Shown here: one piece after another, positions 1 through 64,000 of the stretch
How positions within the stretch are numbered: the stretch's first letter is position 1
Layout of the letters: each line of letters starts with the position of its first letter
Assembly: GCA_944392805.1 (NCBI GenBank)
Contig: CALXXZ010000006.1
Coordinates: 21,587 to 85,586 of the forward strand
From: an uncultured Clostridia bacterium
GTDB lineage: Bacteria; Bacillota; Clostridia; TANB77; CAG-508
Direction of reading: 5' to 3'
DNA length: 64,000 nt
Position numbers and translations under genes: made by a program
Notes under the pieces: generated by a model
Told to the model about the DNA's origin: nothing
The model's input: the letters and a program-made list of their open reading frames with translations, nothing else
Database searches by the model: none

Positions 1-939
1 AATTTCTGTTCCTTGATATGTAATTTTAGTTGTTCCACATACTTTTATTGCACATCTTTGGAAAATTTCCTCTGTTATGTCCATCATATCATGATAGTTT
101 TGATATGCAGCATAAAATTCTATTGATGTAAATTCTGGATTGTGTCTAATATCCATTCCTTCATTTCTAAATATTCTACCTATTTCATATACTTTATCAT
201 ATCCACCTACTATTAATCTTTTTAAGTTTAATTCAGTTGCTATTCTTAAATACATGTCAATATCTAGTGTGTTATGATGTGTTATAAATGGTCTTGCTGT
301 TGCTCCTCCTGATATTGTGTTTAGTATCGGTGTTTCTACTTCTAAATATCCTTTTTCATTTAATATATTTCTTATTTCATTTATTATTTGACTTCTTTTT
401 ATAAATGTTTCTTTTACTTCTGGATTCATGATTAGGTCGACATATCTTTGTCTATATCTTAAGTCTACATCTTTTAATCCATGGAATTTTTCTGGTAATG
501 GTCTTAATGATTTTGAAAGTAATGTTACTTCTTTTGCATGTACAGAGATTTCTTCTGTTCTTGTTTTAAATACAAATCCTGTTATTCCAATTATGTCTCC
601 AATATCCCATGTTTTAAATGCTTTATATGCTTCTTCTCCTAAGTCATTTATACTTACATAACTTTGGATTTTTTCATCACTATCTAATATTGTACAAAAT
701 GATGCTTTTCCCATTATTCTTTTAGCTATTATTCTTCCTGCTACTGTTACATCTTTTTGTTCAAATTTTTCATAGTTTGCTTTTATTTCTCCTGCTGAAT
801 TTGTTCTATTAAATTTTGTTATTTCATATGGATCTTTTCCTTGTTCTTGTAATTCTTTTAATTTTTCTTTTCTTATTTGTATTAAATGATTTTCATCTAA
901 TTCTACTTCTTGATTTTGATTATTATTATTTTCTTGCAT
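1..939 (-). CDS. lysS: Lysyl-tRNA synthetase, N-terminal ~313 codons; the gene continues past the window start
   Basis: Reverse-strand translation from ATG at 939..937 reads MQENNNN...[24 protein letters not shown]...[15 protein letters not shown]...RIFRNEGMD..., typical class II LysRS OB-fold and catalytic core. AGGAGAG ribosome-binding site sits 10 nt upstream. The ORF is open to position 1. Confidence 0.85.
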
Positions 940-961
940 TTTTCATCTCTCCTTTTCTTTA

Positions 962-1037
962 TGGAGCTTCTAACGGGAATTGAACCCGTGACCTCCACCT
1001 TACCAAGGTGGCACTCTACCTACTGAGCTATAGAAGC
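962..1037 (-). tRNA. tRNA-Thr (anticodon GGT)
   Basis: Reverse complement reads gcttctatagctcagtaggtagagtgccaccttggtaaggtggaggtcacgggttcaattcccgttagaagctcca. It folds as a cloverleaf with anticodon loop ttGGTaa, a T-arm GTTCAATT and a 3' CCA. It lies 22 nt upstream of the lysS start on the same strand. Confidence 0.8.
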
Positions 1038-1105
1038 ATTAACTGACAGTATTATATTATATTTCTACTGGAAAATCAAGACAAAAGCAGAAGTTTTCTC
1101 CTGCT

Positions 1106-1501
1106 TTAAAATATATTTTGTAAATTAAATGAATTTTTGTCTTCTATATGTTCAAGTATGAATTTGCCCTCTTCTAATTCAGCAGAAGCAGAGGAAAAAT
1201 CTTCTGTTTCAAAATAGCTTTTCATATTTACTATAGCAGTATCTACTTTTTCTAGTTCATCATGTTCAATATAATATGCTAATTTATCATGCATATCTTT
1301 CCAGTTTTTATTTAATTCATCTATTTTTTCTTTTGTTTTTTCTTTATTTTCTAATGTCATCTCTTCTTTTATTGATGATAATTCTTTAGTTATTGTTTCA
1401 ACACTCTGTTTTGTATAATTTTGTGTAAATAAATCTAAACAAACTATTGAAATAATAATTATTATACAAATTACTGTTTCTTTAAACATTTTTACCACCA
1501 T
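1106..1501 (-). CDS. Small N-terminally membrane-anchored protein (DUF4363-like), partner of the DUF421 gene
   Basis: 131-aa ORF with an N-terminal hydrophobic segment followed by a charged coiled region. It overlaps the upstream DUF421 gene by 20 nt, the usual YetF/DUF4363 pair arrangement in Firmicutes. A weak hairpin terminator lies 3' at ~1083-1105. Confidence 0.45.
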   Translation of the reverse strand: MVVKMFKETVICIIIIISIVCLDLFTQNYTKQSVETITKELSSIKEEMTLENKEKTKEKIDELNKNWKDMHDKLAYYIEHDELEKVDTAIVNMKSYFETEDFSSASAELEEGKFILEHIEDKNSFNLQNIF

Positions 1502-2171
1502 CCTTTTCTAGTGGTTGGCAAAAAAACTTACCTTCTCCATCTATTGTAATTATTAATGCTTCTTCTGGCTTGATTCCAAATTTTTCAGTCTGTTTTTTTA
1601 ACCATGCATAGTTCTTACCAATTTTTTGTAAATTTTCATACATTACTTTTCCATCAACAACTAAATCATATGGAATTCCTTCATATTTAGGCTCAATATT
1701 AAAATCTTCAGGTGTCGTAGCTCTTTTATTTGGTTTTGGAATTACTGTTACTTGTCCACTTGTCTCTAATATTGCATATTCTACATCTCCTATATTAAAT
1801 ATACTATTGTCTCTTAGTCTTTCTTCTAATTCGTTTATTGTAAATCTTTCTTTTTTTAATACTTTTTGATCAACTTTTCCTCTATATATTAATATTGATG
1901 GTTTTCCACATATTATTTCTCTTGCTCTTGAACTTTTCATATTTATCATTGATATTACTAAATGCATCACCAATAATCCTAATATTGGCATTATTCCATT
2001 TGTTAGCGGTACTCCCGTTTCTGCCATTGGTACTGCTGCTAAGTCTGCTATCATTATAGATATTGCAAGTTCAAATGGTTGTAATTGTCCAATTTCTCTT
2101 TTTCCCATTAATCTCATTACTATTAATACTAATATGTACAAAACTATCGCTCTAAAAAATGTAATTAACAT
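1482..2171 (-). CDS. DUF421 (YetF/YrbG-like) membrane protein
   Basis: 229 aa with N-terminal transmembrane helices (MLITFFRAIVLYILVLIVMRLMGKREIGQLQPFELAISIMIADLAA...) and a C-terminal soluble domain. The architecture matches the DUF421 family. Confidence 0.55.
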   Translation of the reverse strand: MLITFFRAIVLYILVLIVMRLMGKREIGQLQPFELAISIMIADLAAVPMAETGVPLTNGIMPILGLLVMHLVISMINMKSSRAREIICGKPSILIYRGKVDQKVLKKERFTINELEERLRDNSIFNIGDVEYAILETSGQVTVIPKPNKRATTPEDFNIEPKYEGIPYDLVVDGKVMYENLQKIGKNYAWLKKQTEKFGIKPEEALIITIDGEGKFFCQPLEKDGGKNV

Positions 2172-2336
2172 TTAAGTTCTCCTTTTTTCAAATATTTTTA
2201 CATTTATTTTCTACATTTTTTAGTTATTTATACGATTTTTGTATAATTAATTTTTTGTTGTAAATAATATTGATATAACCTTGAAAAAAAATGACGTTTA
2301 ATACGTTTAATAAAAACTGATAAGGAGGTTTTTGAT

Positions 2337-2708
2337 ATGTCAAATACTCAAAGTAATAGTGCTAATGGCACTTCTACAGTTTGGCAAGTTGTTGGTAGAT
2401 TAGTTGCAGCCGCTATCGTTTTAGCAATTACAGCATTTTTTACACCTGGTTTTTCTATTAATAATATTTGGGCTTTAGCTATCGCCGCAATTGTTTTAAC
2501 TATAATGGATTACTTAATTATTAAATTTACAGGTTTACACGCAAGTCCATTTGGAAAAGGTTTTGTTGGATTCGCTCTAGCTGCTATTATTTTATATGCT
2601 ACTCAATTCTTTGTAGCTGGTTATTCAATTTCTTGGATGGCTGCAATAATTGGTGCTTTAATATATGGTGTAGTAGATTATTTTATACCTGGAAATCAAC
2701 AAATGTAA
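2337..2708 (+). CDS. Holin-like four-transmembrane small membrane protein (phage holin family 4 / DUF360-like)
   Basis: 123 aa, four predicted transmembrane helices, Gly/Ala-rich. GGAGG ribosome-binding site 7 nt upstream of ATG. An extended -10 (TGTATAAT) lies at ~2239. There is no prophage context. Confidence 0.45.
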   Translation: MSNTQSNSANGTSTVWQVVGRLVAAAIVLAITAFFTPGFSINNIWALAIAAIVLTIMDYLIIKFTGLHASPFGKGFVGFALAAIILYATQFFVAGYSISWMAAIIGALIYGVVDYFIPGNQQM

Positions 2709-2945
2709 AAAAGGGGACGGTCCTGTTTGGTTCGGGACGGTCCTCTTTTATCCATATCTATATTTTTTATTACAACCGAAAAGTTGATATATTACTATTC
2801 CATAGCCAAAACATATTCTGGGTCTTCGTCGGGGGTCTTGGCTTTATTTCATAGTAATATATCAACTTTTCGGTTTTGTTAAAATAAAAAAGTGCACAAA
2901 AGAGGACCGTCCCGAACCAAACAGGACCGTCCCCAAATTATCAAA
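2709..2945. repeat. MITE-like structured repeat element, copy A: 37-bp terminal inverted repeats around a ~150-bp core with nested palindromes
   Basis: Left arm ggggacggtcctgtttggttcgggacggtcctctttt (2713-2749) and its exact reverse complement at 2900-2936. The core carries a 25-bp perfect inverted repeat (aaccgaaaagttgatatattactat / atagtaatatatcaacttttcggtt) around a 48-nt centre. It is homologous to the element at 14040-14245 in opposite orientation. Confidence 0.6.
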
Positions 2946-3611
2946 TTAAATTTTATCTACTATTTCATTTTTATTTTTATAAACACTATTTTCAGGAACT
3001 ACTCCTCTAACAGAAGATAGTGGATATATATTAGTATTTTTACCAACAACAGTTCCTGGATTCAAAACACTACCACATCCAACTTCAACTCCATCACCTA
3101 TCATTGCTCCAAATTTTTTCAATCCTGTTTCTATTGATTCTGTCTCATTTTTTACAATAACTAATTTTTTATCTGATTTCACATTTGATGTTATTGAACC
3201 TGCTCCCATATGTGATTTATATCCTAATATTGAATCACCTACATAATTATAATGTGGTACTTGTACTTTATTAAATAATATAACATTTTTTAATTCTGTT
3301 GAATTTCCTACAACAGCGCCATTTCCTACAATTACCTTTCCTCTAATAAATGCACAATGTCTTATTTCTGCATTTTCTCCTATAATTGCAGGGCCTTTAA
3401 TATATGCTGTTGGTGTTATTTCCGCTGTTTTTGCAATCCATATATTTTCTTCTTTTTGCTCATAAATTTCTTTATTTAAAGTAGGTCCTATTTTTAAAAT
3501 AAATTCATTTATTTCTGGTAATGCCTCCCATGGATATATATAATTTTCTAATAATTCTTTTGCAATTGTTTCTTCTAGATTATAAAGATTTTTTATTTTA
3601 CATTCTTCCAT
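2946..3611 (-). CDS. Hexapeptide-repeat (left-handed beta-helix) transferase, GlmU C-terminal-domain-like
   Basis: 221 aa with repeated [LIV]G-x-x-x-x hexads (IIGENAEIRHCAFIRGKVIVGNGAVVGNSTELKNVIL...GAMIGDGVEVGCGSVLNPGTVVGKNTNI). It sits directly downstream of a UDPGP-family gene. Confidence 0.6.
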   Translation of the reverse strand: MEECKIKNLYNLEETIAKELLENYIYPWEALPEINEFILKIGPTLNKEIYEQKEENIWIAKTAEITPTAYIKGPAIIGENAEIRHCAFIRGKVIVGNGAVVGNSTELKNVILFNKVQVPHYNYVGDSILGYKSHMGAGSITSNVKSDKKLVIVKNETESIETGLKKFGAMIGDGVEVGCGSVLNPGTVVGKNTNIYPLSSVRGVVPENSVYKNKNEIVDKI

Positions 3612-3625
3612 ATAAAATTTCCTTT

Positions 3626-4873
3626 CTATTGTTGTCTATTCCAAAACTTTTCATATAATTCTTTTGCTGTTTTTGGACTATCAACACCTTCTTTATTTTT
3701 TACTGGTGCAAAATCATCTTCTCTTTTTCCTCTTAATATTGCAATATCATCAAAAAATTCAAATGCATCAAATATAAATGATTCAAATTTATAAGAATTT
3801 GGTTCTTCTGGTATTACTTCTTTTCCATTTTCATCTATATATGAATTTTTCTTGAATGCACAATGATACATCAATGGTTCTTGACTAACTTTTTCTATTG
3901 CATCTATTGTATATAGATTACACATTATATGTGATTCTCCATATTTTAATTGTCCTTTTCTATCAACTTGTTCTGCCATTTTTTCTGGTAATTCTGCATA
4001 TTCTATTACTTTTGGATGTCCATTCATTTTACAGAATACCCCTACTTTTTCATGAGGATTTGCTTTTACAACTGACTTTGATGCTATTTGCACTTTTTTC
4101 TCTTTTGCCATTCCAAGTAATGTTACATCAGCCATTTTTAATAATGCATTATCTACTCCTCCAATAAATACCCATTGTATTCCTCTTTCTTTCATATCAG
4201 CAAGTGCTCCTGATGCTCTTAATGATGAATATGTTCCACCATTTCCATCTGATGCTTCTTTTATTTTAAAATCTTTTCCTATAAGTAGTTTGCCTTCTGT
4301 ATCTATTAATGGTAATTCACTTTGCATAAATATTGTTACATAATCTTTATCATATCCAAAATAATTGTTCTTTTCTAAGAATTTCACTGTTTCTTCATTG
4401 TTTTCTCTACTTGTCATTATATACCATGGTATTGTTGTTTCGTATTTTTGATTTGCTGATTTTAGGTTTTCTGTTAATATTTCAAATAAATATTTTCCTT
4501 TTCCATATACATCTAGTTTAAATGTTCCTTTTGGTCCAGGATGACCTAATCTTGTTCCTTGACCTCCAGCCATTGTTACTACTGCATATTTTCCATTTCT
4601 TATTATTTTTTCTCCTAATTCGTCAAATCTCTTTCTTTGTTTTTCTGTTAAAGTCTCTTTGTCCAAATATTTTATTGGTTCTATTTTACTTTCTTTAAAT
4701 TCTATTTCTTTTTTCGTATTTTCATATAATTCTGCAATCTGATGTAAGTCAATACTTTCTATTTGTTTGATTAATTCCTCTCTTTTATTGTCGTCTAGTT
4801 TTTTTAGCAATTTTATAATATGTTCTTGATTGTATAATTTTAAAATGTCTATTGTATCTTGCATTTTATCCAT
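3626..4873 (-). CDS. UDPGP-family UDP-sugar pyrophosphorylase (UDP-N-acetylglucosamine pyrophosphorylase-like, eukaryotic UAP1 type)
   Basis: 415 aa. It contains the nucleotide-binding signature VVTMAGGQGTRLG and the overall UDPGP fold pattern, and is paired with the hexapeptide transferase. Confidence 0.7.
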   Translation of the reverse strand: MDKMQDTIDILKLYNQEHIIKLLKKLDDNKREELIKQIESIDLHQIAELYENTKKEIEFKESKIEPIKYLDKETLTEKQRKRFDELGEKIIRNGKYAVVTMAGGQGTRLGHPGPKGTFKLDVYGKGKYLFEILTENLKSANQKYETTIPWYIMTSRENNEETVKFLEKNNYFGYDKDYVTIFMQSELPLIDTEGKLLIGKDFKIKEASDGNGGTYSSLRASGALADMKERGIQWVFIGGVDNALLKMADVTLLGMAKEKKVQIASKSVVKANPHEKVGVFCKMNGHPKVIEYAELPEKMAEQVDRKGQLKYGESHIMCNLYTIDAIEKVSQEPLMYHCAFKKNSYIDENGKEVIPEEPNSYKFESFIFDAFEFFDDIAILRGKREDDFAPVKNKEGVDSPKTAKELYEKFWNRQQ

Positions 4874-5050
4874 TTTATCCTTCTCCTTTTGCTCAGTTTC
4901 ACTATATTATATGTTCTTTCGAATTACAATTCTATCATATTTATTTTTATTTTTCAAGTTTTTTTAAAATCGTGGTTATATTCTTAATATTTAAACAATA
5001 TATATTAATAAAAGTTTGTCTTAACTAGAAAATTCAAGGAGGTAGTATAG

Positions 5051-6529
5051 ATGGAAAATGTAGGCTTATATCAAGATATAGCCAAACGAACTGATGGTGA
5101 TATTTATATTGGAGTTGTCGGCCCTGTAAGAACTGGTAAATCTACTTTTATAAAGAAGTTCATGGATTTACTTGTTATTCCTAATATAGATAATGAGTAC
5201 AAAAAAGAAAGGGCTAAAGATGAACTTCCACAAAGTGCTGGAGGACGTACAATTATGACAACAGAACCTAAGTTTGTTCCTAATGAGGCTGTTGAAATTA
5301 CAATAGATAAAAATTTAAAATTAAAGACACGTTTAGTTGATTGTGTTGGATATTTAGTCGATAATGCAATTGGGTATTTGGAAGATGATATGCCTAGGAT
5401 GGTTAAAACTCCATGGTCAGAAGAAGAAATTCCTTTTGAAACAGCTGCAGAAATCGGAACTAAAAAGGTAATTGAAGAACATTCTACTATTGGAATTTTA
5501 ATTACAACTGATGGTACTGTTACTGATATCCCACGTGATGACTATATTAAAGCAGAAGAAAGAGTTGTTAGCGAACTTAGAGCATTAAATAAACCATTTA
5601 TTATATTACTAAATTCAGCTAATCCATCTTCTCCTGAAACAAGAGATTTAGCAACACAATTGTCAGAAAAATATAATACAAATGTTATGCCTATTAATTG
5701 TGAAGAACTTTCAGCAGAAGATATTAATACAATGTTTTCTAATTTGCTTTATGAGTTCCCTGTTGAAGAAATTAAAATTAGTTTTCCTAAATGGATTGAT
5801 GGATTAGATTTTACTCATCCATTAAAAGCTAAATTATTTGACCAAATTAAAAATGCTTTTACTAATATTTCTGCTTTAAAAGATGTTTCAAATTGTGTAT
5901 CTTCAATTGATAGTACTGATATTATCTCTAAAACTTTTGTAAATAATATCATGCTTGGTAATGGAAAAGTTTGTATTTCTGTTAATTTGAAAGATGAACT
6001 ATTTTATGAAGTTTTAACACAAATGACTGGAATGAATATTACAAATGAAGGAGAATTGTTCTCTATTATGAGTGATTTAGCAAGTACTAAGAAAAAATAT
6101 GATAAAATTGCGTATGCACTTGAAGAAGTTAAAACTAAAGGCTATGGTATTGTTACTCCTTCTATTGACGAACTTGTTTTAGAAGAACCTGAAATGGTTA
6201 AACAGGGCTCTCGCTTTGGCGTTAAACTTCGTGCAACTGCCCCTTCTATCCACTTGATTCGTGCTAATATCGAAACTGAGGTTTCTCCTATCGTTGGCTC
6301 TGAAAAACAATCAGAAGAACTTGTTAATTATCTTCTTTCTGGTTTTGAAAATGACCCTACAAGTATTTGGAGTTCTAATATCTTTGGAAAGAGTTTGAAT
6401 GAATTGGTTAATGAAGGTTTACAAACTAAACTTGCTAAAATGCCTGAAGAAGCTCAAATGAAACTTCAAGAAACTCTTGAACGTATTGTTAATGAAGGTA
6501 GTGGCGGATTGATTTGTATTATTTTATAA
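5051..6529 (+). CDS. spoIVA: Stage IV sporulation protein A (spore coat morphogenetic ATPase)
   Basis: 492 aa. N-terminus MENVGLYQDIAKRTDGDIYIGVVGPVRTGKSTFIKKFM is nearly identical to the SpoIVA Walker-A region. A hairpin terminator follows at 6536-6562. Confidence 0.9.
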   Translation: MENVGLYQDIAKRTDGDIYIGVVGPVRTGKSTFIKKFMDLLVIPNIDNEYKKERAKDELPQSAGGRTIMTTEPKFVPNEAVEITIDKNLKLKTRLVDCVGYLVDNAIGYLEDDMPRMVKTPWSEEEIPFETAAEIGTKKVIEEHSTIGILITTDGTVTDIPRDDYIKAEERVVSELRALNKPFIILLNSANPSSPETRDLATQLSEKYNTNVMPINCEELSAEDINTMFSNLLYEFPVEEIKISFPKWIDGLDFTHPLKAKLFDQIKNAFTNISALKDVSNCVSSIDSTDIISKTFVNNIMLGNGKVCISVNLKDELFYEVLTQMTGMNITNEGELFSIMSDLASTKKKYDKIAYALEEVKTKGYGIVTPSIDELVLEEPEMVKQGSRFGVKLRATAPSIHLIRANIETEVSPIVGSEKQSEELVNYLLSGFENDPTSIWSSNIFGKSLNELVNEGLQTKLAKMPEEAQMKLQETLERIVNEGSGGLICIIL

Positions 6530-6535
6530 TTAGTA

Positions 6536-6562
6536 AAGAGGAGCTATTAAAACTCCTCTTTA
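6536..6562 (+). terminator. Rho-independent terminator after spoIVA
   Basis: aaagaggagctattaaaactcctcttt hairpin followed by a T-run. Confidence 0.6.
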
Positions 6563-6664
6563 TTTTTCTTTTATTTCATATTCTCATTTCCTAAACTTAA
6601 TATTTCTGTTGTAAAATCTAATTAATTGTAGTATAATAGAAAAAAATTTAAACATGGAGGATAT

Positions 6665-7345
6665 ATGAAAATACTTAGTATAGATACAGCAAGTAATATA
6701 TGTACAGTTGCATTATTAGAAAATAAAACTTGTATAAAAGAATTAATTGTAAATGACGCAAGAAATCATTCAGAAAAAATTATGCCCTTAATTGAACAAC
6801 TTTTTAACGAAACTCAAACATCTTTAAAAGACATCGATTTAATTGTATGTGATAAAGGTCCTGGTTCATTTACTGGTATACGCATTGGGACAGGTACAGT
6901 TCTAGCCTTCAGAGACAGTCTAAACATAGAATGTATTGGTATTAGCTCACTTGAAGCTTTATCATATAATACTAATTCAGAAGGGCTAATCTGTTCTCTA
7001 ATTGATGCTAAAAACAATAATGTTTATTATGGATTGTTTGAATTAAAAAATGGAGTTTATTCTAAGATTGGCGACTTTAGTTTTAAAAATATTAATGATA
7101 TTGTTCCTTTATTAAATAAATATTCTGAGCCAATTACATTCGTTGGAGATGGTGCTGTTGCATATAAAGAATTCATAACAAACAATTTTAATAATTGTAC
7201 ATTTTGTAAAAAAAATGACTTAAGTAGTTATTCACTTGGATGCGCAGGATATTATAATTACAATAAAGGTGTAAAAAATGATATTATGCCACTATACCTA
7301 AGAAAATCACAAGCGGAGAGAGCCTTAGAAGAGAAAGGTGGATAA
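6665..7345 (+). CDS. tsaB: tRNA threonylcarbamoyladenosine biosynthesis protein TsaB (YeaZ)
   Basis: 226 aa. MKILSIDTASNICTVALLEN...DKGPGSFTGIRIGTGTV is the canonical inactive-Kae1 paralog signature. It overlaps rimI by 8 nt. Confidence 0.85.
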   Translation: MKILSIDTASNICTVALLENKTCIKELIVNDARNHSEKIMPLIEQLFNETQTSLKDIDLIVCDKGPGSFTGIRIGTGTVLAFRDSLNIECIGISSLEALSYNTNSEGLICSLIDAKNNNVYYGLFELKNGVYSKIGDFSFKNINDIVPLLNKYSEPITFVGDGAVAYKEFITNNFNNCTFCKKNDLSSYSLGCAGYYNYNKGVKNDIMPLYLRKSQAERALEEKGG

Positions 7346-7784
7346 AATTATGGAAATTACCGAAATGACTTTAACTGATTTAGAGCAAATGAAAAATACC
7401 TTATATTCCGATTTTGATAATTTTTGGAGTTATAATGTTTTAAAACAAGAACTTGAAAACGAAAACACTACATATATTATAGCAAAAGAAAATAATGAAG
7501 TTGTTGGTTTTGCAGGAATTTCTATTTGTCTTGATGAAGCCACTCTTAATAATATAGTTGTTAAAAAAACTTGTCGTGGTCGCGGAATTGGTGGAGAATT
7601 ATTAGAATCATTATTAGAAATATGTGTGAAATTAAATATGAAATCTCTTACTTTAGAGGTTAATGTTTCTAATACTCCTGCAATTAATTTATATGAAAAG
7701 TTTGGTTTTAAAAATTTAGGAATAAGAAAAAAATATTATAATAATTCACAGGATGCAATTATTATGACTAAATATGATATTTAG
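7338..7784 (+). CDS. rimI: Ribosomal-protein-alanine N-acetyltransferase (GNAT)
   Basis: 148 aa GNAT fold with acetyl-CoA motif NIVVKKTCRGRGIGGELLESL. Gene order is tsaB-rimI. Confidence 0.8.
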   Translation: MDKIMEITEMTLTDLEQMKNTLYSDFDNFWSYNVLKQELENENTTYIIAKENNEVVGFAGISICLDEATLNNIVVKKTCRGRGIGGELLESLLEICVKLNMKSLTLEVNVSNTPAINLYEKFGFKNLGIRKKYYNNSQDAIIMTKYDI

Positions 7785-7785
7785 C

Positions 7786-7850
7786 AAAAAGGGACGGTTC
7801 TGTTTGGAAGGGGACGGTCCTCTTCCAAACAGAACCGTCCCCTTTTTAAA
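7786..7850. repeat. Solo palindromic hairpin of the GGGACGGTYC repeat family; likely bidirectional terminator
   Basis: aaaaagggacggttctgtttggaaggggacggtcctcttccaaacagaaccgtcccctttttaaa has a 17-bp perfect stem. Its arms match the terminal inverted repeats of the 2709-2945 element. It lies between convergent rimI and the ylmH-like gene. Confidence 0.6.
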
Positions 7851-8646
7851 CAAATTTTTCTACTTTTATTATAGTTCTTCCACTTTTAGTTTGTCCTACT
7901 AATTCTTTTATATAAAATCTTCCTTTTCCTCTAATTGTAACAATATCTCCTGGTTTTATCTGTTTAGTTTTTTTAGTTTCATTTTGAAAATTTATAAAAA
8001 CTCTTTCCATATTTATAATCTCTAATGCTTTATTTCTTGAACATCTTGCCAATTCTGAAATAACATTATCTAACCTTAATGATGAAACAATTATATCAAT
8101 TTCTTCCTTTTTTATTTCTACCTTTCTTAAGTTTTCTATTTTTTCTACTGTAATTTTTGATTTAGAAAATCTAGTTAAACTATTCAAATTTTCTAATAAA
8201 AATTTTGTAATATCTTTATCAACTATAATATCTGCTCCATCTTTATCTACAATGATGTCACCAACTTTTTCTCTTTTCACTCCTAATTTTATTACTGCTC
8301 CTAAATAGTCTCTATGTGAATATTTACCTTTCAAATCCTCTGGTAATTCTATTCTAACTATATCTACTATACTACTCAAATTCTTTGATACAACTTCTGT
8401 GTTGAATTTCTCTGGATATATCACATACATTTTTCTTTCTGCTTCTTCAAATCCGCCATAAGCCATATAGTTTGTAATTTTTATCTTATTTATAAATTTT
8501 TGTACCAATTCAATTTGTGACATATCTAAAAAATCAGTATGTTCTATTTTATTTTTGTTTTCTACTGCTTCTACTTTATCTAAAATCTGTGCTAACAAAA
8601 TTTTATCATCTTTGTCTCTATATTCATTTAAAATGTCTCTATTCAT
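7846..8646 (-). CDS. YlmH-like RNA-binding protein with C-terminal S4 domain
   Basis: 266 aa. The C-terminal ...RLDNVISELARCSRNKALEIINMERVFINFQ...IKPGDIVTIRGKGRFYIKEL is an S4-type RNA-binding module. Confidence 0.55.
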   Translation of the reverse strand: MNRDILNEYRDKDDKILLAQILDKVEAVENKNKIEHTDFLDMSQIELVQKFINKIKITNYMAYGGFEEAERKMYVIYPEKFNTEVVSKNLSSIVDIVRIELPEDLKGKYSHRDYLGAVIKLGVKREKVGDIIVDKDGADIIVDKDITKFLLENLNSLTRFSKSKITVEKIENLRKVEIKKEEIDIIVSSLRLDNVISELARCSRNKALEIINMERVFINFQNETKKTKQIKPGDIVTIRGKGRFYIKELVGQTKSGRTIIKVEKFV

Positions 8647-9803
8647 ATATTTCCTCCAAGATAATTTTTTAGTTCTATCAATGCTTTTGCAGAAACTATA
8701 TAATCTTTTACAAAGTTAAATACATAATGTGATAATTTTGATGCTGGTCTGTCTAAATATATATCTTTTACAATGCAAATTCCTAATCCTTTATCAAATA
8801 ATCTATTAAGTCTTTTTCCAATCTGTATAAGGTTTTCTTCTTTCATTTTATTATATATATTTTCTGCACTTGTATGTCTCTCATTTAATTCTTTTATAAA
8901 TTCTTCAAATGTATATTCTCTATATTTATACATTTTATACATCTGTGCTGCATATTCTAATCCATATATTGTTTGTAAATTGAAGTTTTCTAACATTTTC
9001 GCAAATTCTTCTGGTTTGAAATAATACATATGTCCTTGTAATTTATTAAAACTTCTCATTGTGTCTAAATATCCTAATTTCATATTATTTATTATTCTTT
9101 CATGATTGAATTCAAATATTCCACCTAATTCCTCTGTTGGTGTTATTACTTTTACATATACATCTCTATCAAGAGTTTTTCTACTAAATCCTGCTCCTGC
9201 AATGTCTGCTATTATTAGATTTTTATATCCTTTTTCTATTAACATATTTGATGGTGCATTATCATATAATCCTCCATCATAATATTCTTCTTCTCCTATT
9301 TTTTGTGGTTTGAATATTGGGAAACATGAGCTTGCTAATAGATAGTCTACCATTTGCTCTTTTGGTATTTCATTTTTGAATTTCTGCAAAGGTGTTTTGT
9401 TTTTTACTGAATATGCTACTAATCCAAAATCTATTTCTGAATTGTAGATTTTATCTACATCTATATAATGTTCTATCATTTTTCTTAATGGTGTATTATC
9501 TATCCCTTTTTGTTTTGTATAATTTGTTGCTAAGTTTAATATGTTTGACAAATCAAATATATCTTTTTTAGTGTCTACTCCCTCTACATTCATTATGTCT
9601 TTCATTTTTATATTTTCATACATCTTTACTGTTGTGAAGAAATCGTCTTGTAAAAACATTGCTCCATTTAATGCGCCTATTGATGTTCCTACTATTGCTG
9701 TTATTTTTATTCCTAGTTCCTGCAATGCTTTCCATACTCCTACTTGATATGCTCCTCTTGTTCCTCCACCCACTAAAACTAAACCATATTCTTTATTTTC
9801 CAT
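8643..9803 (-). CDS. Patatin-like phospholipase
   Basis: 386 aa. Oxyanion-hole motif GGGTRGAYQVG and nucleophile elbow GTSIG (GxSxG) are present. Confidence 0.8.
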   Translation of the reverse strand: MENKEYGLVLVGGGTRGAYQVGVWKALQELGIKITAIVGTSIGALNGAMFLQDDFFTTVKMYENIKMKDIMNVEGVDTKKDIFDLSNILNLATNYTKQKGIDNTPLRKMIEHYIDVDKIYNSEIDFGLVAYSVKNKTPLQKFKNEIPKEQMVDYLLASSCFPIFKPQKIGEEEYYDGGLYDNAPSNMLIEKGYKNLIIADIAGAGFSRKTLDRDVYVKVITPTEELGGIFEFNHERIINNMKLGYLDTMRSFNKLQGHMYYFKPEEFAKMLENFNLQTIYGLEYAAQMYKMYKYREYTFEEFIKELNERHTSAENIYNKMKEENLIQIGKRLNRLFDKGLGICIVKDIYLDRPASKLSHYVFNFVKDYIVSAKALIELKNYLGGNI

Positions 9804-9943
9804 TTTTCTTCCTTCTTATTTCTTTATTTTATGTACTTATTATAGCATATTTTAATTTGTCTAGTCAATTTATTAATATTTCATTGACTTTTAGGATTTA
9901 ATAAAATATAATCATGTTGAAAAATATCAATGGAGGTGGAAAA

Positions 9944-11026
9944 ATGTCGAAAAATAGTTTAGGCATTTTAGTTCTTGATAACTTTAAAGACTTTGGTCAA
10001 AAAGTGCAAGAACATTTATCAAAAATCAGAAATACAGACGAAAATTTTTTAATCAATTTTACTGCTAGTAGATTTTCAAATGGAGAAGGAAAATTAATTA
10101 TTGAAGATACTGTTCGTGAAAAAAATTTATTTATTCTTTCTGATGTAGGAAATTATGATATAGAATATTTATATCATGGTAGAAAACATTTTATATCACC
10201 TGATGAGCATTTTATGGATATCAAAAGAGCTATTTCAGCGACATGTGGACATACTTCAAAACTTTCAGTTATTATGCCATTATTATATCATTCAAGACAA
10301 CACAGACGAAAAGCAAGAGAATCTTTAGACTGTGCAATTGCACTTCAAGAATTAGAGCGATTAGGCGTTAGTAATATTATTACTTTTGATGCTCACGATC
10401 CTGATGTTTGTAATGCAATTCCAAATTTGTCTTTTGACAACTTTTATCCTACAAATTGTGTTTTGGAACAAATGATTGAAGATGTTCCTAATATCTTTGA
10501 AAATATCTTAGTTATTAGTCCTGATATGGGTGCTATGGAAAGAGCTAGATATCATGCTGAATTAATTGGATGTGATGTAGGTGTTTTTTATAAAAGACGT
10601 GATTTAAGTAAAGTTGTTAATGGTAAAAATCCTGTTGTTGCTCATGTATATATGGGTACTGACGTGAAAGATAAAAATGTTTTGATTGTTGATGATATGA
10701 TTGCTTCTGGAGGTTCTGTTATAGATGTAGCAACAGAATTGCGCCAAAAAGGTGCAAAGAAAATTTATGTTACTTGTACTTTTGCTTTATTTACAGAAGG
10801 CATAGATAAGTTTAAAAAAGCTCATGATGATAATTTATTTGATGAATTGTATACTACTAATTTATCTTATATTCCAAAAGAATATTCTGATTTTGATTGG
10901 TTCAATGTTGTTGACCTATCAGAAATGGTTGCTCAAATCATTGATAGATTAGATAAAAAAGAGTCAGTTAGTAGTTTCTTTAATGGAAAAAGAGCTATTA
11001 TTAATAAAATAAAAAAATTGAATTAA
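9944..11026 (+). CDS. prs: Ribose-phosphate pyrophosphokinase family protein (PRPP synthetase-like, divergent)
   Basis: PRPP-binding loop VLIVDDMIASGGSV and flexible-loop region HSRQHRRKARE. The start was chosen at ATG 9944 (MSKNSLG...), which is preceded by GGAGGTGG; the track's upstream ATG at 9914 lacks a ribosome-binding site. Confidence 0.7.
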   Translation: MSKNSLGILVLDNFKDFGQKVQEHLSKIRNTDENFLINFTASRFSNGEGKLIIEDTVREKNLFILSDVGNYDIEYLYHGRKHFISPDEHFMDIKRAISATCGHTSKLSVIMPLLYHSRQHRRKARESLDCAIALQELERLGVSNIITFDAHDPDVCNAIPNLSFDNFYPTNCVLEQMIEDVPNIFENILVISPDMGAMERARYHAELIGCDVGVFYKRRDLSKVVNGKNPVVAHVYMGTDVKDKNVLIVDDMIASGGSVIDVATELRQKGAKKIYVTCTFALFTEGIDKFKKAHDDNLFDELYTTNLSYIPKEYSDFDWFNVVDLSEMVAQIIDRLDKKESVSSFFNGKRAIINKIKKLN

Positions 11027-11067
11027 CTTTTTTAAAATCGTATTCATAAAATATATTGGTGATTTTT

Positions 11068-11547
11068 ATGAATACGATTTCTTATAATAGAAATTCTGCA
11101 ATTGCTTATGCAAAAAAATGGGCACTTTCTCGAAATCCTAGATATTATAATTTTGACCCAGTTGGCGGTGATTGTACTAGCTTTGTCTCTCAATGTTTAT
11201 TTGCTGGTAGTAATAAAATGAATTATAATTTTGAAAATGGTTGGTATTATAATAATGGCTATGATAAGTCTCCTTCTTGGAGTGGCGTTGAGTTTTTATA
11301 CAAATTTCTAACTACTAATAAAGGTTATGGTCCTCGTGGTATTACTACTACTCAAGAAAATGTTGTACCTGGAGATATTGCTCAACTTTCTTTTTCTGGT
11401 ACAAAGTTTGAACATAGCTTATTTATTATTGATACTTCTAATGGTATTTCTATTGCTACTCATACTTATGATGTTCTTGGTAAAAAACTTGATGCTTATA
11501 CTTTTGCTAGGGTTAGGTTCGTGCATATTCAGGATGTTGGCGTTTAA
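11068..11547 (+). CDS. Putative amidase-domain protein (Cys-His papain-like fold, Firmicute 'putative amidase domain' family)
   Basis: ~160 aa. The conserved GGDCTSFVSQCL motif includes a candidate catalytic Cys, and a downstream His (ATHTYDV) is present. Confidence 0.4.
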   Translation: MNTISYNRNSAIAYAKKWALSRNPRYYNFDPVGGDCTSFVSQCLFAGSNKMNYNFENGWYYNNGYDKSPSWSGVEFLYKFLTTNKGYGPRGITTTQENVVPGDIAQLSFSGTKFEHSLFIIDTSNGISIATHTYDVLGKKLDAYTFARVRFVHIQDVGV

Positions 11548-11586
11548 AAAGTTACTACATAAATTTGTAGTAACTTTTTAGCTTTT

Positions 11587-12612
11587 CTATTGATTTTTTA
11601 TGTTCAATTTACTTATTAGCGCATCTGTATACATTTTTATTTTTTCCTCTGTTTCTCCATTTTTTATCATTTCTTCTTGTAATTCTTTTCTTACTATTTC
11701 TGTCATTTCTTTCCATGCTTGTTCTTTTGCTTCTTCTTCTACTGTACCCCTTAATTCTTTTATGGCTTGTTCTCTTGCTTCTTTTCTTATTGCGTCATTT
11801 TCTCTTTTTAATCTTTCTATTAATGTACTCATTTGATCATTTCCTACCTTTCCACTTATCATTTCTAATAATTCTACTTCTTCACCTTGTAGTATATCTT
11901 TTTGTATAAATATAATATAATTTTTTAATTTCATTAACTGTTTTATATCTTTCGTATTTTCTATTATCTTCTTAATGTTAGTTACCATTTCATCTTTATT
12001 AGTACTTTTTTCTATAAGCATTATGCTTGCTATATATGTTTGTTTAATCAATAACTCTTCTCTAGATATTTGGCTTATATCTATTAATTTATATTTCATA
12101 TCTATTTTGTATTCTTCATATTCTTCTTTAGATAATTCTTGCTTATCAGCAAAGTTCTTTGCCACTGACCATTTTCTTTCTCCTGTATATATTACTATTG
12201 GAACTATTGTTGGATATATTTTCTGATTACTGTTTTCTATTATTTTTCTCATTAATTCCATACAATATCTCAACATCCTATATGGCATGTTCAAATCAAC
12301 TGTTGATTGATGTTCAACAATATAATATATTTCTTCTCCTTCTTTTTTATAAACTATATCTGATAGTCTTACCTCATATTGTTCTGTTATATGTTCGGCT
12401 CCATATATTTTTAGTTTTTTGTCATCAACTTTTATATTCAAAAAATTACTAAGAAAATTTGACATTTCTTCAGGGTCTTCTAAAGCCTTTTTAAATGATT
12501 TATCATGTTTTTGTATAATCTTATTTTCTAATAATTTTTCTTCTATCCCAAAATAGTTTTTTTGTGTCAATAATACATAGTCAGCATATGTGAATTCATA
12601 TTCTCCGATCAT
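11587..12612 (-). CDS. Rpn-family recombination-promoting nuclease / putative transposase (PD-(D/E)XK, YhgA-like), paralog 1
   Basis: 341 aa. The N-terminal domain ...YKKEGEEIYYIVEHQSTVDLNMPYRMLRYC... is typical of the Rpn/Transposase_31 family, followed by a C-terminal charged helical tail. Confidence 0.7.
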   Translation of the reverse strand: MIGEYEFTYADYVLLTQKNYFGIEEKLLENKIIQKHDKSFKKALEDPEEMSNFLSNFLNIKVDDKKLKIYGAEHITEQYEVRLSDIVYKKEGEEIYYIVEHQSTVDLNMPYRMLRYCMELMRKIIENSNQKIYPTIVPIVIYTGERKWSVAKNFADKQELSKEEYEEYKIDMKYKLIDISQISREELLIKQTYIASIMLIEKSTNKDEMVTNIKKIIENTKDIKQLMKLKNYIIFIQKDILQGEEVELLEMISGKVGNDQMSTLIERLKRENDAIRKEAREQAIKELRGTVEEEAKEQAWKEMTEIVRKELQEEMIKNGETEEKIKMYTDALISKLNIKNQ

Positions 12613-12864
12613 TTATCACCTCCCTTACTAAAAATTTCAATTTTTCTTAAAATTCAAGATATAATTTTTTTCGATCTAATTGCTTGAATTAATTTTCTAC
12701 AAAATGTAGAATAAATTGATTTAATAAAATTTTGTCATTCCAAAGTTGTAAATAGTTATTGATTATAACAAAATTATATTACCACATTTTTACAAATATT
12801 TCAATAGTTTTTATATGTTTTTTATAAATAAAAAAATCGCCCAGAAAAAAACTGAGCGAAATTT

Positions 12865-13941
12865 TTATTTTACATATTCATTTAAAGGTTTAACTTTGTA
12901 AGTTAATTCTCCCATTCTTTCAGTTGGAACATATCCAGGTTCTGCATTTATAACATCAGGAATTCTGTTAACAACTGAACCGCAAGTTAATTCAACTGTT
13001 GCTGGTCTTGCTACAACTATTGTTGTATCTGGTTCACCATGAATTGTCCATTCATTTTTATCATAATCATCTTTAGAATAAACTTTTCCTATACATTCAC
13101 TTTCGATTGTAATACCTTCTTTAGTTTCTGTTGTAACTACTGCACTCATTCCTGTAGCATCTCCTGCTTTAACTGTCATATTTAGAGTTGATGAGAATAA
13201 ATCTTCTTTATAGGTTTGTGGTACACATTTTTGTCTTTGAGAAACTGCTGTTAATCCTAGTTTTTCGCATAACCAACCATTTACATTCCACATATATGAA
13301 GGTAAATATTCTCCACTATCTATTATTTTTTGTCTTTCTTCATCACTTATTTTATCAACTGAAGCAACTTCTTTATCAAAATCTTCTAATGTTAGACCTG
13401 CACCATGTGCTTTTGCTAATGCTATACCATATTCTTCTACATTGTAACTTGAACTTCCTGTTATTTTTGTGATTTTTTGTGTAGAACCTGCTATTGATGA
13501 TATTAATTGTCCCCAATATATATCTTGATATCCGCTTCCTGTTATTGTACAATTATTCTTTTTAGCCAATTCATCTATTTTACTTGTTAATACTGGATTA
13601 GAATTTGCTGGGAAGAATGCTTCTTCACATGTTGTAATTGCATTTATTCCTAATTCTGCACATAATAACAATGCATCTGCTGTTTCACTTAATAAACTCA
13701 TTGTTGTTACTATACATATATCTGGTTTTGTTTGTTGTAACATTTCTCTTGCATTTTCTACACTTGTAACAACTATCCCTTTATTTTCTGTTCCCAATAT
13801 TTCTCCAATGTCTTTTCCCACTACTGCTGGATTTACATCGACTGCTCCTACAATTTCTCCGCCTTTTTCATACACATATCTCATTGTGTATACGCTCATT
13901 TTGCCTACTCCATATTGTACAACTTTTACTTTTCTTTCCAT
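12865..13941 (-). CDS. DapB-like NAD(P)-dependent amine dehydrogenase (2,4-diaminopentanoate dehydrogenase-like)
   Basis: 358 aa. N-terminal Rossmann segment MERKVKVVQYGVGKMSVYTMRYVYEKGGEIVGAVDVNPAVVGKDIGEILG resembles Ord/amine dehydrogenase family members. The substrate is not assignable from sequence. Confidence 0.5.
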   Translation of the reverse strand: MERKVKVVQYGVGKMSVYTMRYVYEKGGEIVGAVDVNPAVVGKDIGEILGTENKGIVVTSVENAREMLQQTKPDICIVTTMSLLSETADALLLCAELGINAITTCEEAFFPANSNPVLTSKIDELAKKNNCTITGSGYQDIYWGQLISSIAGSTQKITKITGSSSYNVEEYGIALAKAHGAGLTLEDFDKEVASVDKISDEERQKIIDSGEYLPSYMWNVNGWLCEKLGLTAVSQRQKCVPQTYKEDLFSSTLNMTVKAGDATGMSAVVTTETKEGITIESECIGKVYSKDDYDKNEWTIHGEPDTTIVVARPATVELTCGSVVNRIPDVINAEPGYVPTERMGELTYKVKPLNEYVK

Positions 13942-13967
13942 AGAAAGACCTCCTTTTTACAAATTTT

Positions 13968-13995
13968 AGCAAGCAAATATTTTCTTTTGCTTGCT
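13968..13995 (-). terminator. Hairpin terminator
   Basis: agcaagcaaa-tattttc-tttgcttgct has a 10-bp stem. It lies between the repeat element B and the amine dehydrogenase gene. Confidence 0.5.
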
Positions 13996-14039
13996 TACAT
14001 TTTATCATATTATTTACATTTTTCAAGCTTTTTATTCTA

Positions 14040-14245
14040 AAAGAAACAGTCCTGTTTAGTTCATTTTTTTACTTATAATTATTATAAAAAGTTTATATAT
14101 TACTATGAAATAAAGCAAAGACCCCCGACGAAGACCCAGAATATGGTTTTGCTATTGAATAGTAATATATAAACTTTTCATTAAAAATAAATATAGAAAT
14201 GTACTAAAGGGGACCGTCCCTTTCAGAATAGAACCGTCCCCTTTA
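14040..14245. repeat. MITE-like structured repeat element, copy B (inverted relative to copy A; terminal repeats partly degenerate)
   Basis: It shares the ~90-bp core (tatattactattc.atagc.aaa.catattctgggtcttcgtcgggggtctt.gctttatttcatagtaatatat) with copy A. Substitutions are compensatory in both nested stems. The right arm gggacggttctattctgaaagggacggtcccc provides the last 8 codons and the stop of the nrdD ORF. Confidence 0.6.
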
Positions 14246-15800
14246 GTGTAAATCCTACATTAGTTTCTTTTCTCCATTTTTTTACTCTCTCATTCAAATA
14301 CTTCAATATTTTAGATGAAAACTCATTAGCCTCTGAATCTGTATTTGATACATCCTTCAACATTTTTACAGTTTCATCTAATCCTATATATCCTAAAGTC
14401 AAAGTAGAATTATCGTCATATAAATATTTATCTATTTTTTCACCTTTCTTTAAACGTGCTATTGCTCCATATTGCCAATGAATTGGTGATATATCTGACT
14501 TTGTTCCTAATAGTGCATAATGCCTACACATCAAAGCTTCTTTGCAAATTTCAAGTCTCTCATCTAGTAATTTCCAAAACTCTTCTTCATTTTCTTTTGT
14601 AAGTTCTGCTATTTGTAATAAATTTATACTTACTATACCTTGATTAAATCTTCCTTCATCTTTTATTTTACTAGATTGTATATATTGTAATCCAGAACAT
14701 TTAGAAGCTAATTTTTTTAAATATTCATATTTTTCATCTTCAATATTGTTATTATCATCTAAAACATATACTAGTTTTGGAATTGTCGAAGTTTCATAAA
14801 TCCCTTCCTCATTTTTTATTCCTTGCATAGTCTGTTTCAATAATTCTTCAATTATCTTTGCATTTTCTTCAACATATTCATGTTTTGTCTCTAAATGAAG
14901 TAATAATGTTACTTTTGGTGGTTGTCCATTTATTGTTGTTAGTGTATTTATTTGATATATCAACATCTGCACTCCTGCTGATAATTCTTCTTTTACCCTA
15001 TCATTTATTATTTCTTCTAATATTTCTTTTGGTATTTTTCCTCCATATTTTTCTGTTAAATTTTCTTTATACTTATTATAACTTCTTCTTAAATATTTTC
15101 CTAAATGAATTAAGTCTATTACTTCTTCTCCATATTGATTGCTTCCTACTGCTTGAATTATTCTAGTCAATACACTACATACTACTTGAAAACTTTTTGG
15201 ACTTTCTATCATTTTTCCATTTATTACTGTTCCATTGTCTAGCATATCTTCGATATTTACTATACTACTATTGAATATTGGTTGTATAAAATAATCTGCA
15301 TTGTGAAAATATAATATACCTTCTTCTTGTGCTTTAGATATTTTTTCTGGCAATAAAATTCTTCTTGTTAAATCTCTTGAGACTTCACCTGCTATATAAT
15401 CTCTTTGGTTTGCTGCAGAAAGAACATTTCTTTTTGTCCTTTCTTCTGCAACTTCTTTATCTTGATTTCTTAATAATCCTAATATTGACTCATCTGTTGT
15501 ATTCGATTTTCTTACTAATGTTCTTGTATATCTATATACTATATATTTTTTTGCAAGTTCATATCTGTCATATTCCATTAGCTTTTGTTCTATTATATCT
15601 TGAATATCTTCTACTAGAATTCTCTTTTTTCCTAGTTCTTCTATATATTCTATTATTTCATTAATCTCTTTTTTGGTTGCTTTTTCTTTTTCTTTGACTT
15701 CTCTATTTGCTTTTTGAATTGCAGTTTCAATTTTTGCTCTATCAAATTCAATTGTTCTACCATCTCTTTTTATAACTTTCATTATTTTATTTCCTCCCAA
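14223..15800 (-). pseudogene. nrdD: Anaerobic ribonucleoside-triphosphate reductase (class III RNR), C-terminally truncated; no glycyl-radical domain and no adjacent activase
   Basis: 525 aa with an N-terminal ATP-cone (MKVIKRDGRTIEFDRAKIETAIQKA) and NrdD-like core up to ...TLGYIGLDE...GFTL. The reading frame then runs into repeat element B (KGTVLF-stop is encoded by the element hairpin). No Zn-ribbon, no RxCGY glycyl-radical motif and no nrdG are present nearby. Confidence 0.55.
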
Positions 15801-15903
15801 ATTATCTAGTTTAATTATATAGTTATTTTTATTTTTTTCTGTTGCATATGCAACAATTTTGTGATATATTTTTAGTTAGATTTTTATACTTCAGGAGGTT
15901 ATT

Positions 15904-16533
15904 ATGGATGCTAATTTTGATAAAGAACTTTTTATAGAAAAATTTAAAAATAGTTGTAATAGAATTCAAATTAAAAATTTTAAGAAGAATGAAATTGTTA
16001 CTACTTATATTGAGAAACGTAATCAAATTTGTATTGTCTTGTCTGGCGAAGTTGATTTAATTAGATATGATTCTAATGGAAATAAGACTATTATTGGACA
16101 TTTTGTGGTTTCTGATGTTTTTGGTGAAGTTTTCTACCCAGCTAATACAAATAATGAACTTTTTGTTATAGCTAGAAAAAACTCTGAAGTCCTATTTTTT
16201 ACTTATGATACTCTTTTTAATAAATGTAGGCGTAATTGTGATTTTCATAAAGAACTTACTAGTAATCTGACTGAATTATTTTTAGACCAAATTATTAATT
16301 TGAATTTACGTATAGAACTTCTTACAAAGCGTACTATTAGAGAAAAAATACTTGCTTATTTTGATATACTTTCTAAACGTTCTATTCGCCGTTCTTTTAC
16401 TTTGCCTTTTTCTTATACTGATTTAGCTGATTTTTTGAGCATTGATAGAAGTGCTATGATGAGAGAACTAAAACTTCTTATTGATGAAGGTTTTATTAAA
16501 AAACATGGTAGTAAAATTACTTTGACTTTCTAA
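15904..16533 (+). CDS. Crp/Fnr-family transcriptional regulator
   Basis: 209 aa with a cNMP-binding beta-roll followed by a C-terminal HTH (SYTDLADFLSIDRSAMMRELKLLIDEGFI). GGAGG ribosome-binding site upstream. A terminator follows at 16540-16572 (aaaaatggacttt...agtccatttttt). Confidence 0.8.
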   Translation: MDANFDKELFIEKFKNSCNRIQIKNFKKNEIVTTYIEKRNQICIVLSGEVDLIRYDSNGNKTIIGHFVVSDVFGEVFYPANTNNELFVIARKNSEVLFFTYDTLFNKCRRNCDFHKELTSNLTELFLDQIINLNLRIELLTKRTIREKILAYFDILSKRSIRRSFTLPFSYTDLADFLSIDRSAMMRELKLLIDEGFIKKHGSKITLTF

Positions 16534-16980
16534 AAAATGGACTTTCTATTAAATTAGTCCATTTTTTATTTTTATTTTTGAAATCTCTTGTCAAAATTGG
16601 TAAAAGATGTTAAAATATTTACATATTAGATTTTCATTTAATTTTTTTATTACTTTTTATTTTCAAAAATTTTATATCAAATTTTAAATCAAATTAGAAA
16701 AAATATATCAGCAAGGAGGTGGTTCCCTTTATTTAATATGTCTTTTATTTATTAATAGAAAATTTTTAAAGGAGGAATTTTTATCGAAGAATATGAATTT
16801 ACATATTGGGATTATTTAAAATGTATTGGTAAATATGATGAATTTGTATATCAAGAATCTGAGGAAACTCTTTTATCAGTACATGAAGATATTGAAGAAT
16901 ATCAAGTAGATAATGATATTGTAAAAAATGATAAAAAACATGATAAAATTTTTAAAACATTACTACAAGATAAAAACGAA

Positions 16981-17850
16981 ATGGCAAAGTTTTTAAATCA
17001 TTTTATAGGATTAAATATTAATCCTAATGACTTAGAATTACAAAATCCCAATTTTATAACTAGAAATTACAAATATAATCAAGCTGATATTTTATACAAA
17101 TTAAAGGATAGAAATGTTTATTATTTAATTGAGCAACAAACTTGTGTCGACTACTCAATGGCTTACCGAATATTAAATTATTGTATAGAAACTATTAGAT
17201 TAGCCATTAAAGACGAAAATATAAATAATAAATTTTACAAATTTCCTAAAATTATACCTATTGTTATATATATCGGAAACATAAAATGGACTGCTAGTAC
17301 CTCATTTGCCAATTGTGAGGTAGAATATCCTGATTTTAATTTTAATTCACTTGAGACAAAATTTAAATTGATTGATATAAATAATTTTGAAATTGAAGCT
17401 TTACTAAGGTTAAAAACTATGATTGCAAATACAATGATTTTAGAAAAAAGTAAAAATAATGATGAAGTTGTTGAAAATTTAAAGAAAATCACAAAAAATT
17501 TAACTAGCCAAAAAAGTAAAATGAAAGAATTGAAACGAATTGTTAGTTACTTATATGAAAACATGAAAAATATTAAAGAAATTTTAAATTTAATTGAAGA
17601 AAGTGAGGATGATGCAAATATGAGCACTGTTGCTGAAAGATTAAGAGAAGAATATAAAAATGAAAGATTAATTGGAATTTCCCAAGGAATTTCTCAAGGA
17701 ATTTCTCAGGGTATTGCTCAAGGTCTTTCGCAAATTATAAAAAACATGTTAAATTACAACGTTCCTGAAGAAGATATAATTAGATACACTCATGTGGACA
17801 AAAAACAGTTTGACAAAATAAAAAAAGAATATGAAAATGAATCTAAATAA
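16981..17850 (+). CDS. Rpn-family recombination-promoting nuclease / putative transposase, paralog 2 (as called from the first ATG; the reading frame and homology extend a further 74 codons upstream to ~16759)
   Basis: 289 aa from the ATG. It is homologous to paralog 1 across the PD-(D/E)XK core. The upstream in-frame segment ...GGIFIEEYEFTYWDYLKCIGKYDEF... matches the paralog 1 N-terminus MIGEYEFTYADYVLL, but there is no ATG/GTG/TTG. GGAGG sits 7 nt before an ATC codon at 16783. Confidence 0.6.
   Translation: MAKFLNHFIGLNINPNDLELQNPNFITRNYKYNQADILYKLKDRNVYYLIEQQTCVDYSMAYRILNYCIETIRLAIKDENINNKFYKFPKIIPIVIYIGNIKWTASTSFANCEVEYPDFNFNSLETKFKLIDINNFEIEALLRLKTMIANTMILEKSKNNDEVVENLKKITKNLTSQKSKMKELKRIVSYLYENMKNIKEILNLIEESEDDANMSTVAERLREEYKNERLIGISQGISQGISQGIAQGLSQIIKNMLNYNVPEEDIIRYTHVDKKQFDKIKKEYENESK
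17675..17734 (+). repeat. 12-bp tandem repeat x5 inside the Rpn paralog 2 coding sequence (GISQ peptide repeat)
   Basis: ggaatttcccaa ggaatttctcaa ggaatttctcag ggtattgctcaa ggtctttcgcaa encodes GISQGISQGISQGIAQGLSQ. Confidence 0.7.
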
Positions 17851-17966
17851 TTATAAAAAATACCAATATTAGCTCTTGCCTTTTATTGGTATTTTTTATT
17901 CAAAACAATCTCCAAAAAAGAAATAAATTCATATAATTGAATATATTTAAATATAAGGAGGCTCAC

Positions 17967-18956
17967 ATGAAAAAATATAAATTAGCAATTGTAGGATCTA
18001 CCGGTTTAGTAGGTAGAACTGCTCTAAAGGTATTGGAAGAAAAAAATATCCCAAACATTGAATATACATTATTCTGTTCCTCAAAATCTGCAGGTCAAAA
18101 AATAAACTTTTTAGGCAAAGAATATATAGCAAAAGAATTAAAAGAAGATTCATTTGATGAAGGCTTTGATTTTTCAATATTTTCTGCAGGTGGAGAAACA
18201 TCAAAACACTTTGCACCAATAGCAGTTTCAAAAGGTTGTATAGTAATAGATAATAGTAGTACATTTAGAATGGAAAATGATGTGCCATTAGTAGTTCCAG
18301 AAGTCAATTTTCAAGATGCATTAAACCATAAAGGAATTATTGCAAACCCAAATTGTTCTACAATTCAAGCAGTTGTAGCATTAAAACCCTTAGACGACAA
18401 ATTTAAAATCAAAAGAATAGTTTATTCAACATATCAAGCAGTATCAGGAGCAGGAAAACTCGGTTTAGAAGATTTAAAAAATGTTTCTAAAGATAAGCCA
18501 CTTTTAAAATTCTCTCATCCTATTTATGATAATTGCCTACCACATATTGATTCTTTTCTAATAAATAGATATACTAAAGAAGAAATGAAACTAATTAATG
18601 AAACAAGAAAAATTTTAGGTCATCCATATCTGCCAATTACAGCAACTGCAGTTCGTGTACCAGTTACAAATTGTCATGGAGAATCAATTAATATTGAATT
18701 TGAAAAACCTTTTGAAATTGAAGAAATTATTTCAACTTTGAAAAACTCGCCAGGAATTATTGTCAAAGATGATATAAAAAATAATGTTTATCCAACATCA
18801 GAAATTGCAAATGGACATGACGAAGTTTGTGTTGGTAGAATACGTAAAGATTACAGTATTAAAAATGGACTTAATTTGTGGGTTGTAGCTGACAATCTTA
18901 GAAAAGGAGCTGCAACTAATGCAATTCAAATTATGGAAAAATTAATGGAGGTGTAA
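17967..18956 (+). CDS. asd: Aspartate-semialdehyde dehydrogenase
   Basis: KLAIVGSTGLVGRT Rossmann motif, active-site region GIIANPNCSTIQ, and ...QAVSGAG. The start was chosen at ATG 17967 (MKKYKLAIVG), preceded by AAGGAGG. Confidence 0.9.
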   Translation: MKKYKLAIVGSTGLVGRTALKVLEEKNIPNIEYTLFCSSKSAGQKINFLGKEYIAKELKEDSFDEGFDFSIFSAGGETSKHFAPIAVSKGCIVIDNSSTFRMENDVPLVVPEVNFQDALNHKGIIANPNCSTIQAVVALKPLDDKFKIKRIVYSTYQAVSGAGKLGLEDLKNVSKDKPLLKFSHPIYDNCLPHIDSFLINRYTKEEMKLINETRKILGHPYLPITATAVRVPVTNCHGESINIEFEKPFEIEEIISTLKNSPGIIVKDDIKNNVYPTSEIANGHDEVCVGRIRKDYSIKNGLNLWVVADNLRKGAATNAIQIMEKLMEV

Positions 18957-18957
18957 T

Positions 18958-19827
18958 ATGAAAAAATGTCTATTTACAGGTGTCGCAACTGCACTTGCTA
19001 CTCCTTTTAATGATGAAGGAATTAATATTCCAGAATTTGAAAAGTTCATAAATTTTCAAATAGAATCTGGTGTTGATGCTTTAGTTGTTTGTGGTACTAC
19101 TGGAGAATCTAGTACAATGACTAAAAATGAAAAAATTGAAGCTATTAAATGTGCTGTAAGCATAACTAAAAAAAGAATTCCTGTAATTGCTGGAACTGGT
19201 TCAAATAATACATCTTCTGCTATTGAAATGTCAAAAATCGCAGAAATTCTTGGAGCTGATGGACTTTTAGTTGTTACACCATATTATAACAAAACTACTC
19301 AAAAAGGATTAATCGAGCATTTTAAAGCAATTGCAACTTCCGTTTCAATTCCTATCATTTTATATAATGTTCCTAGTAGGACTGGTATGAATATTCTTCC
19401 AGAAACATGTTTTGAACTTTCTAAAATTGATAATATTGTTGGAATTAAAGAAGCTAGTGGTAACATTTCACAAGTTGCTAAAATTGCACATCTTTGTGGT
19501 GATGATTTTGCTATATATTCTGGTAATGATGACCAAATTTTACCAATACTTTCTTTTGGCGGAAAAGGTGTAATTTCTGTTCTTTCTAATGTTGCTCCAG
19601 AACTCACATGCAGTATCACTAATTCATTTTTTAAAAATGCTATCGCAGAAGCTTGTCATTATCAGTTAGAAGCTCTGCCTTTAATTGAAGCATTATTTGC
19701 TGAAACTAATCCTATTCCTGTTAAAGAGGCAATTAATTTGTTAGGTTTCGATTTTGGTAAGCCTAGACTTCCTTTAGTTGAGTGTTCTTCTGAGCTTAAA
19801 GACATCTTAAAACAACAAATGCACTAA
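18958..19827 (+). CDS. dapA: 4-hydroxy-tetrahydrodipicolinate synthase
   Basis: 289 aa. TPF...GVDALVVCGTTGES and the Schiff-base lysine region (IVGIKEASG) are characteristic. It follows asd immediately. Confidence 0.9.
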   Translation: MKKCLFTGVATALATPFNDEGINIPEFEKFINFQIESGVDALVVCGTTGESSTMTKNEKIEAIKCAVSITKKRIPVIAGTGSNNTSSAIEMSKIAEILGADGLLVVTPYYNKTTQKGLIEHFKAIATSVSIPIILYNVPSRTGMNILPETCFELSKIDNIVGIKEASGNISQVAKIAHLCGDDFAIYSGNDDQILPILSFGGKGVISVLSNVAPELTCSITNSFFKNAIAEACHYQLEALPLIEALFAETNPIPVKEAINLLGFDFGKPRLPLVECSSELKDILKQQMH

Positions 19828-19845
19828 AGGGGACTGTCCCCTTTT
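19826..19845. terminator. Bidirectional hairpin terminator (GGGGAC..GTCCCC type)
   Basis: aaaggggactgtcccctttt lies between convergent dapA and the 19851..20642 gene. Confidence 0.7.
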
Positions 19846-19850
19846 GCGCA

Positions 19851-20642
19851 TTATTTATCATTCTTCTTATATAATTTTTGAAAATTTTGTTTTGAATTAT
19901 CTAATATACCTCTAATTTCAGCTTTTGAGCTATCAATTTTAGCTCTCCATTCATTTTTAGACTCTTCGAACTTCTTTTTTAACTCTTCCCAACTATAAAA
20001 TTTAACATTATCTTTTATTCTAGGGAAGGCATTAACAAGTCTTCTATATAAGCGAGATTTCTTCAAAATAATTTTCTTTACTTTCTCGGAAATCTCATCA
20101 GTATTATCTTTTAGTTCCTTTTTAACCACTTTCAAATTCAAAATGATTTTAAAAGAAACTGCAATATCTGCAATAAATAATACTACAAGAATTCCTAACA
20201 AAATATTCATAACTATATCTGGAACCATATTAATTAAATTTAACAAAAATGGATTTACTATATAAACAATTATACATCCTGCTATTCCAAATGGAATTAA
20301 ATTTTCTAAACACACACGGCCATTTATGTTAAACTTTCTATCACTATAGTCCCACCATCTAGCTTTAAAAATTTTCTCCATCAAATAACTTGTCAAATAT
20401 TCTAGTATTCCACATATAATTAATGACATAAAAAATGTTATTATTACATCATCTGTATATTTTCTTAGGAGTATTGTTATTAGCAATACTCCACATCCAT
20501 ATATTGGACAATATGGTCCAATAAGAAATCCTCTATCTACAAATTTCTTTTCTTTACTTGATACTCTTATTACTTCCATTAGCCATCCAGCAAATGAATA
20601 TATGAAAAATAATGCAATATATTGTTCAATATCTCTTATCAT
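19851..20642 (-). CDS. Polytopic membrane protein (putative ABC-transporter type IV / DUF1113-like) with a C-terminal coiled-coil tail
   Basis: 263 aa with about six transmembrane helices. Motifs GWLMEVI and RWWDYSDRKFNINGRVCLENLIPFG resemble the PF06541 family. Confidence 0.4.
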   Translation of the reverse strand: MIRDIEQYIALFFIYSFAGWLMEVIRVSSKEKKFVDRGFLIGPYCPIYGCGVLLITILLRKYTDDVIITFFMSLIICGILEYLTSYLMEKIFKARWWDYSDRKFNINGRVCLENLIPFGIAGCIIVYIVNPFLLNLINMVPDIVMNILLGILVVLFIADIAVSFKIILNLKVVKKELKDNTDEISEKVKKIILKKSRLYRRLVNAFPRIKDNVKFYSWEELKKKFEESKNEWRAKIDSSKAEIRGILDNSKQNFQKLYKKNDK

Positions 20643-20665
20643 AATTTCTCCTTACCATTAAGCTG

Positions 20666-23600
20666 TTATACTTGTGAAGTTTCTTTTTCTTTATTTTCTT
20701 TTTCTAAAGCTTTTTTCTCTTTTTGTTTCATTTTTAGATTGTCCTTTGCAACAGTCATAAGAAGTTTAATTCTATTTGTTTGATTTGATTCACTTGCACC
20801 TGGGTCATAATCAACAGGTACAATGTTTGCTTCAGGGAATTTATCTCTAATAGTTTTTATTACGCCTTTTCCTACAACATGGTTTGGTAAACATGCAAAT
20901 GGTTGAACACATACTATATTTGGAATATCATTTTCCATATATTCAAGCATTTCTGCAGTTAAGAACCATCCTTCTCCTGTTTGATTTCCTGTTGATAATA
21001 CTGATTTTACGTTATCAGCTAAATGCCATATGTCTGATGGTGGTAAATATCCTTTTTTTGATTTTGCTAAAGCTTTTCGAGAGTCTTTTTCAAAAGCTTC
21101 TATTAATTTTATTGCCATATCAAATATAAATGCTTTTTTGTTGTCATTTTTTAACATTTGATTTGATATTACTTTATTACTTGCTATGAATTTTATAAAT
21201 CCCATAAAGTCTGGTAAAATTACTTCTGCTCCCTCTTTTTCTAGTAAGTTTGCTACAAAGTTATTTCCAAATGGATGATATTTTATTAAAATTTCTCCTA
21301 CTATTCCTACTTTTGGTTTTTCTTTACTTGTATCTAGTTTGATTTTTTCGAAATCTTTTACTATTTGATAAATACTTTGAGAAAATTCTTTTGATTTGCT
21401 TTTTACTGCAAGTTTTTTTGCTTTTTCCATCCATTCATCAAATAATTTCTGTGTTTCACCTTTGTTTACTTCATATGGTCTATTTTTATATAGCATTTTT
21501 TGTAATAAATCACCATATATCATTGCTTTTAAAAGTTTTTCTACTAATGGTAATGTTAGTTTAAATCCTGGATTTTTTTCCATTCCTACAACATTAAATG
21601 ATATTACTGGTACTTGCTCAAATCCTGCATCTTTTAATGCTTTACGTATAAATCCTATGTAATTTGTTGCTCTACATCCTCCACCTGTTTGAGACATTAT
21701 TAATGCTGTTTTATTTACATCATATTCTCCTGACTCAAGTGCCTCAAGCATTTGACCTGTTGTTATTATTGATGGATAACATGCATCATTATTTACATAT
21801 TTTAATCCTGTTTCTATTGTATGTTGTGTACATTCTCTTAATAATTTTGCTTTATATCCTTCACTTTGTAATATAGGTTCAATAAATTCAAAATGTATTG
21901 GTGCCATCTGTGGTATTAAAATTGTATAATCTTTTTTCATTTCTTCTGTAAATGCTATTCTGTTTAAATGATAATCTCCACTTGGCTTTTCTGTTATTTT
22001 TGCATTTAAACGTTTATTTATACTTGCAAGTAATGAACGTAAACGTATTCTTACTGCTCCTAAGTTGTTTACTTCATCTATTTTAATTAGTGTATACATT
22101 TTTCCGAAACTTGTTAAAATTTCTTCTACTTGGTCTGTTGTTACTGCATCAACACCACAACCAAATGAATTTATTTGAACTAGCTCTAAATTATCATGTC
22201 TTCCTACAAAGTCTGCAGCTGCATATAGTCTTGAATGGAATACCCATTGGTCAACTACACGAAGTGGTCTTTCTGGAAGTGTTTTATCTGAAACACTATC
22301 TTCTGTTAGTACACACATTCCTAAGCTTGTTATTAATGTATCTATTCCATGATTTATTTCTGGGTCTACATGATATGGTCTACCTGCTAGTACTATTCCT
22401 TTTAAATTATTTTTCTCAATATATTCAAGTGTTTCTTTTCCTTTATTATGAATATCTTGTCTACATTTTTGATATTCTTCTTCAGCTTTTGCTATAGCTT
22501 GTTTTAATTCTTTTTTAGTAAAGTGATATTCCTTAAATTCATCTAATTCTAACATTCTTTCCATTAATTGTTTTTGTTCAAATGGTAAAAATGGATTTAT
22601 GAATTTTACATCTTCTGCTTTTAACTCTTCTATATTATTTTTTAATACCTCAGAATATGATATTACTATTGGACAATTATATCTGTTATTACTATCCTTA
22701 AATTCCTTTCTTGAGTATGGCATACATGGATAAAATATTGTTTTTATTCCTTTTTGTAATAAACTCATTACATGTCCATGTGAAAGTTTTGCTGGATAAC
22801 ATACTGATTCTGATGGCATTGATTCCATACCTTTTTCATATATTTTTCTTGTACTTTTTTCTGAAATTATTACTCTAAATCCTAAGTTTGTAAATAATGT
22901 GAACCAGAATGGATAATCTTCATACATATTTAATACTCTTGGTATTCCTATTGTTCCTCTTGGTGCATCTTTTTCTTCTAATGGTGTATATCCAAATATT
23001 CTTTCATATTTATATTTTACAAGGTTTGGAAGTTCTTTTTCATTACTTATTATTCCTTCTCCTTTTTCACACCTATTTCCTGATATATGTCTTTTTCCAT
23101 TACTGAATTTGTTTATTGTTAATTGACAATGATTTTCACATCCATTACATCTTGTATGACTTACTTTTATATCTAATTTATTAATTTGTTCTATTGTAGA
23201 TATTGTAGATTTATATTCCATATCCATATTTGCTTCATATTGTTCACATGCTAAAAGAGCAATTCCATATGCACCCATTAATCCTGCAATATCTGGTCTT
23301 ATTACATTTCTTCCAACTATTAATTCAAATGCTCTTAATACTGCTTCATTATAAAATGTTCCACCTTGTACAACTATGTGGCTTCCTAATTTTTTTACAT
23401 CTCTTATTTTCATTACTTTTTGTATTGCATTTTTTATTACTGAATATGATAGTCCTGCTGAAATATCACCTACTGAATATCCTTCTTTTTGTGCTTGTTT
23501 TATTTTTGAATTCATAAATACAGTACATCTTGAGCCTAAGTCTACTGGATTTATTGCACTTAATGCTTCATTTACAAATTCTTCAATACTTAAATTTAAG

Positions 23601-24976
23601 CTTTTTGCAAATGTTTCTATAAATGAACCACAACCTGATGAACATGCTTCATTTAACATGATATTGTCTATTGTGTTATTTTTTAGTTTTATGTATTTCA
23701 TGTCTTGTCCACCAATATCAACTATACTTGTTACTTTTGGTTCAAATTTTTTGGCTGCAGTATAATGTGCTATTGTTTCTATTTCGTTTAAGTCTACATT
23801 TAATGCTGTTTGTATTAATTTTTCTCCATATCCTGTTACTCCACTATATCTTATGATTGCTTCTTTTGGTAATACAGCATATAGTTCTTTTAACATTTCA
23901 ATTATACTGTCTAATGGTTTTCCTTCATTACTTTTATATGATGAATAAAGTAGTGTTCCATCTCTATCAGTTACTACAAGTTTTGAAGTTGTTGAACCAG
24001 CGTCTATTCCTATGAAACAATCTCCTTTATGTTCAGCTAATGGTTTTTTTGGAACTTGTGCTTTTGCATGTCTTTCTTTAAATTCTTGATATTCTACATT
24101 TGTTGTAAATAATGGTTTTAATGGTTGTGTAGTCATATCTTTTGAAACTTTTAATACTTGTATTTTACTTTTTAATTTTTCTACACTTATAGGCTCCATA
24201 TCTTTTGCATCTAGACATGCTCCTTTTGCAACTAACAAGTGTGCTTCTTCTGGTACTATTGTTTGTTCAGGTGTTAAATGCAATGTTTCTACAAATCTTT
24301 TTCTTAATTCTGGTAAATATGTTAATGGTCCTCCTAAAAATGCTACATTTCCTCTAATTGGTCTACCACAAGCTAATCCTGATATAGTTTGATTTACAAC
24401 TGCTTGTAAAATAGATACAGCTATATCTTCTTTTGCTGCACCTTCATTTAATAATGGTTGTACATCTGTTTTTGCAAATACTCCACAACGTGATGCTATT
24501 GGATATATTGTTTGATATCCTTTTGCTAATTCATTTAATCCTGCTGTATCTGTATTTAATAATGATGCCATTTGGTCTAGAAATGCTCCTGTTCCTCCTG
24601 CACATGTTCCATTCATACGTTGTTCAATTGACCTTCCAAAATAAATTATTTTAGCATCTTCTCCACCTAATTCTATTACTACATCTGTTTTTGGTATATA
24701 TTTTTCTACTGCTCTTTTACATGCTACTACTTCTTGGATAAATGGTACGTCTAAGAATTGAGCTGTACTCATTGCTCCTGAACCTGTTAGTGCTATTGTA
24801 AAATCATTGTTTTTGTATTTTTCTACTAATTCTTCTAATACTTTACAAACTGTATTTTTTGTATCTGAATAATGTCTTTCATAAGATGTATATATTTCTT
24901 CTAGCTTTTCATTCATTACTGCTATTTTTACTGTGGTTGAACCCACATCCATTCCTATATGTATTACCTTATTCAT
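20666..24976 (-). CDS. Giant fusion protein: two BadF/BadG/BcrA/BcrD-type (HgdC-like) CoA-enzyme activase ATPase domains fused to a 2-hydroxyacyl-CoA dehydratase-like (DUF2229) domain
   Basis: 1436 aa. N-terminus MNKVIHIGMDVGSTTVKIAVM..., and a second copy near residue 320 (CFIGIDAGSTTSKLVV) carries the acetate/sugar-kinase-like phosphate-1 motif of the activase family. Cys-rich segments (CNGCENHCQL...) are present. The C-terminal ~600 aa is dehydratase-like. Confidence 0.65.
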   Translation of the reverse strand: MNKVIHIGMDVGSTTVKIAVMNEKLEEIYTSYERHYSDTKNTVCKVLEELVEKYKNNDFTIALTGSGAMSTAQFLDVPFIQEVVACKRAVEKYIPKTDVVIELGGEDAKIIYFGRSIEQRMNGTCAGGTGAFLDQMASLLNTDTAGLNELAKGYQTIYPIASRCGVFAKTDVQPLLNEGAAKEDIAVSILQAVVNQTISGLACGRPIRGNVAFLGGPLTYLPELRKRFVETLHLTPEQTIVPEEAHLLVAKGACLDAKDMEPISVEKLKSKIQVLKVSKDMTTQPLKPLFTTNVEYQEFKERHAKAQVPKKPLAEHKGDCFIGIDAGSTTSKLVVTDRDGTLLYSSYKSNEGKPLDSIIEMLKELYAVLPKEAIIRYSGVTGYGEKLIQTALNVDLNEIETIAHYTAAKKFEPKVTSIVDIGGQDMKYIKLKNNTIDNIMLNEACSSGCGSFIETFAKSLNLSIEEFVNEALSAINPVDLGSRCTVFMNSKIKQAQKEGYSVGDISAGLSYSVIKNAIQKVMKIRDVKKLGSHIVVQGGTFYNEAVLRAFELIVGRNVIRPDIAGLMGAYGIALLACEQYEANMDMEYKSTISTIEQINKLDIKVSHTRCNGCENHCQLTINKFSNGKRHISGNRCEKGEGIISNEKELPNLVKYKYERIFGYTPLEEKDAPRGTIGIPRVLNMYEDYPFWFTLFTNLGFRVIISEKSTRKIYEKGMESMPSESVCYPAKLSHGHVMSLLQKGIKTIFYPCMPYSRKEFKDSNNRYNCPIVISYSEVLKNNIEELKAEDVKFINPFLPFEQKQLMERMLELDEFKEYHFTKKELKQAIAKAEEEYQKCRQDIHNKGKETLEYIEKNNLKGIVLAGRPYHVDPEINHGIDTLITSLGMCVLTEDSVSDKTLPERPLRVVDQWVFHSRLYAAADFVGRHDNLELVQINSFGCGVDAVTTDQVEEILTSFGKMYTLIKIDEVNNLGAVRIRLRSLLASINKRLNAKITEKPSGDYHLNRIAFTEEMKKDYTILIPQMAPIHFEFIEPILQSEGYKAKLLRECTQHTIETGLKYVNNDACYPSIITTGQMLEALESGEYDVNKTALIMSQTGGGCRATNYIGFIRKALKDAGFEQVPVISFNVVGMEKNPGFKLTLPLVEKLLKAMIYGDLLQKMLYKNRPYEVNKGETQKLFDEWMEKAKKLAVKSKSKEFSQSIYQIVKDFEKIKLDTSKEKPKVGIVGEILIKYHPFGNNFVANLLEKEGAEVILPDFMGFIKFIASNKVISNQMLKNDNKKAFIFDMAIKLIEAFEKDSRKALAKSKKGYLPPSDIWHLADNVKSVLSTGNQTGEGWFLTAEMLEYMENDIPNIVCVQPFACLPNHVVGKGVIKTIRDKFPEANIVPVDYDPGASESNQTNRIKLLMTVAKDNLKMKQKEKKALEKENKEKETSQV

Positions 24977-25179
24977 ATAACCTCTCCTATTATAAATTCA
25001 TTCATAATGGCTAATATATCATATATGCAATTTTTTTTCAAGTTATGCCATTCGATTTTTTTCGACATTTTTTATTATACAATACTTTTGTGAATTTAGT
25101 GTGAATTTTTTTACCAGAGTGGCACTCCTTTTTTATCTAAAAAATACCAAAGGAAATAAGTTCCCTCTGGTAAATCTTC

Positions 25180-27783
25180 TTATTCAGTTCTTAGAGCTTC
25201 AACCGGGTCACGTTTTGCTGCAAATCTTGCTGGAATTAAACCTGCAACCATAGTCAAAATAACACTAATAGCAACTAAAATTATTGCTCCAACTACTGGC
25301 AATTTTGCAATATTTGAAATTCCAAACATTGAATTAATTACTAGGTTAATTGGTATATCTATTAATAATGTCACACCTATTCCAAGTAAACCTGCAACAA
25401 GACCTACAATTAAAGTTTCTGCATTAAATACTCTTGAAACATCTTTTTTAGATGCTCCTATACTACGAAGAATTCCTATTTCTTTAGTTCTTTCAAGAAC
25501 TGAAATATATGTTATAATTCCTATCATTATAGAAGATACTACTAAAGAAATTCCAACAAATGCTATTAATACATAACTAATTACATCTATAATTGTTGAT
25601 ATCGAATCCATCATAATTCCTACAACATCAGTATAACTTATAATATTTTCATCTTTTCCTTCTTCTGTTTGTCTATTATTATAATCTGTTATAATATTTG
25701 AAATATTATCTTTTGCATCAAAATCTTTAGGATAGATATTTATTGCACTTGGTTTATTTAAGTCAACTACACCTAGTTTTGTTAAATTTGAATCATATGT
25801 TGCTTGCGCATTTTCTGTATATGTTTGTAAAAGTTCTGCTAATTCTTCTTCTGAAAGAGAAGCCATATATGCTCTTTGTTCATCTGTTAATTGTGAATAA
25901 TCAAATGTGCCATTAGTATCTTCTGGAAATGCTGTACCTGTAAATACATTTATTTCTGGGTTTGCTTTTTGTTCTTTTACAATTTCTGCTTCATTAATTT
26001 TGTTTATAACATATTCTTTTAGTTGTTTATTATATCCAACAAGTCCTGCTCCTGAAGATGATACTGTTTCTCCATTTGGTTTTATTATTCCAACAATTTT
26101 TATTTCTTCTGCATTTTTTACAAGTTCTTTCATATATTCTTTGTTATCTGACATGTCTTGCCATGTATTACCTACTTTTTTATAATAGTCTGTGTTTAAT
26201 AAAACTTTAAATTTATGATTTAAAATTTCATCATAAGTAAAACTTTCTTCTCCTTCACTTGTTTTTACTTCTTCTCCATTTTGTATCTTTTCCATTGCAT
26301 TACTTAATTCATTTACATCTTTTAATCCTAAAGAATATAATGTGTAATCACTTATCTCATTATTTTCATCTACAATTAATACAACTTCATTATAATTTTG
26401 GGGCCATTGACCTGCTAATACATCATATTGTGATTCAAGTAGTTGTTGATTATCTAACATTTCTGTCCATACATCAGTTTCTGTCATCATCATTCCACCT
26501 GACATCATTGAACTTGATTCTTGTTGAGCTTGAACCATATCTCCAAACCCTAATTTATCGAATACAATACTTGGATTTACTTGTTGTATGTTTCCTTCAT
26601 TATCTTGTGTATATATGTTTAAATCTAAATTATAACTATATTGTATTGAATTGATATTTTCTTGCATTCCTGCATCATTTTCTATGAATTTTTTAAATTC
26701 TTCTAAGTTATTAGTCTGTATTTTTGTTGATACAGTTTCTAATATATTATTTACTATTTCTCTAGAGTAAATTTTTCCTTCTTCATGATTAATTTCTTCG
26801 CCATTTCCCATCATCGATTCCATTAAACTTGACATATCTATTGTTGATTCTTGAATTGTGATTGGATATGATGATAATGTATCTTCTTCTACTCTATTTA
26901 TATAGCTTTGCATTCCATGTGATAATGATAGTATTAATGCAATTCCTATTATTCCTATACTTCCTGCAAATGATGTTAAAAATGTTCTTCCTTTTTTAGT
27001 CATTAAATTATTTAGACTTAAATGTATTGCTGTTTTGAATTTCATTGAAGCTTTTCCTGCTTTTTCTTTTTTAGTACGTGCTCTATCTAAGTCCTTTTTA
27101 GTTGCTTTATATGGATCTGAATCATCAGTTACTTTTCCATCTAATAATTTTATTATTCTTGTTGAATATTTTTCTGCAAGTTCTGGATTATGTGTTACCA
27201 TTATTATTAATTTATCTTTCGAAATTTCTTTTAAGATTTCCATTACTTGCACACTTGTAGATGAATCTAATGCTCCTGTTGGCTCATCTGCTAAAAGTAT
27301 ATCAGGGTCATTTACTAATGCTCTTGCAATCGCAACTCTTTGCATCTGTCCACCTGACATTTGGTTAGGCTTTTTATTTATTTGGTCTCCTAATCCTACT
27401 TTTTCTAGTGCTTCTATTGCTCTTTTTCTTCTTTCTTCTTTACTTACTCCTGATATTGTTAGTGCTAATTCTACATTTGACAATACTGTTTGATGTGGTA
27501 TTAGATTATAACTTTGAAATACAAAACCTATTGAATGATTTCTATATGTATCCCAATCTTTATCTTTAAATTCCTTAGTTGATTTTCCATTTATTATTAA
27601 ATCTCCTGTTGTATATCTATCTAATCCTCCAATTATATTTAATAATGTAGTTTTTCCACAACCACTTTGACCTAGTATTGAGACAAATTCACTCTCTCTA
27701 AACTCTAAGTCTATTCCTTTTAATGCCTTTACTTCATTTTCTCCTGATAAGTAATTTTTCGTTATATTTTTTAATTGTAACAT
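25180..27783 (-). CDS. ABC transporter with fused ATP-binding domain and FtsX-type permease (MacB-like)
   Basis: 867 aa. Walker A GQSGCGKTT, signature MSGGQMQRVAIARAL and Walker B ILLADEPTGALD are at the N-terminus. A large extracytoplasmic domain and a C-terminal FtsX four-transmembrane bundle follow. Confidence 0.8.
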   Translation of the reverse strand: MLQLKNITKNYLSGENEVKALKGIDLEFRESEFVSILGQSGCGKTTLLNIIGGLDRYTTGDLIINGKSTKEFKDKDWDTYRNHSIGFVFQSYNLIPHQTVLSNVELALTISGVSKEERRKRAIEALEKVGLGDQINKKPNQMSGGQMQRVAIARALVNDPDILLADEPTGALDSSTSVQVMEILKEISKDKLIIMVTHNPELAEKYSTRIIKLLDGKVTDDSDPYKATKKDLDRARTKKEKAGKASMKFKTAIHLSLNNLMTKKGRTFLTSFAGSIGIIGIALILSLSHGMQSYINRVEEDTLSSYPITIQESTIDMSSLMESMMGNGEEINHEEGKIYSREIVNNILETVSTKIQTNNLEEFKKFIENDAGMQENINSIQYSYNLDLNIYTQDNEGNIQQVNPSIVFDKLGFGDMVQAQQESSSMMSGGMMMTETDVWTEMLDNQQLLESQYDVLAGQWPQNYNEVVLIVDENNEISDYTLYSLGLKDVNELSNAMEKIQNGEEVKTSEGEESFTYDEILNHKFKVLLNTDYYKKVGNTWQDMSDNKEYMKELVKNAEEIKIVGIIKPNGETVSSSGAGLVGYNKQLKEYVINKINEAEIVKEQKANPEINVFTGTAFPEDTNGTFDYSQLTDEQRAYMASLSEEELAELLQTYTENAQATYDSNLTKLGVVDLNKPSAINIYPKDFDAKDNISNIITDYNNRQTEEGKDENIISYTDVVGIMMDSISTIIDVISYVLIAFVGISLVVSSIMIGIITYISVLERTKEIGILRSIGASKKDVSRVFNAETLIVGLVAGLLGIGVTLLIDIPINLVINSMFGISNIAKLPVVGAIILVAISVILTMVAGLIPARFAAKRDPVEALRTE

Positions 27784-27955
27784 TTTTTCCTCCCTAATTA
27801 AGAATCTTTTGTATTTTATTATATTTTTGTGAACTTTATGTGAAATTTTTATTAATTTTACGTTTATTTTAAAAGATAATACACTTATTTTAAATATTTA
27901 ATTTTTCATGTTTTTTTCTAATTCTTATTGTATAATGATATAAAGGGGGTAACAG

Positions 27956-28423
27956 ATGAAAATTAATATAAATACCAATATAAATAGTAATTTAAAAGAT
28001 GATGAAATTGAAATTATTATAAATGCTTCTAATAATTCTGAATATCTTAATAAAATAATTCAAAATATTCAATCCATTTCTGATAATATAGATACAATTG
28101 TTGGCTCTAAAGATAATAGTTTATCTATTTTGAATGTTCAAGATATTATATGTTTTTATAGTCGAGAGCAAAATAATTATTGTAAAACTAAAAATGGCGA
28201 GTTTCGCATAAAGAAAAAATTGTATGAACTTGAAGAAAGTTTGCCTCAAAAATCTTTTATTAGAATTTCTAATTCTTGTATTGCTAATGTGAATCATATA
28301 GAAAGTTTTGACTTAAGTAAAATAGGAAATATTATTATTAAATTTGTTGATGGCTCTAGTGAATATGTTTCTAAAAGAAAAATTTCAAGCATTATGAAGT
28401 TCTTAAGAGAAAGGGGGAATTAA
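27956..28423 (+). CDS. LytTR-domain DNA-binding protein
   Basis: 155 aa. The C-terminal LytTR motif (IICFYSREQNNYCKTKNGEFRIKKKLYELEESLPQKSFIRISNSCIANVNHIESFD) is present. It is translationally coupled to the next ORF. Confidence 0.7.
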   Translation: MKININTNINSNLKDDEIEIIINASNNSEYLNKIIQNIQSISDNIDTIVGSKDNSLSILNVQDIICFYSREQNNYCKTKNGEFRIKKKLYELEESLPQKSFIRISNSCIANVNHIESFDLSKIGNIIIKFVDGSSEYVSKRKISSIMKFLRERGN

Positions 28424-28424
28424 C

Positions 28425-29600
28425 ATGAAAAATACTTTAAAAAATATTGTTGTTTCTATTTCTATAATCTTTCTTGTTTTGACTTTAAGTTATACTCTCA
28501 TGTACAAGTCTTATAGAATAGAACTTATTAAAATTTTTGAAGAAAACTCTGATTTATATATTTCAAATGATACTATATCTTCTGAAGAATATCATACAAC
28601 CTTAAATAATAATATATTCTATATTTTAAATACTTACATAAATTTATTTATAATTTCTACATGTATTGGTACTTTGATTGGTCTATTTCGTTCAGTTAAA
28701 GAACTTTCCATTGTAAAATATATACTTTTCTTTATATTTGGATATTTATTATATAGTACTATTTGGACAGAATTTGTAGTTATTGTGAATAAATGTGTTG
28801 GAAATACATATTTTGATAGATTCGACCTTTTTATGAGTGTAGCTCTTATAATATCAGTTTCTTTTATATTAATATATAGTACAATTGTTGCTGGTATTAT
28901 ATTTCATAATAAACATCAAGTAAAAGAGCTAAATGAAAATTTAAAACAACCTAAACCTGTAAAAGATAGTTTTTGGAAAAAGTTTCATTTAAAAAAGATT
29001 TTAATTTTTACATTAATTATAACTATACTTGTTTTTGTATTTGTAATTGCCAGAAGAACTATTATTTTAATTAATTACTCAAAGAAAATGAATGAGTTGT
29101 ATAATTGTGAAAATTATTATTATAAAGAAACTCAAACATCTTCAAATTATACTAGTAGTTCAGAAAGATGGCGTAAAGATGGTATTATTTTATATAAAAC
29201 TGATACTCTTATTGATTACTTTGATTTAAATAATAAAGAAGGTTTTGCATACTATTTAAAAGATAATACTGTTTCTAAATTTAGTGGTGAAGATTTTAAA
29301 TTTTCTATTGGTCACAATCCTTTTATTAATTTTACTAATCAATTCTTTTATGATACAACTGTAACTTTTTGGAGAACATTTTTCTTATCATTTGATGTTA
29401 GTATTGATGAAGATATATATAGTGGAACCAAATGTTATGTTATTAAACGTGATTTTACCCAACTTTATTTAGATAAAAATACTTATCTACCATTACAAAA
29501 AGTTTATCAGGATAATTTTGGTAATAAAGATATTGAAAATTATTATTATGAATTTGGTAATGTTACCGATTCTGATGTTTCTAAACCTATTTTTGATTAG
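28425..29600 (+). CDS. Membrane protein of unknown function (5-6 transmembrane helices plus extracytoplasmic C-terminal domain), partner of the LytTR gene
   Basis: 391 aa. Its ATG overlaps the LytTR stop (ATGA). Confidence 0.35.
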   Translation: MKNTLKNIVVSISIIFLVLTLSYTLMYKSYRIELIKIFEENSDLYISNDTISSEEYHTTLNNNIFYILNTYINLFIISTCIGTLIGLFRSVKELSIVKYILFFIFGYLLYSTIWTEFVVIVNKCVGNTYFDRFDLFMSVALIISVSFILIYSTIVAGIIFHNKHQVKELNENLKQPKPVKDSFWKKFHLKKILIFTLIITILVFVFVIARRTIILINYSKKMNELYNCENYYYKETQTSSNYTSSSERWRKDGIILYKTDTLIDYFDLNNKEGFAYYLKDNTVSKFSGEDFKFSIGHNPFINFTNQFFYDTTVTFWRTFFLSFDVSIDEDIYSGTKCYVIKRDFTQLYLDKNTYLPLQKVYQDNFGNKDIENYYYEFGNVTDSDVSKPIFD

Positions 29601-29602
29601 CA

Positions 29603-29629
29603 AAAGGAGGCTGCAATGTAGCCTCCTTT
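29603..29629. terminator. Bidirectional hairpin terminator
   Basis: aaaggaggctgcaatgtagcctccttt lies between convergent genes. Confidence 0.6.
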
Positions 29630-29640
29630 GTAGTATATTT

Positions 29641-30270
29641 TTACATACCCTTCAAATCAAACTCTTCTTTTAGAATTGAACCTTCTCTTAGAATATGAGG
29701 TTTTCCATCAATTACTTGTACAATAGTTGAAGCAACACCTATTTTACTCTTTCCTCCATCTATAAAGTAATCAACATTTTCTTTAAAATCTTTCATTATT
29801 ATTTCTAAATCTGTCCCACTTGGTTTTCCAGAAATATTTGCACTTGGTGTTGCTATTGGAACTCCTGCATATTCTATTAATTTTAATGCTGTTTTATTCT
29901 CAGGCATACGAATTCCAACAGTATCTCCATTTGCTGTAAGTATATTAGGTATAATGTCTTTTTTCTTTAATATAATTGTAAATGGACCTGGCATAAATTT
30001 TTTTATTAATTTATATTCTAATTCTGAAATGTTTTGAGTAATCTGTTCTATCATTTCTATACTATTTACTAATAAACTAATTGGTTTATTTAATGGTCTT
30101 TGTTTTACTTCATACAATCTTTTTATTGAATTTTCATTTAATCCATTTGTTCCAATTCCATATACTGTTTCTGTTGGAAACACCACAATTCCACCATTTC
30201 TTATTATTTGAGCAGGCTCTTTTAATTTTGAATAATCTGTTTCATTTCTAAAATCTAAATATTTATTCAT
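29641..30270 (-). CDS. tsaC: L-threonylcarbamoyladenylate synthase (YrdC/Sua5 family)
   Basis: 209 aa. GGIVVFPTETVYGIGTNGLNE is the YrdC signature. It overlaps the upstream ABC-F gene by 8 nt. Confidence 0.8.
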   Translation of the reverse strand: MNKYLDFRNETDYSKLKEPAQIIRNGGIVVFPTETVYGIGTNGLNENSIKRLYEVKQRPLNKPISLLVNSIEMIEQITQNISELEYKLIKKFMPGPFTIILKKKDIIPNILTANGDTVGIRMPENKTALKLIEYAGVPIATPSANISGKPSGTDLEIIMKDFKENVDYFIDGGKSKIGVASTIVQVIDGKPHILREGSILKEEFDLKGM

Positions 30271-32173
30271 TGCTACTTTCCTCTATTTTTTTATTTAATT
30301 CGTCCCATTGGATCATCTGTGTTTCAATTTCTTTATTTAAATTTTGTATTTTATCTTGCAATTCTTTTAATTTTATATAATCTGTACTATTTTCTTCCTT
30401 TAACATTTCTTGCTCAAGCATTTTTATTTCATTTTCTTTTTGTTCAATTTCATTTTCAATTTTATTTACTTTATTTTTCATTTTATTAATTTCTTTATTA
30501 ATAAAATATGAATTATTAACTTTTTTATCTTTTACTTTATTTTCTGTGTTTATTTCTTCAAAAGTACTTTCTTCTCTTTTTTGAAGATATTCTTCATAAG
30601 TTCCATTAAAATATGTAACCTGATTAGGTTCAAATATTAATAATGAATCTGCTATTTTGTTTACAAAATATCTATCATGTGATACAAAAATTATTGTTCC
30701 TTCATATTCTTTAAGTATATTTTCTAAACTTTCTTTTCCTACAATATCCATATGATTTGTCGGTTCGTCTAATAAAAGTAAATTAGGTGTTTTTTTCAAT
30801 ATTTTGCATAATTGAAGTCTACCTTTTTCTCCTCCAGAAAGTACATTTATTTTTTTGAATACATCTTCTCCTGTAAAAAGAAATGTTCCTAAAATTGTTC
30901 TTACTTGTGTTGTTGTAAGCTCAGGAAATTCACTAGCAAATTCATCAAACACAGTATTCTCTGGGTTTGAAAATTCCATCTGTTGGTCAAAATATCCTCT
31001 TTTTACATGATATCCATATTCAAGCTCTCCTCCTAATTTTGGAATATCTCCATTCAATGTTTTTAATAATGTAGATTTTCCTATTCCATTTTCCCCAATT
31101 ATGCCTAATTTTTGACCTTTATATAATTCAAATGATATTTTTTGAATTGGTTGATTATAACCTATTTCTAAATTCTTTACTGATAATACAGTTTTTCCGC
31201 TTTCTGTTTCAATTTTAAAGTTTGCATGAAATGTTTTTAAATCATATTTATTTGGTTCTTCTATAATTGTCATCTGCTCTATTTTCTTTAATTTTGATAA
31301 TGCCATTTTAGCTTTTGTTGGCTTATATCTAAATCTATCTGCAATTGATTTTAATCTTTTTATTTCTGCTTGTTGATATTCATAATCTTTTAATTGTTTT
31401 TCATAGTTTGCCTTTTTTTGTTTTTCAAATTCTGCATAATTTCCTGAATATTCTGTTAATCTTGCATATTCGATTTCATATACTTTATTTACTATTCTGT
31501 CCAAAAACATTCTATCATGCGATACTATTACTACTGCTTTTGGATAATTTCTTAAATAAGTCTCTAACCATTCTATTGCTGAAATATCTAAATGGTTTGT
31601 TGGTTCATCTAATAAAAGAAGTTCCGGCTTACTTAAAAGTAGTTTTAAAAATGCTATTTTAGTTCTTTGGCCTCCAGAGAATTCATTTATTTTTTTATGC
31701 TTGTCTTTTTCAGAAAAACCGAATTTTTTGATGGCTATTTCATATTCTTTTTTATATGTATATCCATCAAGCATTTCAAATCTTTCCATAGAGTTGGTAT
31801 ATTCTTTTATAATTTCTTCACTTGAATCTGTTTGTAATTTTTCTGCTAATCTTGAAATTTTTTCTTCGAGTTTTATTATTGGTTCATATACTTTTAATAT
31901 TTCTTCTAACATTGTGTTGTCTGAATTTTCAAAGTTTATTTGTTTTAAAAATCCAATTTCAATGTTTCCTTGTTTGATTATATTGAATTTTTCTTCACCA
32001 ATTCCTTCTTCTAACATTGAATTGTCTACTAATGAATTTAATAATGTAGTTTTTCCGCTTCCATTTCTCCCTACAATTGCAATTTTATCTTTTTCTTTTA
32101 TTTCAAAATTTATTTCTTCTATTATTGTTTCTGCTCCAAATGTAATTGAGCCATTTGTTATTTTATAATTCAT
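30263..32173 (-). CDS. ABC-F family ATPase (tandem ABC domains, no transmembrane segment; ribosome-associated translation factor class)
   Basis: 636 aa. Two sets of Walker A (GRNGSGKTT / GENGIGKST), signature (FSGGQRTK / LSGGEKGR) and Walker B (LLLLDEPTNHLD x2) are present, with an inter-domain linker and a C-terminal coiled-coil. Confidence 0.8.
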   Translation of the reverse strand: MNYKITNGSITFGAETIIEEINFEIKEKDKIAIVGRNGSGKTTLLNSLVDNSMLEEGIGEEKFNIIKQGNIEIGFLKQINFENSDNTMLEEILKVYEPIIKLEEKISRLAEKLQTDSSEEIIKEYTNSMERFEMLDGYTYKKEYEIAIKKFGFSEKDKHKKINEFSGGQRTKIAFLKLLLSKPELLLLDEPTNHLDISAIEWLETYLRNYPKAVVIVSHDRMFLDRIVNKVYEIEYARLTEYSGNYAEFEKQKKANYEKQLKDYEYQQAEIKRLKSIADRFRYKPTKAKMALSKLKKIEQMTIIEEPNKYDLKTFHANFKIETESGKTVLSVKNLEIGYNQPIQKISFELYKGQKLGIIGENGIGKSTLLKTLNGDIPKLGGELEYGYHVKRGYFDQQMEFSNPENTVFDEFASEFPELTTTQVRTILGTFLFTGEDVFKKINVLSGGEKGRLQLCKILKKTPNLLLLDEPTNHMDIVGKESLENILKEYEGTIIFVSHDRYFVNKIADSLLIFEPNQVTYFNGTYEEYLQKREESTFEEINTENKVKDKKVNNSYFINKEINKMKNKVNKIENEIEQKENEIKMLEQEMLKEENSTDYIKLKELQDKIQNLNKEIETQMIQWDELNKKIEESSNE

Positions 32174-32237
32174 TAAAATCCCCTCATTTGCTATTAGATT
32201 TTAACACAAATAAAGGGATTTTTCAATATAAATGTAT

Positions 32238-32642
32238 TTATTGTTTTCTATCCATGTTCATACATGTTCCATCATTCATGTAGAATTTCTTTTCTGCTAA
32301 TTTGTCTTGTACTCCTCTTAATGCTTCTCCAAATCTTTGAAAATGTACTATTTCTCTTTCTCTTAAGAATCTTAATGGATCTATTACATCTGGGTTGTCT
32401 CTACACAAATCTATTAATTTTTCATAAGTTGCTCTTGCTTTTTGCTCTGCTGCTAAGTCTTCTTGTAAGTTTGCTATTGCATCACCTTTACATGCTATAT
32501 ATGCTGCTGTAAATGGCATTCCTGCTGCTGATTGTGGATATACATCAACACCATGGTCTGTATAATATGGTCCTAATCCTGCTGCTTCTATTTCTTCTAT
32601 TGATGCTCCTTTTGTCAATTGATGAACTATTGCCCCAATCAT
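32238..32642 (-). pseudogene. cotJC: Spore coat protein CotJC (Mn-catalase family), C-terminal fragment (attB-distal half of a split gene)
   Basis: 134 aa from an internal Met. The in-frame upstream codons GTKELAHLE continue the CotJC sequence. ...LAHLEMIGAIVHQLTKGAS...AAGLGPYYTDHG...AAEQKARATYEKLIDL...LRFLREREIVHFQRF matches the CotJC/Mn-catalase C-terminal half. A stop lies immediately upstream at the insertion junction. Confidence 0.8.
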
Positions 32643-32678
32643 TTCTAAGTGAGCTAATTCTTTAGTACCATGTTCTTA

Positions 32679-34577
32679 TCAATCAATTTCAATAGCACCA
32701 GTATATAATCCATAATAAGTACCTTTTTTAGCAATTAATTCATTATGATTTCCTCTTTCAATAATTCTACCGTGGTCTAAAACCATAATTAAATCTGAAT
32801 TTCTAATAGTAGACAATCTATGTGCTATAACAAAAACAGTTCTTCCTTTCATTAATTTATCCATTCCTTCTTGAACTATTTTTTCTGTTCTTGTATCAAT
32901 ACTTGATGTAGCCTCATCTAATATTAAAACTGGTGGATTATTTAGTGCTGCTCTTGCAATAGATAATAGCTGTCTTTGTCCTTGAGATAAGCCTTCCCCA
33001 TTTCCTGTAATCATAGTATCATAACCTTGTGGTAAGTTTTTAATGAATTTATCTGCATTAGAAAGTTTTGCTGCTTCATAAACTTCTTCATCTGTTGCAT
33101 CTAATTTTCCATATCTGATGTTATCTTTTATAGTTCCTGTAAATAAACTAGTATCTTGTAAAACCATTCCTAAAGATCTTCTTAAGTCATCTTTTTTGAT
33201 TTTTCTGATATTGATTCTATCATAACGTATTTTTCCTTCTTGAATATCATAGAAACGATTTATTAAATTTGTAATTGTAGTCTTACCTGCCCCTGTTGCT
33301 CCAACAAATGAAACCTTTTGCCCCTCTTTTGCTGATAAAGTGATATCATGTAATATTCTTTTATTTTCTTCATAGCCAAATTGAACATTTTCAAATTCAA
33401 CTTGACCACGCAATCTTGTATATGTAATTCTTCCATCTTGATGTGGATGTTTCCAAGCCCATATTCCTGTTCTTTCTTTTGACTCTACGATTTTTCCATT
33501 TTCCATTTTAGCATTTACTAATGTAACATATCCTTCATCAATTTCTACTTCTTCGTCTATTAAGTCAAATATTCTTTCTGCTCCCGCTAATGCCATAACT
33601 ATGAAATTCATTTGTTGTGACACTTGACCTAATGGGTTTGTAAATGCTTTTACAAATTGTAAAAATGCTGCTATACTTCCTATTGTTAATATTCCATTAA
33701 CTGATAGCATTCCTCCTATTACTGCTACTAATACATATCCTAAATTACCAATATTCATTATACATGGCATTAAGATATTAGCATACATATTTGCTTTTGC
33801 ATTACTATCACATAAGTTTTCATTTAATTCATCAAATTTATTTTTAGATTGTTCTTCATAATTAAATACTTTAACAACTTTTTGACCTTCCATCATTTCT
33901 TCTATATATCCATCCATTTTCCCCAGGTCTTCTTGTTGTTTTACGAAATATCTTGAACTGTTTCCACCTAAATATTTAGATACAAATATCATTATAATCA
34001 TCATTGCAACAACTACTAATGTTAAATATATATTTGTAGTAAACATAGATATTAAAATTGTTACCATAGATACAATTGCTGAAAATACTTGTGGTATACT
34101 TTGGCTAAGCATTTCTCTTAAGCTATCTACATCATTTGTATAAATACTCATTATTTCCCCATGTGGTCTACTATCAAAATATATAATAGGTAATTTTTGC
34201 ATATGATTGAATAATTGTTTACGTATTTTATTTAATATTCCTTGAGATATGTTTATCATTAATCTATTATAAATGTATGTAGCTATTACTCCAACTAAAT
34301 ATATTAATGCCATTGTCATTATAACATTAAATAATGCTGTATAATCAGGATTTTGACTTCCTAGAAGTGGAGTAATAAAATCATCTATTAAATATTTAAT
34401 AAATTCAATACCAGCTACTCCTACTAATGAACTTATAATAATACTTATTAAAACAATAGCTAATTGTAATTTATAAGTTGTAAATACATATCCCAAAAGT
34501 CTTTTTATTGTAGCCCATTTTGTTCTTTTCTTTTTATTCTCCATCTTCTTCGTCATCTCCTTTCTTTTGAGATTCAT
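32679..34577 (-). CDS. ABC exporter, fused permease/ATPase (type I exporter, heterodimer partner B)
   Basis: 632 aa. An N-terminal six-transmembrane domain and a C-terminal NBD carry GATGAGKTT, LSQGQRQLLSIARA and ILDEATSSID. Confidence 0.8.
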   Translation of the reverse strand: MNLKRKEMTKKMENKKKRTKWATIKRLLGYVFTTYKLQLAIVLISIIISSLVGVAGIEFIKYLIDDFITPLLGSQNPDYTALFNVIMTMALIYLVGVIATYIYNRLMINISQGILNKIRKQLFNHMQKLPIIYFDSRPHGEIMSIYTNDVDSLREMLSQSIPQVFSAIVSMVTILISMFTTNIYLTLVVVAMMIIMIFVSKYLGGNSSRYFVKQQEDLGKMDGYIEEMMEGQKVVKVFNYEEQSKNKFDELNENLCDSNAKANMYANILMPCIMNIGNLGYVLVAVIGGMLSVNGILTIGSIAAFLQFVKAFTNPLGQVSQQMNFIVMALAGAERIFDLIDEEVEIDEGYVTLVNAKMENGKIVESKERTGIWAWKHPHQDGRITYTRLRGQVEFENVQFGYEENKRILHDITLSAKEGQKVSFVGATGAGKTTITNLINRFYDIQEGKIRYDRINIRKIKKDDLRRSLGMVLQDTSLFTGTIKDNIRYGKLDATDEEVYEAAKLSNADKFIKNLPQGYDTMITGNGEGLSQGQRQLLSIARAALNNPPVLILDEATSSIDTRTEKIVQEGMDKLMKGRTVFVIAHRLSTIRNSDLIMVLDHGRIIERGNHNELIAKKGTYYGLYTGAIEID

Positions 34578-36315
34578 ATACTTCTTTATAAATTTCGTTT
34601 GTCTTTAATAATTCTTCTGATGTTCCTATTCCATCAATTTCTCCATCATTTAATACAATAATTCTATCTGCATCTTCTATTGATGTTACTCTTTGTGCAA
34701 TTATTATTTTTGTTGTGTTTGGTATTTCTTCTCTAAATGCTTTTCTAATTAAACTATCTGTTTTTGTGTCTACTGCACTTGTAGAGTCATCTAATATTAG
34801 GATTTTTGGTTTTTTTAGTATTGCTCTTGCAATACATATTCTTTGTTTTTGACCTCCTGATACATTTGTTCCACCTTGATCTAAAACTGTTTCATATTTT
34901 GAAGGAAATTCTTGTATAAATCCATCTGCTTGTGCTAATTTACATGCATTTTCTAGTTCTTCTAGGTCTGCATTTTTCTTTCCCCAACGTAGATTTTCTG
35001 CAATTGTTCCAGAAAATAATACATTTTTCTGTAATACCATTGCTACTGAATCTCTTAATGCATGTATATCATAATCTTTTACATTAACTCCTCCTACTTG
35101 AATTTCACCTTTTGTTGCATCATAAAGTCTTGGTATTAATTGTACTAATGTTGATTTTGAACTTCCTGTTCCTCCTATTATTCCTATTGTTTCTCCTTCT
35201 TTTATTTCTAAATCGATATTTTTTAATGCAAATTTATTTTTATCTTCTTCATCACTATAACAGAAACTAACATTTTTAAATGTTATTGAACCATTTTTTA
35301 CTTCTTTAACAGGGTTTTCTGGATTTTTCAAACTTGGTTCTTCTTCTATTACTTCCATTATTCTTTCTGCTGATGATTGTGAAATGATAATCATTACAAA
35401 TACCATTGAAAGCATCATTAAACTTGATAATATTTGCCATGCATATGTAATTATACTTGATAGTTGCCCTGTTTGCATGCTTCCTCCAACTATTAGTTTT
35501 GAACCGAACCATGATATTAATAAAATACATGTATAAATTGTTAATTGCATTACAGGACTATTAAATGCTACTATTTTTTGAGCTTTTATGAAGTTTTTAT
35601 ATACTTCATCATTTACTTCTTTGAATTTTGCTTCTTCTGTGTCTTCACGCACATATGCTTTTACAACTCTTATTGCGTTTAGATTTTCTTGTACTACTCT
35701 ATTTAATTTGTCATATTTTTTGAATACTTTTTCGAAAATAGGATGTGCTTTTGTTGCTATTAAAAATAAAATAACTCCTAAGAATGGAATTGCAACTAAA
35801 AAGATTAAAGATAATTTACCACTAATTGATAATACCATTAAAAGTGCAAATATCATCATTATAGGTCCTCTTACTAATATACGTATTATCATTTGAAATG
35901 CCATTTGTACATTTGTTACATCTGTTGTCATTCTTGTTACTAAACTTGATGTTGAGAATTTATCTATATTTTCAAATGCATAATCTTGTACTTTATGAAA
36001 CATTTCTTTTCTTAGATTTTTAGCATATCCTGCTGAAGCTATTGCTGCAAATCTTCCTGATAACATTCCAAAAATTAATGACATTATTGCTGATATTATT
36101 AATAATATTCCCATCTTCAAAATGTAGTCAATATCACTGTTTTGAATTCCGACATCTATTATTCTTGCCATAAGAAGTGGTATAATAACTTCCATTATAA
36201 CTTCTAATACAACAAATATAGGTGTAAGTATTGCTTGTTTTTTGTACTCTTTAACATAACTTGCTAGTTTTTTTATCATTTTTTCTCCTTCCTTTCTTTT
36301 TAACATTAGTCTCAA
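34534..36315 (-). CDS. ABC exporter, fused permease/ATPase (heterodimer partner A)
   Basis: 593 aa. NBD motifs GGTGSSKST, VSGGQKQRICIARA and ILDDSTSAVD are present. It overlaps its partner gene by 44 nt. Confidence 0.8.
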   Translation of the reverse strand: MRLMLKRKEGEKMIKKLASYVKEYKKQAILTPIFVVLEVIMEVIIPLLMARIIDVGIQNSDIDYILKMGILLIISAIMSLIFGMLSGRFAAIASAGYAKNLRKEMFHKVQDYAFENIDKFSTSSLVTRMTTDVTNVQMAFQMIIRILVRGPIMMIFALLMVLSISGKLSLIFLVAIPFLGVILFLIATKAHPIFEKVFKKYDKLNRVVQENLNAIRVVKAYVREDTEEAKFKEVNDEVYKNFIKAQKIVAFNSPVMQLTIYTCILLISWFGSKLIVGGSMQTGQLSSIITYAWQILSSLMMLSMVFVMIIISQSSAERIMEVIEEEPSLKNPENPVKEVKNGSITFKNVSFCYSDEEDKNKFALKNIDLEIKEGETIGIIGGTGSSKSTLVQLIPRLYDATKGEIQVGGVNVKDYDIHALRDSVAMVLQKNVLFSGTIAENLRWGKKNADLEELENACKLAQADGFIQEFPSKYETVLDQGGTNVSGGQKQRICIARAILKKPKILILDDSTSAVDTKTDSLIRKAFREEIPNTTKIIIAQRVTSIEDADRIIVLNDGEIDGIGTSEELLKTNEIYKEVYESQKKGDDEEDGE

Positions 36316-36357
36316 AGCATTATTTTAAGATAAATTTTTTTATTTGTCAAGAAAAAT

Positions 36358-36388
36358 AATTATCCCCCAGTATAACTGGGGGATAATT
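36358..36388. promoter_or_regulatory. Perfect 14-bp-arm palindrome in a divergent promoter region (candidate operator)
   Basis: aattatcccccagt-ata-actgggggataatt lies between the ABC exporter operon (minus) and the surface-protein/sortase operon (plus). Both genes point away from it, so it is not a terminator for either. Confidence 0.4.
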
Positions 36389-36498
36389 ATGCAAATTCAC
36401 CTTTTATCAAATAAAAATTTTTGGAAAAAATTTTTAATGATTTTTGTAAATATTTAAAATTAAAAAGGAGACAATAATTTTTGATGGAGGTGAAAAAA

Positions 36499-37623
36499 AT
36501 GAATAAAACAATAAAATTCATTTTATTTTTTATAATAACAGCTATTTTTGCAATTATACTACCTAATTATAGTAATGCTGCAACAACAGCTCATGATGAA
36601 GAATCTTTAAATAGTGTAATTTCAAGTGCGGATCCAGGAGCAACAATAACATTACAAAATGATATTACAGTAACAAAACCAATTGTAATTGCTAAAGAAT
36701 TAACAATTGATGGTAATGGTCATAATGTAGTTGGTTCTAATGATTGGACATCAACATCAGGAAATCAAACAATGTTTACAGCTCAATTTTCTGCAGCTAA
36801 ACTTACATTAAGAAATATTCAATTAAAAAATGGTCCAAAATATGGTGTACAATCTTATGATGGTGCAACTGTAATTTTAGATAATGTTTCAATTTCAGGA
36901 TTTAAATTCGGTGGTGTTCTTGCAAATGGTGGTAATGTTGAAGTTAAAAGATTACATTTAGGAAAAAATGGTACTAACGAAAATAATGGTATAGAAATTG
37001 ACAAAGGTTCTGCCGCTACTAATAACCCAAGCTTAGTCATGAATGGTGTTTTAACAACTGATTCAAATCAAAATGTAATTCGTCCAGCTGAAAATGGTCA
37101 TTTAACAGATTTTACTATTACAAATACACCTGCTACTACAAACAAAGTTGTTTTATCAGGAAATAAAGTTGTTTTAACTGACTCAAAAAATAATGTTATT
37201 TCAGAAACAACTATACCAAGTAATGCTAAACCAAATGTAGATGTAAAACAACTTATTGTTACTATTTTTGCTAAGGATGTGACTTATAAAATCACAGTAA
37301 ATTCAGGTGAAAAAATTACAGCTGATTTATTAAAATCTCATATTAAACTAGAAAATAATCAAGTTGTTGATGGATTCTATACAGATGCAAATTTTGCTAA
37401 TGCTTTTGATTTTAATACTTCTATAACTACTGATACTACTGTCTATGCAAAAATATCAAAAGTTGAACCAACTGTACCAGAAACTCCACCACAAGTAAAT
37501 AATGGAGTAAAAGATGAAACACCAAAAACTGGTGCTCAAAATTATTTAGGAATAGCTGTATTAACTATATTATTCTCAATAGTAGCAATTGTAACTATTA
37601 ACAAGAAAAATATAAAAGGATAG
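36499..37623 (+). CDS. Cell-wall-anchored surface protein (beta-helix-like repeats) with C-terminal sortase-B-type sorting signal TPKTG
   Basis: Signal peptide MNKTIKFILFFIITAIFAIILPNYSNA, and a C-terminal ...ETPKTGAQNYLGIAVLTILFSIVAIVTINKKNIKG (motif, hydrophobic helix, basic tail). The start was chosen at 36499 after GGAGGTG. Confidence 0.6.
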   Translation: MNKTIKFILFFIITAIFAIILPNYSNAATTAHDEESLNSVISSADPGATITLQNDITVTKPIVIAKELTIDGNGHNVVGSNDWTSTSGNQTMFTAQFSAAKLTLRNIQLKNGPKYGVQSYDGATVILDNVSISGFKFGGVLANGGNVEVKRLHLGKNGTNENNGIEIDKGSAATNNPSLVMNGVLTTDSNQNVIRPAENGHLTDFTITNTPATTNKVVLSGNKVVLTDSKNNVISETTIPSNAKPNVDVKQLIVTIFAKDVTYKITVNSGEKITADLLKSHIKLENNQVVDGFYTDANFANAFDFNTSITTDTTVYAKISKVEPTVPETPPQVNNGVKDETPKTGAQNYLGIAVLTILFSIVAIVTINKKNIKG

Positions 37624-37665
37624 TCTTTAAGGTCTATCCTTATATAATATATTTTTGGAGTTAAC

Positions 37666-38481
37666 ATGGAAAAAACTAAAAGATTTTATGTTTTTATATA
37701 TTTTGTTTTAGTTTTATTAATTTTTTTATCAGTTATATACATCACATATTCTATGTTATTAAAAAAAGAAGCTATTGAAGAAAGTAACTTATTGAATAAT
37801 ATTAGTGATGATAAAATTGTTAGTAATGTTATAAGAAAAAATACAATTTCAAATACTACAGAATCTCCAGTTGAAACAACACCTAAAGAAACAGACAGAA
37901 TGCTTAAGGTAAAAGAACTTAAAAATCAAAATTCTGATATTGTAGGTTGGTTAGAAATACCCAATACTAGTATTAATTATCCAGTTTTACAAGGTTCTGA
38001 TAATCAATATTATATGAATCACAATTATAAAAAACAAAAGTCTAAAAATGGTTCTATTTTTTTAACAAAGGATTATAATTGGGAAATTCCAAGTAGTAAT
38101 TTTTTAATATACGGTCATAATTTGAATAATGGCACAATGTTTCAAGAATTATTAAAATATTCTAGTAAATCTTTTTATGAACAACATCCTAAAATTCGTT
38201 TTACAACTGTGAAAGATGATTCAGAATATGAAATTATTGCTGTTTTTAAATCAAGAGTATATTATCAATCAGAAAAAAATGTTTTTAGATATTATTTTTT
38301 TGTGAATGCTGAAACAGAACAAGAATATAATGATTTTATACAAAATGCGAAAAATGCATCTTTATATAATATTGATGCTACGGCAAAATATGGAGATCAA
38401 TTAATTACCTTATCTACTTGTTCTTATCATGTCAAAGATGGAAGATTTGCTGTGGTTGGAAGAAAAATTGAAAAATTATAA
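37666..38481 (+). CDS. srtB: Class B sortase
   Basis: 271 aa. N-terminal membrane anchor, then catalytic His (LIYGHN) and the TLSTC active-site Cys motif with a downstream Arg (FAVVGRK). A strong hairpin terminator follows at 38484-38515. Confidence 0.8.
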   Translation: MEKTKRFYVFIYFVLVLLIFLSVIYITYSMLLKKEAIEESNLLNNISDDKIVSNVIRKNTISNTTESPVETTPKETDRMLKVKELKNQNSDIVGWLEIPNTSINYPVLQGSDNQYYMNHNYKKQKSKNGSIFLTKDYNWEIPSSNFLIYGHNLNNGTMFQELLKYSSKSFYEQHPKIRFTTVKDDSEYEIIAVFKSRVYYQSEKNVFRYYFFVNAETEQEYNDFIQNAKNASLYNIDATAKYGDQLITLSTCSYHVKDGRFAVVGRKIEKL

Positions 38482-38753
38482 CAGTCATACAATTACAAAA
38501 TAATTGTATGACTGCCCTATTCTTTCATATCTATTTTATCAATTTTCGGATATCAATATTAGGTATTTTTTTATTCCGTGCTCATAAATTTTATAGAGGC
38601 GATTTTTATGATATTAGAAGAATATACCCTAGAAAATACAAAAATAAAATTTTACGATGATTATATAGTTAAGAATATTGATACTCAAAAAGAATATATA
38701 AATAATGTTATTATAAATTTGATAAGAAAATCCTTTTCATGAAAGGAGAAATT

Positions 38754-40301
38754 ATGCAAGATGGCACATATGCAATATATCTAAGAAAATCTAGAGAAGA
38801 TATTGAAGCTGAAAAATATGGTGAAGGCGAAACTTTAGCAAGACATGAAAAAATTTTAACTACTTTAGCCGAAAAGCGAAATCTACCCATTTCAAGAATT
38901 TATAAAGAAGTTGTAAGTGGCGAAACAATCAGTGAAAGAAAAGAAATGCAAAAACTTTTAAAAGATGTTGAAAATGAGAAATGGACTGGTATTTTAGTTG
39001 TTGAAGTAGAAAGACTTGCTCGTGGCGATACTGCTGATCAAGGTATAGTTGCAAAAGCCTTCAAATATTCACATACAAAAATTATCACTCCTATGAAAAT
39101 ATATGACCCTGACAATGAATTTGATGAAGAATATTTTGAATTTGGTCTATTTATGTCTAGAAGAGAATATAAAACTATAAATAGACGTTTACAAAGAGGA
39201 CGTGAACTCTCAGTTCAAGAAGGTAAATTTGTTGGAAATATTGCTCCATTTGGCTATGATAGATTAAAACTAAAAGATTCAAAAGGATATACCCTATCTA
39301 TAAATCAAGATGAAGCACTTATAGTTAAAGAAATTTTTAGATTATATGCTTTTGAAAATGCGACTTTAAATTCAGTTGCACAACAGCTAAATGATCTAAA
39401 TTTGAAACCTAGAATTGCAAATGAATGGACAATTTCTTCTGTTAAAGATATTCTTTCTAATCCTACCTATATTGGTAAAATTGCATGGAATAGAAGAAAA
39501 CAAAAAAAGAAAACCAAAAATGGAAATATTATCATTACTAGACCTCGTAACACAGAGTTTTTAATTTATGATGGATTACATGAACCTATTATTGATAATA
39601 AAACTTGGATTATAGTTCAGGAAAAAAGAAAACAAAATACTCCTAAAATAAAACATAGCAATACTATTCAAAATCCATTAGTAGGACTCGTTTTTTGTGA
39701 AAAATGTGGCAAGCTAATGCAAAGGCGACCTTATTCAAAAGATGGTAAGCCTGCAACTTTAATTTGTTCTAATCCAAAGTGTGATAATGTAAGTTCTAAA
39801 CTTTATATTGTTGAAAATAAAATTATCGAATCATTAAAAATATGGCTTAAAAATTTTAAAATAAATTATGATTTTAAAAATAACTCAAGTTTCAATAATG
39901 AAATAATTGAAAAATCTATTGTTTCAACTCAAAAAGAACTAAAAAAAGAAAATTTGAAGCTTGATAAAGTTTATGTGTTTTTAGAAAATGGATTGTATAA
40001 TAGTGATGAGTTTATTAATCGTTCAAAAATTATAAAAAATAATATTGAAAGTTTAGAAATTAAATTAAATAAATATAATTCTTTATTACAACAAAATTTA
40101 GAAGATCAAAAAAATACTACAATACCAAGTTTAGAAAATGTTATGGATTTATATTATAAACTAGAGACTGCTGGAGATAAAAATGCTTTTCTAAAGTGTT
40201 TACTTTCAAAAGTTACATATTTGAAAACAAAAAAGTCTATAAAAAAGGATTCTGACCCAACTAATTTTGAATTACATTTATATCCTAAAATATTAATCTA
40301 A
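38754..40301 (+). CDS. Large serine recombinase (resolvase/invertase catalytic domain + recombinase domain + zinc ribbon + coiled-coil)
   Basis: N-terminus MQDGTYAIYLRKSRED carries the catalytic Ser, and ...VVEVERLARGD is resolvase-like. Zn ribbon CEKCG...CSNPKC and a C-terminal coiled-coil follow. AAAGGAG lies 6 nt before ATG 38754. Confidence 0.85.
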   Translation: MQDGTYAIYLRKSREDIEAEKYGEGETLARHEKILTTLAEKRNLPISRIYKEVVSGETISERKEMQKLLKDVENEKWTGILVVEVERLARGDTADQGIVAKAFKYSHTKIITPMKIYDPDNEFDEEYFEFGLFMSRREYKTINRRLQRGRELSVQEGKFVGNIAPFGYDRLKLKDSKGYTLSINQDEALIVKEIFRLYAFENATLNSVAQQLNDLNLKPRIANEWTISSVKDILSNPTYIGKIAWNRRKQKKKTKNGNIIITRPRNTEFLIYDGLHEPIIDNKTWIIVQEKRKQNTPKIKHSNTIQNPLVGLVFCEKCGKLMQRRPYSKDGKPATLICSNPKCDNVSSKLYIVENKIIESLKIWLKNFKINYDFKNNSSFNNEIIEKSIVSTQKELKKENLKLDKVYVFLENGLYNSDEFINRSKIIKNNIESLEIKLNKYNSLLQQNLEDQKNTTIPSLENVMDLYYKLETAGDKNAFLKCLLSKVTYLKTKKSIKKDSDPTNFELHLYPKILI

Positions 40302-40400
40302 TCACATAAAAATACTACTTTAACAACAATTGTGAAAGAATAAATATGTGCATTTTTAAGCATATTTATTCTTTTGAATATTCTCCCAAATGAAGAGTAT

Positions 40401-40883
40401 TTAATTTTTATCTTTTAATAAAACATTTCTCATTTCAACTATATCATAAAAAGGAATATGTATTCCTTCTTCTGCTAATCTTACTACTCTTAATGCAATA
40501 GTTATAATCTCATCTTTAACTACTTTTGGAATTTCTACATCTATATTTGAATTTATATACTTTTCTGCTATGTATTTTTCAGTAGTTGGAAAAATATTTT
40601 GTATCAAGAATACAGCTTTTTTTCCTAACACATTTCCAAAAACAAAATTATATACCGGTCGATTTCCAATTTTTAATTTTTTATTATCATAGATTTTTTT
40701 GTATTTATCATATTTAGTTGATATAGGAACAAACCATATTATTTCTTTATCTTTTCTATCTCTAAAACAAAAATAGCAAGGTCTTTTATTTCCAGATTCT
40801 TTATTTTTCATTAATTTATATTTTTTAAATATATCAAAAAACTCATCTTTTATAAAATAAAATTTTCCATCTTCTATTACCAT
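40401..40883 (-). CDS. ToxN/AbiQ-like endoribonuclease toxin candidate (type III toxin-antitoxin / abortive infection)
   Basis: 160 aa. The N-terminus KFYFIKDEFFDIFKKY...NKRPCYFCF...VPISTKY...FLIQNIFPTTEKY matches the ToxN/AbiQ pattern (KFY.I..Y...L..FD.KV...RP/NP....PL[ST]S.K; ...MIPI.E). It is immediately preceded by tandem repeats and a terminator in the type III toxin-antitoxin arrangement. Confidence 0.5.
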   Translation of the reverse strand: MVIEDGKFYFIKDEFFDIFKKYKLMKNKESGNKRPCYFCFRDRKDKEIIWFVPISTKYDKYKKIYDNKKLKIGNRPVYNFVFGNVLGKKAVFLIQNIFPTTEKYIAEKYINSNIDVEIPKVVKDEIITIALRVVRLAEEGIHIPFYDIVEMRNVLLKDKN

Positions 40884-40953
40884 TCTTTATCTCCTTTTAT
40901 GAAAATATGGGATCTAACTTAACTTTATAGACCCCATATTTTTACTATACTTA

Positions 40954-41060
40954 ACATTTTTTCACCTGCACATTTATATCTCGCAAGCAGGGTTGCGGTT
41001 CACATTTTTTCACCTATCCATTTATTCGACGCAAATAGGGTTGCGACTCACATTTTTAAT
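40954..41060 (-). ncRNA. Candidate type III antitoxin RNA: 2.2 tandem 48-nt repeats upstream of the ToxN-like gene
   Basis: R1 acattttttcacctgcacatttatatctcgcaagcagggttgcggttc and R2 acattttttcacctatccatttattcgacgcaaatagggttgcgactc are ~75% identical. Each has a conserved cgcaa-N6-ttgcg stem. A partial third repeat follows. A hairpin (aaatatgggatctaac...agaccccatattt, ~40905-40945) separates the repeats from the toxin gene. Confidence 0.5.
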
Positions 41061-41201
41061 TATAGTAGATATAAAATATCTACTACTATTATATTCATTA
41101 TACACACTTTTTATTAATATTTCAAGATTTATTTACAAATTAATTGAAAAAATTTTGGAAATTCACTAAATATGTTTTAATGTCTCTAGCTATTGACAAC
41201 A

Positions 41202-41408
41202 TCATGATACCCATTCTTCAGTACCAATATCATTTAATATAGCTTTTGCATTTTGGTCAGGCATACCAAATCTTTGAGACAAATATCTTAAAGAAGCCGC
41301 AAGTTCACCATCAGGACCTCCATATTGAGAAATTATTACTTTTGCAAGACGAGGGTCTGTGCATTTAATATTAACCGGATATTGTAGCATTTTATTATAA
41401 GTCCACAT
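41202..41408 (-). pseudogene. cotJC: Spore coat protein CotJC, N-terminal fragment (65 native codons + 3 element-encoded codons), with native ribosome-binding site
   Basis: MWTYNKMLQYPVNIKCTDPRLAKVIISQYGGPDGELAASLRYLSQRFGMPDQNAKAILNDIGTEE matches the CotJC N-terminus (B. subtilis MWVYEKKLQYPVKVS...LLTDIGTEE). It is followed by WVS-stop from the insertion. AAGGGGGAA lies 8 nt upstream of the ATG. Confidence 0.8.
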
Positions 41409-41472
41409 TTAAAAATTCCCCCTTTCCCAAGGCCACCCTTGGTTCAATATGGAGGAATTTTTTATAATTGTT

Positions 41473-43057
41473 TCATGCAGAAATATCAAATTTATACTTT
41501 ATATTGACATTTCTATCATCTATAACAATTCTATCAATTAACTTAAAAGCTAAACTTACATTTTCATCATTCAATTCATTAAGGTCTAAAATTTCTTTTA
41601 TTAAATCTCTATTATTTTTTCTTACATTAGCACTCTCTATTTTCTTTATTTCATATCTTTTTATCTCAATTTCTAATTGTTGTTTTTGACTTTCATATTT
41701 TTTTATAAGGTTTGAAAAAGTATCTTGTGAGATTATTTTAGCTATTTTATCTTCATATAAGTTACTTATTAATTTATTAACTTCTCGTTTTTTATTTTGA
41801 ATATTCATAATATCATTTTCATCATTTTCTTTATTTTGGATACCGTTTAAATTGCAAATCTGAAATATTTAAGAATTTTTGTATATTATTTTTTAATGAC
41901 CTTCTAACGATTTCTATTAATTCATCTTCTCTTATGTGGACACCTTCGCAAAAGTTTTTTCCATATTTTTTATAATTTGAACACACACATCTAAAATATC
42001 TGCCATGATTTTTATTATATGTAATTTTACTACCACATTTACAATAAACTAAGCCTGTTAATAAATGTCTTTTTCTATTAGAATAATTCCATTCATTTGT
42101 CTGTTTTTCTAGCATTTCTTGTACAGTATTATAAACTGCTCTACTTATTATAGCAGGATAATTATTTTCTACTATCACTTGTTTATCTGGAGATACTTTT
42201 TCAGTTTTTTGTATCTTATAATTTATTTTTTTAGATTTCAGTTGAATTAAATCTCCCACATAGCTTCTATCTCTCAATATCTTATTAATAATTGTAGAAT
42301 TCCATTTATATGTACAATTCTGTTTTGCATTTGGATTATAATAATTTGTTGTGTCTTGCTTATGTTGTAATGGTGTTTTTATTCCCCACTCATTAAACTT
42401 ATTTGCAATTTGTGTTTTTGAATTTCCTGACATATATAAATCAAAAATCTTTCTTACATTATCAGCAACTTCTTCATCTATTAATATATTATTTTTATTG
42501 TGTATATCTTTTTTCAAGCCATATGGTAAAAATGGTTTTATACATTCTCCTGCATTTGCTTTTGTAGTAATTACTGTTCTTACTTTATTTGAAATATCTT
42601 TTGCATACATATCATTAAATACTGCTTTAAACGGTGTTATATCGCTACTAAAATTATTTATATCAAATGTATCTATATTATCATTGACTGCGATATATCT
42701 TACTCTTTTTTCTGGAAAGTATTTCTCTAAAAATCGTCCTGTTTCTATGTAATCCCTTCCTAATCTTGATAAGTCTTTTGTAATAACTAAATTGATTATT
42801 CCATTTTCTATGTCTTTTATCATTCTCTGAAAAGCTGGTCTATTAAAATTTGTTCCAGTATAGCCATCGTCTGAATAAATGTCTATTAAATTCCATTTCA
42901 TTTTTAATACGACATTTTTTAAGAATTTAATCTGATTTTCAATACTTTCTGATTGACTTTTATATTTTGCTTCTTTCTCATCTTCTCTTGATAGCCTTAC
43001 ATATATGGCCACTTTCCATGTACCTTCTTCTACTAAATAGTTATCTGACTCATACAT
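41473..43057 (-). pseudogene. Second large serine recombinase, interrupted by a stop plus +1 frameshift (408-aa + 111-aa ORFs); probably inactivated
   Basis: 43057..41831 encodes the catalytic domain (AIYVRLSREDEKEAKY...), the recombinase domain and a zinc ribbon (CKCGSK...CVCSNYKKYGKNFC). 41808..41473 encodes the C-terminal coiled-coil expected in the same protein. The two are out of frame and 22 nt apart. The gene ends 64 bp from the cotJC ATG. Confidence 0.65.
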
Positions 43058-43457
43058 ACTTCCCTCCTATCTTGAGTCTATAACTACTTTTCTATTGTTC
43101 TTGAAATAAAAAAATAATTATTTTCATCAATCCAACTTTGAATTAAGTCCAATAATTTCTTCCCATCTTTTGTATATGTTTCTGTTATATTTTCATTCAA
43201 TGTAATCACCTCAATACAGTATATGCATTGGCAGTAAAAAATAGTTAAGAAATGGTTTCTTAGCTATTTTTTTGAATTGAATATAATATTTATGAATATA
43301 TTTTATATTAATTTTTTGATTATGTCTACTCTATTTTTTTACCTTTTTTTATCTTTATGTTATTTTCTGCCAAAATTTCCTATAATATTCAAGGTTGAAT
43401 TTTTAGTTTTTTATTGATACAATTCCAAAAAATAAAATTTTTAAAGGAGATATTGTT

Positions 43458-44003
43458 TTGGAAGAACTAATAAAAAATACATTGAATGGTGATAAGCATT
43501 CTTTTGAAGTTTTAATTGATTCTGTAGAAAGCGACTTATATCGTGTTGCACAAGCTAAACTTAGTAATATTGATGATATAAATGATGCTATTCAAGAAAC
43601 AATTACTAAAGCTTATTCTAAACTACATACTTTAAAGAAATCGAAATATTTTAGAACTTGGATTATAAAAATTTTGATTAATGAATGTAATGTTATTTAC
43701 AGAAAGAAGTATAAGCAAGCTAAAATTTTTAATAAATTATCTATTTCTAAAATTACTGATGAGGTTACTAATCCTTTTAATATTGTGGAAGATAAAATTG
43801 ATTTTGATATTTTACTTAAACATTTAAACGAAAAAGAACAATTAATTTTAGCTTTATATTTTAATAGTAAATTTATTCCTGATGAAATATCTGATATTTT
43901 GGGCATTAATGTAAATACTGTTAAAAGTATAATTTATAGAGCTAAAGAAAAACTTAAAAAATTTGTGGAAAAGGAGGAATTAGATAATGAATCAAGAAAA
44001 TAA
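43458..44003 (+). CDS. ECF-type sigma-70 family RNA polymerase sigma factor (paralog 1 of 3)
   Basis: 181 aa. Region 2 (DDINDAIQETITKAYSKL...WIIKILINECN) and region 4 (ISDILGINVNTVKSIIYRAKEKL) are present. TTG start with AAAGGAGA ribosome-binding site. Confidence 0.7.
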   Translation: MEELIKNTLNGDKHSFEVLIDSVESDLYRVAQAKLSNIDDINDAIQETITKAYSKLHTLKKSKYFRTWIIKILINECNVIYRKKYKQAKIFNKLSISKITDEVTNPFNIVEDKIDFDILLKHLNEKEQLILALYFNSKFIPDEISDILGINVNTVKSIIYRAKEKLKKFVEKEELDNESRK

Positions 44004-45045
44004 TGATAACTTAGATAAATTTTTATTTGATGCATATGAAAAAAATAAAGATATTCCTCTTTCTACTCAGAATATTATTGATAATACTATTGATAATTTA
44101 TTTGCTGAGAAAAATGTTAAACATAAAAAATCTTTTAATTTTGTACTAAAAAGAGTTGCTGTTTTGGTAATTTCACTTAGTGTCGTTACAGCTTCTACCG
44201 TTTTTGCTAAGGATATTATTAATTTCTTTACTTCGATTTTTACTAATAGCAATAAAGGCGTAGATACTGCTGTTGAAAATGGCTATGTGCAAAATGTGGA
44301 TATGGATTTTATTGAAGATAATAATTTGGGTGTTAAAGTTGATTATGTGCTTATGGATGACCACAATCTTAATATTTCATTTGTATATAAATACTTGGGT
44401 GATGATGTTTCTCAAATTACTGGGTTGAATTATATGGATTTAACTATTAAGGATGAAAATGAGAATGTTTTATATAGGTCTTCTAAAGATAATCAAAATG
44501 ATAATATGGTAAGTAATATTACAAAATACACAAACAATCAACAAATTATAGATAACACTACAATTAGAAGTTCTTTATTAGCTGCTTCTAATAATTTTCC
44601 AAAATCGGAAATGTTGTATATTTCAATAAATAATATATCTTTAAATAGTAATGATGAACTTATAAATGTTAATGGTAATTGGAATTTCTCAATAAATTTA
44701 GCTGATAAATTTATATATAGAACTAGTTATAAATATAATTGTAGTGATAATAAATATATTAACAATATAGAAACTTTACTTACAGACACTTCTTTAAAGA
44801 TCACTTTACAATTAAATACACCTTTTAATAAAAATATGATTTATTTGTACAATTCTATTATTTTAAAAGACGTTGATAATAAAGTATATTCTTATACTGA
44901 AATGTCAAGTAAAAATACCTCTGATTCAACTAGTTCAATTACATTATTTTATCCAATTACAATTTATGATACAAATATTGATAAATTATTTTTACATATT
45001 GATTTAGATACAGATAAAAGTATTGATATAGAATTATTAAAATGA
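43987..45045 (+). CDS. Putative anti-sigma factor: short cytoplasmic N-terminus, single transmembrane helix, large Asn/Ser-rich extracytoplasmic domain
   Basis: 352 aa. It overlaps the sigma gene by 17 nt. Transmembrane helix RVAVLVISLSVVTASTVFA. A terminator follows at 45050-45075 (gaggcatcaccaagatgcctctttt). Confidence 0.45.
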   Translation: MNQENNDNLDKFLFDAYEKNKDIPLSTQNIIDNTIDNLFAEKNVKHKKSFNFVLKRVAVLVISLSVVTASTVFAKDIINFFTSIFTNSNKGVDTAVENGYVQNVDMDFIEDNNLGVKVDYVLMDDHNLNISFVYKYLGDDVSQITGLNYMDLTIKDENENVLYRSSKDNQNDNMVSNITKYTNNQQIIDNTTIRSSLLAASNNFPKSEMLYISINNISLNSNDELINVNGNWNFSINLADKFIYRTSYKYNCSDNKYINNIETLLTDTSLKITLQLNTPFNKNMIYLYNSIILKDVDNKVYSYTEMSSKNTSDSTSSITLFYPITIYDTNIDKLFLHIDLDTDKSIDIELLK

Positions 45046-45134
45046 GAGGCATCACCAAGATGCCTCTTTTACAAGAAAATGATTCAATCAAATTAAATTA
45101 TTTACAGCTTCTCATTTAAATCTTTAGACGCATT

Positions 45135-45671
45135 TCAGCCCCATGTATCGAAATACATACATACTCTTAAATTAGAACTGCTACCAGTTACAAGGTAATA
45201 CTTGAAATAATATGTCCTATTAGGGACAATCTTTACATTAGGTACTGTTATTGCAGTACCATCCGCTGTTGCTGTAGCAATAACTAAACAATTATTATTG
45301 TAATCCCACAGCTCCGCAGAAACTTGTTTATTTGGATAGGAATTTCCATCCGCTCCAATTACCTCAAGGGTAAAATTGAGATAATTGCCACTATATTTTC
45401 TATCAGCACCACGGTAGTAGTTTCCTTTCATCGTAAAACATGACTGTATTAAATAGGTTCCTACACCATTTTCATCGACACTTTCCGGTGTCAACTCCAT
45501 TTCGTACGTTGTCCGTGTCTTTCCATTATCCAGTTTTTCGACTGAAACAATTTTTCCATTTGGATTTTCATTGTCAGCCTCGGCTGCAAGAGATACCATA
45601 GAAAAATTAGAAAAGCCCATCAACATAGCCATTACAAAAGCAACAATCCGATTTCTTTTTTTGGTCAACAT
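45135..45671 (-). CDS. Secreted protein of unknown function with clearly higher GC than its surroundings (likely horizontally acquired)
   Basis: 178 aa. Signal peptide MLTKKRNRIVAFVMAMLMGFSNFSMVSLAAEA. The coding sequence is roughly 38-40% GC against a ~25% background, with codon usage using C/G third positions. Confidence 0.5.
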   Translation of the reverse strand: MLTKKRNRIVAFVMAMLMGFSNFSMVSLAAEADNENPNGKIVSVEKLDNGKTRTTYEMELTPESVDENGVGTYLIQSCFTMKGNYYRGADRKYSGNYLNFTLEVIGADGNSYPNKQVSAELWDYNNNCLVIATATADGTAITVPNVKIVPNRTYYFKYYLVTGSSSNLRVCMYFDTWG

Positions 45672-45948
45672 ACATTTTCCTCCTTATTCTAGACCCAATT
45701 AAATCATTTTCCTGCTAAACCAATAAGTTACAGTTTGAAATTTATCTTAAACTTAACTATTGATTTCAAGTTATTACTTGTTTTGTACAGTTTCGTACAT
45801 TTCTTGGTAATTTTAGCACAAAAAGTTACAAAAAATAAAAAAAGGTAAAAAAAGATAAATATTTTTTACTTTTTTTCGACATTTTTTTAATATTTTGCAT
45901 TCGAATATCATTTTTTCGCATCTAATGTTTGGGAGATGGAAGGAAAAA

Positions 45949-46668
45949 ATGTTAAATTTACTTATTATTGATAAAGATGTTAATCATTCTATGAAATTAC
46001 TTAATGAATTTTCAAAAAATGCTGAAATTAAAGTATATAATGTTACTAGCACATTATTAGATGGAATTAAACTTTTAAATACTGGTATTATAGACATAAC
46101 TATAATAAATCTTAATTGTACAATTGATGAAATTACTAATGCTTTTAAACTAATTTCGAAATCATATATTGAAAAATACAACAAATCTATGATTGTATTG
46201 TCTAGTAAGGTTAGCAAATTGACTTCAAATGATTTTGTATACAGTTTTATTGATGATACTGAAGATATTTCAAAAATTTATATTAAAACTTGTGAAATAG
46301 TTGAAAACAAGTTTTATAAAATAAATAAAATTGATTTACTTACTAAGATAAATAAAGAATTAGAATATATTGGTTACAATATGTCCTATAATGGAACAAA
46401 ATACTTATCTGAATGTATTGCGCTAATTTATAGTAGTCATGATTATAGTGAAAATTTGAACAAAAACATTTATCCTGTTATTGCTAAAAAATATAATAAA
46501 ACTATCAATAATGTTAAGTGTAGTATCACTTGTGCAACTACTTCTATGTTTTATGATTGTGATGAAACTAGATTAAAAAATTATTTTAATTTTTATACTG
46601 TTATTAAGCCAAAACCTAAAGTCGTTATTTATACGATATTGAATAAAATTTATAATATAAAGTGCTAG
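45949..46668 (+). CDS. Spo0A-like protein: degenerate receiver domain (phospho-acceptor Asp replaced by Asn) + Spo0A C-terminal DNA-binding domain
   Basis: The C-terminal ...NIYPVIAKKYNKTINNVKCSITCATTSMF aligns to the Spo0A_C helix-turn-helix region ([26 protein letters not shown]). The N-terminal ~110 aa have a receiver-like pattern (IIDKD...ITIINLN...MIVLSS) but Asn sits at the Asp56 position. The start was chosen at 45949 after GGAAGGA. Confidence 0.5.
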   Translation: MLNLLIIDKDVNHSMKLLNEFSKNAEIKVYNVTSTLLDGIKLLNTGIIDITIINLNCTIDEITNAFKLISKSYIEKYNKSMIVLSSKVSKLTSNDFVYSFIDDTEDISKIYIKTCEIVENKFYKINKIDLLTKINKELEYIGYNMSYNGTKYLSECIALIYSSHDYSENLNKNIYPVIAKKYNKTINNVKCSITCATTSMFYDCDETRLKNYFNFYTVIKPKPKVVIYTILNKIYNIKC

Positions 46669-46747
46669 TACAAAAAATAGAAGAATATCAATAGTTAGAA
46701 AAAACTATTGATATTCTTCTTTAATAATCATGGATAATTGTATAAAT

Positions 46748-47755
46748 TTAAAAATAAAATCCAACACACAAATTTTCTTTAAATTCATTACTTAATTCTA
46801 TTTGATTTAGTTTTACATTCATGTTATATGATGATATTTCCATATTTGAATATGTATTATAAATATAATCTTGTACTTTTTCATTATTACATCTAGTTTG
46901 GTCTAAATAAACCCTATATTCATTTTCTATATATTGTATATCAAAAATACTCATTGAATAATCTATTTTATCTTGTACTCTAACAATTCTAATAAAATCT
47001 TCTTTATTATTTTTTGTATTTTCTACAAATTGTTCTATTCTAAATTTATTATCAGAAATCACTTCCGAATTATAAATTACAACACAATTATCTAAAACGG
47101 CTTGTTCTTTTGAATAATCTTTTGGAAGTTCCTCTAATGGTACATAACCATCTGATTTAGGTATTTTTTTTGCTCTATCAACATGAATCTCATCTCTATC
47201 TAATGTATTACTAATTTTTACTGACAAAATTTCTTTTTGGCTCTCATTTTCATTATCTCTATCTATTTCTACATATAATATTTTGTCATCAGTTTCTATA
47301 TTAGAAACATAAATACCAGGCATATATGGACTTGTTGATATTATAATTAGCAAAAAGTTATCTTTAAAATCTTCTTCTGTCATTTCAATTAAATTACTCA
47401 TGTTTTCTTTATATTTTAAATAATCATTAAAATTAGTTATTTTCTTATAATAAAATCTATTCATATATTCCATATCTTCTTTATAATCATAACTATAATT
47501 TGATACTGCAGTTTTTTGCGTAAAATATTCATATGCTGTTGTAAGTCCATATACTAATCCTGAAGTCCCTAAAAGTACTAATATTATTGTGATAGTACTT
47601 GTTAATAATTTTCTTATTTTATAATTGATTTCATTCTTTTGCTTTGTCTTTAATGTATAATCAATCCTATGTTCAATCTGTTGTGGTATTATAGTGTCTT
47701 TTTTACTTAAATCTTTTAATACTTCTTCAATTTCTTTCATACAATTCACCTCCAT
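46748..47755 (-). CDS. Putative anti-sigma factor (single transmembrane helix, extracytoplasmic domain), partner of sigma paralog 2
   Basis: 335 aa. Transmembrane helix LLTSTITIILVLLGTSGLVYGL. It overlaps the sigma gene by 29 nt. Confidence 0.4.
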   Translation of the reverse strand: MEVNCMKEIEEVLKDLSKKDTIIPQQIEHRIDYTLKTKQKNEINYKIRKLLTSTITIILVLLGTSGLVYGLTTAYEYFTQKTAVSNYSYDYKEDMEYMNRFYYKKITNFNDYLKYKENMSNLIEMTEEDFKDNFLLIIISTSPYMPGIYVSNIETDDKILYVEIDRDNENESQKEILSVKISNTLDRDEIHVDRAKKIPKSDGYVPLEELPKDYSKEQAVLDNCVVIYNSEVISDNKFRIEQFVENTKNNKEDFIRIVRVQDKIDYSMSIFDIQYIENEYRVYLDQTRCNNEKVQDYIYNTYSNMEISSYNMNVKLNQIELSNEFKENLCVGFYF

Positions 47756-48275
47756 ATTCTTGTCTTAATTTATCTTTCGCCCTTCTTATTTTAGTTTTGA
47801 TAGTATTTTCATTTTTCCTCATAATATGACCTATCTCTTTTGTTGTATATCCTGAATAATAGTATAAAGTTAAAATTGTTTGTTCATCAGGTGATAAATT
47901 TTTTATAAACATTTCAAAGTCTATTTTTTCTAAATTATCTTCTACTTCAATATACTTGTCCATTTCATTTTCTTCAATTGAAATATTGTATTTTTTCTTT
48001 TTATTATAAATATTATTGCATTTACTTATTAGTATTTTTATTAACCATGGTTTAAATACTTTATCATTTTTTAGTTTTCGGATATTTTTATAACAAGTTA
48101 ATATTGTATCTTGTATTGCATCTGCTATATCATCCATATCATTAAGTCTTGTCCTTGCTATACAGTACAAGTCACTTTTTATAGAATTTATTAATTCATC
48201 AAATGCTTCATCATCTTCTTTGGCTTTTTTCACTAATTCTTCCAATTTTAGTTCCTCCATTTTTAATATGTACAT
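47727..48275 (-). CDS. ECF-type sigma-70 family sigma factor (paralog 2 of 3)
   Basis: 182 aa. It shares DDI.DAIQ.T...WLIKILI.KCN and region-4 motifs with the other two paralogs. It begins 8 bp after the cotJB stop. Confidence 0.7.
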   Translation of the reverse strand: MYILKMEELKLEELVKKAKEDDEAFDELINSIKSDLYCIARTRLNDMDDIADAIQDTILTCYKNIRKLKNDKVFKPWLIKILISKCNNIYNKKKKYNISIEENEMDKYIEVEDNLEKIDFEMFIKNLSPDEQTILTLYYYSGYTTKEIGHIMRKNENTIKTKIRRAKDKLRQEYGGELYERN

Positions 48276-48283
48276 ATTTATAC

Positions 48284-48676
48284 TTATAAGACCGCCAATA
48301 GGTTATTATTAGTTTCAAAAATATCAAATTTTACATCTAAACAAAACGAACCCCATGGTTCTTCAAGCCATCTCCATTTATTACATGGAAATTGAATAGT
48401 CAATGGTCCATAAACTTTTTGATATTTATCTGTTAATTCTCTGTATTCTTTACTATATTTTCTATGCAAGCATAAAGCTTTTTCATCTTCAGGATGAGTG
48501 TCTAGATATAAAGCCAATTCGGTAATAGCAAAATTCAAGCATTTTATTCTTTCCATCATTTCTTCTCTAGTTTGATCATAATTGCAATCATTATTTGGCA
48601 TAGGATTATTAGTCATATACATTGAATAATTATTATTCATCATACAATTGCAATTTCTATTATCCATTTCGTTCAT
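48284..48676 (-). CDS. cotJB: Spore coat protein CotJB
   Basis: 130 aa. FAITELALYLDTHPEDEKALCLHRKYSKEYRELTDKYQKVYGPLT matches the CotJB domain (..L.LYLDTHP.D..AL..Y.....EL...Y...YGPL). An Asn/Met-rich N-terminal extension is present. Confidence 0.75.
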   Translation of the reverse strand: MNEMDNRNCNCMMNNNYSMYMTNNPMPNNDCNYDQTREEMMERIKCLNFAITELALYLDTHPEDEKALCLHRKYSKEYRELTDKYQKVYGPLTIQFPCNKWRWLEEPWGSFCLDVKFDIFETNNNLLAVL

Positions 48677-49035
48677 TATCTATTACACCCCTCTCCTATT
48701 TTATTTGTTGCCGCTATGAATTCATTAGTTCTCATAGATTGACATGGTTCATATGGACTGACTAATTCTGGGAAAATCGTTCCCATTTTTAATCCAACAC
48801 ATGGTTTAAATGTTTTATCCATATATTGCATTGGTACATAACTTTGTGCTAACATTGGATTTTCTGGGAATACACTCATTTCGTATTCTTCGTCAAATCC
48901 ACATTCACATTTGTCGTTATTACATTCTTCATATGCACATGGACATACATTATCACACTTATCTTCAATTAAATTCATATTTGAATTTTGTGTATTATTC
49001 ATGCAATAGCATTTTTTGTATCTGCGTCTTAACAT
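48676..49035 (-). CDS. cotJA: Spore coat-associated protein CotJA
   Basis: 119 aa. The C-terminal MLAQSYVPMQYMDKTFKPCVGLKMGTIFPELVSPYEP matches the CotJA signature (LA.AYVPWQ....Y....AL..GT.FPEL..PY). A possible sigma-E/K-type promoter (AC-N17-CATATAAT) lies ~30 nt upstream of the ribosome-binding site. Confidence 0.65.
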   Translation of the reverse strand: MLRRRYKKCYCMNNTQNSNMNLIEDKCDNVCPCAYEECNNDKCECGFDEEYEMSVFPENPMLAQSYVPMQYMDKTFKPCVGLKMGTIFPELVSPYEPCQSMRTNEFIAATNKIGEGCNR

Positions 49036-49128
49036 TTTTGTTCCTCCTTTTTTTATTTTACTACATTATATGACAGAATTATTAAAAGAGTTAACATTTT
49101 CAAACGCTAACTCTTTTTAAGTAAATAT

Positions 49129-49425
49129 TTATTTAAATCTTTCTATTATTAAATTAAAACTATTAACCATTAATCTATATAAATTATAAAATAACCATAT
49201 AGTAAAAATTCCTAAAACTATTTTTAAAATTATATTTAGAACATCTGCAAAATCTAATTTTTTCTTTTTATCATTTTTTGTTTTTTCATTAAGTTCTTCT
49301 AAATTTTTGGTTATATCTCTTCCTTTATATCTTTCTAATCTTTTATCATCTGCTTCTTTTACATATCTTTCGATTTCTTCCCATTCTTCTTTATTTCCCA
49401 TTTGTATCTCCCCTTTTAGTAACAT
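49129..49425 (-). CDS. Small protein with charged coiled N-terminal region and C-terminal transmembrane helix, unknown function
   Basis: 98-aa ORF. Hydrophobic segment ILKIVLGIFTIWLFYNLY. No recognised motif. Confidence 0.3.
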   Translation of the reverse strand: MLLKGEIQMGNKEEWEEIERYVKEADDKRLERYKGRDITKNLEELNEKTKNDKKKKLDFADVLNIILKIVLGIFTIWLFYNLYRLMVNSFNLIIERFK

Positions 49426-49487
49426 TTATATCATATTTTTCAAAAAAAAGAAAGCTTAAATTTTTACATTTAAACTTTCTTTTTAAT

Positions 49488-51044
49488 TTATTTTAAATTA
49501 ATAATTAATGGGTCCATTTCATAATATATTTCTCCCCCAGTATCTTCTTGACCTTCAATCGGATTTCTAACTGTTTCTATTGGTACTATTTTTATATAAT
49601 CTGTATCAGTATTTTCTATAAGTAAATATTCTATAGTTTCCCATATGGCATTATTATATTTTTTATTAGGCAAATCATGTATATCATAATCTTCTCTTGT
49701 TCCGTCACTATATATTAGTGTTTTCTTGTTACTTGTACCAAAACAAGATAATTCTTTACCATTTGCATCATATACCTTATATTGTCTTGTTATTGGCAAA
49801 TGTTCTACATTAGGGTCTGCATATCTATTTGCAAAAGCATTAGATGATTGCTTACTTGCTGAATGATTTATCTTTACAATTGTCTGTATTGGTGAAATTA
49901 CAACCTTTTCTACTTTTTGTGTTATATTTCTAAATTCTGATTTTATTTCTGGATCTTCTATTACTTTACTGTCATTTAAAACTAAATCCTTAGATACATT
50001 TACTTCAAAATCTAATGGTAAATCTTTTACGTACTTTTCAGGTAAATACATATTGCTACTATCCTCTCTTGCAAACCACTGACAATCACTTAACCAATTA
50101 TCGCCTAAACCTTGCCATGCTGGCATATTTATCAATTTATTATTTTTTAATGTAATTTTAAAGTTTTCTTTACCTTTTAATTCATCATCTGTTAATGAAT
50201 ACATATTATAAATTTTATATTCGTAATCACTTATTTTTTCGACTTTTTGCCAATTTCTAACATAAAATGGTTCATCATCTATGTATATGCTTGCATACCA
50301 AGTAGTGTTTGGGTTAAATTTGTCATAATTATATACTCCACCTTTTTGCTCTGTGTTTAGTGCTAGACCTATTCTAAATCCGGTGCTTTTCCTTTCTTCT
50401 AATTGCTTATCATACATTTTTATTTTTTCTAAATATTCTTGATAATATTTAGAATTTTTTATTTCTTCTTCTGTTACTTCTATCTGGTCTAATATATTAT
50501 TTATTTCTTCATCAGTTTCATTTGTGAAATATCTTCCATATTTATCTGATTGAATCCTTTTTATCATTTTTTGTTTAGCTTTTTCCTTATCCTCTTGAAT
50601 TTGGTTATAAAATTCTTCTGTGTAAGCAGTTTCTCCAAGTCTTAGATTATTATAATCTTCTTGACTTAGTTTGACATTAAATTCTAAAATTGTTATTCCT
50701 TCACTACACATTGTAGAGGTTAATTCTACACTCGTATCTCCAAATGCAACAACTTGATTTTCTACTGGTTGTTTATATTCTATATATTTATCTGAAAATT
50801 TTATACCTAGCCAATCCATAGCAGGAATGCCCTCAATTTTCCCACCTGATACTGCATATACACTAAAAGTTCCTATTAATGTTGTTATAGTTGATATTAT
50901 GACTATAATAGCTTGTTTTATATAATTTTTTAACTTATGCTTTTTATTTATATATAAAGCTTTTTTTATGGTTCTTTCATAAGTATATGGCTCTTCTATT
51001 TCTTTAGATAACGCACTTTTTATCATTTTATCTAATACATCCAT
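49488..51044 (-). CDS. Putative anti-sigma factor / membrane-anchored extracytoplasmic protein, partner of sigma paralog 3
   Basis: 518 aa. N-terminal short cytoplasmic segment, transmembrane helix AIIVIISTITTLIGTFSVYAV, and a large outside domain. Its start lies 2 nt after the sigma gene stop. Confidence 0.4.
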   Translation of the reverse strand: MDVLDKMIKSALSKEIEEPYTYERTIKKALYINKKHKLKNYIKQAIIVIISTITTLIGTFSVYAVSGGKIEGIPAMDWLGIKFSDKYIEYKQPVENQVVAFGDTSVELTSTMCSEGITILEFNVKLSQEDYNNLRLGETAYTEEFYNQIQEDKEKAKQKMIKRIQSDKYGRYFTNETDEEINNILDQIEVTEEEIKNSKYYQEYLEKIKMYDKQLEERKSTGFRIGLALNTEQKGGVYNYDKFNPNTTWYASIYIDDEPFYVRNWQKVEKISDYEYKIYNMYSLTDDELKGKENFKITLKNNKLINMPAWQGLGDNWLSDCQWFAREDSSNMYLPEKYVKDLPLDFEVNVSKDLVLNDSKVIEDPEIKSEFRNITQKVEKVVISPIQTIVKINHSASKQSSNAFANRYADPNVEHLPITRQYKVYDANGKELSCFGTSNKKTLIYSDGTREDYDIHDLPNKKYNNAIWETIEYLLIENTDTDYIKIVPIETVRNPIEGQEDTGGEIYYEMDPLIINLK

Positions 51045-51045
51045 A

Positions 51046-51567
51046 TTATTGATTTCCTTTCAAATATTTATTTTTTATTTTATCTTTGCCTCGTTTTAAT
51101 CTTGTTTTTATGGTGTTTTCATTTGTTTTTAATATTTTTGATATTTCTTTTATTGAATAATCTTCTAAGTAAAATAATGTTATTGCTATTCTTTCATCAT
51201 AATTCAAGTCTCTTAAAATTAGATAAAAATCGACATTATCTAATTCTTCATAATTTTCATTTTGAGAATATATATTCTCTAGTTCAGTATCTTCAAAAGA
51301 AATATTCCTTTTTTTATTTTTATTAAAAATTTGATTGCATTTATTTATTAATATTTTTATAATCCATTTTTTATAGGATTCACTTTTGTTTAGTTTTCTT
51401 ATATTTTTAAATGCAATTATCATTGTCTCCTGAACAGCATCTTCTATGTCGTCTTCACAAGATAAACGGCATCTGGCTATTTTATATAAATCTTGTCTTA
51501 TTTCATATATTAATTCTGTAAATGCTTCTTTATCACCTTTTTGGGCTTTTATGACTAGTTCTTCCAT
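51046..51567 (-). CDS. ECF-type sigma-70 family sigma factor (paralog 3 of 3)
   Basis: 173 aa. MEELVIKAQKGDKEAFTELI...EDDIEDAVQETMIIAFKNI...WIIKILINKCN...ISKILKTNENTIKTRLKRGKDKI. GGAGGA ribosome-binding site. Confidence 0.7.
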   Translation of the reverse strand: MEELVIKAQKGDKEAFTELIYEIRQDLYKIARCRLSCEDDIEDAVQETMIIAFKNIRKLNKSESYKKWIIKILINKCNQIFNKNKKRNISFEDTELENIYSQNENYEELDNVDFYLILRDLNYDERIAITLFYLEDYSIKEISKILKTNENTIKTRLKRGKDKIKNKYLKGNQ

Positions 51568-51960
51568 ATTTTCCTCCGTATAATATGCACATATCTTACA
51601 CTTATAAGAGTATAGATATTATTAAAAAAGTTTCATTTATAAAAAAATATGATGTAGATTATGATATTTTAAAATATTTAAAATTATGTTTGATTCATGA
51701 ATTTAGCGAAGTTTATGCTAGTGATATTACATCTAAAGATAATATTTTAAAATAAGAAAAACATTTGTTAGAAGAATCTGCTATAAAGAAATTATTAAAA
51801 TAAACTAATTAAAATGCCATAAAAAATAATACTCAATGCAAAAAATACATTGAATACTATTTTTTATCCTGTTATAATTCTTAAATCTCCAACTTCTAAT
51901 TTTCCTCTTAATTTATTATTTTTCTTAAATATTGTATAACATTATTACAATAAATTCATA

Positions 51961-52500
51961 TTATTTTACAATATACTCCCATCCTGGTTGCCATGATTTT
52001 GTTTTTCTCCAATCATGTTCTATAACATATTCCCAACTTTTGTTTTCAGTTATGACCTGAAATGCTAATTGAGGAGCTTTGTGTGCAACTATTGCAATAT
52101 GTTTTCCATCATAGTTTTGTAATAAAGATTCACAGAAACTTCTAATTCTATTTTCAACATCGATTAGACTTTCTCCATTTGGAAATTTTTCTTGTATATG
52201 TTCTTCATATTTTACTAATGATGACTCTAGTCCATTTAAATCTCCATAATTACATTCTCGTAATCTACTATCTTTTATTATTTCTTTATTATTTTCAAAT
52301 ATATTTTTAGTTGAGTCAATCGCTCTTTTTAAATCTGAACAAAATACTATATCAAATTCATTTATATTTATTTGCTCTTTTAATGCAATACTTTGTTCAA
52401 TTCCTTTTTGTGATAATTCTCCTGGTAACCATCCTGTTGATTTGTGTTCTAAATTATCTATTGTTGTTCCATGCACAAAATATGTTATTTTTACTGCCAT
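51961..52500 (-). CDS. Histidine-phosphatase superfamily protein (PGM-like); the catalytic-loop Arg is replaced (VHG instead of RHG)
   Basis: 179 aa. KITYFVHGTT at the position of the RHG motif. ...LKRAIDST... Last gene of the nine-gene operon. Confidence 0.6.
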   Translation of the reverse strand: MAVKITYFVHGTTIDNLEHKSTGWLPGELSQKGIEQSIALKEQININEFDIVFCSDLKRAIDSTKNIFENNKEIIKDSRLRECNYGDLNGLESSLVKYEEHIQEKFPNGESLIDVENRIRSFCESLLQNYDGKHIAIVAHKAPQLAFQVITENKSWEYVIEHDWRKTKSWQPGWEYIVK

Positions 52501-52517
52501 TTTTAATTCCCTACTTT

Positions 52518-53411
52518 CTAAAATTTATCTACTGGATATACTGTAACATATTCTTCAGTTGCATTTTCTTGATAATATATCCAATCAGAACAATCCTTGC
52601 ATGCTCCTTTATATATATGGTTTCGCAAATCAGAAATTAATTGATCTAATTTTCCATTTTCAACTAGTTTTTTTACAGAATAGTCATAATCTCTTAAATT
52701 TCCTAAAGAATTTCTGGCTAGAAAATCACAACAACAAGTTACAACTTCACAATTACTAAGAATTATTATATTACGTTTTAATCCTTTACACTCTCCTCTT
52801 TCATATGTACTAAGGTCTCTATTTTTAGGATTTATATCCATCTCAATGCTATGTGCTCTATTAGTAAAATTATGAAAAGCAACATTAATACCAAGATTGT
52901 GAAAATATTTGATAAACTCATTTCTATCTAAATTAGCCCCTGTATCTATCATAACAGCTTGAAGTTCAGTTTTAGCATGTGTTTTATCAACATACTTTTT
53001 CAAATTATTCAAATTATTTAAAACATTAGATAAATTGTCTACTCCTCTTATTTGTTTATATACTGTTGGATTTAAAGTTCCAACTGATACAACAATATAA
53101 TTCATACCTGAATCTACAATTTTTTCAATATTTTCTTCATTGAGTAATGCACCATTGGTTGAGATTCTAGTCTTAAGTCCTTTACTATGCATGTATTTTA
53201 CTCTATCGAAAAAGTAAGGATCTACTAGTGGCTCTCCATTAAGATCAAGCCAAATTGGCTTTTTGTGAAATAAATCAATATTTCTATCAACTATTTTATA
53301 AAACTCCTCCATATCCATATGACAATTTCTTGTTCTTTTAACACATATTGGACAAGAATAATTACATTTACTTGTAGTTTCTATATATTTTATAACTATT
53401 TCTTCACTCAT
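52518..53411 (-). CDS. Radical SAM enzyme with C-terminal Cys-rich auxiliary-cluster (twitch/SPASM-like) domain
   Basis: 297 aa. CNYSCPIC (CX3CX2C), the LDLNGEPLV glycine-rich SAM motif, and C-terminal CEVVTCCCDF...GACKDCSDW. Confidence 0.8.
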   Translation of the reverse strand: MSEEIVIKYIETTSKCNYSCPICVKRTRNCHMDMEEFYKIVDRNIDLFHKKPIWLDLNGEPLVDPYFFDRVKYMHSKGLKTRISTNGALLNEENIEKIVDSGMNYIVVSVGTLNPTVYKQIRGVDNLSNVLNNLNNLKKYVDKTHAKTELQAVMIDTGANLDRNEFIKYFHNLGINVAFHNFTNRAHSIEMDINPKNRDLSTYERGECKGLKRNIIILSNCEVVTCCCDFLARNSLGNLRDYDYSVKKLVENGKLDQLISDLRNHIYKGACKDCSDWIYYQENATEEYVTVYPVDKF

Positions 53412-53414
53412 TCT

Positions 53415-54107
53415 TTACTCCTTTATTAAGATATTTATATAATTTATTATTTCATTTATTGCATCTTTTCTACCTTCTTTTAATTTATTACGATCTGTAT
53501 CTGATAATTCCCAAAAATTAATTTTTTTTGGAATATCTGATATTAACAATAATGATACAAATCTATTATTGTTTTCTATTGCTGTTTTTGCACAATAAGT
53601 AGTTTCCATATCCACAACGTCGCAATTTTCTTTTCTTGCAAATTCACAATATTTCTTTTCAATTTTACCAAGTAAACATGGAGAATAACCACATTTTACT
53701 CTCTCTCTTTTTCCTGTCGTATTAATCTTTGTAATTTCACCATACTCATCCTCAGCTAATTCAACTTCTACCAAACTTCCAATTGTATATCTATTGTTTA
53801 AACTTCCAGCTAAACCAAAAAATAAAATATCAGTATTAGTGAATAATTCTATTATATCTTTTGCTGAAATTCCTTGTGGAGATAAGATTAACATTCCTCT
53901 TTTATTTTCTTTATGTAATTTAAAAATACAATTTTCAAAAAAACCATTATCATGTTCTTCTTCAATATCTAAAATTTCACTTAATTTATAAAATGTTGAT
54001 GGCAATGGTGTAATAACTATTATAGCTATATTAATAGGATTATGTCCCAACATAATTCTTCTAATTTCATTTATTTTATCTTTCATTTTAATATTTCTCA
54101 ACTCCAT
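53415..54107 (-). CDS. PNP/UDP-phosphorylase-family nucleosidase (MTA/SAH nucleosidase- or futalosine hydrolase-like)
   Basis: 230 aa. MLILSPQGISAKD...LFFGLAGSL and VVDMETTYCAKTA...VSLLLISDIP align with Pfs motifs (SAGG...AVEMEA...VVRAISD). Confidence 0.55.
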   Translation of the reverse strand: MELRNIKMKDKINEIRRIMLGHNPINIAIIVITPLPSTFYKLSEILDIEEEHDNGFFENCIFKLHKENKRGMLILSPQGISAKDIIELFTNTDILFFGLAGSLNNRYTIGSLVEVELAEDEYGEITKINTTGKRERVKCGYSPCLLGKIEKKYCEFARKENCDVVDMETTYCAKTAIENNNRFVSLLLISDIPKKINFWELSDTDRNKLKEGRKDAINEIINYINILIKE

Positions 54108-55285
54108 AATAATTTATTGATTATGTCAGGTTCTATTAGTCCATTTGGAACGCTGATTTCCTGATTTTTAAATTTCTCAACCACATTATTTATAGCCATC
54201 TTTACAAGTGGAGGTGTAATAATACATTCTCTTTTATCAGTTAAACAATTAAATCTTTTCATTCCATCAAAAGGACATCCTCCACCACAACATGCTAATG
54301 CTATGCATTTTGAACAATCAGATTTAGTGTCTTTTGCCAATTCTATTGGTGAATTTTTATCAAGTAGTTCATTGGTAACACGTAATTTTAAATCATCTTT
54401 TTCATTATCAATTTTTGAACATCTTATAATTGATTTATCAGGTAAAATTGTTGTCTGCGTGGTATGTAATCCACATGAGAATTTTTTAACTTTTCCTTCA
54501 CACAATGGGTTTAATCTCCATTTTAATTGAGGGATTTCTGCTTTTATTCTTTTTCGGTTTTTGTAAAGGTCTAACAATACATCTCTAAATTCTTCTGCTA
54601 ACCCATTATTTTTATAACCTGGTGTCCAATGTGGAAGATTATATCCAATTCTTATTGGTGAATATTTTTCATCTAATTTAAAAATCATATCTGCTGCTCT
54701 ATTAACTGTTTCTGGAGTGGCAACCATAAAAATACCAAATTTAACATTATATTCTTTCAATAAATTTATTCCTTTTATAATATCTGGATACATAAATTCT
54801 TTATTTGTATATACCCTATTAACATTATCTTCAAATTCTGGGCCATCCAGCGAAATATATACTTTAACATTCGATTCTGAAAACTTTTTAGCCATTTCTT
54901 TTGTTATTAATGTTCCATTTGTTGAAAAACTAATTTTTCCATTAAAATTATCTATTATGTAAGATATTTCATCAAAGTGAAGTAAAGGTTCTCCTCCAAT
55001 AATAAAAATCTTCTTTATATTCTTAAACCACTCTTGACTGACAAGATATTTCCAAAATTCTTTAACATCCAGAATTTCTGCTTTTTCTACATTATTTCCA
55101 TATACTAAACAATATTTACATCTTCCGTTACATAAATGAGAGATTTCTAATCTTAATTTTACTAATGAATCACTATAATAATCAGCTATTATTTCAGGGT
55201 TAGAATCATTAAAAGAAAATCTATTATACTCTGGAAAAAAATAAAGTTTATTCTTTCCGTCTAAATCATATTCCACTTTTTTCAT
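54098..55285 (-). CDS. Radical SAM / SPASM-domain enzyme (anSME / peptide- or cyclitol-modifying maturase class)
   Basis: 395 aa. CNGRCKYC radical-SAM cluster motif, IIGGEPLL, and a full SPASM motif CSKCIALACCGGGCP plus upstream Cys pairs. Confidence 0.85.
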   Translation of the reverse strand: MKKVEYDLDGKNKLYFFPEYNRFSFNDSNPEIIADYYSDSLVKLRLEISHLCNGRCKYCLVYGNNVEKAEILDVKEFWKYLVSQEWFKNIKKIFIIGGEPLLHFDEISYIIDNFNGKISFSTNGTLITKEMAKKFSESNVKVYISLDGPEFEDNVNRVYTNKEFMYPDIIKGINLLKEYNVKFGIFMVATPETVNRAADMIFKLDEKYSPIRIGYNLPHWTPGYKNNGLAEEFRDVLLDLYKNRKRIKAEIPQLKWRLNPLCEGKVKKFSCGLHTTQTTILPDKSIIRCSKIDNEKDDLKLRVTNELLDKNSPIELAKDTKSDCSKCIALACCGGGCPFDGMKRFNCLTDKRECIITPPLVKMAINNVVEKFKNQEISVPNGLIEPDIINKLLWS

Positions 55286-56033
55286 TACAATTCCTTCCTT
55301 TCTTTTTATTTACATCTAAGACAACTCCGCTATCCATAAGAATTGTTTGGCCTGTAATCTTATTATCTTCTTCTATTAGATATTTAACTAATTTATATAC
55401 ATCATATGGATTAATAATGCCAAATGGCATATTTTTATCTGTGGTTTCCATCATTTTTTTTATAACATTTTCATCTTTTTTGTATCTTTTTAAAAAATTA
55501 GTTTTTACAGATGCTAAAGCTATAGTATTAACTCTAACCTTTGAATCCATAAGTTCAAGTGCTAGAATTTTAGAAAACATTTCTATAGCAGCTTTAGTAA
55601 CTGCATATGGTGCACTTTTTATTTGAGGTAAAACAACTTGTTCAGAACTCAAATTAATAATATTACCGTTTGATGATTTTTTTAATAATGGTATTGAATA
55701 CTTTGTTATCAAAAATGTTCCTGTTAAATTTACATCAATAACGTTCTGCCATTCTGTTTTTGAAAGATTTTCTATTAAATTTCTTTCACTATAACAAAAT
55801 ATTCCCGCTGAATTTACTAAACAATCAATATGACCTGCTTTTTCATTTATTTTGTTAAATATCTCTATTATTTTTTCTTCATTTCTAACATCACATTGAA
55901 AAAAATCTATTTCATTATTTTTTGTTTTTTCCTCATCTATTCCAAAAACATGTATATTATCTTTTATAAAATTTTTTGCTATGCACTCTCCTATTCCAGA
56001 AGATACACCAGTTATTATCGCATACTTTTCCAT
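55266..56033 (-). CDS. Short-chain dehydrogenase/reductase (SDR) family oxidoreductase
   Basis: 255 aa. TGVSSGIG cofactor motif, NSAG, catalytic YAVTKAA (YxxxK). Confidence 0.85.
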   Translation of the reverse strand: MEKYAIITGVSSGIGECIAKNFIKDNIHVFGIDEEKTKNNEIDFFQCDVRNEEKIIEIFNKINEKAGHIDCLVNSAGIFCYSERNLIENLSKTEWQNVIDVNLTGTFLITKYSIPLLKKSSNGNIINLSSEQVVLPQIKSAPYAVTKAAIEMFSKILALELMDSKVRVNTIALASVKTNFLKRYKKDENVIKKMMETTDKNMPFGIINPYDVYKLVKYLIEEDNKITGQTILMDSGVVLDVNKKKGRNCNEKSGI

Positions 56034-56036
56034 AAT

Positions 56037-57038
56037 CTACCTTCTACTTTCTCTTAAAAAATCATTTAATGGGTCTTCTGATAAGAAGCTACCATTATAT
56101 ATATTAGCTAATGCAATACATCCACAATAGCCAAATTTATCTTTTCTATTTTTTTTACAATTATCAAAATCTTTAAATTTTTTTATACATTCACTAATAT
56201 TATTTTCAGGCCAATATGATGAAAATTCATTTTTCGTATCTATTTTAGCTATCCAAGAACATGGTGATACTTTTCCATTGACATCAATATGTATTAAATT
56301 CTTTCCACCAGGACAATCTAAGCTATTTTTATCTAATATATCAGTTCTTCTAAATCTTATTTCAAAGTCATCTTTTGCATATTTACTTATTAATTTTTCC
56401 ATTTTATCAAATATTTCTCCATGTCTATTAGCAGACACTTTAATTGTATCATCTGATTTTGCTCTTCCTTCAGGTATTAAGAATGCAAAATTAATTTTTG
56501 AAACTCCACAAGATTTTGCTAAGATAATCATATCTTCCAATTCTTCTACATTTTCTTTCCATATCATTGCACTTATTTTAGTTTTTACATTATTTTCTTT
56601 TAATAACTTAAAAACTTTTATACAATTATCATATGCTCCTTGAACACCTCTAAATTTATCATGAGTTTCTCCAATTCCATCAAGACTAATAGAAACCAAT
56701 TGAACTCCTTTTTTTATTGCATCTATATGTTTTGGAATTTCTAATCCATTAGTTGCAAGTGTCACTTTCATCCCCAAAGAATTAGCATACAAAATCACTT
56801 CATCTATATATGGATATAATAAAGGCTCACCTCCAGAAATATAAATTTTCTCTGTTTTATTTTCGTGAAGTTCTTCTATTAATTTTAATATATCCTCTCT
56901 TGAGAAACCTTTGTTAATATCTTTATCCTTAGATTTATTCATACAATGTTTACATTTCATATTGCAACAATTCGTTATTTCTATAAATGTTAAAAAATCC
57001 TCACTTTTCCTTTGTTTAAATACACATGGTGATACCAT
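56037..57038 (-). CDS. Radical SAM / SPASM-like enzyme
   Basis: CNMKCKHC cluster motif, ISGGEPLL, and C-terminal Cys-rich CPGG...GKVSPC...C.......C...GYCGC. The start was set at ATG 57038 (MVSPCVF) after GAAAGGAG. The track's longer ORF to 57089 overlaps the HAD gene and has no ribosome-binding site. Confidence 0.75.
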   Translation of the reverse strand: MVSPCVFKQRKSEDFLTFIEITNCCNMKCKHCMNKSKDKDINKGFSREDILKLIEELHENKTEKIYISGGEPLLYPYIDEVILYANSLGMKVTLATNGLEIPKHIDAIKKGVQLVSISLDGIGETHDKFRGVQGAYDNCIKVFKLLKENNVKTKISAMIWKENVEELEDMIILAKSCGVSKINFAFLIPEGRAKSDDTIKVSANRHGEIFDKMEKLISKYAKDDFEIRFRRTDILDKNSLDCPGGKNLIHIDVNGKVSPCSWIAKIDTKNEFSSYWPENNISECIKKFKDFDNCKKNRKDKFGYCGCIALANIYNGSFLSEDPLNDFLRESRR

Positions 57039-57039
57039 T

Positions 57040-57777
57040 TTAAATCTCCTTTCTTCTTTTATCTTTAAACAAGGTAAATAATTCTTCAAAGTCTTTCACA
57101 TTATAATCTGCAATTTCGTTTATTTTTTCTCTATCTTTATCAGAATATTTGTCGTAAATTGCTATAACATTAAGTTTTGCTCTTTTGGCTGCAACAACTC
57201 CCGATAGCGAATCTTCAATTACTAGACATTTCGACAAATCTTTAATATTAAATTTATTAATTATTTTATTGTAGACTTCTGGATTTGGTTTTTTTTGAAT
57301 AACATCATCTTTAGTAACAATTAAATCAAAATATTTTTGTAAATCACATTTTTTTCTTATGTTTTCATTTTCATAAAAATAAATATTTAATGATTGCCTA
57401 CTAGAAACTGTAGCTAATGCTAATTTTATTTTTTGTTCTTTTATCAATTTTATTATTATATCAGCACCTGGTTTATATTTTACATTCTTCAAAAATTTTC
57501 TTGATATCTTTCTACGAATTTCAAGTATTTCCTCTGCTAACAAATCTAAATTATATTTTTCTTTTAAATATTGACAATAATTGACATATATATCTCCATT
57601 TGTCTTAGTTTTTAAAATGTAATCTCTTTCTTGTATAATTTCATCTGCATTTTTCTTTTCTTTAAAAAAGCGAACCAATTCAATATCTATTTCATTATTT
57701 ACTCCATTGGAATCTATCAATGTTCCATCGAGATCAAAAATAATTAAATCCAAATCTTTTATTTTCTCTAAAAACAT
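57040..57777 (-). CDS. HAD-superfamily hydrolase (subfamily IA, phosphatase/beta-phosphoglucomutase-like)
   Basis: 245 aa. Motif I IIFDLDGTLIDS. Motif III/IV is K...ALATVSS...VIEDSLSGVVAAKRA. Confidence 0.8.
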   Translation of the reverse strand: MFLEKIKDLDLIIFDLDGTLIDSNGVNNEIDIELVRFFKEKKNADEIIQERDYILKTKTNGDIYVNYCQYLKEKYNLDLLAEEILEIRRKISRKFLKNVKYKPGADIIIKLIKEQKIKLALATVSSRQSLNIYFYENENIRKKCDLQKYFDLIVTKDDVIQKKPNPEVYNKIINKFNIKDLSKCLVIEDSLSGVVAAKRAKLNVIAIYDKYSDKDREKINEIADYNVKDFEELFTLFKDKRRKEI

Positions 57778-57808
57778 AATTTCATCCTCCTATAATACTT
57801 TGATTTCA

Positions 57809-59164
57809 TTATGCCTCCTTTAATCTTTTTTTAGGAGTATACATAGATTTGAATACATATGTAATTAACAATAATATACTATTTACTGAAAACATAACTA
57901 TTGAAATGGCTGAAAAGTTTTCTGGTAGACAACCTGTCCCATATGCAAGACTAATCATTAGCATAACAGCTGTATTATATGGTATTAAAGTCGATGTAGC
58001 ACATGATAGTCCATCAAATATATTTGCTTTTTCTATTTGTGTCTTATTTTTAAAGCATTTGTCTATGAACTTACTAATTAAAGACATCGCAGCAGTATTA
58101 TTAGATATTAACAATACTGATGAAATTATAGTTAATGCAGCTAGTCCGTTAGTTCTAGCTGGACTTTTACTACTTTTTACTTTTTTATCAATATATTCCT
58201 CCAACATATCTACAGGTATAAATTCTGTTAGAATAAATAAGAAAATCCAAAATACAATAACTCCAAAAACACCTTCTATGCCAGAAATTATAGGACTATT
58301 TGCACTAAACATATCTCCAAAAGTTACAAATCCGAATGCCATGGCTAGAATAATTGCAAACACATCACATATTAATAAAACTGAAATTAAGTCATTCTTT
58401 TTTAGTAATAAGAACATCATTAATATAAAAACAACTAACATAAATAGTGGCATCAACGAATCACTTGCATAAACTTCAATATTATCTGTTGGATTTGTGA
58501 TTAACAAATGACCTAAAATTATAAAGATAACTGTTGAAAATACTGCACAACCCAAAGATATTTTTACTCTTTCCTTTAATGTATCTAGCAAATTAACTTT
58601 CATTGTATTTACGGAAATTATTGTAGTATCTGATATAGGTGATAAATTATCACCAAAACCACCACCACACATAATGGCTCCTAATGCTAGCGCAGGATTA
58701 CAATTTAATGATACTGCAATTGGTAGAAAAATGGGTACCACTATAGAATATGTACCAGTATTTGTCCCAATAAAAGTTGATATTAGACAACATATAATGA
58801 ACATTATAGCAGGTATAAATTCTGGTCCAACACCAGTATTTATAAAAATCGTTAAAAGCGCATTTGAAACACCTGTTACTTTTAATATACTGGATAATAT
58901 TCCTGCTAAAATAAAGATAAGAACATATGTCAATAAAGTATTACTTTTTAAATTCTCAATACATTTATTTCCAAACTCCTTTTTATTTTTTGATAATAAA
59001 TAAGTTAAAAATATAGCAAAAAATCCAATTATCCAAAAAGTTTTTAGAGAAGCTCTTTTCAATATAACTAAAGTTATTATACTAATAATCAAAAAAACAA
59101 TTGGGATAAAAATAGCTTTTCTTCCTAAATAAAATTCATTATTCGTTTCGTTTTTATTTTCCAT
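57809..59164 (-). CDS. NhaC-family membrane transporter (Na+/H+ antiporter NhaC-like; substrate unknown)
   Basis: 451 aa, about 11-12 transmembrane helices. ...GGGFGDNLSPISDTTI... is typical of NhaC family proteins. Confidence 0.7.
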   Translation of the reverse strand: MENKNETNNEFYLGRKAIFIPIVFLIISIITLVILKRASLKTFWIIGFFAIFLTYLLSKNKKEFGNKCIENLKSNTLLTYVLIFILAGILSSILKVTGVSNALLTIFINTGVGPEFIPAIMFIICCLISTFIGTNTGTYSIVVPIFLPIAVSLNCNPALALGAIMCGGGFGDNLSPISDTTIISVNTMKVNLLDTLKERVKISLGCAVFSTVIFIILGHLLITNPTDNIEVYASDSLMPLFMLVVFILMMFLLLKKNDLISVLLICDVFAIILAMAFGFVTFGDMFSANSPIISGIEGVFGVIVFWIFLFILTEFIPVDMLEEYIDKKVKSSKSPARTNGLAALTIISSVLLISNNTAAMSLISKFIDKCFKNKTQIEKANIFDGLSCATSTLIPYNTAVMLMISLAYGTGCLPENFSAISIVMFSVNSILLLITYVFKSMYTPKKRLKEA

Positions 59165-59204
59165 TTTTTCATTTCCCCTCTTAGTTCATTTAATAAATTA
59201 ATTT

Positions 59205-60230
59205 TTAAATTATTTTTTGTAATATATTTTTTTGTTTTTCGTTTAATTCTTCAGTTGGTATTTTTCTTAAGTCTTCTATTTTTGTAATAAAATATTCACA
59301 TAGTATACCTTTTAGTATTTTTTTATCTTCTGATGAGATATCTTTAAATTTTGAAACAATTATGTCATACTCCGTTTTATCTTTTAACTGTTTCTGTTGT
59401 ACATTCCAATTTTTATATTCATATTCTATATATTCTTCGGCAGACTTAAACAAGCCTTCTTCAAATACTTTATTTTCTATTTCCTTAGTTATTGAAAGCA
59501 TTTCTTTTCTTCTTCTTAATACATCTTCTTCTGAAACTTCATTCACTACAAAACAATTTTCAATTCTTTTCTCTATATTATTAGGACAGAAGTCAAGAGT
59601 ACCCAATAGAGATATTTTCCATTTTGCAGCAGGTGGAAATTTTTTGTCATATACAAAAAGAAGATCAGTTACATAGTTTAATCCTTGATTCAATAAATCC
59701 ATTGCATTAAAAATCAACCCTCTTTTTACTGCATTTAAAGGATTAACTTCTACCATCCAGTAAATTCTTGATAATAGATGAGATAGTAATAGTTTTCTAT
59801 ATTCTTCTGTAAATACTGTTTTTTCTTTAATCAATTTTTCTATTTTTCCGTTTCTGTCAAAAATAATCTCACAAGCATATTTATAAAACTCTTTTTTATA
59901 ATCATGCCAATTTGAATTTTTCTCTTCATTATAAATTTTTTGATGAAAATTTACTTCCATTGTCTTATCTATACCATTTGGATCTGTTATAACAATATAA
60001 AATGAAAAAGGTGGCAACCAATCAGGTAAGTGTTCTCTGTCAACATTGAGAAAAATTCCAATATCAATATCTGAGTATTCATCAATAAAATCTTTGTATT
60101 CAGTGTTTGCAAGTCCACTTAAATAGACTATTCCTTCAACTTCTGGATATTCTTTTAATTTCTGTATCAATTTATCCATTCTTTTTCTGACTATTGGCTT
60201 TATGTTTTTAGTCTTTATTCCTTTTATCAT
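59205..60230 (-). CDS. Nucleotidyltransferase-fold protein (Lnu/ANT-like minimal NTase + helical domain)
   Basis: 341 aa. GIVYLSGLANTEYKDFIDEYSDIDIGIFL matches the GS-x9-13-D-x-D/E NTase motif, as in lincosamide/aminoglycoside nucleotidyltransferases. First gene of the operon. Confidence 0.5.
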   Translation of the reverse strand: MIKGIKTKNIKPIVRKRMDKLIQKLKEYPEVEGIVYLSGLANTEYKDFIDEYSDIDIGIFLNVDREHLPDWLPPFSFYIVITDPNGIDKTMEVNFHQKIYNEEKNSNWHDYKKEFYKYACEIIFDRNGKIEKLIKEKTVFTEEYRKLLLSHLLSRIYWMVEVNPLNAVKRGLIFNAMDLLNQGLNYVTDLLFVYDKKFPPAAKWKISLLGTLDFCPNNIEKRIENCFVVNEVSEEDVLRRRKEMLSITKEIENKVFEEGLFKSAEEYIEYEYKNWNVQQKQLKDKTEYDIIVSKFKDISSEDKKILKGILCEYFITKIEDLRKIPTEELNEKQKNILQKII

Positions 60231-60434
60231 AATATTCCTCCTATATTCATTAATATTTATTTTTTATAAAACAAAAAGCCAAAGAAAAAAATCCTTTGAC
60301 TTTTATTTTTAAAATTTAGACACAAAAATAGAATAGTTAATTTTATTACATTTATTCTTTTTAAATGATTTTGTATTATTAATCATCTTAATTATCATTT
60401 TATTACTCCTAACATTATATAAAAAATTGCAAAA

Positions 60435-60472
60435 TCCGAGATTATTATACCATTTCTTTTATCTTTTGTCAA
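60435..60472 (-). promoter_or_regulatory. Candidate sigma-A promoter for the nine-gene radical-SAM operon
   Basis: On the minus strand TTGACA-17 nt-TATAAT (plus-strand tgtcaa at ~60467-60472 and attata at ~60438-60443). It gives a ~190-nt AT-rich leader before the NTase gene. Confidence 0.4.
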
Positions 60473-60534
60473 TTTTTTTGTCGCATATACAAAAAAATAA
60501 AAGAATTGACAAATTCTTTATTTTTTACTTTTTT

Positions 60535-60609
60535 TGGAGGCGTTGGACGGATTCGAACCGACGAATCAGAGTTTTGCAGACTCATGCCTTACCACTTGGC
60601 TACAACGCC
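60535..60609 (-). tRNA. tRNA-Cys (anticodon GCA)
   Basis: Reverse complement reads ggcgttgtagccaagtggtaaggcatgagtctgcaaaactctgattcgtcggttcgaatccgtccaacgcctcca. Anticodon loop ctGCAaa, T-arm GGTTCGAAT, 3' CCA. It lies directly downstream of cysS. Confidence 0.85.
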
Positions 60610-60678
60610 ATATTTATAATATCGATTAGACTGGAGAAAATATCCCCAAATCTAATCGATAGACCTACTTTATAACTT

Positions 60679-62154
60679 TTATTGGTTAAAATTATAAAGT
60701 GCTTTTAAGTCCCAGACAGTGCCTTCCCTTGTATCCTTTACAAGAATACCTTTTTCTTCAAGCTCATTTCTGATTGCATCAGCTTTTTCAAAGTCTTTAC
60801 TTTTTTTAGCCTCTGCCCTCTTAGAAATCTGGACTTCAACATCTTCTACATCGATGTTAAGCTTTTTAAGGTACTTCTCCTTCATTTCTGAAAGGAATTT
60901 CTCTGGTTCCTGCTCGAAAAATCCTAAAATTTTGTAAACACTTTTTAGATCTTTCAAAACCTTTGCCAAAGTGTTAGCTACTATCTGTTTGTTCGCCTTC
61001 TTAGCCGATTTCATCACGTTATTCACATACTTGAAAATTGTATGTAAATTGGCTATTGCCAATGCTGAGTTAAAATCATCATCCATCACCTCAATAAATC
61101 TGGAAATGATGGTATTAGGAATTTCATCTTTCAAAATTTCTGATGTAGCGTCTCCTCCATTACTAGAAATAAATTCTTCCATTGCCTTAATTGTACTATA
61201 GAAATAATACATATGCCCTTCTGAAAGTTGGAAATCACTATCATGAAGATCAATGTCTGATGTATAATGCTTAGAAAGTATAGTATGTTTAATCACTTCA
61301 TAGTTGTACTTTTCTAAAGCATCCCTTATCGTTAGAGAATTGCCTAACGATTTCCCCATCTTTTGTCCATTAATCTTTATGAGACCACAATGAGTCCAAT
61401 AATTTGCAAACGTCTTTCCTGTTAAAGATTCACTTTGTGCAATCTCATTTTCATGATGTGGGAATACTAAATCTTTTCCACCACCATGAATATCAATTGT
61501 TTCTCCTAGGGTATCCAAAGCCATTGCTGAGCACTCAATGTGCCAACCAGGTCTTCCATTTCCCCAAGGTGATTTCCAAGAAATCTCTCCAGGCTTTGCG
61601 GCTTTCCAAAGTGCAAAATCAACTGGATCTTCTTTTTCTTCATCGAGTTCGATGCGAACGCCGTTTCTTAGTTCTTCGACTTTTCTATGAGATAACTTCC
61701 CATAGTCTTTGTCAGTCTTTACTGAAAAATAAACATCTCCATTCTTTGTAACATATGCATGGCCTTTTTCGATAAGTCCTTCCACAAATTTTATAATTTG
61801 TGGAATGTACTCAGATGCCTTGGTCATGATATCCGCATTCTTAACATGTAGAGCTGCCATATCTTTTTCAGTTTCGAGAATCTGCTCTCTAGAAAATTCC
61901 AAAGCATTTTTTCCCAATTCATTAGCTCTATTGATGATCTTGTCATCAACATCAGTGTAGTTACGTACGTATGTCACGTGGTATCCTCTATATCTGAGAT
62001 ATTCCGTAATCATATCATAGTCAATTGCTTGCCTAGCATGACCAATATGACTCAAGTCATATACAGTAATACCGCAAGCATACATTTTTACTTCGCCTTG
62101 TTTTAAAGGTACAAATTCTTCTTTCTTCCCATTCATAGAGTTTGTGATTTTCAT
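60679..62154 (-). CDS. cysS: Cysteinyl-tRNA synthetase
   Basis: 491 aa. HIGH motif (LSHIGHARQ), KMSKS (KMGKSLGN), and Zn-binding Cys/His. A perfect 10-bp inverted repeat (atcgattaga...tctaatcgat) lies between cysS and tRNA-Cys. Confidence 0.9.
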
Positions 62155-62421
62155 TGCTAATGACCTCCTTAAAATTTGCTTTTTTCAAGTTTCTTACAAA
62201 CAGATAGCATTACCTTAGAAAGTTTAAACGATGTATTTAATTCATCGCCTAAAATTTTTCAGGCAATTACTATATGATTGAATACCAGTATTATATCATA
62301 ATAATTGCTATTTTTCAAGTTTTTGAGTTAAATACTCATAATATTATGCATTCTCTTATATTTTAATTTTATTATTATTATTATATCATTATTACAAAAT
62401 TATCAAATAATTTACTTTATG

Positions 62422-63387
62422 CTATTCTTCATGGCTTAATAATTCAACTTTATTGGAAATAAATTCTTTATTATTATCGATATCTCTAAACAAATCTGTA
62501 GATAAATATTTCTTATTATCATCTGCAAATACTGTAACTACATTATCTTCTATTTCATCCGCAAGTAATATGCTACCAATCAAATTTGCTCCCGATGAAA
62601 TTCCAACTCCAATTCCTAATTGTTTAGATAATTTTCTAGACATATTAATTGCATCCTCATCATTTATTTGTATAATTTTATCAATTTTATTTTTATCCAC
62701 TAATTCTGGAATAAAATCATCTCCAATCCCCTCTATTTTGTGTTGTCCTATCACTTTTCCCCCAGATAGAATTGGCATTTTGGCTGGTTCTATAGCAGTT
62801 ATACATATATCATTATATTTCTCTTTTAACTTATCTCCTATTCCCATCAAAGTTCCTCCTGTACCTATGCCAGATACAAATCCTCCTATTTTTTCTGGGA
62901 TTTGATTTAATATTTCTTCTCCCGTTGTTTCATAATGAGCTAGATAATTATCTTTATTTGCAAATTGATTAGCACAAAAACCATTTAACTCTTTAGCTAA
63001 TTTTTTTGCTTCATTTACACACCTTATAAATCCACCTTCTTCTTTTGAAAATAAAAATACTTTAGCGCCATACCCTTCCATTAATTTAATCCTTTCTTTG
63101 CTTACCCAATCAGGCATGAAAATATATACTGGATGTTTATAAAAAGTTCCTAATGCTGACAGTGCAATACCTGTATTTCCACTTGTTGCCTCAACTATTG
63201 GCATTCCATCTTTCAGTATTCCTCTTTTTTTAGCATTATTAATTATATAAAAAGCTACTCTATCTTTAATACTTCCTGTTAAGTTAAAATATTCTAGTTT
63301 AACAAATATTTTTTTTATCTTTCCATTATATTTATAAATTATTTTTGTCATTGGTGTATTCCCTATAATTTCATTTTTTTTATACAT
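62422..63387 (-). CDS. cysK: Cysteine synthase (O-acetylserine sulfhydrylase family, PLP-dependent)
   Basis: 321 aa. PLP-lysine motif LTGSIKDRVA, glycine-rich loop GIGTGGTLMG, and ...EATSGNTGIALS. Confidence 0.8.
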   Translation of the reverse strand: MYKKNEIIGNTPMTKIIYKYNGKIKKIFVKLEYFNLTGSIKDRVAFYIINNAKKRGILKDGMPIVEATSGNTGIALSALGTFYKHPVYIFMPDWVSKERIKLMEGYGAKVFLFSKEEGGFIRCVNEAKKLAKELNGFCANQFANKDNYLAHYETTGEEILNQIPEKIGGFVSGIGTGGTLMGIGDKLKEKYNDICITAIEPAKMPILSGGKVIGQHKIEGIGDDFIPELVDKNKIDKIIQINDEDAINMSRKLSKQLGIGVGISSGANLIGSILLADEIEDNVVTVFADDNKKYLSTDLFRDIDNNKEFISNKVELLSHEE

Positions 63388-63731
63388 TCTGAATTCCTCC
63401 TTAAAACTTTTAATGTTATATACAACAAAAAAACTATGTGTAATATTAAAATGCCCACATAGTCTTATAATTTATTTTATAAAATATAATCTTTCTGTAG
63501 GCATGAATTTTAATACTCATGTCTACAATAGACAGAGTATTACTTCATACAACAACAGCAATTAGAGATTATATTTATTAGTATCATTTATATCTTTCCC
63601 TTCTTTATTAATTTATTTTATTATATGTTTTTTAATCATTTTTGTCAATAACATTTTAAATTTTTTTAAGAATTTTGAAATGGGTGTCCTAATAGGACTC
63701 CCATTATGAAGTTCAGTTTTTACATTGCATC

Positions 63732-64000
63732 TTACTTTACAATAATTTTCATTATTGTATCATCCATAGTTTTTGAGGTTTCACTTTCCAATATAGATAC
63801 ATTTTTTATTGTATCTATAAGAGTTTCTCGAGCAATTCCGACTTTTTGCATAATCTTACTATTACTTGACATTGCCATATTAGCTGCATAAACAGCCATT
63901 ATACAACATACTAAGACTTTCATAGCACAAGTGCTTTTAGCTCCATCGCAGAACATTCCAGTAACAGAAGCTAAAACATTTTTTACCGCATATTCTGCAT
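63732..64000 (-). CDS. L-cysteine desulfidase-like (UPF0597 / serine-dehydratase-like) protein, C-terminal part; the gene continues beyond the window end
   Basis: The reverse-strand frame is open to position 64000 (...AEYAVKNVLASVTGMFCDGAKSTCAMKVLVCCIMAVYAANMAM...). The CDGAKSTCAMK motif is recalled from the CdsB/YhaM family. An imperfect terminator hairpin follows at ~63685-63705. Confidence 0.45.
   Translation of the reverse strand, partial: AEYAVKNVLASVTGMFCDGAKSTCAMKVLVCCIMAVYAANMAMSSNSKIMQKVGIARETLIDTIKNVSILESETSKTMDDTIMKIIVK

Follow-up and report, generated by a model that had tools for sequence, protein, structure and literature searches.

An apparent gene-intervening element inside cotJB whose large serine recombinase is probably expressed by +1 frameshifting at a rare CGG codon

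Serine-recombinase elements inserted in mother-cell sporulation genes have been described in several systems: skin, with SpoIVCA, lies in sigK of B. subtilis and C. difficile (PMC5025042); SPbeta, with SprA and SprB, lies in spsM (PMC4191935, PMC5499854); and gin, in Bacillus cereus ATCC 10987, is a non-prophage gene-intervening element that interrupts gerE (PMC5595907). The window analysed here, a 64,000-nucleotide stretch of DNA from an uncultured Clostridia bacterium, holds a block in its cotJ operon that resembles skin and SPbeta in that a large serine recombinase (LSR) gene abuts an att site inside a mother-cell gene; we infer that this element, too, is retained in the germ line (the spore) and discarded in the mother cell, which is terminal. 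Whereas skin and SPbeta are prophage-derived and have recombinases that are single ORFs, the cotJB element carries sigma/anti-sigma pairs and a Spo0A_C protein, and the cotJ operon, unlike their targets, harbours up to three of these elements. In skin and SPbeta, excision is governed by a small directionality factor, and the cotJB element has a candidate small ORF. Like gin, it is a non-phage serine-recombinase element within a short sporulation gene of the mother cell, pairs its recombinase with a small accessory gene, and interrupts a gene that can be rebuilt precisely (for cotJB, in silico). It differs from gin in target (cotJB versus gerE), in length (3–9 kb versus 28.6 kb), in having one recombinase rather than three (PMC5595907), in a recombinase gene that needs a +1 shift, and in that its excision is proposed. 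Below we argue that the block is rather likely a non-phage gene-intervening element carried by an LSR and integrated at a TGG core, a grade that refers to the whole explanation of a cotJB element, a frameshift-expressed LSR and a proposed excision. Coordinates are those of the window; genes and sites lie on the minus strand unless marked plus.

The interrupted operon begins with cotJA (48676..49035; 119 aa; Pfam PF11007 CotJA, E=1.8e-13), followed by the 5' part of cotJB (48353..48676), whose codons 1–108 end ..KWRWLEEPW and match positions 1–73 of the 76 of the Pfam CotJB model. The ORF as read (48676..48284) continues past this match into element-derived sequence (EEPW followed by GSFCLDV). 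Translation locates the 3' end of cotJB at 41409..41432, where CCT TGG GAA AGG GGG AAT TTT TAA encodes the last seven codons, PWERGNF, and the stop; this end occupies what had been taken for a 64-bp spacer directly 5' of the cotJC ATG, and the cotJB stop abuts that ATG. Intact CotJB proteins in relatives have the C-terminus ..EEPWPWERGNF. When the element is removed in silico, the cotJB end and the cotJB–cotJC junction match the empty-site loci L096/L097 at 61/66 nt, and the overlapping cotJB-stop/cotJC-start junction of uninterrupted relatives is restored. Taken together, the Pfam match stopping at 73/76, the PWERGNF end at 41432..41409 and the empty loci indicate, at the level of sequence, that the mobile block is a 6,920-bp insertion within the cotJB coding sequence, after codon 108. 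The first-pass annotation had placed the block in a cotJB–cotJC spacer; its separation of cotJA-cotJB from cotJC by ~6.9 kb and its gene positions stand, and the spacer location does not.

A TGG trinucleotide is common to both element junctions. The attL core (48353..48355), in the left crossover region, lies where GAAGAACCATGG meets GGTTCGTTTTG, and the attR core (41433..41435) stands between TTGAACCAAGGG and CCTTGGGAAAGG. These cores, at 48355..48353 and 41435..41433, are the true limits and replace the earlier 41409..48283; the element body spans 41436..48352 (6,917 bp, or 6,920 bp with one TGG core). The host arm of attL is identical to the uninterrupted cotJB of relatives, the attL junction forms a weak terminator-like hairpin (48361..48348), and the arms of the element, GAACC..GGTTC, form an imperfect inverted repeat. 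Downstream lies the 5' fragment of cotJC (41214..41408; codons 1–65; Pfam Mn_catalase positions 1–66), which ends in the junction repeat GGTACTGAAGAA (41225..41214) and is followed by a separate inner element.

In about 45 species-level gut Clostridia metagenome-assembled genomes, a related recombinase element of 2.96–9.1 kb sits at exactly the same cotJB codon. In the loci where cotJB was found, the CotJB match by tblastn stops at residue 108 or close to it (range 105–115); cotJB is broken after ..PW in all related loci with readable regions, and TGGCCWTGGGAARG.. lies directly upstream of cotJC in every one. The closest relatives (87–98% CotJB identity) all hold the insertion, and no intact cotJB at ≥87% identity was found in the assemblies searched. 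Two successive insertions had been suggested, the one in front of cotJC being the older and possibly fixed. A second, independent recombinase-borne insertion upstream of the cotJC one is indeed present; its older or fixed status has no support, as the sister species L003 carries both elements at similar divergence and some relatives have the cotJB element without the cotJC element.

The content of the block agrees in Pfam, GC and ORF analyses with what had been listed: sigma/anti-sigma genes, a Spo0A-like protein, a GC-atypical secreted protein and a split LSR. An ECF-type sigma factor (sigma factor 1; 47727..48275; Pfam Sigma70_r2 and r4_2), 49% identical to a sigma factor outside the element, is followed by a 335-aa membrane protein that belongs to no known family (47755..46748). 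A protein with a Spo0A C-terminal DNA-binding domain (45895..46668, plus strand; Pfam Spo0A_C, E=4e-13) has homologues among the cargo of the related elements L092 and L112. A 178-aa secreted-looking protein (45135..45671), which gave no match in a Pfam search, coincides with a local GC bump (0.31 versus about 0.25), and its gene contains the window's only two CGG codons besides that of the LSR gene. Pfam further identifies a sigma-70/ECF-type factor (sigma factor 2; 43458..44003, plus strand) and a DUF4179 anti-sigma-like protein (43987..45045, plus strand), a pair that adjoins the recombinase also in L089 and L112.

The recombination module occupies the cotJC-proximal end of the element in the order CATAnAnT motif, small ORF, LSR, a layout shared by the inner element. 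The conserved small ORF (43084..43209; ~38–41 aa, containing ..TYTKDGKKLLDLIQSWIDENNYFF..) lies 26 nt upstream of the recombinase, and homologues of 35–56 aa with the motif IYxxxGxxLxELxQEWxxEN lie 21–78 nt upstream of it in most family members examined. A PHROG search with the small ORF gave no match; it is a candidate directionality or accessory factor. Just 5' of its ribosome-binding site is a conserved -10-like motif, CATATACT (43218..43225). CATAnAnT is kept at this position in most related loci despite diverging flanks, and resembles what we take to be the -10 box of the mother-cell sigma-E/sigma-K. The LSR gene stops 64 bp from the cotJC ATG and, like spoIVCA in skin, adjoins a fragment of the host gene, a parallel already drawn in the first-pass annotation.

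That annotation also read the LSR split correctly, as ORFs of 408 aa (43057..41831) and 111 aa (41808..41473) divided by a stop plus a +1 shift. The zero-frame ORF (41831..43057; Pfam Resolvase, Recombinase and Zn_ribbon_recom) encodes catalytic, recombinase and zinc-ribbon domains without a coiled coil. The 111-aa ORF is the ATG-started portion of a longer +1-frame part, running from GGT (Gly) to the stop (41473..41844), that specifies the coiled-coil hairpin as well as the C-terminal end of the zinc-ribbon domain. At the junction, TTT AAA CGG TAT, stands the gene's only CGG codon (41843..41845), the proposed +1 shift site; skipping its C gives a full-length protein that aligns gap-free with the C-termini of intact homologues. 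In an AF2 model of the homologue P0001, the region of the +1 part forms two long helices (412–439 and 445–472), and the split falls in the loop just before them. The fold matches full-length serine integrases, and the four-part architecture is that of the clostridial LSRs TnpX and TndX, the TnpX catalytic domain being the closest solved sequence and best catalytic-domain match (2mhc, E=9e-27); unlike the LSR described here, TnpX and TndX are single ORFs that move transposons (Tn4451, Tn5397) and whose targets do not include cotJB. The frameshift might also be an artefact of sequencing, as the first-pass annotation had raised, or of assembly through A/T-rich DNA, and the junction region is very A-rich. 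However, the independently assembled metagenome contig L002, which shares 99.8% identity across a gap-free 10.4 kb, has the identical split, so that an isolated sequencing error does not account for it; the same codon is the split point in nine further lineages sampled by different studies, and the extra base, a C, does not stand in a homopolymer. We consider such an error extremely improbable.

In all, 10 diverged lineages, with 68–90% amino acid identity to the window copy, are split at this point, and 17 truncated homologue clusters end at the same place, with Arg there in all. The 10 lineages, from DNA of at least eight samples, are partly related, and part of the conservation of the junction CGG could be by descent, though dS is >1 between clades. 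Their DNA shows an invariant ..NNN CGG N.. in which the first +1-frame codon is GGN (10/10), exactly one CGG per split gene, at the junction (10/10), and a zero-frame stop 2–12 codons downstream. CGG is absent from 35 intact family genes (18,202 codons, 639 of them Arg), is the rarest sense codon in the window (3/17,538 codons) and is rare in the family's other host genomes too. The +1 ORF is open for 122–133 codons in the eight lineages with contigs long enough, the +2 frame for only 4–15; it reads open from precisely the CGG onward, uninterrupted by any stop before that of the zero frame, and in L087 a +1-frame stop directly precedes AAC GGA and so fixes the CGG as the shift point. Evolution is faster in the C-terminal than in the N-terminal part, and the C-part dN/dS of 0.38–0.42 in unsaturated split pairs, similar to that of pairs including an intact gene, indicates that the +1 ORF is under purifying selection. 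Split and intact LSR genes are interspersed within one clade.

These patterns bear directly on the earlier judgement that the recombinase is probably inactive. If the LSR were an inactivated pseudogene, the block would be an old insertion, fixed and unable to excise, that cuts cotJC off from the cotJA promoter for good and alters the CotJB C-terminus. Such decay would account for a gene with a stop that needs a +1 shift, but not for the same split codon in 10 lineages, for a junction CGG that is invariant yet otherwise absent from the family, or for a C-part dN/dS of about 0.4; with a stop chance of ~9% per random AT-rich codon, we estimate the chance of so open an ORF at ~1e-5 per lineage. 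Genuine decay does occur in the family (the L034 recombinase is truncated at 442 aa without a continuing ORF) and the closest relatives offer no empty site, whereas conservation extends to the att arms, the small ORF and the promoter-like motif alike. Searches for attP junctions returned only chance palindromes, no excision junction was found anywhere searched, and neither an excision product nor the trans-frame protein was observed. On balance we judge inactivation unlikely.

Selection on the downstream frame could also reflect a true two-piece enzyme, in which the 408-aa protein and a separately initiated ~110-aa coiled-coil/C-terminal polypeptide cooperate, or act as regulator and enzyme, with no frameshift. 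The ATG of the downstream ORF in the window and the split exactly at a domain boundary, where non-covalent assembly is conceivable, would suit such an enzyme. However, no start codon or ribosome-binding site of this ORF is conserved among the split lineages (start positions vary between codons 1 and 25, and L003 lacks a start altogether), and both the invariant CGG and a +1 frame open back to exactly that codon would be left unexplained, making a two-piece enzyme unlikely. Alternatively, the 408-aa form itself might be the working recombinase, promiscuous, independent of a directionality factor and restricted to excision, while the downstream frame slowly decays. P0067, a natural in-frame coiled-coil deletion within the family, offers a precedent, but phiC31 integrase loses its activity when the coiled coil is removed (PMC10754689), and the 408-aa form also lacks the C-terminal strands beyond the coiled coil. 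Since the downstream ORF is open and under purifying selection across all measurable split lineages, we regard this last alternative as quite improbable.

IS1- and IS3-family transposases (OrfA/OrfAB) use -1 slippage on A-rich heptamers with downstream structures (reviewed in PMC5009743). As in those systems, the LSR gene is proposed to yield a short zero-frame product and a rare trans-frame full-length enzyme, limiting activity; unlike those DDE transposases, it encodes a serine recombinase with an apparent +1 shift at a rare codon and no detectable structure. A parallel at the site itself is found in glass-sponge mitochondria, where +1 frameshifting occurs at rare CGG_A/UGG_A codons with the extra base 5' of GGA (PMC5009743), and at other +1 sites such as Ty3 GCG_AGU_U (PMC5009743) and influenza PA-X UUU_CGU (PMC3498833). 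In this group, as here, one extra C immediately 5' of a GGA/GGT glycine codon places a very rare codon in the zero frame, the codon before it is non-slippery, and RNA structure is not required. Against programmed shifting, the codon before CGG varies among the split lineages (AAA, AAT, AAG, GAA, GAG), so that classical P-site slippage is unsupported and shift efficiency could be very low, and no conserved RNA structure or Shine-Dalgarno-like stimulator was found near the shift site. In contrast to the mitochondrial, yeast and viral cases, the LSR site lies in a bacterial chromosomal mobile element and is proposed to give two functionally distinct isoforms.

It is thus probable, as far as comparative sequence evidence goes, that the LSR gene is not dead and is expressed by programmed +1 frameshifting of the ribosome at a "hungry" CGG that is decoded slowly, and frameshifting of this kind, at the rarest codon, is not known to have been described for such an enzyme. 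We envision that the ribosome reads ..TTT AAA and then pauses at CGG, which is the rarest codon of this 25%-GC genome and may scarcely be decodable. In some events the next tRNA (Gly, GGT) would bind one base downstream, shifting the frame by +1 and giving a little 527-aa full-length integrase; otherwise translation would end four codons later, with the 408-aa protein lacking the coiled coil. In this way the active enzyme would stay scarce, or its level would follow the translational state, and the short form could serve as a regulator. By analogy with skin, SPbeta and gin, we put at about even chances the further proposal that transcription of the module takes place in the sporulating mother cell and that the element then excises, rebuilding cotJB; together with separate excision of the cotJC element, this would rebuild one cotJABC operon.

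The window has a GC content of ~25%. In its cotJ region, cotJA (49035..48676, minus strand; Pfam CotJA) and the CotJB ORF (48676..48284, minus; Pfam CotJB) are followed by genes for sigma factor 1 (48275..47727, minus; Sigma70_r2/r4), a 335-aa membrane protein without Pfam match (47755..46748, minus), a Spo0A_C-domain protein (45895..46668, plus; Pfam Spo0A_C), a secreted-looking 178-aa protein without Pfam match in a local GC bump (45671..45135, minus), a DUF4179 anti-sigma-like protein (43987..45045, plus; Pfam DUF4179) and sigma factor 2 (43458..44003, plus; Sigma70_r2/r4). The outer large serine recombinase (LSR) then occupies a 408-aa ORF (43057..41831, minus) with Resolvase, Recombinase and Zn_ribbon_recom domains and a 111-aa ORF in the +1 frame (41808..41473, minus) without Pfam match, whose stop lies 64 bp from the cotJC ATG. 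cotJC itself is split into an N-terminal fragment (from 41408, minus; Mn_catalase) and a remainder (32642..32238, minus), with a second element bearing an intact LSR (38739..40301) between the two. The first-pass annotation had read these features accurately. Upstream of cotJA and outside the element lies a third sigma/anti-sigma-like pair (49488..51567), whose sigma factor is 49% identical to sigma factor 1 and 38% to sigma factor 2; the three sigma-partner proteins have no detectable similarity to one another.

The block between CotJB and cotJC interrupts the cotJB coding sequence. The Pfam CotJB match stops at model position 73 of 76, and past the break (..WLEEPW|GSFCLDVKFDIF..) the ORF runs into a continuation without CotJB counterpart. 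The 64-bp "spacer", read on the minus strand as ..GGG TGG CCT TGG GAA AGG GGG AAT TTT TAA ATG, translates as W-P-W-E-R-G-N-F-stop, the stop abutting the cotJC ATG, and joining 48676..48353 to 41432..41409 yields a 115-aa CotJB with the C-terminus ..KWRWLEEPWPWERGNF. Many relatives' CotJB proteins end identically to the rebuilt one, and P0129, P0130, P0143 and P0144 end ..EEPWPWERGNF. The nearest intact CotJB proteins are P0125 and P0126 (79% identity); the two loci that encode P0126, L096 and L097, have cotJA, cotJB and cotJC adjacent to one another with cotJB unbroken, and across the cotJB–cotJC junction their DNA agrees with the junction rebuilt from the window at 61 of 66 positions, providing the empty site that the first-pass annotation had proposed to seek in relatives. 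Its observation of a recombinase-bearing block holds, whereas its boundaries do not: the insertion lies after cotJB codon 108, not in a cotJB–cotJC spacer, and it is PWERGNF* that precedes cotJC.

A TGG core is common to the two junctions (48355..48353 and 41435..41433), the latter 38 nt from the end of the outer LSR. The element so bounded measures 6,920 bp. Its two ends form an imperfect inverted repeat (GAACC..GGTTC) of the kind that a serine-integrase attP should have; the majority type of att arms among relatives is AACGAAAAC-TG-GGTTTCGTT. Att-like repeats are present at the block ends, and the shared core and inverted-repeat arms agree with what is expected of LSR att sites, which are short and have imperfect dyad symmetry around a 2-bp crossover. 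Precise removal in silico gives a rebuilt attB junction ..GAAGAACCATGGCCTTGGGAAAGG.. and an attP junction ..TTGAACCAAGGGTGGGGTTCGTTTTG.., and restores a cotJB that matches both the relatives' uninterrupted loci and their CotJB C-termini. The attL junction (48348..48361; host GAACC and element GGTTC, then GTTTTGTTT) is also predicted to form a weak intrinsic-terminator-like hairpin, which could stop cotJA–cotJB transcripts from entering the element.

A survey with the repaired LSR as query, taking one genome per species, returned 80 loci, nearly all in metagenome-assembled genomes (MAGs) and mostly labelled uncultured Clostridia, Clostridium sp. or Bacilli, many from human, rabbit or mouse gut. 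At ~45 of the 80, cotJA and the 5' part of cotJB are separated from cotJC by an LSR homologue, and the CotJB match ends at or near residue 108. All readable loci have ..CCWTGG as the host end of attL and TGGCCWTGGGAARG.. ahead of the cotJC ATG; element length ranges from 2.96 to 9.1 kb (24 loci). The LSR is co-directional with cotJ and adjoins cotJC in the window, L003, L005, L006, L012, L022 and L025; at most other loci it adjoins the 5' part of cotJB and points the opposite way. Most members among L004 and L007–L042 likewise carry the small upstream ORF and LSR at the other element end, on the other strand, and the core read on the LSR strand is CCA in opposite-orientation members versus TGG in the window. 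One attB thus serves both orientations, which a flipped central dinucleotide in attP would explain.

The same loci bear on the relative age of the two elements. The sister species L003 (LSR identity 87%) is syntenic with the window across both at 83–93% nucleotide identity, and five relatives (L012, L017, L018, L023 and L042) combine the cotJB element with an intact cotJC; for these reasons the cotJB element shows no sign of greater age or decay than the cotJC one. The proposed order, an older outer and a younger inner insertion, is therefore not borne out, since both are present in L003 at comparable divergence.

The split of the outer LSR is not an isolated sequencing error, because an independent metagenome contig, L002, carries it too (99.8% identity over 10,379 bp, no gaps). 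Among LSR protein homologues, full-length proteins of ~530 aa occur alongside 17 clusters of 407–420 aa, all of which end a few residues past ..L-x-[FYLN]-x-R. We collected the DNA of ten split lineages from at least eight samples (window, L003, L112, L005, L094, L087, L088, L092, L083 and L111), whose N-terminal parts are 68–90% identical to that of the window. In every one of the ten, the zero frame at the junction reads ..NNN CGG N.., the ORF goes on in the +1 frame and its codon overlapping CGG is glycine (GGT or GGA), with a zero-frame stop 2–12 codons past CGG. Since L087 has a +1-frame stop directly before AAC GGA and L083 a zero-frame stop two codons past CGG, any shift is confined to the CGG region. 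Skipping the C gives proteins of 522–534 aa that align without gaps to intact homologues; the nearest intact relative, P0001 (L089), has TTC CAT AGT ATT at the junction and no CGG.

CGG is the rarest sense codon of the window, accounting for 3 of 17,538 codons and 0.5% of arginine codons in 48 long ORFs, one at the LSR junction and two in the GC-atypical cargo gene. In every split LSR gene CGG occurs exactly once, at the junction, and 35 intact family genes (18,202 codons, 639 of them arginine) have none. The two CGG codons of the 178-aa cargo protein (45135..45671) are the window's only ones outside the frameshift site, and its L003 homologue has three; these codons and the atypical GC suggest recent acquisition from a donor of higher GC.

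The first-pass annotation had taken the recombinase as probably inactive and the element as possibly fixed and older. The +1 ORF stays open for 122–133 codons, versus 4–15 for the +2 frame, in the eight lineages with long enough contigs, and has no stop in any of these eight. For unsaturated pairs, dN/dS of the C-terminal part is 0.42 (window versus L003) and 0.38 (L094 versus L005), that of the N-terminal part is 0.11–0.14, and the same N-to-C gradient appears in pairs that include intact genes. A neighbour-joining tree mixes split with intact genes inside one clade, which requires at least four state changes. Retained constraint, the open +1 frame and the invariant position and sequence of the lesion argue against a pseudogene, and the picture of an inactive, fixed, older element is not supported. 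L034, by comparison, appears to hold a genuine pseudogene, in contrast to the CGG-type split: its LSR is truncated at a different position (442 aa) and no ORF continues in any frame.

Two other routes to the C-terminal part were set aside. Separate initiation of ORF2 was rejected since no start codon or ribosome-binding site for it is conserved among the split lineages, and L003 has no start codon before the conserved LYEDK motif. A common mechanism of shifting at the zero-frame stop, like that of Euplotes or prfB (AAA_TAA), was rejected since the position and context of the stop vary while CGG is invariant.

As a programmed +1 frameshift would require, ORF2 overlaps the zero-frame ORF in the +1 frame, and its product is homologous to the C-terminal end of relatives with a single ORF. 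RNAalifold predicted no conserved pairs at the shift site across eight lineages, no Shine-Dalgarno-like stimulator was seen near it in the split lineages, and the P-site codon before CGG is variable, with no slippery preceding codon. Ty3-type sites need neither a stimulatory element nor a slippery P-site codon. In glass-sponge mitochondria an extra base 5' of GGA, with +1 frameshifting at CGG_A/UGG_A, has been interpreted like yeast Ty3 (PMC5009743), and the influenza PA-X +1 site likewise includes a rare arginine codon in the A site (PMC3498833). The LSR junctions resemble the glass-sponge sites in that one extra C 5' of GGA/GGT creates a very rare zero-frame codon without conserved RNA structure, and because the pattern matches such Ty3-type sites we propose that the ribosome makes a programmed +1 shift at CGG as a hungry codon, which probably yields mostly the 408-aa form and little 527-aa integrase. 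A ribosome at the hungry CGG would shift to +1 in a minority of events, giving the 527-aa integrase, and otherwise produce the 408-aa form. No tRNA-Arg(CCG) gene was found in the window or in 30 loci, all of them genome fragments and too small a share of the genomes to be informative.

What the two predicted products would contain can be read from the domains. The catalytic domain (Pfam Resolvase, E=3.7e-20) is closest in sequence to TnpX, and its serine-nucleophile motif ..VRLSRED.. aligns to TnpX and TP901-1; the 408-aa ORF also includes the recombinase (PF07508) and zinc-ribbon (PF13408) domains. The AlphaFold model is that of P0001, an intact homologue 80% identical to the window LSR (mean pLDDT 76). 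Its best structural matches are full-length integrases: phiC31, Bxb1, LI and the entries 9dxh and 9y66, which we take to be SPbeta-type integrases. In this model the junction falls at about residue 404, in a loop between a zinc-ribbon-domain helix (380–398) and two long antiparallel helices (412–439 and 445–472), followed by a small C-terminal helix and hairpin; the two long helices are, as modelled, the serine-integrase coiled coil. They are encoded in the +1 frame only and join the polypeptide only upon a shift. Because the junction precedes these helices, the 408-aa zero-frame product is predicted to keep the catalytic and DNA-binding domains and to lack the coiled coil, which serves synapsis and directionality control. 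Elsewhere in the family, P0067 (447 aa) has a natural in-frame deletion of the entire coiled-coil region, and a group of ~465-aa homologues (among P0069–P0091) begins ..GTNFDRPDF, without the first ~65 residues and the catalytic serine; this group could reflect a second position of recurrent breakage or an artefact of gene calling.

We further consider, as a tentative and rather doubtful extension, that the codon acts as a hungry-codon sensor: full-length integrase, excision and operon rebuilding would rise upon stalling at the almost unassigned CGG, for example in starvation, while the short form binds att sites. The abundant isoform lacking the coiled coil would then, on the att sites, set directionality or inhibit. 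A link between such a shift and the starvation that triggers sporulation is speculation, and a 2016 review knew of no examples of starvation-linked trans-frame proteins (PMC5009743).

Upstream of the LSR, most family members examined carry a small ORF of 35–56 aa at a distance of 21–78 nt, with the motif IYxxxGxxLxELxQEWxxEN; that of the outer LSR is at 43209..43084 (minus). It has no match in PHROGs and no detectable homology to known directionality factors. In most loci a CATAnAnT motif, conserved while its flanks have diverged, immediately precedes the ribosome-binding site of this ORF (CATATACT in the window, 43225..43218, minus). The motif resembles the -10 boxes of mother-cell sigma factors, CATACAnT for sigma-E and CATAnnnTA for sigma-K, and may be such a box; a sigma-70 promoter scan gave the same number of matches as shuffled sequence. 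The inner cotJC element shows the same layout, with CATAAATT at 38583..38590, a 44-aa ORF at 38608..38742 and then the LSR. In B. subtilis, cotJ is expressed in the mother cell under sigma-E. Known sporulation-specific recombination units consist of a recombinase and a small directionality factor in a similar layout (PMC5595907, PMC5499854, PMC5025042). By analogy, we give roughly even chances to excision in the mother cell, which would restore cotJB and a single cotJABC transcription unit.

Searches for the excised state were uninformative. For the attP junction, the window-type pattern returned nothing in JGI metagenomes, the majority-type pattern nothing in IMG/VR, and a degenerate pattern 13 metagenome matches, all unrelated palindromes without arm similarity; as these searches covered JGI/IMG data and most of the relevant gut samples are deposited in ENA and Logan, they carry no weight either way. 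CotJB sequences at least 87% identical to the window's are all of the interrupted type, with no intact one among them, which would be expected if terminal mother cells alone excise and would be equally compatible with a fixed element. A contig end in cotJB of L001 was considered as a sign of a mixed integrated and excised population and dismissed, as it lies 53 nt before the junction and not at it.

The inner element (8,556 bp; window 32658..41225) interrupts cotJC behind codon 65, and a 12-bp repeat marks its two ends (GGTACTGAAGAA, 41225..41214; GGTACTAAAGAA, 32669..32658). Its cargo comprises two ABC-transporter genes, a beta-helix surface protein, a sortase and a 160-aa protein; its LSR is intact, has its own 44-aa upstream ORF and has ~80%-identical counterparts at the same cotJC codon in many related MAGs. 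Between the window and L002, 20 of 21 differences fall in 39759..40326, at the 3' end of the inner LSR gene, where its coiled coil and C-terminus should be encoded; this cluster looks like a recombination or gene-conversion tract rather than clock-like divergence. At a third cotJC site (codons ~102–120), L008, L019, L021 and L096 carry a third LSR type, 34–38% identical to the outer one. L021 apparently holds all three elements in one cotJ operon (cotJB@108, cotJC@65 and cotJC@~102), and L096, with cotJB intact, has cotJC cut at about residue 111 beside a ParE-toxin gene.

Intervening elements of sporulation genes are known in sigK, spsM, spoVFB, spoVR and gerE (PMC4191935, PMC5595907), and we found no report of any in cotJB or cotJC in the searchable literature, nor of a serine recombinase expressed by programmed frameshifting. 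The nearest functional analogy is given by the frameshift-limited transposases of IS1 and the IS3 family, whose mechanism differs from the +1 LSR case. cotJB is a new target gene, and its insertions are minimal LSR elements of a new family, whose recombinase appears to be recoding-controlled. If correct, a serine integrase whose full-length form depends on a +1 frameshift would be a new control of site-specific recombination, with a natural isoform pair with and without the directionality-setting coiled coil that would be of interest for integrase engineering; were the sensor reading also true, it would be the first recoding-controlled serine integrase and a natural starvation-linked trans-frame protein. 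Annotation pipelines would go on labelling CGG-split genes as pseudogenes and their elements as 'fixed', for which the invariant single CGG would offer a simple signature. For the organisms themselves, cotJB, and cotJC at two further sites, would join the sporulation genes interrupted by excisable elements, here in abundant, uncultured gut Clostridia; with up to three elements in a three-gene operon, spore-coat assembly would depend on several DNA rearrangements.

Follow-up and report, generated by a model that had tools for sequence, protein, structure and literature searches.

The Spo0A-like protein described here is, to judge from its sequence and modelled structure, a regulator with an aspartate-less pseudo-receiver that has been kept under selection. 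On balance we think it probable that this Spo0A paralogue is controlled by an ECF sigma factor, acts independently of phosphorylation and has a DNA specificity of its own, its gene being part of a cassette on an intervening element in the window, that is, the whole stretch of 64,000 nt analysed. The features of the locus are listed in Table 1.

Table 1. Features of the Spo0A-like gene, its cassette and the interrupted cotJ operon (window positions)
Feature	Position	Strand	Remarks
3' part of cotJC	32241..32669	-	aa 62-204 of intact L006 CotJC, 90% identity
Element A, about 8.5 kb	32670..41213		inside cotJC, codon ~65
3' end of cotJB and first 65 codons of cotJC	41214..41435	-	cotJB 41409-41435; cotJC 41214-41408
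Element B, about 6.9 kb	41433..48352		in cotJB
Large serine recombinase of element B	41473..43057	-	frameshift-split, 408-aa and 111-aa ORFs
Second copy of the tandem boxes, then TATAAT	43338..43386	+	TTTACCTTTTTTTATCTTT 43338-43356; TATAAT 43381-43386; upstream of ECF sigma operon
ECF sigma factor	43458..44003	+	best NCBIfam families TIGR02954, SigV
Membrane anti-sigma factor, DUF4179	43987..45045	+	type of RsiV and BAS1627 (ECF30); extracellular part aa ~134-352
Divergent 178-aa protein gene	45135..45671	-	signal peptide, β-sandwich fold
Conserved inverted repeat	45721..45764	-	TCAATAAG...CTTATTGA type; leader of secreted-protein gene
Extended -10, σA-type promoter of secreted-protein gene	45810..45820	-	TGTGCTAAAAT
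10-bp-phased boxes AAAG[GA]TAAAAA	45831..45861	read on +	about -36 to -57 of divergent promoter
ECF (σV/ECF30)-type promoter	45896..45926	+	TGCATT (-35), T-rich spacer, CGCATCTAAT (-10)
Spo0A-like CDS	45949..46668	+	239 aa, stop included
Pseudo-receiver, ~aa 1-105	45949-46263	+	
Codon AAT, Asn54	46108..46110	+	phospho-acceptor position, end of β3
Long α5/linker helix			aa 107-140 of Spo0A-like protein
Spo0A_C domain, aa 134-233	46348-46647	+	Pfam match
Recognition helix of helix-turn-helix, aa 186-200	46504..46548	+	INNVKCSITCATTSM; family-specific motif
Terminator-like hairpin, 18-bp stem	46679..46720		between convergent Spo0A-like gene and 46748 gene
Second ECF sigma factor, overlapping membrane protein, own ECF promoter	46748..48317	-	47727-48275; 46748-47755; 48317-48287
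cotJA and 5' part of cotJB	48353..49035	-	cotJA 48676-49035; cotJB 48353-48676

An earlier note on this DNA had claimed a Spo0A C-terminal DNA-binding domain, and the searches bore this out. The Pfam family Spo0A_C (PF08769) matched with E = 3.4e-13 (49.9 bits; cut-off 25), a sequence search of the PDB returned the Spo0A C-domains 1fc3 (E = 5.5e-6) and 1lq1 (E = 2.6e-5), and in Foldseek the C-domain of the AlphaFold2 model aligned with 1lq1 at a TM score of 0.85 and an rmsd of 1.9 Å. The translation, whose ATG is preceded by GGGAGATGGAAGG, contains the receiver-like motifs IIDKD (aa 6-10), IINLN (aa 52-56) and MIVLSS (aa 81-86). Although the Pfam search gave no match to Response_reg (PF00072) even at E <= 10, the model (pLDDT 90.6) has a (βα)5-like, CheY-like N-domain with the topology β1-α1-β2-α2-β3-α3-β4-(α4 vestigial)-β5-α5, and its Foldseek matches included the full-length response regulators VraR, LiaR and NarL as well as the stand-alone receiver 3crn (TM 0.68). 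The receiver-like N-domain proposed earlier is upheld. The protein scored 39.4 bits with the Spo0A equivalog model TIGR02875 (curated cut-off 200); by its sequence it is a Spo0A paralogue other than the cell's Spo0A (the TIGR02875/COG5801 orthologue), and no true spo0A was found within the window. Purifying selection acts on the gene: dN/dS is 0.19-0.28 when both domains are taken together, and separately it is 0.35-0.46 in the N-domain and 0.08-0.21 in the C-domain.

The reading of IINLN as Asn in place of the phospho-acceptor Asp was confirmed by alignments and by the model. Asn54 is the C-terminal end of β3 (aa 50-54), and its column is that of the Asp in the LLDLKMP and ILDLNLP motifs of relatives still scoring as PF00072, a domain carried by the distant family members P0068, P0069, P0072 and P0073. 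No Asp that could restore the site was found in the β3-α3 loop (LNCT) after β3, and Asp49 precedes β3 and lies on the opposite side of the sheet. In place of the DD pair the protein has D8-K9, without a second metal-binding Asp; S85 is present, and an Asp has replaced the conserved Lys. A B. subtilis Spo0A sequence served in one alignment as a guide row only; its D10/D11/D56 columns matched the tool-derived alignments, and its T84/K106 columns, which were misaligned, were left out. Asn54 and the two further losses leave the canonical site unable to accept phosphate, as had been claimed, and from them we predict that the activity of the protein is likely to be independent of phosphorylation. 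The prediction does not extend to the family as a whole, because many members keep the Asp, the L012 and L033 proteins among them: 87 of the 125 full-length members retain the acceptor and 22 have Asn, DD+D is kept in only 41, and the acceptor is missing in about 30% of the family clusters.

The recognition helix of Spo0A, SRVERAIRH, which reads the 0A box, is conserved from Bacillus to C. difficile (PMC3485338). When the Spo0A-like protein was aligned to 1fc3 and 1lq1, this stretch fell on NNVKCSITC, with six replacements (S210N, R211N, E213K, R214C, R217T and H218C in B. subtilis numbering). The replacement motif, xNN[IV]K[CS]NI..AT..M, is itself conserved across the family, and the helix-turn-helix around it (YP..AK.YNK[TS].NN[IV]K.NI..AT..M) is the family's most conserved stretch, K190, I193, M200 and C204 being kept in 86-94% of the 125 full-length members. 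One perfect 0A box (TTCGACA; TGTCGAA on the other strand) occurs upstream of the gene, at 45875-45881. We rejected it as a regulatory site because it is not conserved in the closest relative, L001, where the position reads TTAGACA, or in other relatives, and because the five perfect 0A boxes within the window represent the background rate. The near-matches TTCGAAT and TTCGCAT were also discarded, as both belong to the ECF promoter. Given the replaced helix residues and the unconserved box, neither the Spo0A-box binding nor the modulation of Spo0A-regulated genes suggested earlier finds support, and the protein is, judging by its helix, not likely to be a 0A-box binder.

The description of the gene as an orphan is misleading, since it forms a conserved cassette together with a neighbouring ECF sigma/DUF4179 pair and is one of a family whose members, all from uncultured low-GC gut Clostridia, fall into about 340 clusters (342 representatives at 50% identity, E <= 1e-10; 73 clusters at 90% identity). 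The cassette runs from the ECF sigma factor through the DUF4179 membrane anti-sigma factor and, often, a divergent gene for a small secreted protein to the Spo0A-like gene. At about 22 of the 34 genome loci the sigma and anti-sigma genes adjoin the Spo0A-like gene, and in the loci compared the four cassette genes diverge in step. Linkage to a mobile element, which the earlier note wished to see checked across strains, holds for this locus, but most family loci have neither a recombinase nor a coat gene nearby; linkage to coat genes is limited to L001, L006 and the window's own contigs and is due to the insertion site of the mobile element rather than to a shared function. A phage or plasmid origin of the family was rejected, as no relative was found by tblastn against INPHARED and PLSDB or in a scan of IMG/VR.

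The ECF-type promoter of the Spo0A-like gene ends 23 nt before the ATG, and relatives keep both its position and the motif TG[AC]A[AC]C-N-[CG/TA]TCTAAT. The pattern TG[AC]A[AC]C-N18-21-TCT[AT]A had 36 matches in 401 kb, 17 of which lay no more than 260 nt upstream of Spo0A-like starts (0.34 expected), mostly 17-30 nt before the start; most of the other matches are followed by ECF sigma genes. The window's own promoter (TGCATT / CATCTAAT) is a weaker match, its -35 TGCATT deviating from the family consensus, and the -35 element in its clade is TGCAYY. The family motif with its T-tract fits the consensus of σV-type promoters of B. subtilis, i.e. tGAAAC, T-tract and CGTC (PMC5758882), and DUF4179 is the hallmark of those ECF30 anti-sigma factors whose cleavage is triggered by a ligand (PMC6066255). 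A consensus scan, which is at chance level in AT-rich DNA, found no σ70-type promoter on the + strand upstream of the Spo0A-like gene. The earlier note had left open a constitutive or a differently controlled regulator; the conserved ECF cassette and the ECF-type promoter indicate that the gene is probably differently controlled and not constitutive. It appears to be transcribed by a neighbouring ECF sigma factor, a candidate assignment only, because three ECF sigma factors (43458, 47727 and 51046) are encoded nearby in the window and no ECF-type autoregulatory promoter is obvious at the adjacent sigma gene (43458).

The divergent gene, which is co-inherited with the Spo0A-like gene, encodes a secreted protein with no Pfam or NCBIfam family match, and a fold search returned only generic β-sandwiches (CBM, GOLD and Ena2A; TM <= 0.61). 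Its promoter has no -35 hexamer, whose place is taken by the phased boxes; these precede the ECF -35 element by about 35 bp and, in most relatives' loci, lie 22-24 nt upstream of a TATAAT-type -10. All 13 loci that have a divergent signal-peptide gene contain tandem boxes, and none of the 16 others does. Within the window they are confined to the two cassette promoters, and the second copy is separated from its TATAAT by 24 nt. By this association we infer that the AAAGRTAAAAA boxes are the best candidate target of the Spo0A-like protein. They cannot be the sole target of the family, since 14 loci have neither boxes nor divergent gene, and, being A/T tracts, they could alternatively be an UP-like element. 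A 20-mer of the box occurred on at least 120 metagenomic contigs from all biomes, a count of little specificity for so A-rich a query, and among the matches listed only one contig carried a Spo0A-like gene. In the inverted repeat in the leader of the secreted-protein gene, the alignment showed compensatory changes in 4 of 18 pairs and an invariant outer stem; single-sequence folding of the hairpin was not significant (z = -1.4), a loose palindrome regex for the repeat did not discriminate, and an Rfam scan of 32000-49500 gave nothing relevant. The repeat could act either as an RNA structure or as a DNA operator.

The neighbours described in the earlier note were all present: CotJA/CotJB, the two large serine recombinases and the three ECF sigma factors. 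The surrounding DNA is acquired, as had been supposed, and by its junctions it consists of two nested serine-recombinase intervening elements in one operon. Element B, which carries the Spo0A-like cassette, interrupts cotJB 8 codons from its end, with the junctions (marked by slashes) GAAGAACCATGG/GGTTCG (48347-48364) and AAGGGTGG/CCTTGGG (41426-41440), and joining these restores cotJB as ...EEPW/PWERGNF and stop. Element A, which splits cotJC, is bounded by the 12-bp direct repeats GGTACTGAAGAA and GGTACTAAAGAA and carries a 520-aa serine recombinase, a CptIN toxin, a sortase, a β-helix protein and ABC transporters; joining its ends restores cotJC as ...DIGTEE/LAHLEM..., compared with the intact gene of L006. 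The healed junctions are predicted to read GAAGAACCATGGCCTTGGGAAAGG (cotJB) and GATATTGGTACTGAAGAATTAGCTCAC (cotJC); the contig occurs in the samples ERZ24773502, ERR4096597 and ERR4096581. The recombinase of element B has Resolvase, Recombinase and Zn_ribbon_recom domains with XisF/CcrB-like matches and is a single 525-aa ORF in L006, whose copy of the element is missing the second ECF sigma/membrane protein cargo. Excision of both elements is predicted, but because of the frameshift in its recombinase element B may no longer excise.

We propose that an extracytoplasmic cue would lead to proteolysis of the RsiV-type anti-sigma factor, and that the freed ECF sigma factor would then drive transcription of the Spo0A-like gene, using its TGCATT...CATCTAAT promoter. 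The activity of the regulator would be set by its amount and not by phosphorylation; control via synthesis is known for the pseudo-receiver regulator CmrT (PMC12632262). The protein would bind its own DNA motif rather than 0A boxes, the candidate being the boxes that stand where the divergent promoter would have its -35, and in this genome it would also target the same boxes at the ECF sigma operon. Its role may be to activate transcription, in the manner of Spo0A at spoIIG, with the cassette as cargo of the 6.9-kb serine-recombinase element that interrupts cotJB. A broader and tentative reading is that the Spo0A fold has been re-used as the output arm of an ECF system, giving a portable four-gene, two-tier feedback cascade, and that the receiver site was repeatedly lost among the ~340 clusters because control had moved from kinase to sigma factor. 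The secreted β-sandwich protein could be the ligand of the anti-sigma factor, which would make a self-inducing extracellular loop.

The retained Spo0A_C fold, the missing phospho-acceptor, the position of the gene on a mobile element within a sporulation operon and the perfect TGTCGAA box at 45875-45881 would all suit a constitutive mimic of Spo0A, which would occupy 0A boxes in competition with Spo0A or in its place and so modulate the sporulation regulon. Phage-borne Spo0A_C-only proteins exist, and mimicry of this kind has been proposed for truncated phage spo0A genes (PMC10294663). We consider such a mimic unlikely here, as six recognition-helix positions differ (E213K and R214C included) and their replacement is itself conserved, as the box is unconserved in L001 and at background frequency, and as the family lies mostly away from recombinases and coat genes and has no relatives in the phage, plasmid and IMG/VR collections. 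Nor does it seem probable that the receiver-like domain is still the control point, through a partner, a ligand, phosphorylation of another residue or oxidation of C191/C204, with the ECF sigma factor as one input. The gene neighbourhood points to no partner or ligand, and α4 is nearly absent from the model, so that the usual α4-β5-α5 signalling face is altered. The purifying selection on the N-domain (dN/dS 0.35-0.46) and the retained D8 and S85 fit such control, but a constitutive dimerization domain would show the same selection. C204 is conserved in 108 of the 125 members, and 56 have it together with C191 of the recognition helix. RitR is redox-controlled through a cysteine. Known pseudo-receivers do use mechanisms of these kinds (PMC12632262).

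The conservation of the helix-turn-helix above every other stretch of the family is expected of a surface that reads DNA, and the C-domain superposes on DNA-bound Spo0A at 1.9 Å. Both observations speak against a protein that does not bind DNA and works by protein contact instead, e.g. as a decoy that heterodimerizes with Spo0A or as a binder of sigma factor or RNA polymerase. The C-domain of Spo0A contacts sigma factors, a pseudo-receiver could pair with a true receiver, and DNA binding of the Spo0A-like protein is itself a prediction; even so, we regard this reading as very improbable. We give hardly any credence to a regulator of element maintenance or excision that would time the exit of element B from cotJB by acting on the recombinase or on a directionality factor. 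The excision of intervening elements has to be timed, and the gene is carried by the element in cotJB, 3 kb from the recombinase; however, in most loci the cassette occurs without a recombinase or coat gene, neither the boxes nor the ECF promoter are found near the recombinase gene, and the recombinase is frameshifted in this lineage.

The Spo0A_C domain, of which it has been said that it "uniquely distinguishes Spo0A" (PMC6136694), serves surveys as a signature of Spo0A and hence of sporulation potential. A Spo0A_C paralogue family with a different recognition helix would yield false Spo0A calls in surveys, and miscounted "spo0A paralogs" in gut metagenomes would follow. The family is also a natural series for the passage of a response regulator from kinase to sigma-factor control, and the ECF promoter and phased boxes are suggested cis elements for a cassette of abundant uncultured gut spore-formers. 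The elements in cotJB and cotJC lengthen the short list of sporulation genes with intervening elements, and the one in cotJB shows that such elements can carry signalling cargo; if it excises, the mother cell would lose the cassette from its chromosome.

The Spo0A-like protein shares with Spo0A the two-domain plan of receiver fold and Spo0A_C helix-turn-helix, and YP.IAKKYN before the recognition helix is kept. In contrast with Spo0A, it has Asn for the acceptor Asp, DK for DD, no conserved Lys and NNVKCSITC where Spo0A has SRVERAIRH; at 239 aa it is the shorter of the two, its helical linker is continuous, and its gene has an ECF-type promoter and other neighbours. Truncated spo0A homologues of gut phages (Schwartz et al. 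2023, PMC10294663; BFVD A0A8S5N4T4) likewise place Spo0A_C on mobile DNA of gut spore-formers, beyond phosphorelay control, but they are 99-163 aa long and lack a receiver, whereas here a pseudo-receiver is kept under selection; their identity to the Spo0A-like protein is 12-23%, in the C-domain only. The pseudo-receiver regulators RitR, CmrT, HP1043 and ChxR (PMC12632262, PMC4395418) also combine a DNA-binding output with a receiver fold that has no working phosphorylation site. In the present protein the output domain is Spo0A_C, and Spo0A is not mentioned in the review PMC12632262; the proposed controller here is an ECF sigma factor and not another two-component system.

Similar to σV-RsiV/ECF30 pairs, the cassette has a SigV-like ECF sigma factor, a DUF4179 anti-sigma factor and tGAAAC-T-tract...CGTC promoters. 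Unlike in those pairs, the -35 in the window's clade is TGCAYY, no autoregulatory ECF promoter is obvious at the sigma gene, and the regulon appears to include a Spo0A-fold transcription factor, making a two-tier cascade. Intervening elements are known from sigK (skin), spsM (SPβ), gerE (gin) and yabG (yin), and a skin-like element from cotJC of Laceyella sacchari. The two elements described here differ from these in that the recombinase of element B is frameshifted, in that the cargo is a signalling cassette and not prophage genes, and in that one operon holds both of them, nested, in its genes cotJB and cotJC; they have in common with them a large serine recombinase, insertion into a sporulation gene of the mother cell, junctions with short repeats and a reading frame that is restored when the ends are joined.

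The Spo0A-like gene begins with an ATG at 45949 after GGGAGATGGAAGG and ends with a stop codon at 46666–46668, and its 239-aa product contains all three strings (IIDKD, IINLN and MIVLSS) quoted in the earlier note. The Spo0A C-terminal domain claimed there was recovered by PF08769 (Spo0A_C) over aa 134–233 (E = 3.4e-13; its 49.9 bits clear the cut-off of 25), with sequence matches to the solved Spo0A C-domains 1fc3 (E = 5.5e-6) and 1lq1 (E = 2.6e-5). Receiver-domain models gave no match to the protein even at E ≤ 10. An AlphaFold2 model with 69 homologues in the input had a mean pLDDT of 90.6. In it, an N-terminal half arranged as β1-α1-β2-α2-β3-α3-β4-(vestigial α4)-β5 is joined to a five-helix C-domain by a long helix (aa 107–140). 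When compared with the PDB using Foldseek, the C-domain model matched DNA-bound Spo0A (1lq1; TM 0.85, rmsd 1.9 Å, 26% identity), and the whole chain or the N-domain matched NarL/LiaR/VraR-type response regulators and the stand-alone receiver 3crn (TM 0.68). These matches indicate that the N-domain as modelled is a genuine receiver fold whose sequence has diverged too far for the sequence models to recognise it. Both domains are under purifying selection (dN/dS of 0.19–0.28 overall, 0.35–0.46 for the N-domain and 0.08–0.21 for the C-domain); therefore the gene is not decaying. The possibility that it encodes the organism's own Spo0A was rejected on the TIGR02875 equivalog score of 39 bits against a cut-off of 200. 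No second Spo0A_C gene was found within the 64-kb window.

Replacement of the acceptor Asp by Asn, as previously claimed, was upheld by alignments that place Asn54, at the end of β3, in register with the Asp of the LLDLKMP/ILDLNLP motifs found in distant PF00072-scoring relatives. Among 69 aligned sequences this column holds N in 56, D in five, H in four, Y in two, and S and K in one each; in the same alignment Lys mostly takes the place of the second DD Asp, and the T/S position is retained as Ser. The conserved-Lys column is occupied by Asp103 in the window protein and by Lys in 76/125 family members. Many close relatives read N-x-D, with an Asp two residues on. An Asp elsewhere in the loop was looked for and is absent from the window protein, which reads N-L-N-C-T, so a loop Asp cannot rescue the site.

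A word-indexed search gave relatives in 73 clusters at 90% identity, nearly all of 236–241 aa and matching PF08769 alone. An exhaustive search of 1.84 billion representatives returned 609 matches at E ≤ 1e-3 and 342 at E ≤ 1e-10, with the close Asp-less clade forming one cluster at 50% identity. The acceptor residue of 125 full-length members is Asp in 87, Asn in 22 and another residue in 16, and the complete DD+D set is present in just 41. At the genome loci used for comparison, the position is N or H in the window and L001–L006, and Asp is retained in L007–L034 (29–44% identity), the site being apparently complete in some. The 34 loci all derive from MAGs of uncultured gut Clostridia, whose hosts are human, rabbit, mouse, chicken and ruminant; relatives were sought in phage records, plasmids and IMG/VR, and none was found. 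BFVD holds gut-phage Spo0A_C-only proteins with 12–23% identity to the Spo0A-like protein, the group described in PMC10294663. At least two Spo0A-like genes were seen in L008, L009, L022, L026 and L027 and in MAGs CAKOXV, CAPYID and CAVFFZ, some less than 4 kb apart. The family is multi-copy per genome.

A HMMER alignment to 1fc3/1lq1 paired the recognition-helix region YPVIAKKYNKTINNVKCSITCATTSMF with its Spo0A counterpart, giving the substitutions S210N, R211N, E213K, R214C, R217T and H218C (B. subtilis Spo0A numbering). In the 1lq1 complex of Zhao et al. 2002, E213 and R214 reportedly make base contacts. The replacement residues are kept across 125 members (K190 in 109, N192 in 87, I193 in 118, A196 in 106 and M200 in 113), and this family-wide conservation of the altered helix speaks for a changed DNA target and against lost DNA binding. 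The sole perfect 0A box (the Spo0A-binding site) upstream of the gene, TTCGACA at 45875–45881, is TTAGACA in the closest relative and missing from the other relatives, and five perfect boxes occur across the whole window. With the helix residues also replaced, the suggestion that the protein binds 0A boxes is therefore unsupported. Two cysteine residues are family-specific: Cys191 (46519–46521) in the recognition helix is Cys in 65/125 members and Arg in Spo0A, and Cys204 (46558–46560) in the loop after it is Cys in 108/125 and Gly in Spo0A. Together they could constitute a redox or metal switch.

The gene neighbourhood was analysed by tblastn of the window proteins against the genome loci and by ORF inspection. 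The conserved cassette order is ECF sigma, DUF4179 anti-sigma, a divergent 135–183-aa signal-peptide protein and then the Spo0A-like gene; sigma, anti-sigma or both adjoin the latter in about 22/34 loci and are fused into one protein in L008, L009 and L018. The four proteins diverge in step, with sigma/anti-sigma/secreted/regulator identities of 82/77/69/74% for L001, 52/52/55/58% for L002 and 47/51/49/54% for L006. Linkage to coat genes and recombinases is confined to L001, L006 and the window's own contigs. The cassette sigma has TIGR02954 and SigV as its top named families, and DUF4179, the domain found in the ECF30 anti-sigmas RsiV and BAS1627, carries the signal-peptidase site exposed upon ligand binding. 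The secreted protein, with 88 homologue clusters, is without family assignment, and a structure search of its β-sandwich fold gave generic matches only. A third ECF sigma has beside it a 518-aa anti-sigma-like protein with a weak DUF5643 match, and its own TGAAAC...TCTTA promoter (51635–51605, −).

Coordinates of features in the window
Feature	Position	Strand	Remark
SpoIVA, full length	5051–6529	+	all three Pfam domains, E down to 1e-120
1436-aa protein	20666–24976	−	BcrAD_BadFG + DUF2229 (CoA-enzyme activase) domains
Rest of cotJC (aa 62–204)	32669–32241	−	90% identity to intact L006 gene
Element A 12-bp direct repeats	41214–41225; 32658–32669		GGTACTGAAGAA; GGTACTAAAGAA
Element A large serine recombinase	38739–40301		520 aa, apparently intact
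Element B junctions	48347–48364; 41426–41440		GAAGAACCATGG / GGTTCG; AAGGGTGG / CCTTGGGAAAGGGGGAATTTTTAA-ATG(cotJC)
Tandem boxes, the only two sites	45831–45859; 43338–43356		second upstream of ECF sigma operon
ECF-type promoter	45896–45926	+	TGCATTC...CGCATCTAAT
Leader palindrome	48240–48270; 51580–51600		also in ECF leaders of L001, L005, L025, L033
Third ECF sigma	51046–51567 (unit 49488–51635)	−	just outside element B, upstream of cotJA
Histidine phosphatase, radical SAM/SPASM protein, PNP_UDP_1-like protein, second radical SAM protein	51961–55285	−

Alignment of upstream regions revealed an ECF-type promoter 17–30 nt upstream of the Spo0A-like start codon in close and distant loci alike, with the consensus TG[AC]A[AC]C, a T-rich spacer and [CG/TA]TCTAAT. 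A fixed regular expression for it gave 36 matches in 401 kb, 17 of them no more than 260 nt upstream of a Spo0A-like start (0.34 expected), and the remainder mostly ahead of ECF sigma genes, including those at 47727 and 51046 in the window. As a motif it fits the ECF promoters of B. subtilis, where the σV autoregulatory promoter reads GCAAAC/CGTC and σV-responsive promoters read tGAAACnTTTt.

The second cis element comprises two or three AAAG[GA]TAAAAA boxes with 10-bp phasing. It was found in 13/13 loci with a divergent signal-peptide gene vs 0/16 others, and is missing in family members lacking that gene. In most loci the boxes lie 22–24 nt upstream of a TATAAT/extended −10 in the direction of the divergent gene, where a −35 hexamer would otherwise sit; this is how activator-dependent σA promoters are laid out. 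At spoIIG, Spo0A activates transcription from boxes overlapping the −35 region. We propose the phased boxes as a candidate site of the Spo0A-like protein solely because it is the only transcription factor always encoded alongside. The boxes are A/T tracts and could instead serve as an UP element; the 20-mer box sequence is frequent in unrelated metagenomes.

Leaders of ECF sigma operons share a palindrome, ATATGT[AG]CATAT, that follows the ECF promoter and precedes the ribosome-binding site. In the window and L001, ATGTAC repeats related to it occur immediately past the secreted-protein gene −10 (about 45780–45800); these may be the operator of a putative repressor. The secreted-protein gene leader (45721–45764, −) contains a conserved inverted repeat of the TCAATAAG...CTTATTGA type, its outer stem invariant in sequence and 4/18 inner pairs showing compensatory changes. 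Similar arms, ATCAATAGTT / AACTATTGAT, recur in the terminator that follows the Spo0A-like gene (46679–46720). The leader repeat may be an RNA structure or a DNA operator.

The window also encodes CysS and NrdD besides SpoIVA, and is therefore chromosomal DNA of a spore-former; full-length SpoIVA confirms an endospore-forming host. For the 1436-aa protein, PolC (a guess by size) was rejected on its domains. Two cotJ genes are interrupted. A 68-aa Mn-catalase fragment at 41202–41408 corresponds to the first 65 codons of cotJC, which is split at codon ~65 by the 8.5 kb of element A (cotJC span 32241–41408). Besides its serine recombinase, element A encodes a CptIN toxin, a sortase and a β-helix protein, and it has two ABC transporter genes. 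The toxin, of a type III toxin–antitoxin family (40401–41057 region; NF047359, 155 bits vs cut-off 90), has ahead of it, on its own strand, a 48-nt tandem repeat (2.2 copies, 40954–41057), which is probably the RNA antitoxin; the pair would be an addiction module within the element.

Element B, which carries the Spo0A-like gene, cuts cotJB 8 codons ahead of its stop, and joining its junctions restores the cotJB end ...EEPWPWERGNF (stop). Each junction forms an imperfect palindrome with TG at its centre (GAACCATGGGGTTC listed), as expected of serine-recombinase sites. The cassette lies in the 6.9-kb interior together with a recombinase and a second pair of ECF sigma and membrane-protein genes. 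The recombinase (41473–43057, −) is frameshifted near CCAAAATAAAG into 408-aa and 111-aa ORFs; the split is identical in the independent assemblies L035 and L036 and in L001, and L006 has a single 525-aa ORF. In L006 the element core has cotJB on one side and an intact 209-aa cotJC on the other, and lacks the second sigma/membrane-protein pair. From recombinase to Spo0A-like gene the core is colinear (window 41489–46599 vs L006 3565–8663) and the flanking cotJ genes are reversed; therefore the core is inverted relative to the operon. Despite this inversion, the junction-proximal 10–20 bp are the same in the two genomes. At its cotJB junction the window has a remnant similar to the recombinase 3′ end (DVKFDIF).

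The folds, residue losses, family-specific helix, cassette synteny, promoter and box conservation and purifying selection come directly from the analyses. We infer fairly strongly that an ECF30-type sigma, held by the DUF4179 anti-sigma, transcribes the Spo0A-like gene, and, the sigma being held in this way, the input would probably be an extracytoplasmic cue acting through regulated proteolysis. The Spo0A-like protein would need no phosphorylation to be active, and its abundance would be the control variable; level-based control is documented in other pseudo-receiver regulators (PMC12632262). It might perhaps activate the divergent secreted-protein gene through the phased boxes and, in the window genome, also the ECF sigma operon, and activation of both promoters might then set up a loop, feed-forward or positive, that the anti-sigma gates. 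Asp-containing members with the same promoter type suggest that control shifted from kinase to sigma factor before the site was lost in the window's clade. The protein is more likely to be the output regulator of the ECF sigma cassette, reading DNA sites of its own, than to compete for Spo0A boxes. The observation in the earlier note was confirmed and its interpretation upheld in part: the gene is a pseudo-receiver Spo0A paralogue, and Spo0A-box binding is unsupported. The gene and the elements belong to known kinds, namely pseudo-receiver regulators, Spo0A paralogues and intervening elements, and skin-like elements in cotJC were previously on record.

What the first reader, a model, noticed from the sequence alone, without database searches (positions are those of the whole stretch)
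51961..60472. Compact nine-gene operon with three radical-SAM/SPASM enzymes but no precursor peptide, plus nucleosidase, SDR, HAD, histidine phosphatase, Lnu-like nucleotidyltransferase and NhaC transporter: an uncharacterised small-molecule pathway
All nine genes are on the minus strand with overlaps or gaps under 45 bp. A good TTGACA-17-TATAAT promoter and a ~190-nt leader precede them. The operon holds three separate CX3CX2C radical SAM proteins, two with full or partial SPASM/twitch auxiliary-cluster motifs. No ORF of 30-70 aa with a ribosome-binding site lies in or beside the operon, which argues against a RiPP. The partners are Lnu/ANT-like NTase, HAD phosphatase, histidine phosphatase (with RHG changed to VHG), SDR, an NhaC-family importer, and a PNP/MTAN-family nucleosidase that could recycle 5'-deoxyadenosine from the three radical SAM enzymes or cleave a nucleoside substrate. 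These resemble nucleotide-sugar, aminocyclitol or nucleoside modification and catabolic routes (twitch rSAM dehydrogenases such as BtrN act on aminocyclitols). I do not recognise this gene combination as a described pathway.
Basis: partly seen in the sequence, partly recalled or inferred. Interest (0 to 1): 0.75.

Follow-up and report, generated by a model that had tools for sequence, protein, structure and literature searches.

The report
Radical-SAM gene cluster tied to tRNA synthetases
This stretch of an uncultured gut Clostridium encodes an undescribed small-molecule pathway (three radical SAM enzymes, a dehydrogenase and a nucleosidase-like enzyme) that in relatives repeatedly travels with a tRNA synthetase gene and its matching tRNA gene, which suggests an antibiotic that contains or imitates an activated amino acid.

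Summary
The nine co-oriented genes, the consensus promoter and the domain calls are all real. No gene reaches any curated family cut-off, and no paper describing the cluster was found.

Comparative genomics changes the picture in three ways.

1. The operon is composite. The conserved unit is rSAM1-SDR-rSAM2(SPASM)-MTAN-like-rSAM3 (g4-g8), usually with a phosphatase. It occurs in Clostridia, Lachnospiraceae, Paenibacillus and a Bacteroidetes island. g1 (ANT/Lnu-fold nucleotidyltransferase) and g2 (NhaC) form a separate module. Elsewhere that module follows cysS with no radical SAM genes.

2. No small ORF is conserved across lineages, and rSAM2 lacks an RRE. A RiPP is therefore unlikely.

3. The core repeatedly carries a class I aminoacyl-tRNA synthetase: IleRS2 in seven loci, LeuRS in two architectures, CysRS in a Bacteroidetes low-GC island. 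It often carries the cognate tRNA too. In the window, CysRS and tRNA-Cys sit directly upstream. A 70%-identical relative has two cysS genes flanking the cluster, the native one broken.

Best reading: the Cys-type member of an undescribed biosynthetic family that makes an aminoacyl-bearing or aminoacyl-mimicking metabolite, by analogy with albomycin and SB-203207. The product is unknown.

The parts
60679..62154 (-). cysS, cysteine-tRNA ligase of 'type X' ([19 protein letters not shown]); proposed partner of the cluster (supply and/or immunity)
   Evidence: TIGR00435 524.5 bits, above the 340 cut-off. 67% identical to the intact cysS that lies directly downstream of the cluster in L050, and only about 40% identical to the Firmicutes-type cysS of L048 and L050-upstream.
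60535..60609 (-). tRNA-Cys (GCA), encodes CCA, lies between cysS and the cluster promoter
   Evidence: ARAGORN and Rfam. Also present in L003. The Ile-type clusters carry tRNA-Ile(GAU) in the equivalent role.
60444..60472 (-). sigma-70-type promoter, TTGACA-17-TATAAT with TG extension
   Evidence: 12/12 match. Conserved in L003 and L004.
60309..60398 (-). 29-aa leader ORF MIIKMINNTKSFKKNKCNKINYSIFVSKF with an AGGAG site 7 nt upstream
   Evidence: Same length, RBS and frame in L003 but only 16 of 29 residues identical by my count. Absent from L004. L050 and L048 have only 13-19 nt between cysS and the g1 homologue.
60274..60304 (-). terminator-like hairpin plus T-run between the leader ORF and g1 (possible attenuator)
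   Evidence: 13 pairs. Also the dominant stem in the fold. Kept in L003 with changes that preserve pairing.
59205..60230 (-). g1, ANT/Lnu-fold nucleotidyltransferase with a helical C-terminal domain (weak DUF4037)
   Evidence: Model pLDDT 92.2. Foldseek best matches are ANT(4'), LinB and 3c18. Invariant G39, D54, D56, E92. Homologues follow cysS without the core in L048/L049 and follow the core in L041.
57809..59164 (-). g2, NhaC-family membrane transporter
   Evidence: PF03553, 73.9 bits. 65% identical to the NhaC in the cysS-g1-PglZ-NhaC module of L048.
57040..57777 (-). g3, HAD-IA phosphatase (sugar-phosphate phosphatase-like)
   Evidence: HAD_2, 86 bits; best NCBIfam hit HxpB, 82 bits against a 191 cut-off. 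First gene of the cluster in group B loci.
56037..57038 (-). g4, rSAM1: CX3CX2C plus a twitch-like C-terminus
   Evidence: Radical_SAM 100 bits; best hit AhbD, 142 bits against 500. Invariant C5, C25/29/32, C242, C260, C307.
55266..56033 (-). g5, classical SDR oxidoreductase
   Evidence: adh_short, 155 bits; no equivalog cut-off reached. Part of the conserved core.
54098..55285 (-). g6, rSAM2: full SPASM, no RRE
   Evidence: Invariant C52/56/59 plus C271, C289, C324, C327, C333, C337, C354. Best hit PapB, 104 bits against 340. Matches CteB residues 82-420 only.
53415..54107 (-). g7, divergent MTAN/PNP-fold enzyme
   Evidence: Model pLDDT 92.6. Foldseek TM 0.6-0.73 to MTAN, futalosine hydrolase and PNP. 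VDMET and ISD align with the VEME and SD motifs of MTAN. The N-terminal strand reads ITPLPST.
52518..53411 (-). g8, rSAM3: CX3CX2C plus four conserved C-terminal Cys
   Evidence: Radical_SAM 58 bits; SPASM 20.9 bits, just under cut-off. Invariant C208, C226, C271, C274. No PDB sequence relative at E<1e-5.
51961..52500 (-). g9, histidine phosphatase with VHG in place of RHG; lineage-specific accessory
   Evidence: His_Phos_1, 91.6 bits. Absent from L003 and L004. Group B has a different His phosphatase (RHG) after PfkB.

Best explanation
The locus is the cysteine-type member of an undescribed, horizontally mobile family of biosynthetic gene clusters.

**Core.** The conserved core is rSAM1 (twitch-like), an SDR, rSAM2 (full SPASM, no RRE), an MTAN-fold enzyme and rSAM3. 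It builds a small scaffold, most likely derived from a sugar phosphate or a nucleoside.

**Tailoring and handling.** Lineage-specific genes adjust the scaffold's phosphorylation state, nucleotidylate it and move it across the membrane. These are HAD and histidine phosphatases, a PfkB kinase, SurE, phosphodiesterases, nucleotidyltransferases and transporters.

**Link to translation.** In many lineages the cluster also carries a full-length class I aminoacyl-tRNA synthetase, and often the cognate tRNA. In the window these are CysRS and tRNA-Cys directly upstream. I infer that this pair does one or both of two things:
- it delivers the amino acid, as aminoacyl-tRNA or aminoacyl-adenylate, onto the scaffold;
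- it protects the producer from a product that imitates the aminoacyl-adenylate.

Cluster-borne synthetase copies are reported in these roles for AbmK in albomycin and SbzA in SB-203207 biosynthesis.

**Shown:** gene content, folds, synteny, the aaRS and tRNA association, island borders, and the duplicated and decayed cysS in a relative.

**Inferred:** the nature of the scaffold, the aminoacylation step, the inhibitory activity, and that the window's own cysS belongs functionally to the cluster.
For: **A conserved core.**
- g4-g8 occur in the same order in Clostridia MAGs, a Bacillota MAG, Lachnospiraceae, Paenibacillus and a locus next to a relaxase. They occur in shuffled order in Bacteroidetes and other loci.
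- The rSAM2 family is sharply bounded: 114 proteins at 41-100% identity, then a drop to 31% or less.

**Not a RiPP.**
- No small ORF is shared between divergent lineages.
- rSAM2 has only about 45 residues before its CX3CX2C and aligns to CteB from residue 82 onward, so it has no RRE.

**aaRS link.**
- IleRS type 2 occurs in L015, L016, L039, L042 (overlapping rSAM1 by 8 nt), L043, L045 and L060.
- These IleRS are 70-85% identical across hosts whose loci range from 34 to 63% GC (their IleRS genes from 33 to 61%). The accompanying rSAM2 are 44-68% identical, and the closest pairs are the same in both comparisons.
- LeuRS occurs in L044/L064 and in L068, where it lies inside a low-GC island together with the core.
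- CysRS lies inside the low-GC island of Bacteroidetes L034.

**Cognate tRNAs.** tRNA-Ile(GAU) lies inside the L043/L060/L061 and L045 clusters. tRNA-Cys(GCA) lies beside the window and L003 clusters.

**L050** (g1 71% and rSAM2 72% identical to the window):
- cysS of the Firmicutes type lies upstream. It carries HIKN and an in-frame TAA inside HHENEIA*S.
- An intact cysS 67% identical to the window's lies directly after rSAM3.

**Sugar or nucleoside flavour.**
- g7 is MTAN/PNP-fold and keeps the ribose-binding Met-Glu and the catalytic Ser-Asp.
- g1 is ANT(4')/LinB-fold.
- Accessory genes include a PfkB kinase, HAD and His phosphatases, SurE, phosphodiesterase, a DegT aminotransferase and GT2.

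**Secondary-metabolism context elsewhere:** ABC exporters, AMP-binding plus PP-binding proteins, PKS parts and methyltransferases. Mobility marks include relaxase, integrase, IS elements and a site downstream of glmS.

**Precedent for cluster-borne aaRS with biosynthetic and immunity roles:** PMC9032320 (AbmK); PMC12945691 (SbzA, AcmD/AcmF).
Against: - No product, activity or transcript is known.
- The largest subgroup, group B (L005-L012, L040, L052-L058), and also L017, L046 and L047 show no aaRS within about 8 kb. The synthetase is therefore not obligatory.
- The window's cysS sits with a cysteine-synthase-like gene and an SDH_alpha-family gene. It may simply be the housekeeping gene. Whether the genome has a second cysS could not be tested.
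- g1 and g2 are linked to cysS even where no radical SAM core exists. Part of the window's cysS adjacency is therefore inherited from that module.
- Cluster-borne tRNA genes were not mentioned in the precedents I read.
- The L050 stop codon could be an assembly or sequencing error.
- The MTAN-fold enzyme is missing from a 64-67% identical subgroup (L056-L058).
Confidence: 0.55

Rival explanations
1. It is a RiPP pathway. The 29-aa leader ORF, or another unrecognised peptide, is the precursor, and the SPASM enzyme rSAM2 cross-links it as PapB and CteB do.
For: - rSAM2's best family matches are peptide maturases: PapB 104 bits and CteB.
- Promoter, small ORF with RBS, leaky terminator, then enzymes is a classic RiPP layout.
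- The ORF keeps its length, frame and RBS in L003.
- NTP_transf_5, Lactamase_B and ABC2 genes in distant loci are common in RiPP clusters.
Against: - The ORF is absent from L004. L050 leaves only 19 nt between the upstream cysS remnant and g1. No small ORF is shared across the divergent lineages.
- It is only about 55% conserved where its neighbours are 80-92% conserved.
- Its single Cys changes position between the window and L003.
- rSAM2 has no RRE, and no PqqD, protease or leader-peptidase gene accompanies the core.
- All family scores are far below cut-off.
Confidence: 0.07
2. It is a catabolic or salvage route for an imported nucleoside, sugar phosphate or cyclitol. Radical SAM dehydratases or dehydrogenases do the chemistry, and the nucleosidase cleaves the substrate or clears 5'-deoxyadenosine. 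The aaRS neighbours are coincidental.
For: - Transporter, kinase, phosphatases, SDR and nucleosidase resemble a utilisation locus.
- A LysR regulator lies upstream in group B.
- The aaRS-free group B is the most numerous form among gut loci.
Against: - Three auxiliary-cluster radical SAM enzymes with no isomerase, aldolase or glycolytic entry enzyme.
- Patchy, island-like distribution with relaxase, integrase and IS elements nearby.
- aaRS genes inside the islands and overlapping the core genes.
- Cognate tRNA genes.
- Exporters and NRPS/PKS parts in related loci.
Confidence: 0.13
3. The system acts on tRNA or aminoacyl-tRNA itself. It remodels the esterified amino acid or a tRNA base, and the dedicated synthetase/tRNA pair carries the result into translation. 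This would be a pyrrolysine-like logic.
For: - An aaRS, its cognate tRNA, radical SAM enzymes and a dehydrogenase occur together, as in pylTSBCD (own knowledge).
- The tRNA genes have their own promoters inside the clusters.
- In the cluster IleRS the HIGH position reads PHHGT.
Against: - The tRNAs have ordinary sense anticodons (GAU, GCA) and ordinary sequences.
- The synthetases pass the normal equivalog cut-offs.
- Many clusters lack both the aaRS and the tRNA.
- Exporters and phosphatases fit a free small molecule better.
Confidence: 0.1
4. It is an anti-phage defence island. Viperin-like radical SAM enzymes make chain-terminating nucleotides, helped by a nucleotidyltransferase, a nucleosidase and phosphatases.
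For: - Weak pVip matches for all three radical SAM proteins: 89, 56 and 59 bits.
- Mobile, island-like context.
- An argonaute-like fragment lies next to L034.
Against: - Viperin scores are below the NCBIfam cut-off (79.6 against 180) and lower than the matches to AhbD or PapB.
- No other PADLOC match.
- aaRS, tRNA, SDR and SPASM content is not a known defence architecture.
Confidence: 0.04

Closest known systems
Albomycin (abm) cluster: thionucleoside SerRS inhibitor with a cluster-borne SerRS (AbmK) and a radical SAM enzyme (PMC9032320)
   Same: - Radical SAM chemistry on a nucleoside or sugar scaffold.
- A nucleoside-kinase-like gene.
- A full-length aaRS copy inside the cluster that, per the review, both supplies activated amino acid and confers immunity.
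   Different: - No sequence relationship was shown.
- Here there are three auxiliary-cluster radical SAM enzymes plus an SDR and an MTAN-fold enzyme.
- The aaRS is class I (Ile, Leu or Cys).
- Cognate tRNA genes are present.
- The hosts are anaerobic Firmicutes and Bacteroidetes.
- There is no siderophore part.
SB-203207/altemicidin (sbz) cluster with SbzA, and ascamycin AcmD/AcmF (PMC12945691)
   Same: An extra IleRS (or AlaRS-like) copy in the cluster is described as a self-resistance protein that uses aminoacyl-tRNA to put the amino acid on a scaffold, giving an aaRS inhibitor. This is the logic proposed here for swapping Ile, Leu and Cys cassettes onto one core.
   Different: - Those scaffolds are an azaindane sulfonamide and a sulfamoyl adenosine, from Streptomyces.
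- They have no equivalent radical SAM/SDR/MTAN core.
- Transfer activity of the synthetases here is untested.
Sacti-/ranthipeptide maturases PapB and CteB (SPASM radical SAM)
   Same: rSAM2 has the CX3CX2C motif plus a seven-Cys SPASM domain, and these are its best family and PDB sequence matches.
   Different: - Score 104 against a cut-off of 340.
- No RRE.
- No conserved precursor peptide.
MTA/SAH nucleosidase and futalosine hydrolase (MqnB); HpnG of hopanoid side-chain synthesis
   Same: - g7 shares the fold and the Met-Glu and Ser-Asp active-site motifs.
- In those pathways a nucleosidase works after a radical SAM enzyme that attaches 5'-deoxyadenosyl to the substrate (own knowledge). That route is also possible here.
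   Different: - Sequence similarity is marginal (E about 0.003; NCBIfam 25 against 161).
- The N-terminal catalytic-Glu strand is replaced by ITPLPST.
- No MqnE- or HpnH-like assignment was obtained for any of the radical SAM proteins.
ANT(4') kanamycin and LinB/Lnu lincosamide nucleotidyltransferases
   Same: g1 shares the two-domain fold (TM to target 0.61-0.66) and the G-S...DxD...E catalytic pattern.
   Different: - 12-18% identity.
- 341 aa with an extra helical tail.
- Genomic partner is cysS, a phosphodiesterase and an NhaC transporter rather than a resistance cassette.
- Substrate unknown.

Membership tests
RiPP system with a SPASM maturase (sactipeptide/ranthipeptide, PapB/CteB type) | A precursor peptide gene that is conserved next to the maturase | tested here: not met
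   All-against-all comparison of small ORFs in 17 and then 23 loci found none shared between divergent lineages. The window's 29-aa ORF matches only L001/L003 among the cluster loci, apart from one weak match elsewhere in L034.
RiPP system with a SPASM maturase (sactipeptide/ranthipeptide, PapB/CteB type) | N-terminal RRE (PqqD-like) domain or a separate RRE protein | tested here: not met
   CX3CX2C begins at residue 52. The match to CteB covers chain residues 82-420 only. No PqqD gene lies in the core clusters.
RiPP system with a SPASM maturase (sactipeptide/ranthipeptide, PapB/CteB type) | SPASM domain with seven or eight Cys for two auxiliary clusters | tested here: met
   Seven invariant C-terminal Cys in 22 sequences.
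RiPP system with a SPASM maturase (sactipeptide/ranthipeptide, PapB/CteB type) | Curated family score | tested here: not met
   NF047865 PapB: 104.2 bits against a cut-off of 340.
MTA/SAH nucleosidase (MtnN) / futalosine hydrolase | PNP/UDP-1 fold | tested here: met
   pLDDT 92.6. Foldseek TM 0.6-0.73, probability 1.00.
MTA/SAH nucleosidase (MtnN) / futalosine hydrolase | Ribose-binding Met-Glu and catalytic Ser-Asp motifs | tested here: met
   VDMET and ISD are invariant and align to VEME and SD of S. aureus MTAN.
MTA/SAH nucleosidase (MtnN) / futalosine hydrolase | N-terminal GAMEEE strand with the water-activating Glu (own knowledge of E. coli MTAN) | tested here: not met
   The first strand reads I-T-P-L-(P/K)-S-T with no acidic residue. 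The position is judged from the model's first strand, not from a residue-level superposition.
MTA/SAH nucleosidase (MtnN) / futalosine hydrolase | Curated family score | tested here: not met
   NF005522: 25.3 bits against 161.
Antibiotic nucleotidyltransferases (ANT(4'), Lnu/LinB) | Pol-beta-type NTase fold with G-[SG], DxD and a third carboxylate | tested here: met
   Foldseek E 1.8e-7 to 3.9e-6 for 3c18, LinB and ANT(4'). G39, D54, D56 and E92 are invariant.
Antibiotic nucleotidyltransferases (ANT(4'), Lnu/LinB) | Nucleotidylation of a hydroxyl of an aminoglycoside or lincosamide | not testable with these tools
   Needs an enzyme assay.
Biosynthetic clusters for aaRS inhibitors with a cluster-borne target copy (albomycin, SB-203207, mupirocin type) | Full-length aaRS gene inside or abutting the cluster | tested here: met
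   - IleRS2 in seven loci, LeuRS in two architectures, CysRS in L034, L050 and the window group.
- Inside low-GC islands in L034 and L068.
- In the window it is adjacent but a separate transcription unit.
Biosynthetic clusters for aaRS inhibitors with a cluster-borne target copy (albomycin, SB-203207, mupirocin type) | A second, housekeeping copy of the same aaRS elsewhere in the genome | tested here: inconclusive
   L050 has two cysS of different types at the cluster, and the native-type one is broken. For the window and the IleRS/LeuRS loci only about 20-64 kb was available.
Biosynthetic clusters for aaRS inhibitors with a cluster-borne target copy (albomycin, SB-203207, mupirocin type) | The product inhibits the cognate aaRS and the cluster copy is insensitive | not testable with these tools
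   Needs the compound and enzyme assays.
Prokaryotic viperins (pVip) | Curated family score and nucleotide-kinase or stand-alone defence context | tested here: not met
   NF038283: 79.6, 49.5 and 45.3 bits against 180. PADLOC pVip matches are generic.
Pyrrolysine-type cassette (tRNA, aaRS, radical SAM, ligase, dehydrogenase) | Dedicated tRNA that reads a stop codon, and a dedicated non-canonical aaRS | tested here: not met
   The anticodons are GCA and GAU. The synthetases pass the ordinary cysS, ileS and leuS equivalog cut-offs.

The most novel reading that the evidence does not exclude
This is a modular family of 'swap-the-synthetase' antibiotics in anaerobes. One core, built by radical SAM enzymes, supplies the warhead. 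An exchangeable cassette made of a class I aaRS and its cognate tRNA both loads the amino acid (Ile, Leu or Cys) and makes the producer immune, so that cassette decides which synthetase of competitors is poisoned.

In the Cys-type lineage the imported CysRS has displaced the native one, which is a pseudogene in L050 and gone from the window.

In gut relatives without the core, the ANT-like transferase, phosphodiesterase and NhaC genes that follow cysS would then be a counter-resistance operon against the same compound.
Probability: 0.3. Interest if true: 0.9.

Novelty: new variant of a known kind. Interest (0 to 1): 0.78.

Why it matters
If the reading holds, this is an untapped family of translation-targeting natural products encoded by uncultured gut and soil anaerobes, which current cluster-mining rules miss. 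Two features would make it unusual:
- a five-enzyme radical SAM core not described in any paper or curated family searched here;
- an evolutionary design in which target specificity is changed by exchanging a synthetase/tRNA cassette.

It gives concrete, testable targets for resistance-guided discovery: a type 2 IleRS most similar to MupA/MupB, a LeuRS, and a CysRS (CysRS is not among the natural aaRS-inhibitor targets named in the reviews read here). It also gives a natural case of replacement of an essential housekeeping synthetase.

Even if the aaRS link proves indirect, the core is a conserved, cross-phylum pathway of unknown chemistry with three auxiliary-cluster radical SAM enzymes that apparently act on a non-peptide substrate.

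Tried and rejected
- **Riboswitch or T-box in the leader.** No Rfam match at gathering or at E<=1. The leader as a whole does not fold better than shuffles (z = -0.49).
- **Riboswitches in seven related loci.** Only an unrelated glmS ribozyme was found.
- **tRNA-targeted island integration.** The 3' end of tRNA-Cys has no repeat elsewhere in the window.
- **Precursor peptide in the 1.9-kb gene-free gap of the Paenibacillus locus.** The ORF list shows only short ORFs and one HTH-like fragment.
- **Defence system.** PADLOC gave only generic viperin matches.
- **4'-thiothymidine cluster (PMC12691670).** It has a different three-gene architecture.
- **tRNA-deacylase-guided mining paper (PMC13149037).** My term search of its text found no mention of IleRS, nucleosidase, Clostridia or Paenibacillus.
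- **Five literature searches** found no description of this cluster.
- **Sequence search of g7, g1 and rSAM3 against the PDB** gave nothing useful, so folds were used instead.
- **Foldseek against afdb50** was not available.
- **Leader ORF as a cysteine-sensing attenuator.** Rejected because it has a single Cys codon, and that codon moves between the window and L003.

Full report
**1. Observation**

The nine minus-strand ORFs exist as described. From their coordinates, gaps and overlaps lie between -20 and +40 nt.

Pfam and NCBIfam confirm the domains:
- three Radical_SAM proteins with CX3CX2C (g4, g6, g8);
- a classical SDR (g5);
- a HAD-IA phosphatase (g3);
- a branch-1 histidine phosphatase that reads FVHGTT (g9);
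- an NhaC-family transporter (g2);
- a weak PNP_UDP_1 match (g7).

g1 has only sub-threshold DUF4037. None of the nine reaches a curated equivalog cut-off. The nearest are AhbD (142 against 500) for g4, PapB (104 against 340) for g6, and the tungsten-cofactor maturase (96 against 380) for g8.

The promoter at 60472-60444 is a perfect 12/12 match with a TG extension.

It is followed by the only minus-strand terminator-like hairpin in the region (60304-60274). No Rfam family matches the leader. Identical DNA is known only from metagenomic contigs.

**2. The conserved unit is smaller than the operon**

A protein search with g6 found a sharply bounded family: 114 proteins at 41-100% identity, then 31% or less. 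Loci were fetched from GTDB genomes, from metagenomes and by exact protein look-up. I mapped them with tblastn and clustering.

rSAM1-SDR-rSAM2-MTAN-like-rSAM3 is kept, mostly in that order, in:
- uncultured Clostridia;
- a Bacillota MAG;
- Lachnospiraceae;
- Paenibacillus sp. FSL H7-0350;
- a locus beside a relaxase.

It is kept in rearranged order in Ruthenibacterium, in a Bacteroidetes MAG and in others.

The accessory genes vary:
- two clades of HAD phosphatase and two of histidine phosphatase;
- a PfkB kinase in the large group B;
- SurE plus a phosphodiesterase;
- NTP_transf_5 and Lactamase_B;
- ABC exporters;
- an unknown protein family of about 185-210 aa;
- methyltransferases, a DegT aminotransferase, GT2;
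- AMP-binding/PP-binding and PKS parts.

g9 is confined to the window's own lineage.

g1 and g2 form a separate module. In L048/L049 a 55%-identical g1 homologue follows cysS after 13 nt and is followed by a PglZ/phosphodiesterase gene and an NhaC gene, with no radical SAM genes. A 27%-identical g1 homologue follows the core in L041, together with a transporter, a phosphodiesterase and SurE.

The window operon is therefore [g1-g2] + [g3, core g4-g8, g9]. The two blocks are joined head to tail behind one strong promoter.

**3. Not a RiPP, as far as sequence can show**

The 29-aa ORF keeps its length, frame, RBS and downstream hairpin in L003. Only 16 of 29 residues are identical, while the neighbouring proteins are 80-92% identical. 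It is absent from L004. L050 and L048 have no leader at all.

Two all-against-all screens of small ORFs across 17 and 23 loci found nothing shared between divergent lineages.

rSAM2 has a full seven-Cys SPASM domain but only about 45 residues before the radical SAM motif. It aligns to CteB from residue 82 onward, so it lacks an RRE.

rSAM1 keeps C5, C242, C260 and C307. rSAM3 keeps C208, C226, C271 and C274. Each pattern fits one auxiliary cluster.

**4. Folds of the two least informative proteins**

*g7.* The model has pLDDT 92.6. It matches purine nucleoside phosphorylases, MTA/SAH nucleosidases, futalosine hydrolase and AMP nucleosidase at TM 0.6-0.73. A profile alignment places its invariant VDMET and ISD on the VEME and SD motifs of MTAN. 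The first strand reads ITPLPST, not the acidic GAMEEE of MTAN (the latter from my own knowledge). It is most likely a purine N-ribosyl hydrolase or phosphorylase with an altered substrate pocket.

*g1.* The model has pLDDT 92.2. Its best matches are the 3c18 NTase-like protein, kanamycin nucleotidyltransferase ANT(4') and lincosamide nucleotidyltransferase LinB. G39, D54, D56 and E92 are invariant.

**5. The unexpected result: synthetases and tRNAs**

Class I aminoacyl-tRNA synthetase genes recur in or against the cluster.

*IleRS.* A type 2 IleRS (tRNA-synt_1, Anticodon_1, DUF5915; about 1040 aa) occurs in L015, L016, L039, L042, L043, L045 and L060.
- In L042 it overlaps the start of rSAM1 by 8 nt.
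- These enzymes pass the ileS cut-off (869 against 621). Their next-best matches are the mupirocin-resistant MupA and MupB.
- They are 70-85% identical to each other across loci of 34-63% GC. The accompanying rSAM2 are 44-68% identical, and the closest pairs are the same in both comparisons.
- Their signature motifs read PHHGT and KLSKS.

*LeuRS.* It occurs in L044/L064 and, at only 40% identity, in L068. There it lies inside a low-GC island with the core, a B12-radical SAM enzyme and a PLP decarboxylase.

*CysRS.* A full CysRS, together with a TrpRS-like protein, a methyltransferase and an ATP-grasp-like protein, lies inside the 10-kb low-GC island that carries the core in Bacteroidetes L034.

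*Cognate tRNAs.* tRNA-Ile(GAU), with its own promoter, sits between rSAM2 and IleRS in L043/L060, in decayed form in L061, and also inside L045. tRNA-Cys(GCA) sits between CysRS and the cluster in the window and in L003.

**6. The window's own CysRS**

There are two CysRS types.
- Type Y (CGPTVY...HIGN) precedes g1 in L048.
- Type X ([14 protein letters not shown]) is the window's enzyme.

The two are about 40% identical.

L050 has the window's architecture at about 70% identity. It carries both types:
- type Y lies upstream of g1, with HIKN in place of HIGN and an in-frame TAA in HHENEIA*S;
- an intact type X, 67% identical to the window's, lies right after rSAM3.

Type X CysRS therefore abuts the cluster on different sides in two lineages, while the native-type gene decays or is gone. 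This fits replacement of the native enzyme by one that came with the cluster.

Caveats:
- In the window, cysS is its own transcription unit. It lies downstream of a cysteine-synthase-like gene and an SDH_alpha-family gene.
- I could not test for a second copy.
- The stop codon in L050 could be an error.

**7. Mechanism proposed**

*Shown:* a mobile, conserved five-gene core with sugar- or nucleoside-type accessory enzymes, and a repeated association with full-length Ile-, Leu- or Cys-tRNA synthetases and their cognate tRNAs that follows the cluster's relationships.

*Inferred:*
- The core makes a sugar- or nucleoside-derived scaffold.
- The synthetase/tRNA pair supplies the activated amino acid for attachment, protects the producer, or both.
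- The product would then be an aminoacyl-bearing mimic of the aminoacyl-adenylate.

This follows published cases. AbmK (SerRS) both feeds albomycin synthesis and confers immunity (PMC9032320). The extra IleRS SbzA is a self-resistance protein that transfers Ile from Ile-tRNA onto altemicidin. AcmD/AcmF play the corresponding part for ascamycin (PMC12945691).

g1, g2 and the phosphatases would handle nucleotidylation, dephosphorylation and transport.

g7 may clear 5'-deoxyadenosine, remove a base from an adenosyl intermediate as MqnB and HpnG do (own knowledge), or run in reverse to install a base.

**8. Weak points**

- The largest subgroup (group B) and several other loci have no synthetase within about 8 kb.
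- A 64-67% identical subgroup lacks g7.
- Only Ile, Leu and Cys probes were used.
- No chemistry is known.

**9. Comparison and novelty**

I found no curated family and no paper describing this cluster. Clusters with a target-copy synthetase are a known kind. This core, the class I Ile/Leu/Cys series on one scaffold pathway, and the embedded cognate tRNAs are not described in anything I searched. I rate it a new variant of a known kind, of high interest. Confidence is moderate for the family-level reading and lower for the specific role of the window's cysS.

Noticed in passing
L048 and L049, 8540-13819: In relatives without any radical SAM core, cysS (Firmicutes type) is followed after 13 nt by a 405-aa g1 homologue, a PglZ/phosphodiesterase gene and an NhaC transporter. 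This is a conserved cysS-linked module of unknown role, possibly a resistance or detoxification operon.
   Followed up: partly
L050, 8561-9982: The upstream cysS has an in-frame TAA at the conserved Gln of HHENEIAQS and reads HIKN instead of HIGN. It looks like a decaying essential gene beside an intact second cysS at 18013-19485.
   Followed up: yes
L056, L057, L058: A subgroup with rSAM2 64-67% identical to the window's has rSAM2 directly followed by rSAM3 and PfkB, with no MTAN-like gene detected. g7 is therefore dispensable or replaced there.
   Followed up: no
L061, 11201-11276: The cluster-borne tRNA-Ile is heavily mutated compared with the identical position in L060, which suggests a decaying copy.
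   Followed up: no
L039, 4051-8214: In Paenibacillus the cluster lies downstream of glmS and its ribozyme, after a 1.9-kb stretch with no called gene that holds only short ORFs and one HTH-like fragment. The position resembles a Tn7-type attachment site.
   Followed up: no
L042, 1-4683: A separate RiPP-like cluster lies divergently next to the Ile-type cluster: a radical SAM protein, a PqqD/peptidase S24 protein, an ScmC-like protein and two 53-aa ORFs. PKS, ACP and thioesterase genes lie on the other side.
   Followed up: no
L040/L006, 13890-15509: Downstream of PfkB in one group B species lie a CntK_N-GNAT fusion (405 aa) and a stand-alone HGTP_anticodon domain protein (130 aa). This could be a tRNA-binding aminoacyl-transfer pair, or unrelated.
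   Followed up: no
L034, 7643-8116: A 157-aa ORF with a weak match to the C-terminus of prokaryotic argonaute lies at the edge of the low-GC island.
   Followed up: no
window 48676-51567: Directly downstream of the cluster lie an ECF-type sigma factor (51046-51567), a 518-aa protein overlapping it by 1 nt (possible anti-sigma factor), and a CotJA-like spore-coat gene. The host is therefore a spore former. The downstream flank differs in L003 and L004, while the cysS side is conserved.
   Followed up: partly
window 62422-64000: Upstream of cysS lie a cysteine-synthase-like PALP gene and, on the identical contig L001, a 429-aa SDH_alpha-family protein. Its size and family resemble cysteine desulfidases (own knowledge). 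This gives a cysteine-themed neighbourhood.
   Followed up: no
L015, L016, L039, L042, L043, L045 (cluster IleRS): All cluster-linked IleRS read PHHGT at the HIGH position (Thr where, from memory, a His is usual) and KLSKS at KMSKS. Whether this is normal for type 2 IleRS or marks altered chemistry was not checked against reference enzymes.
   Followed up: partly
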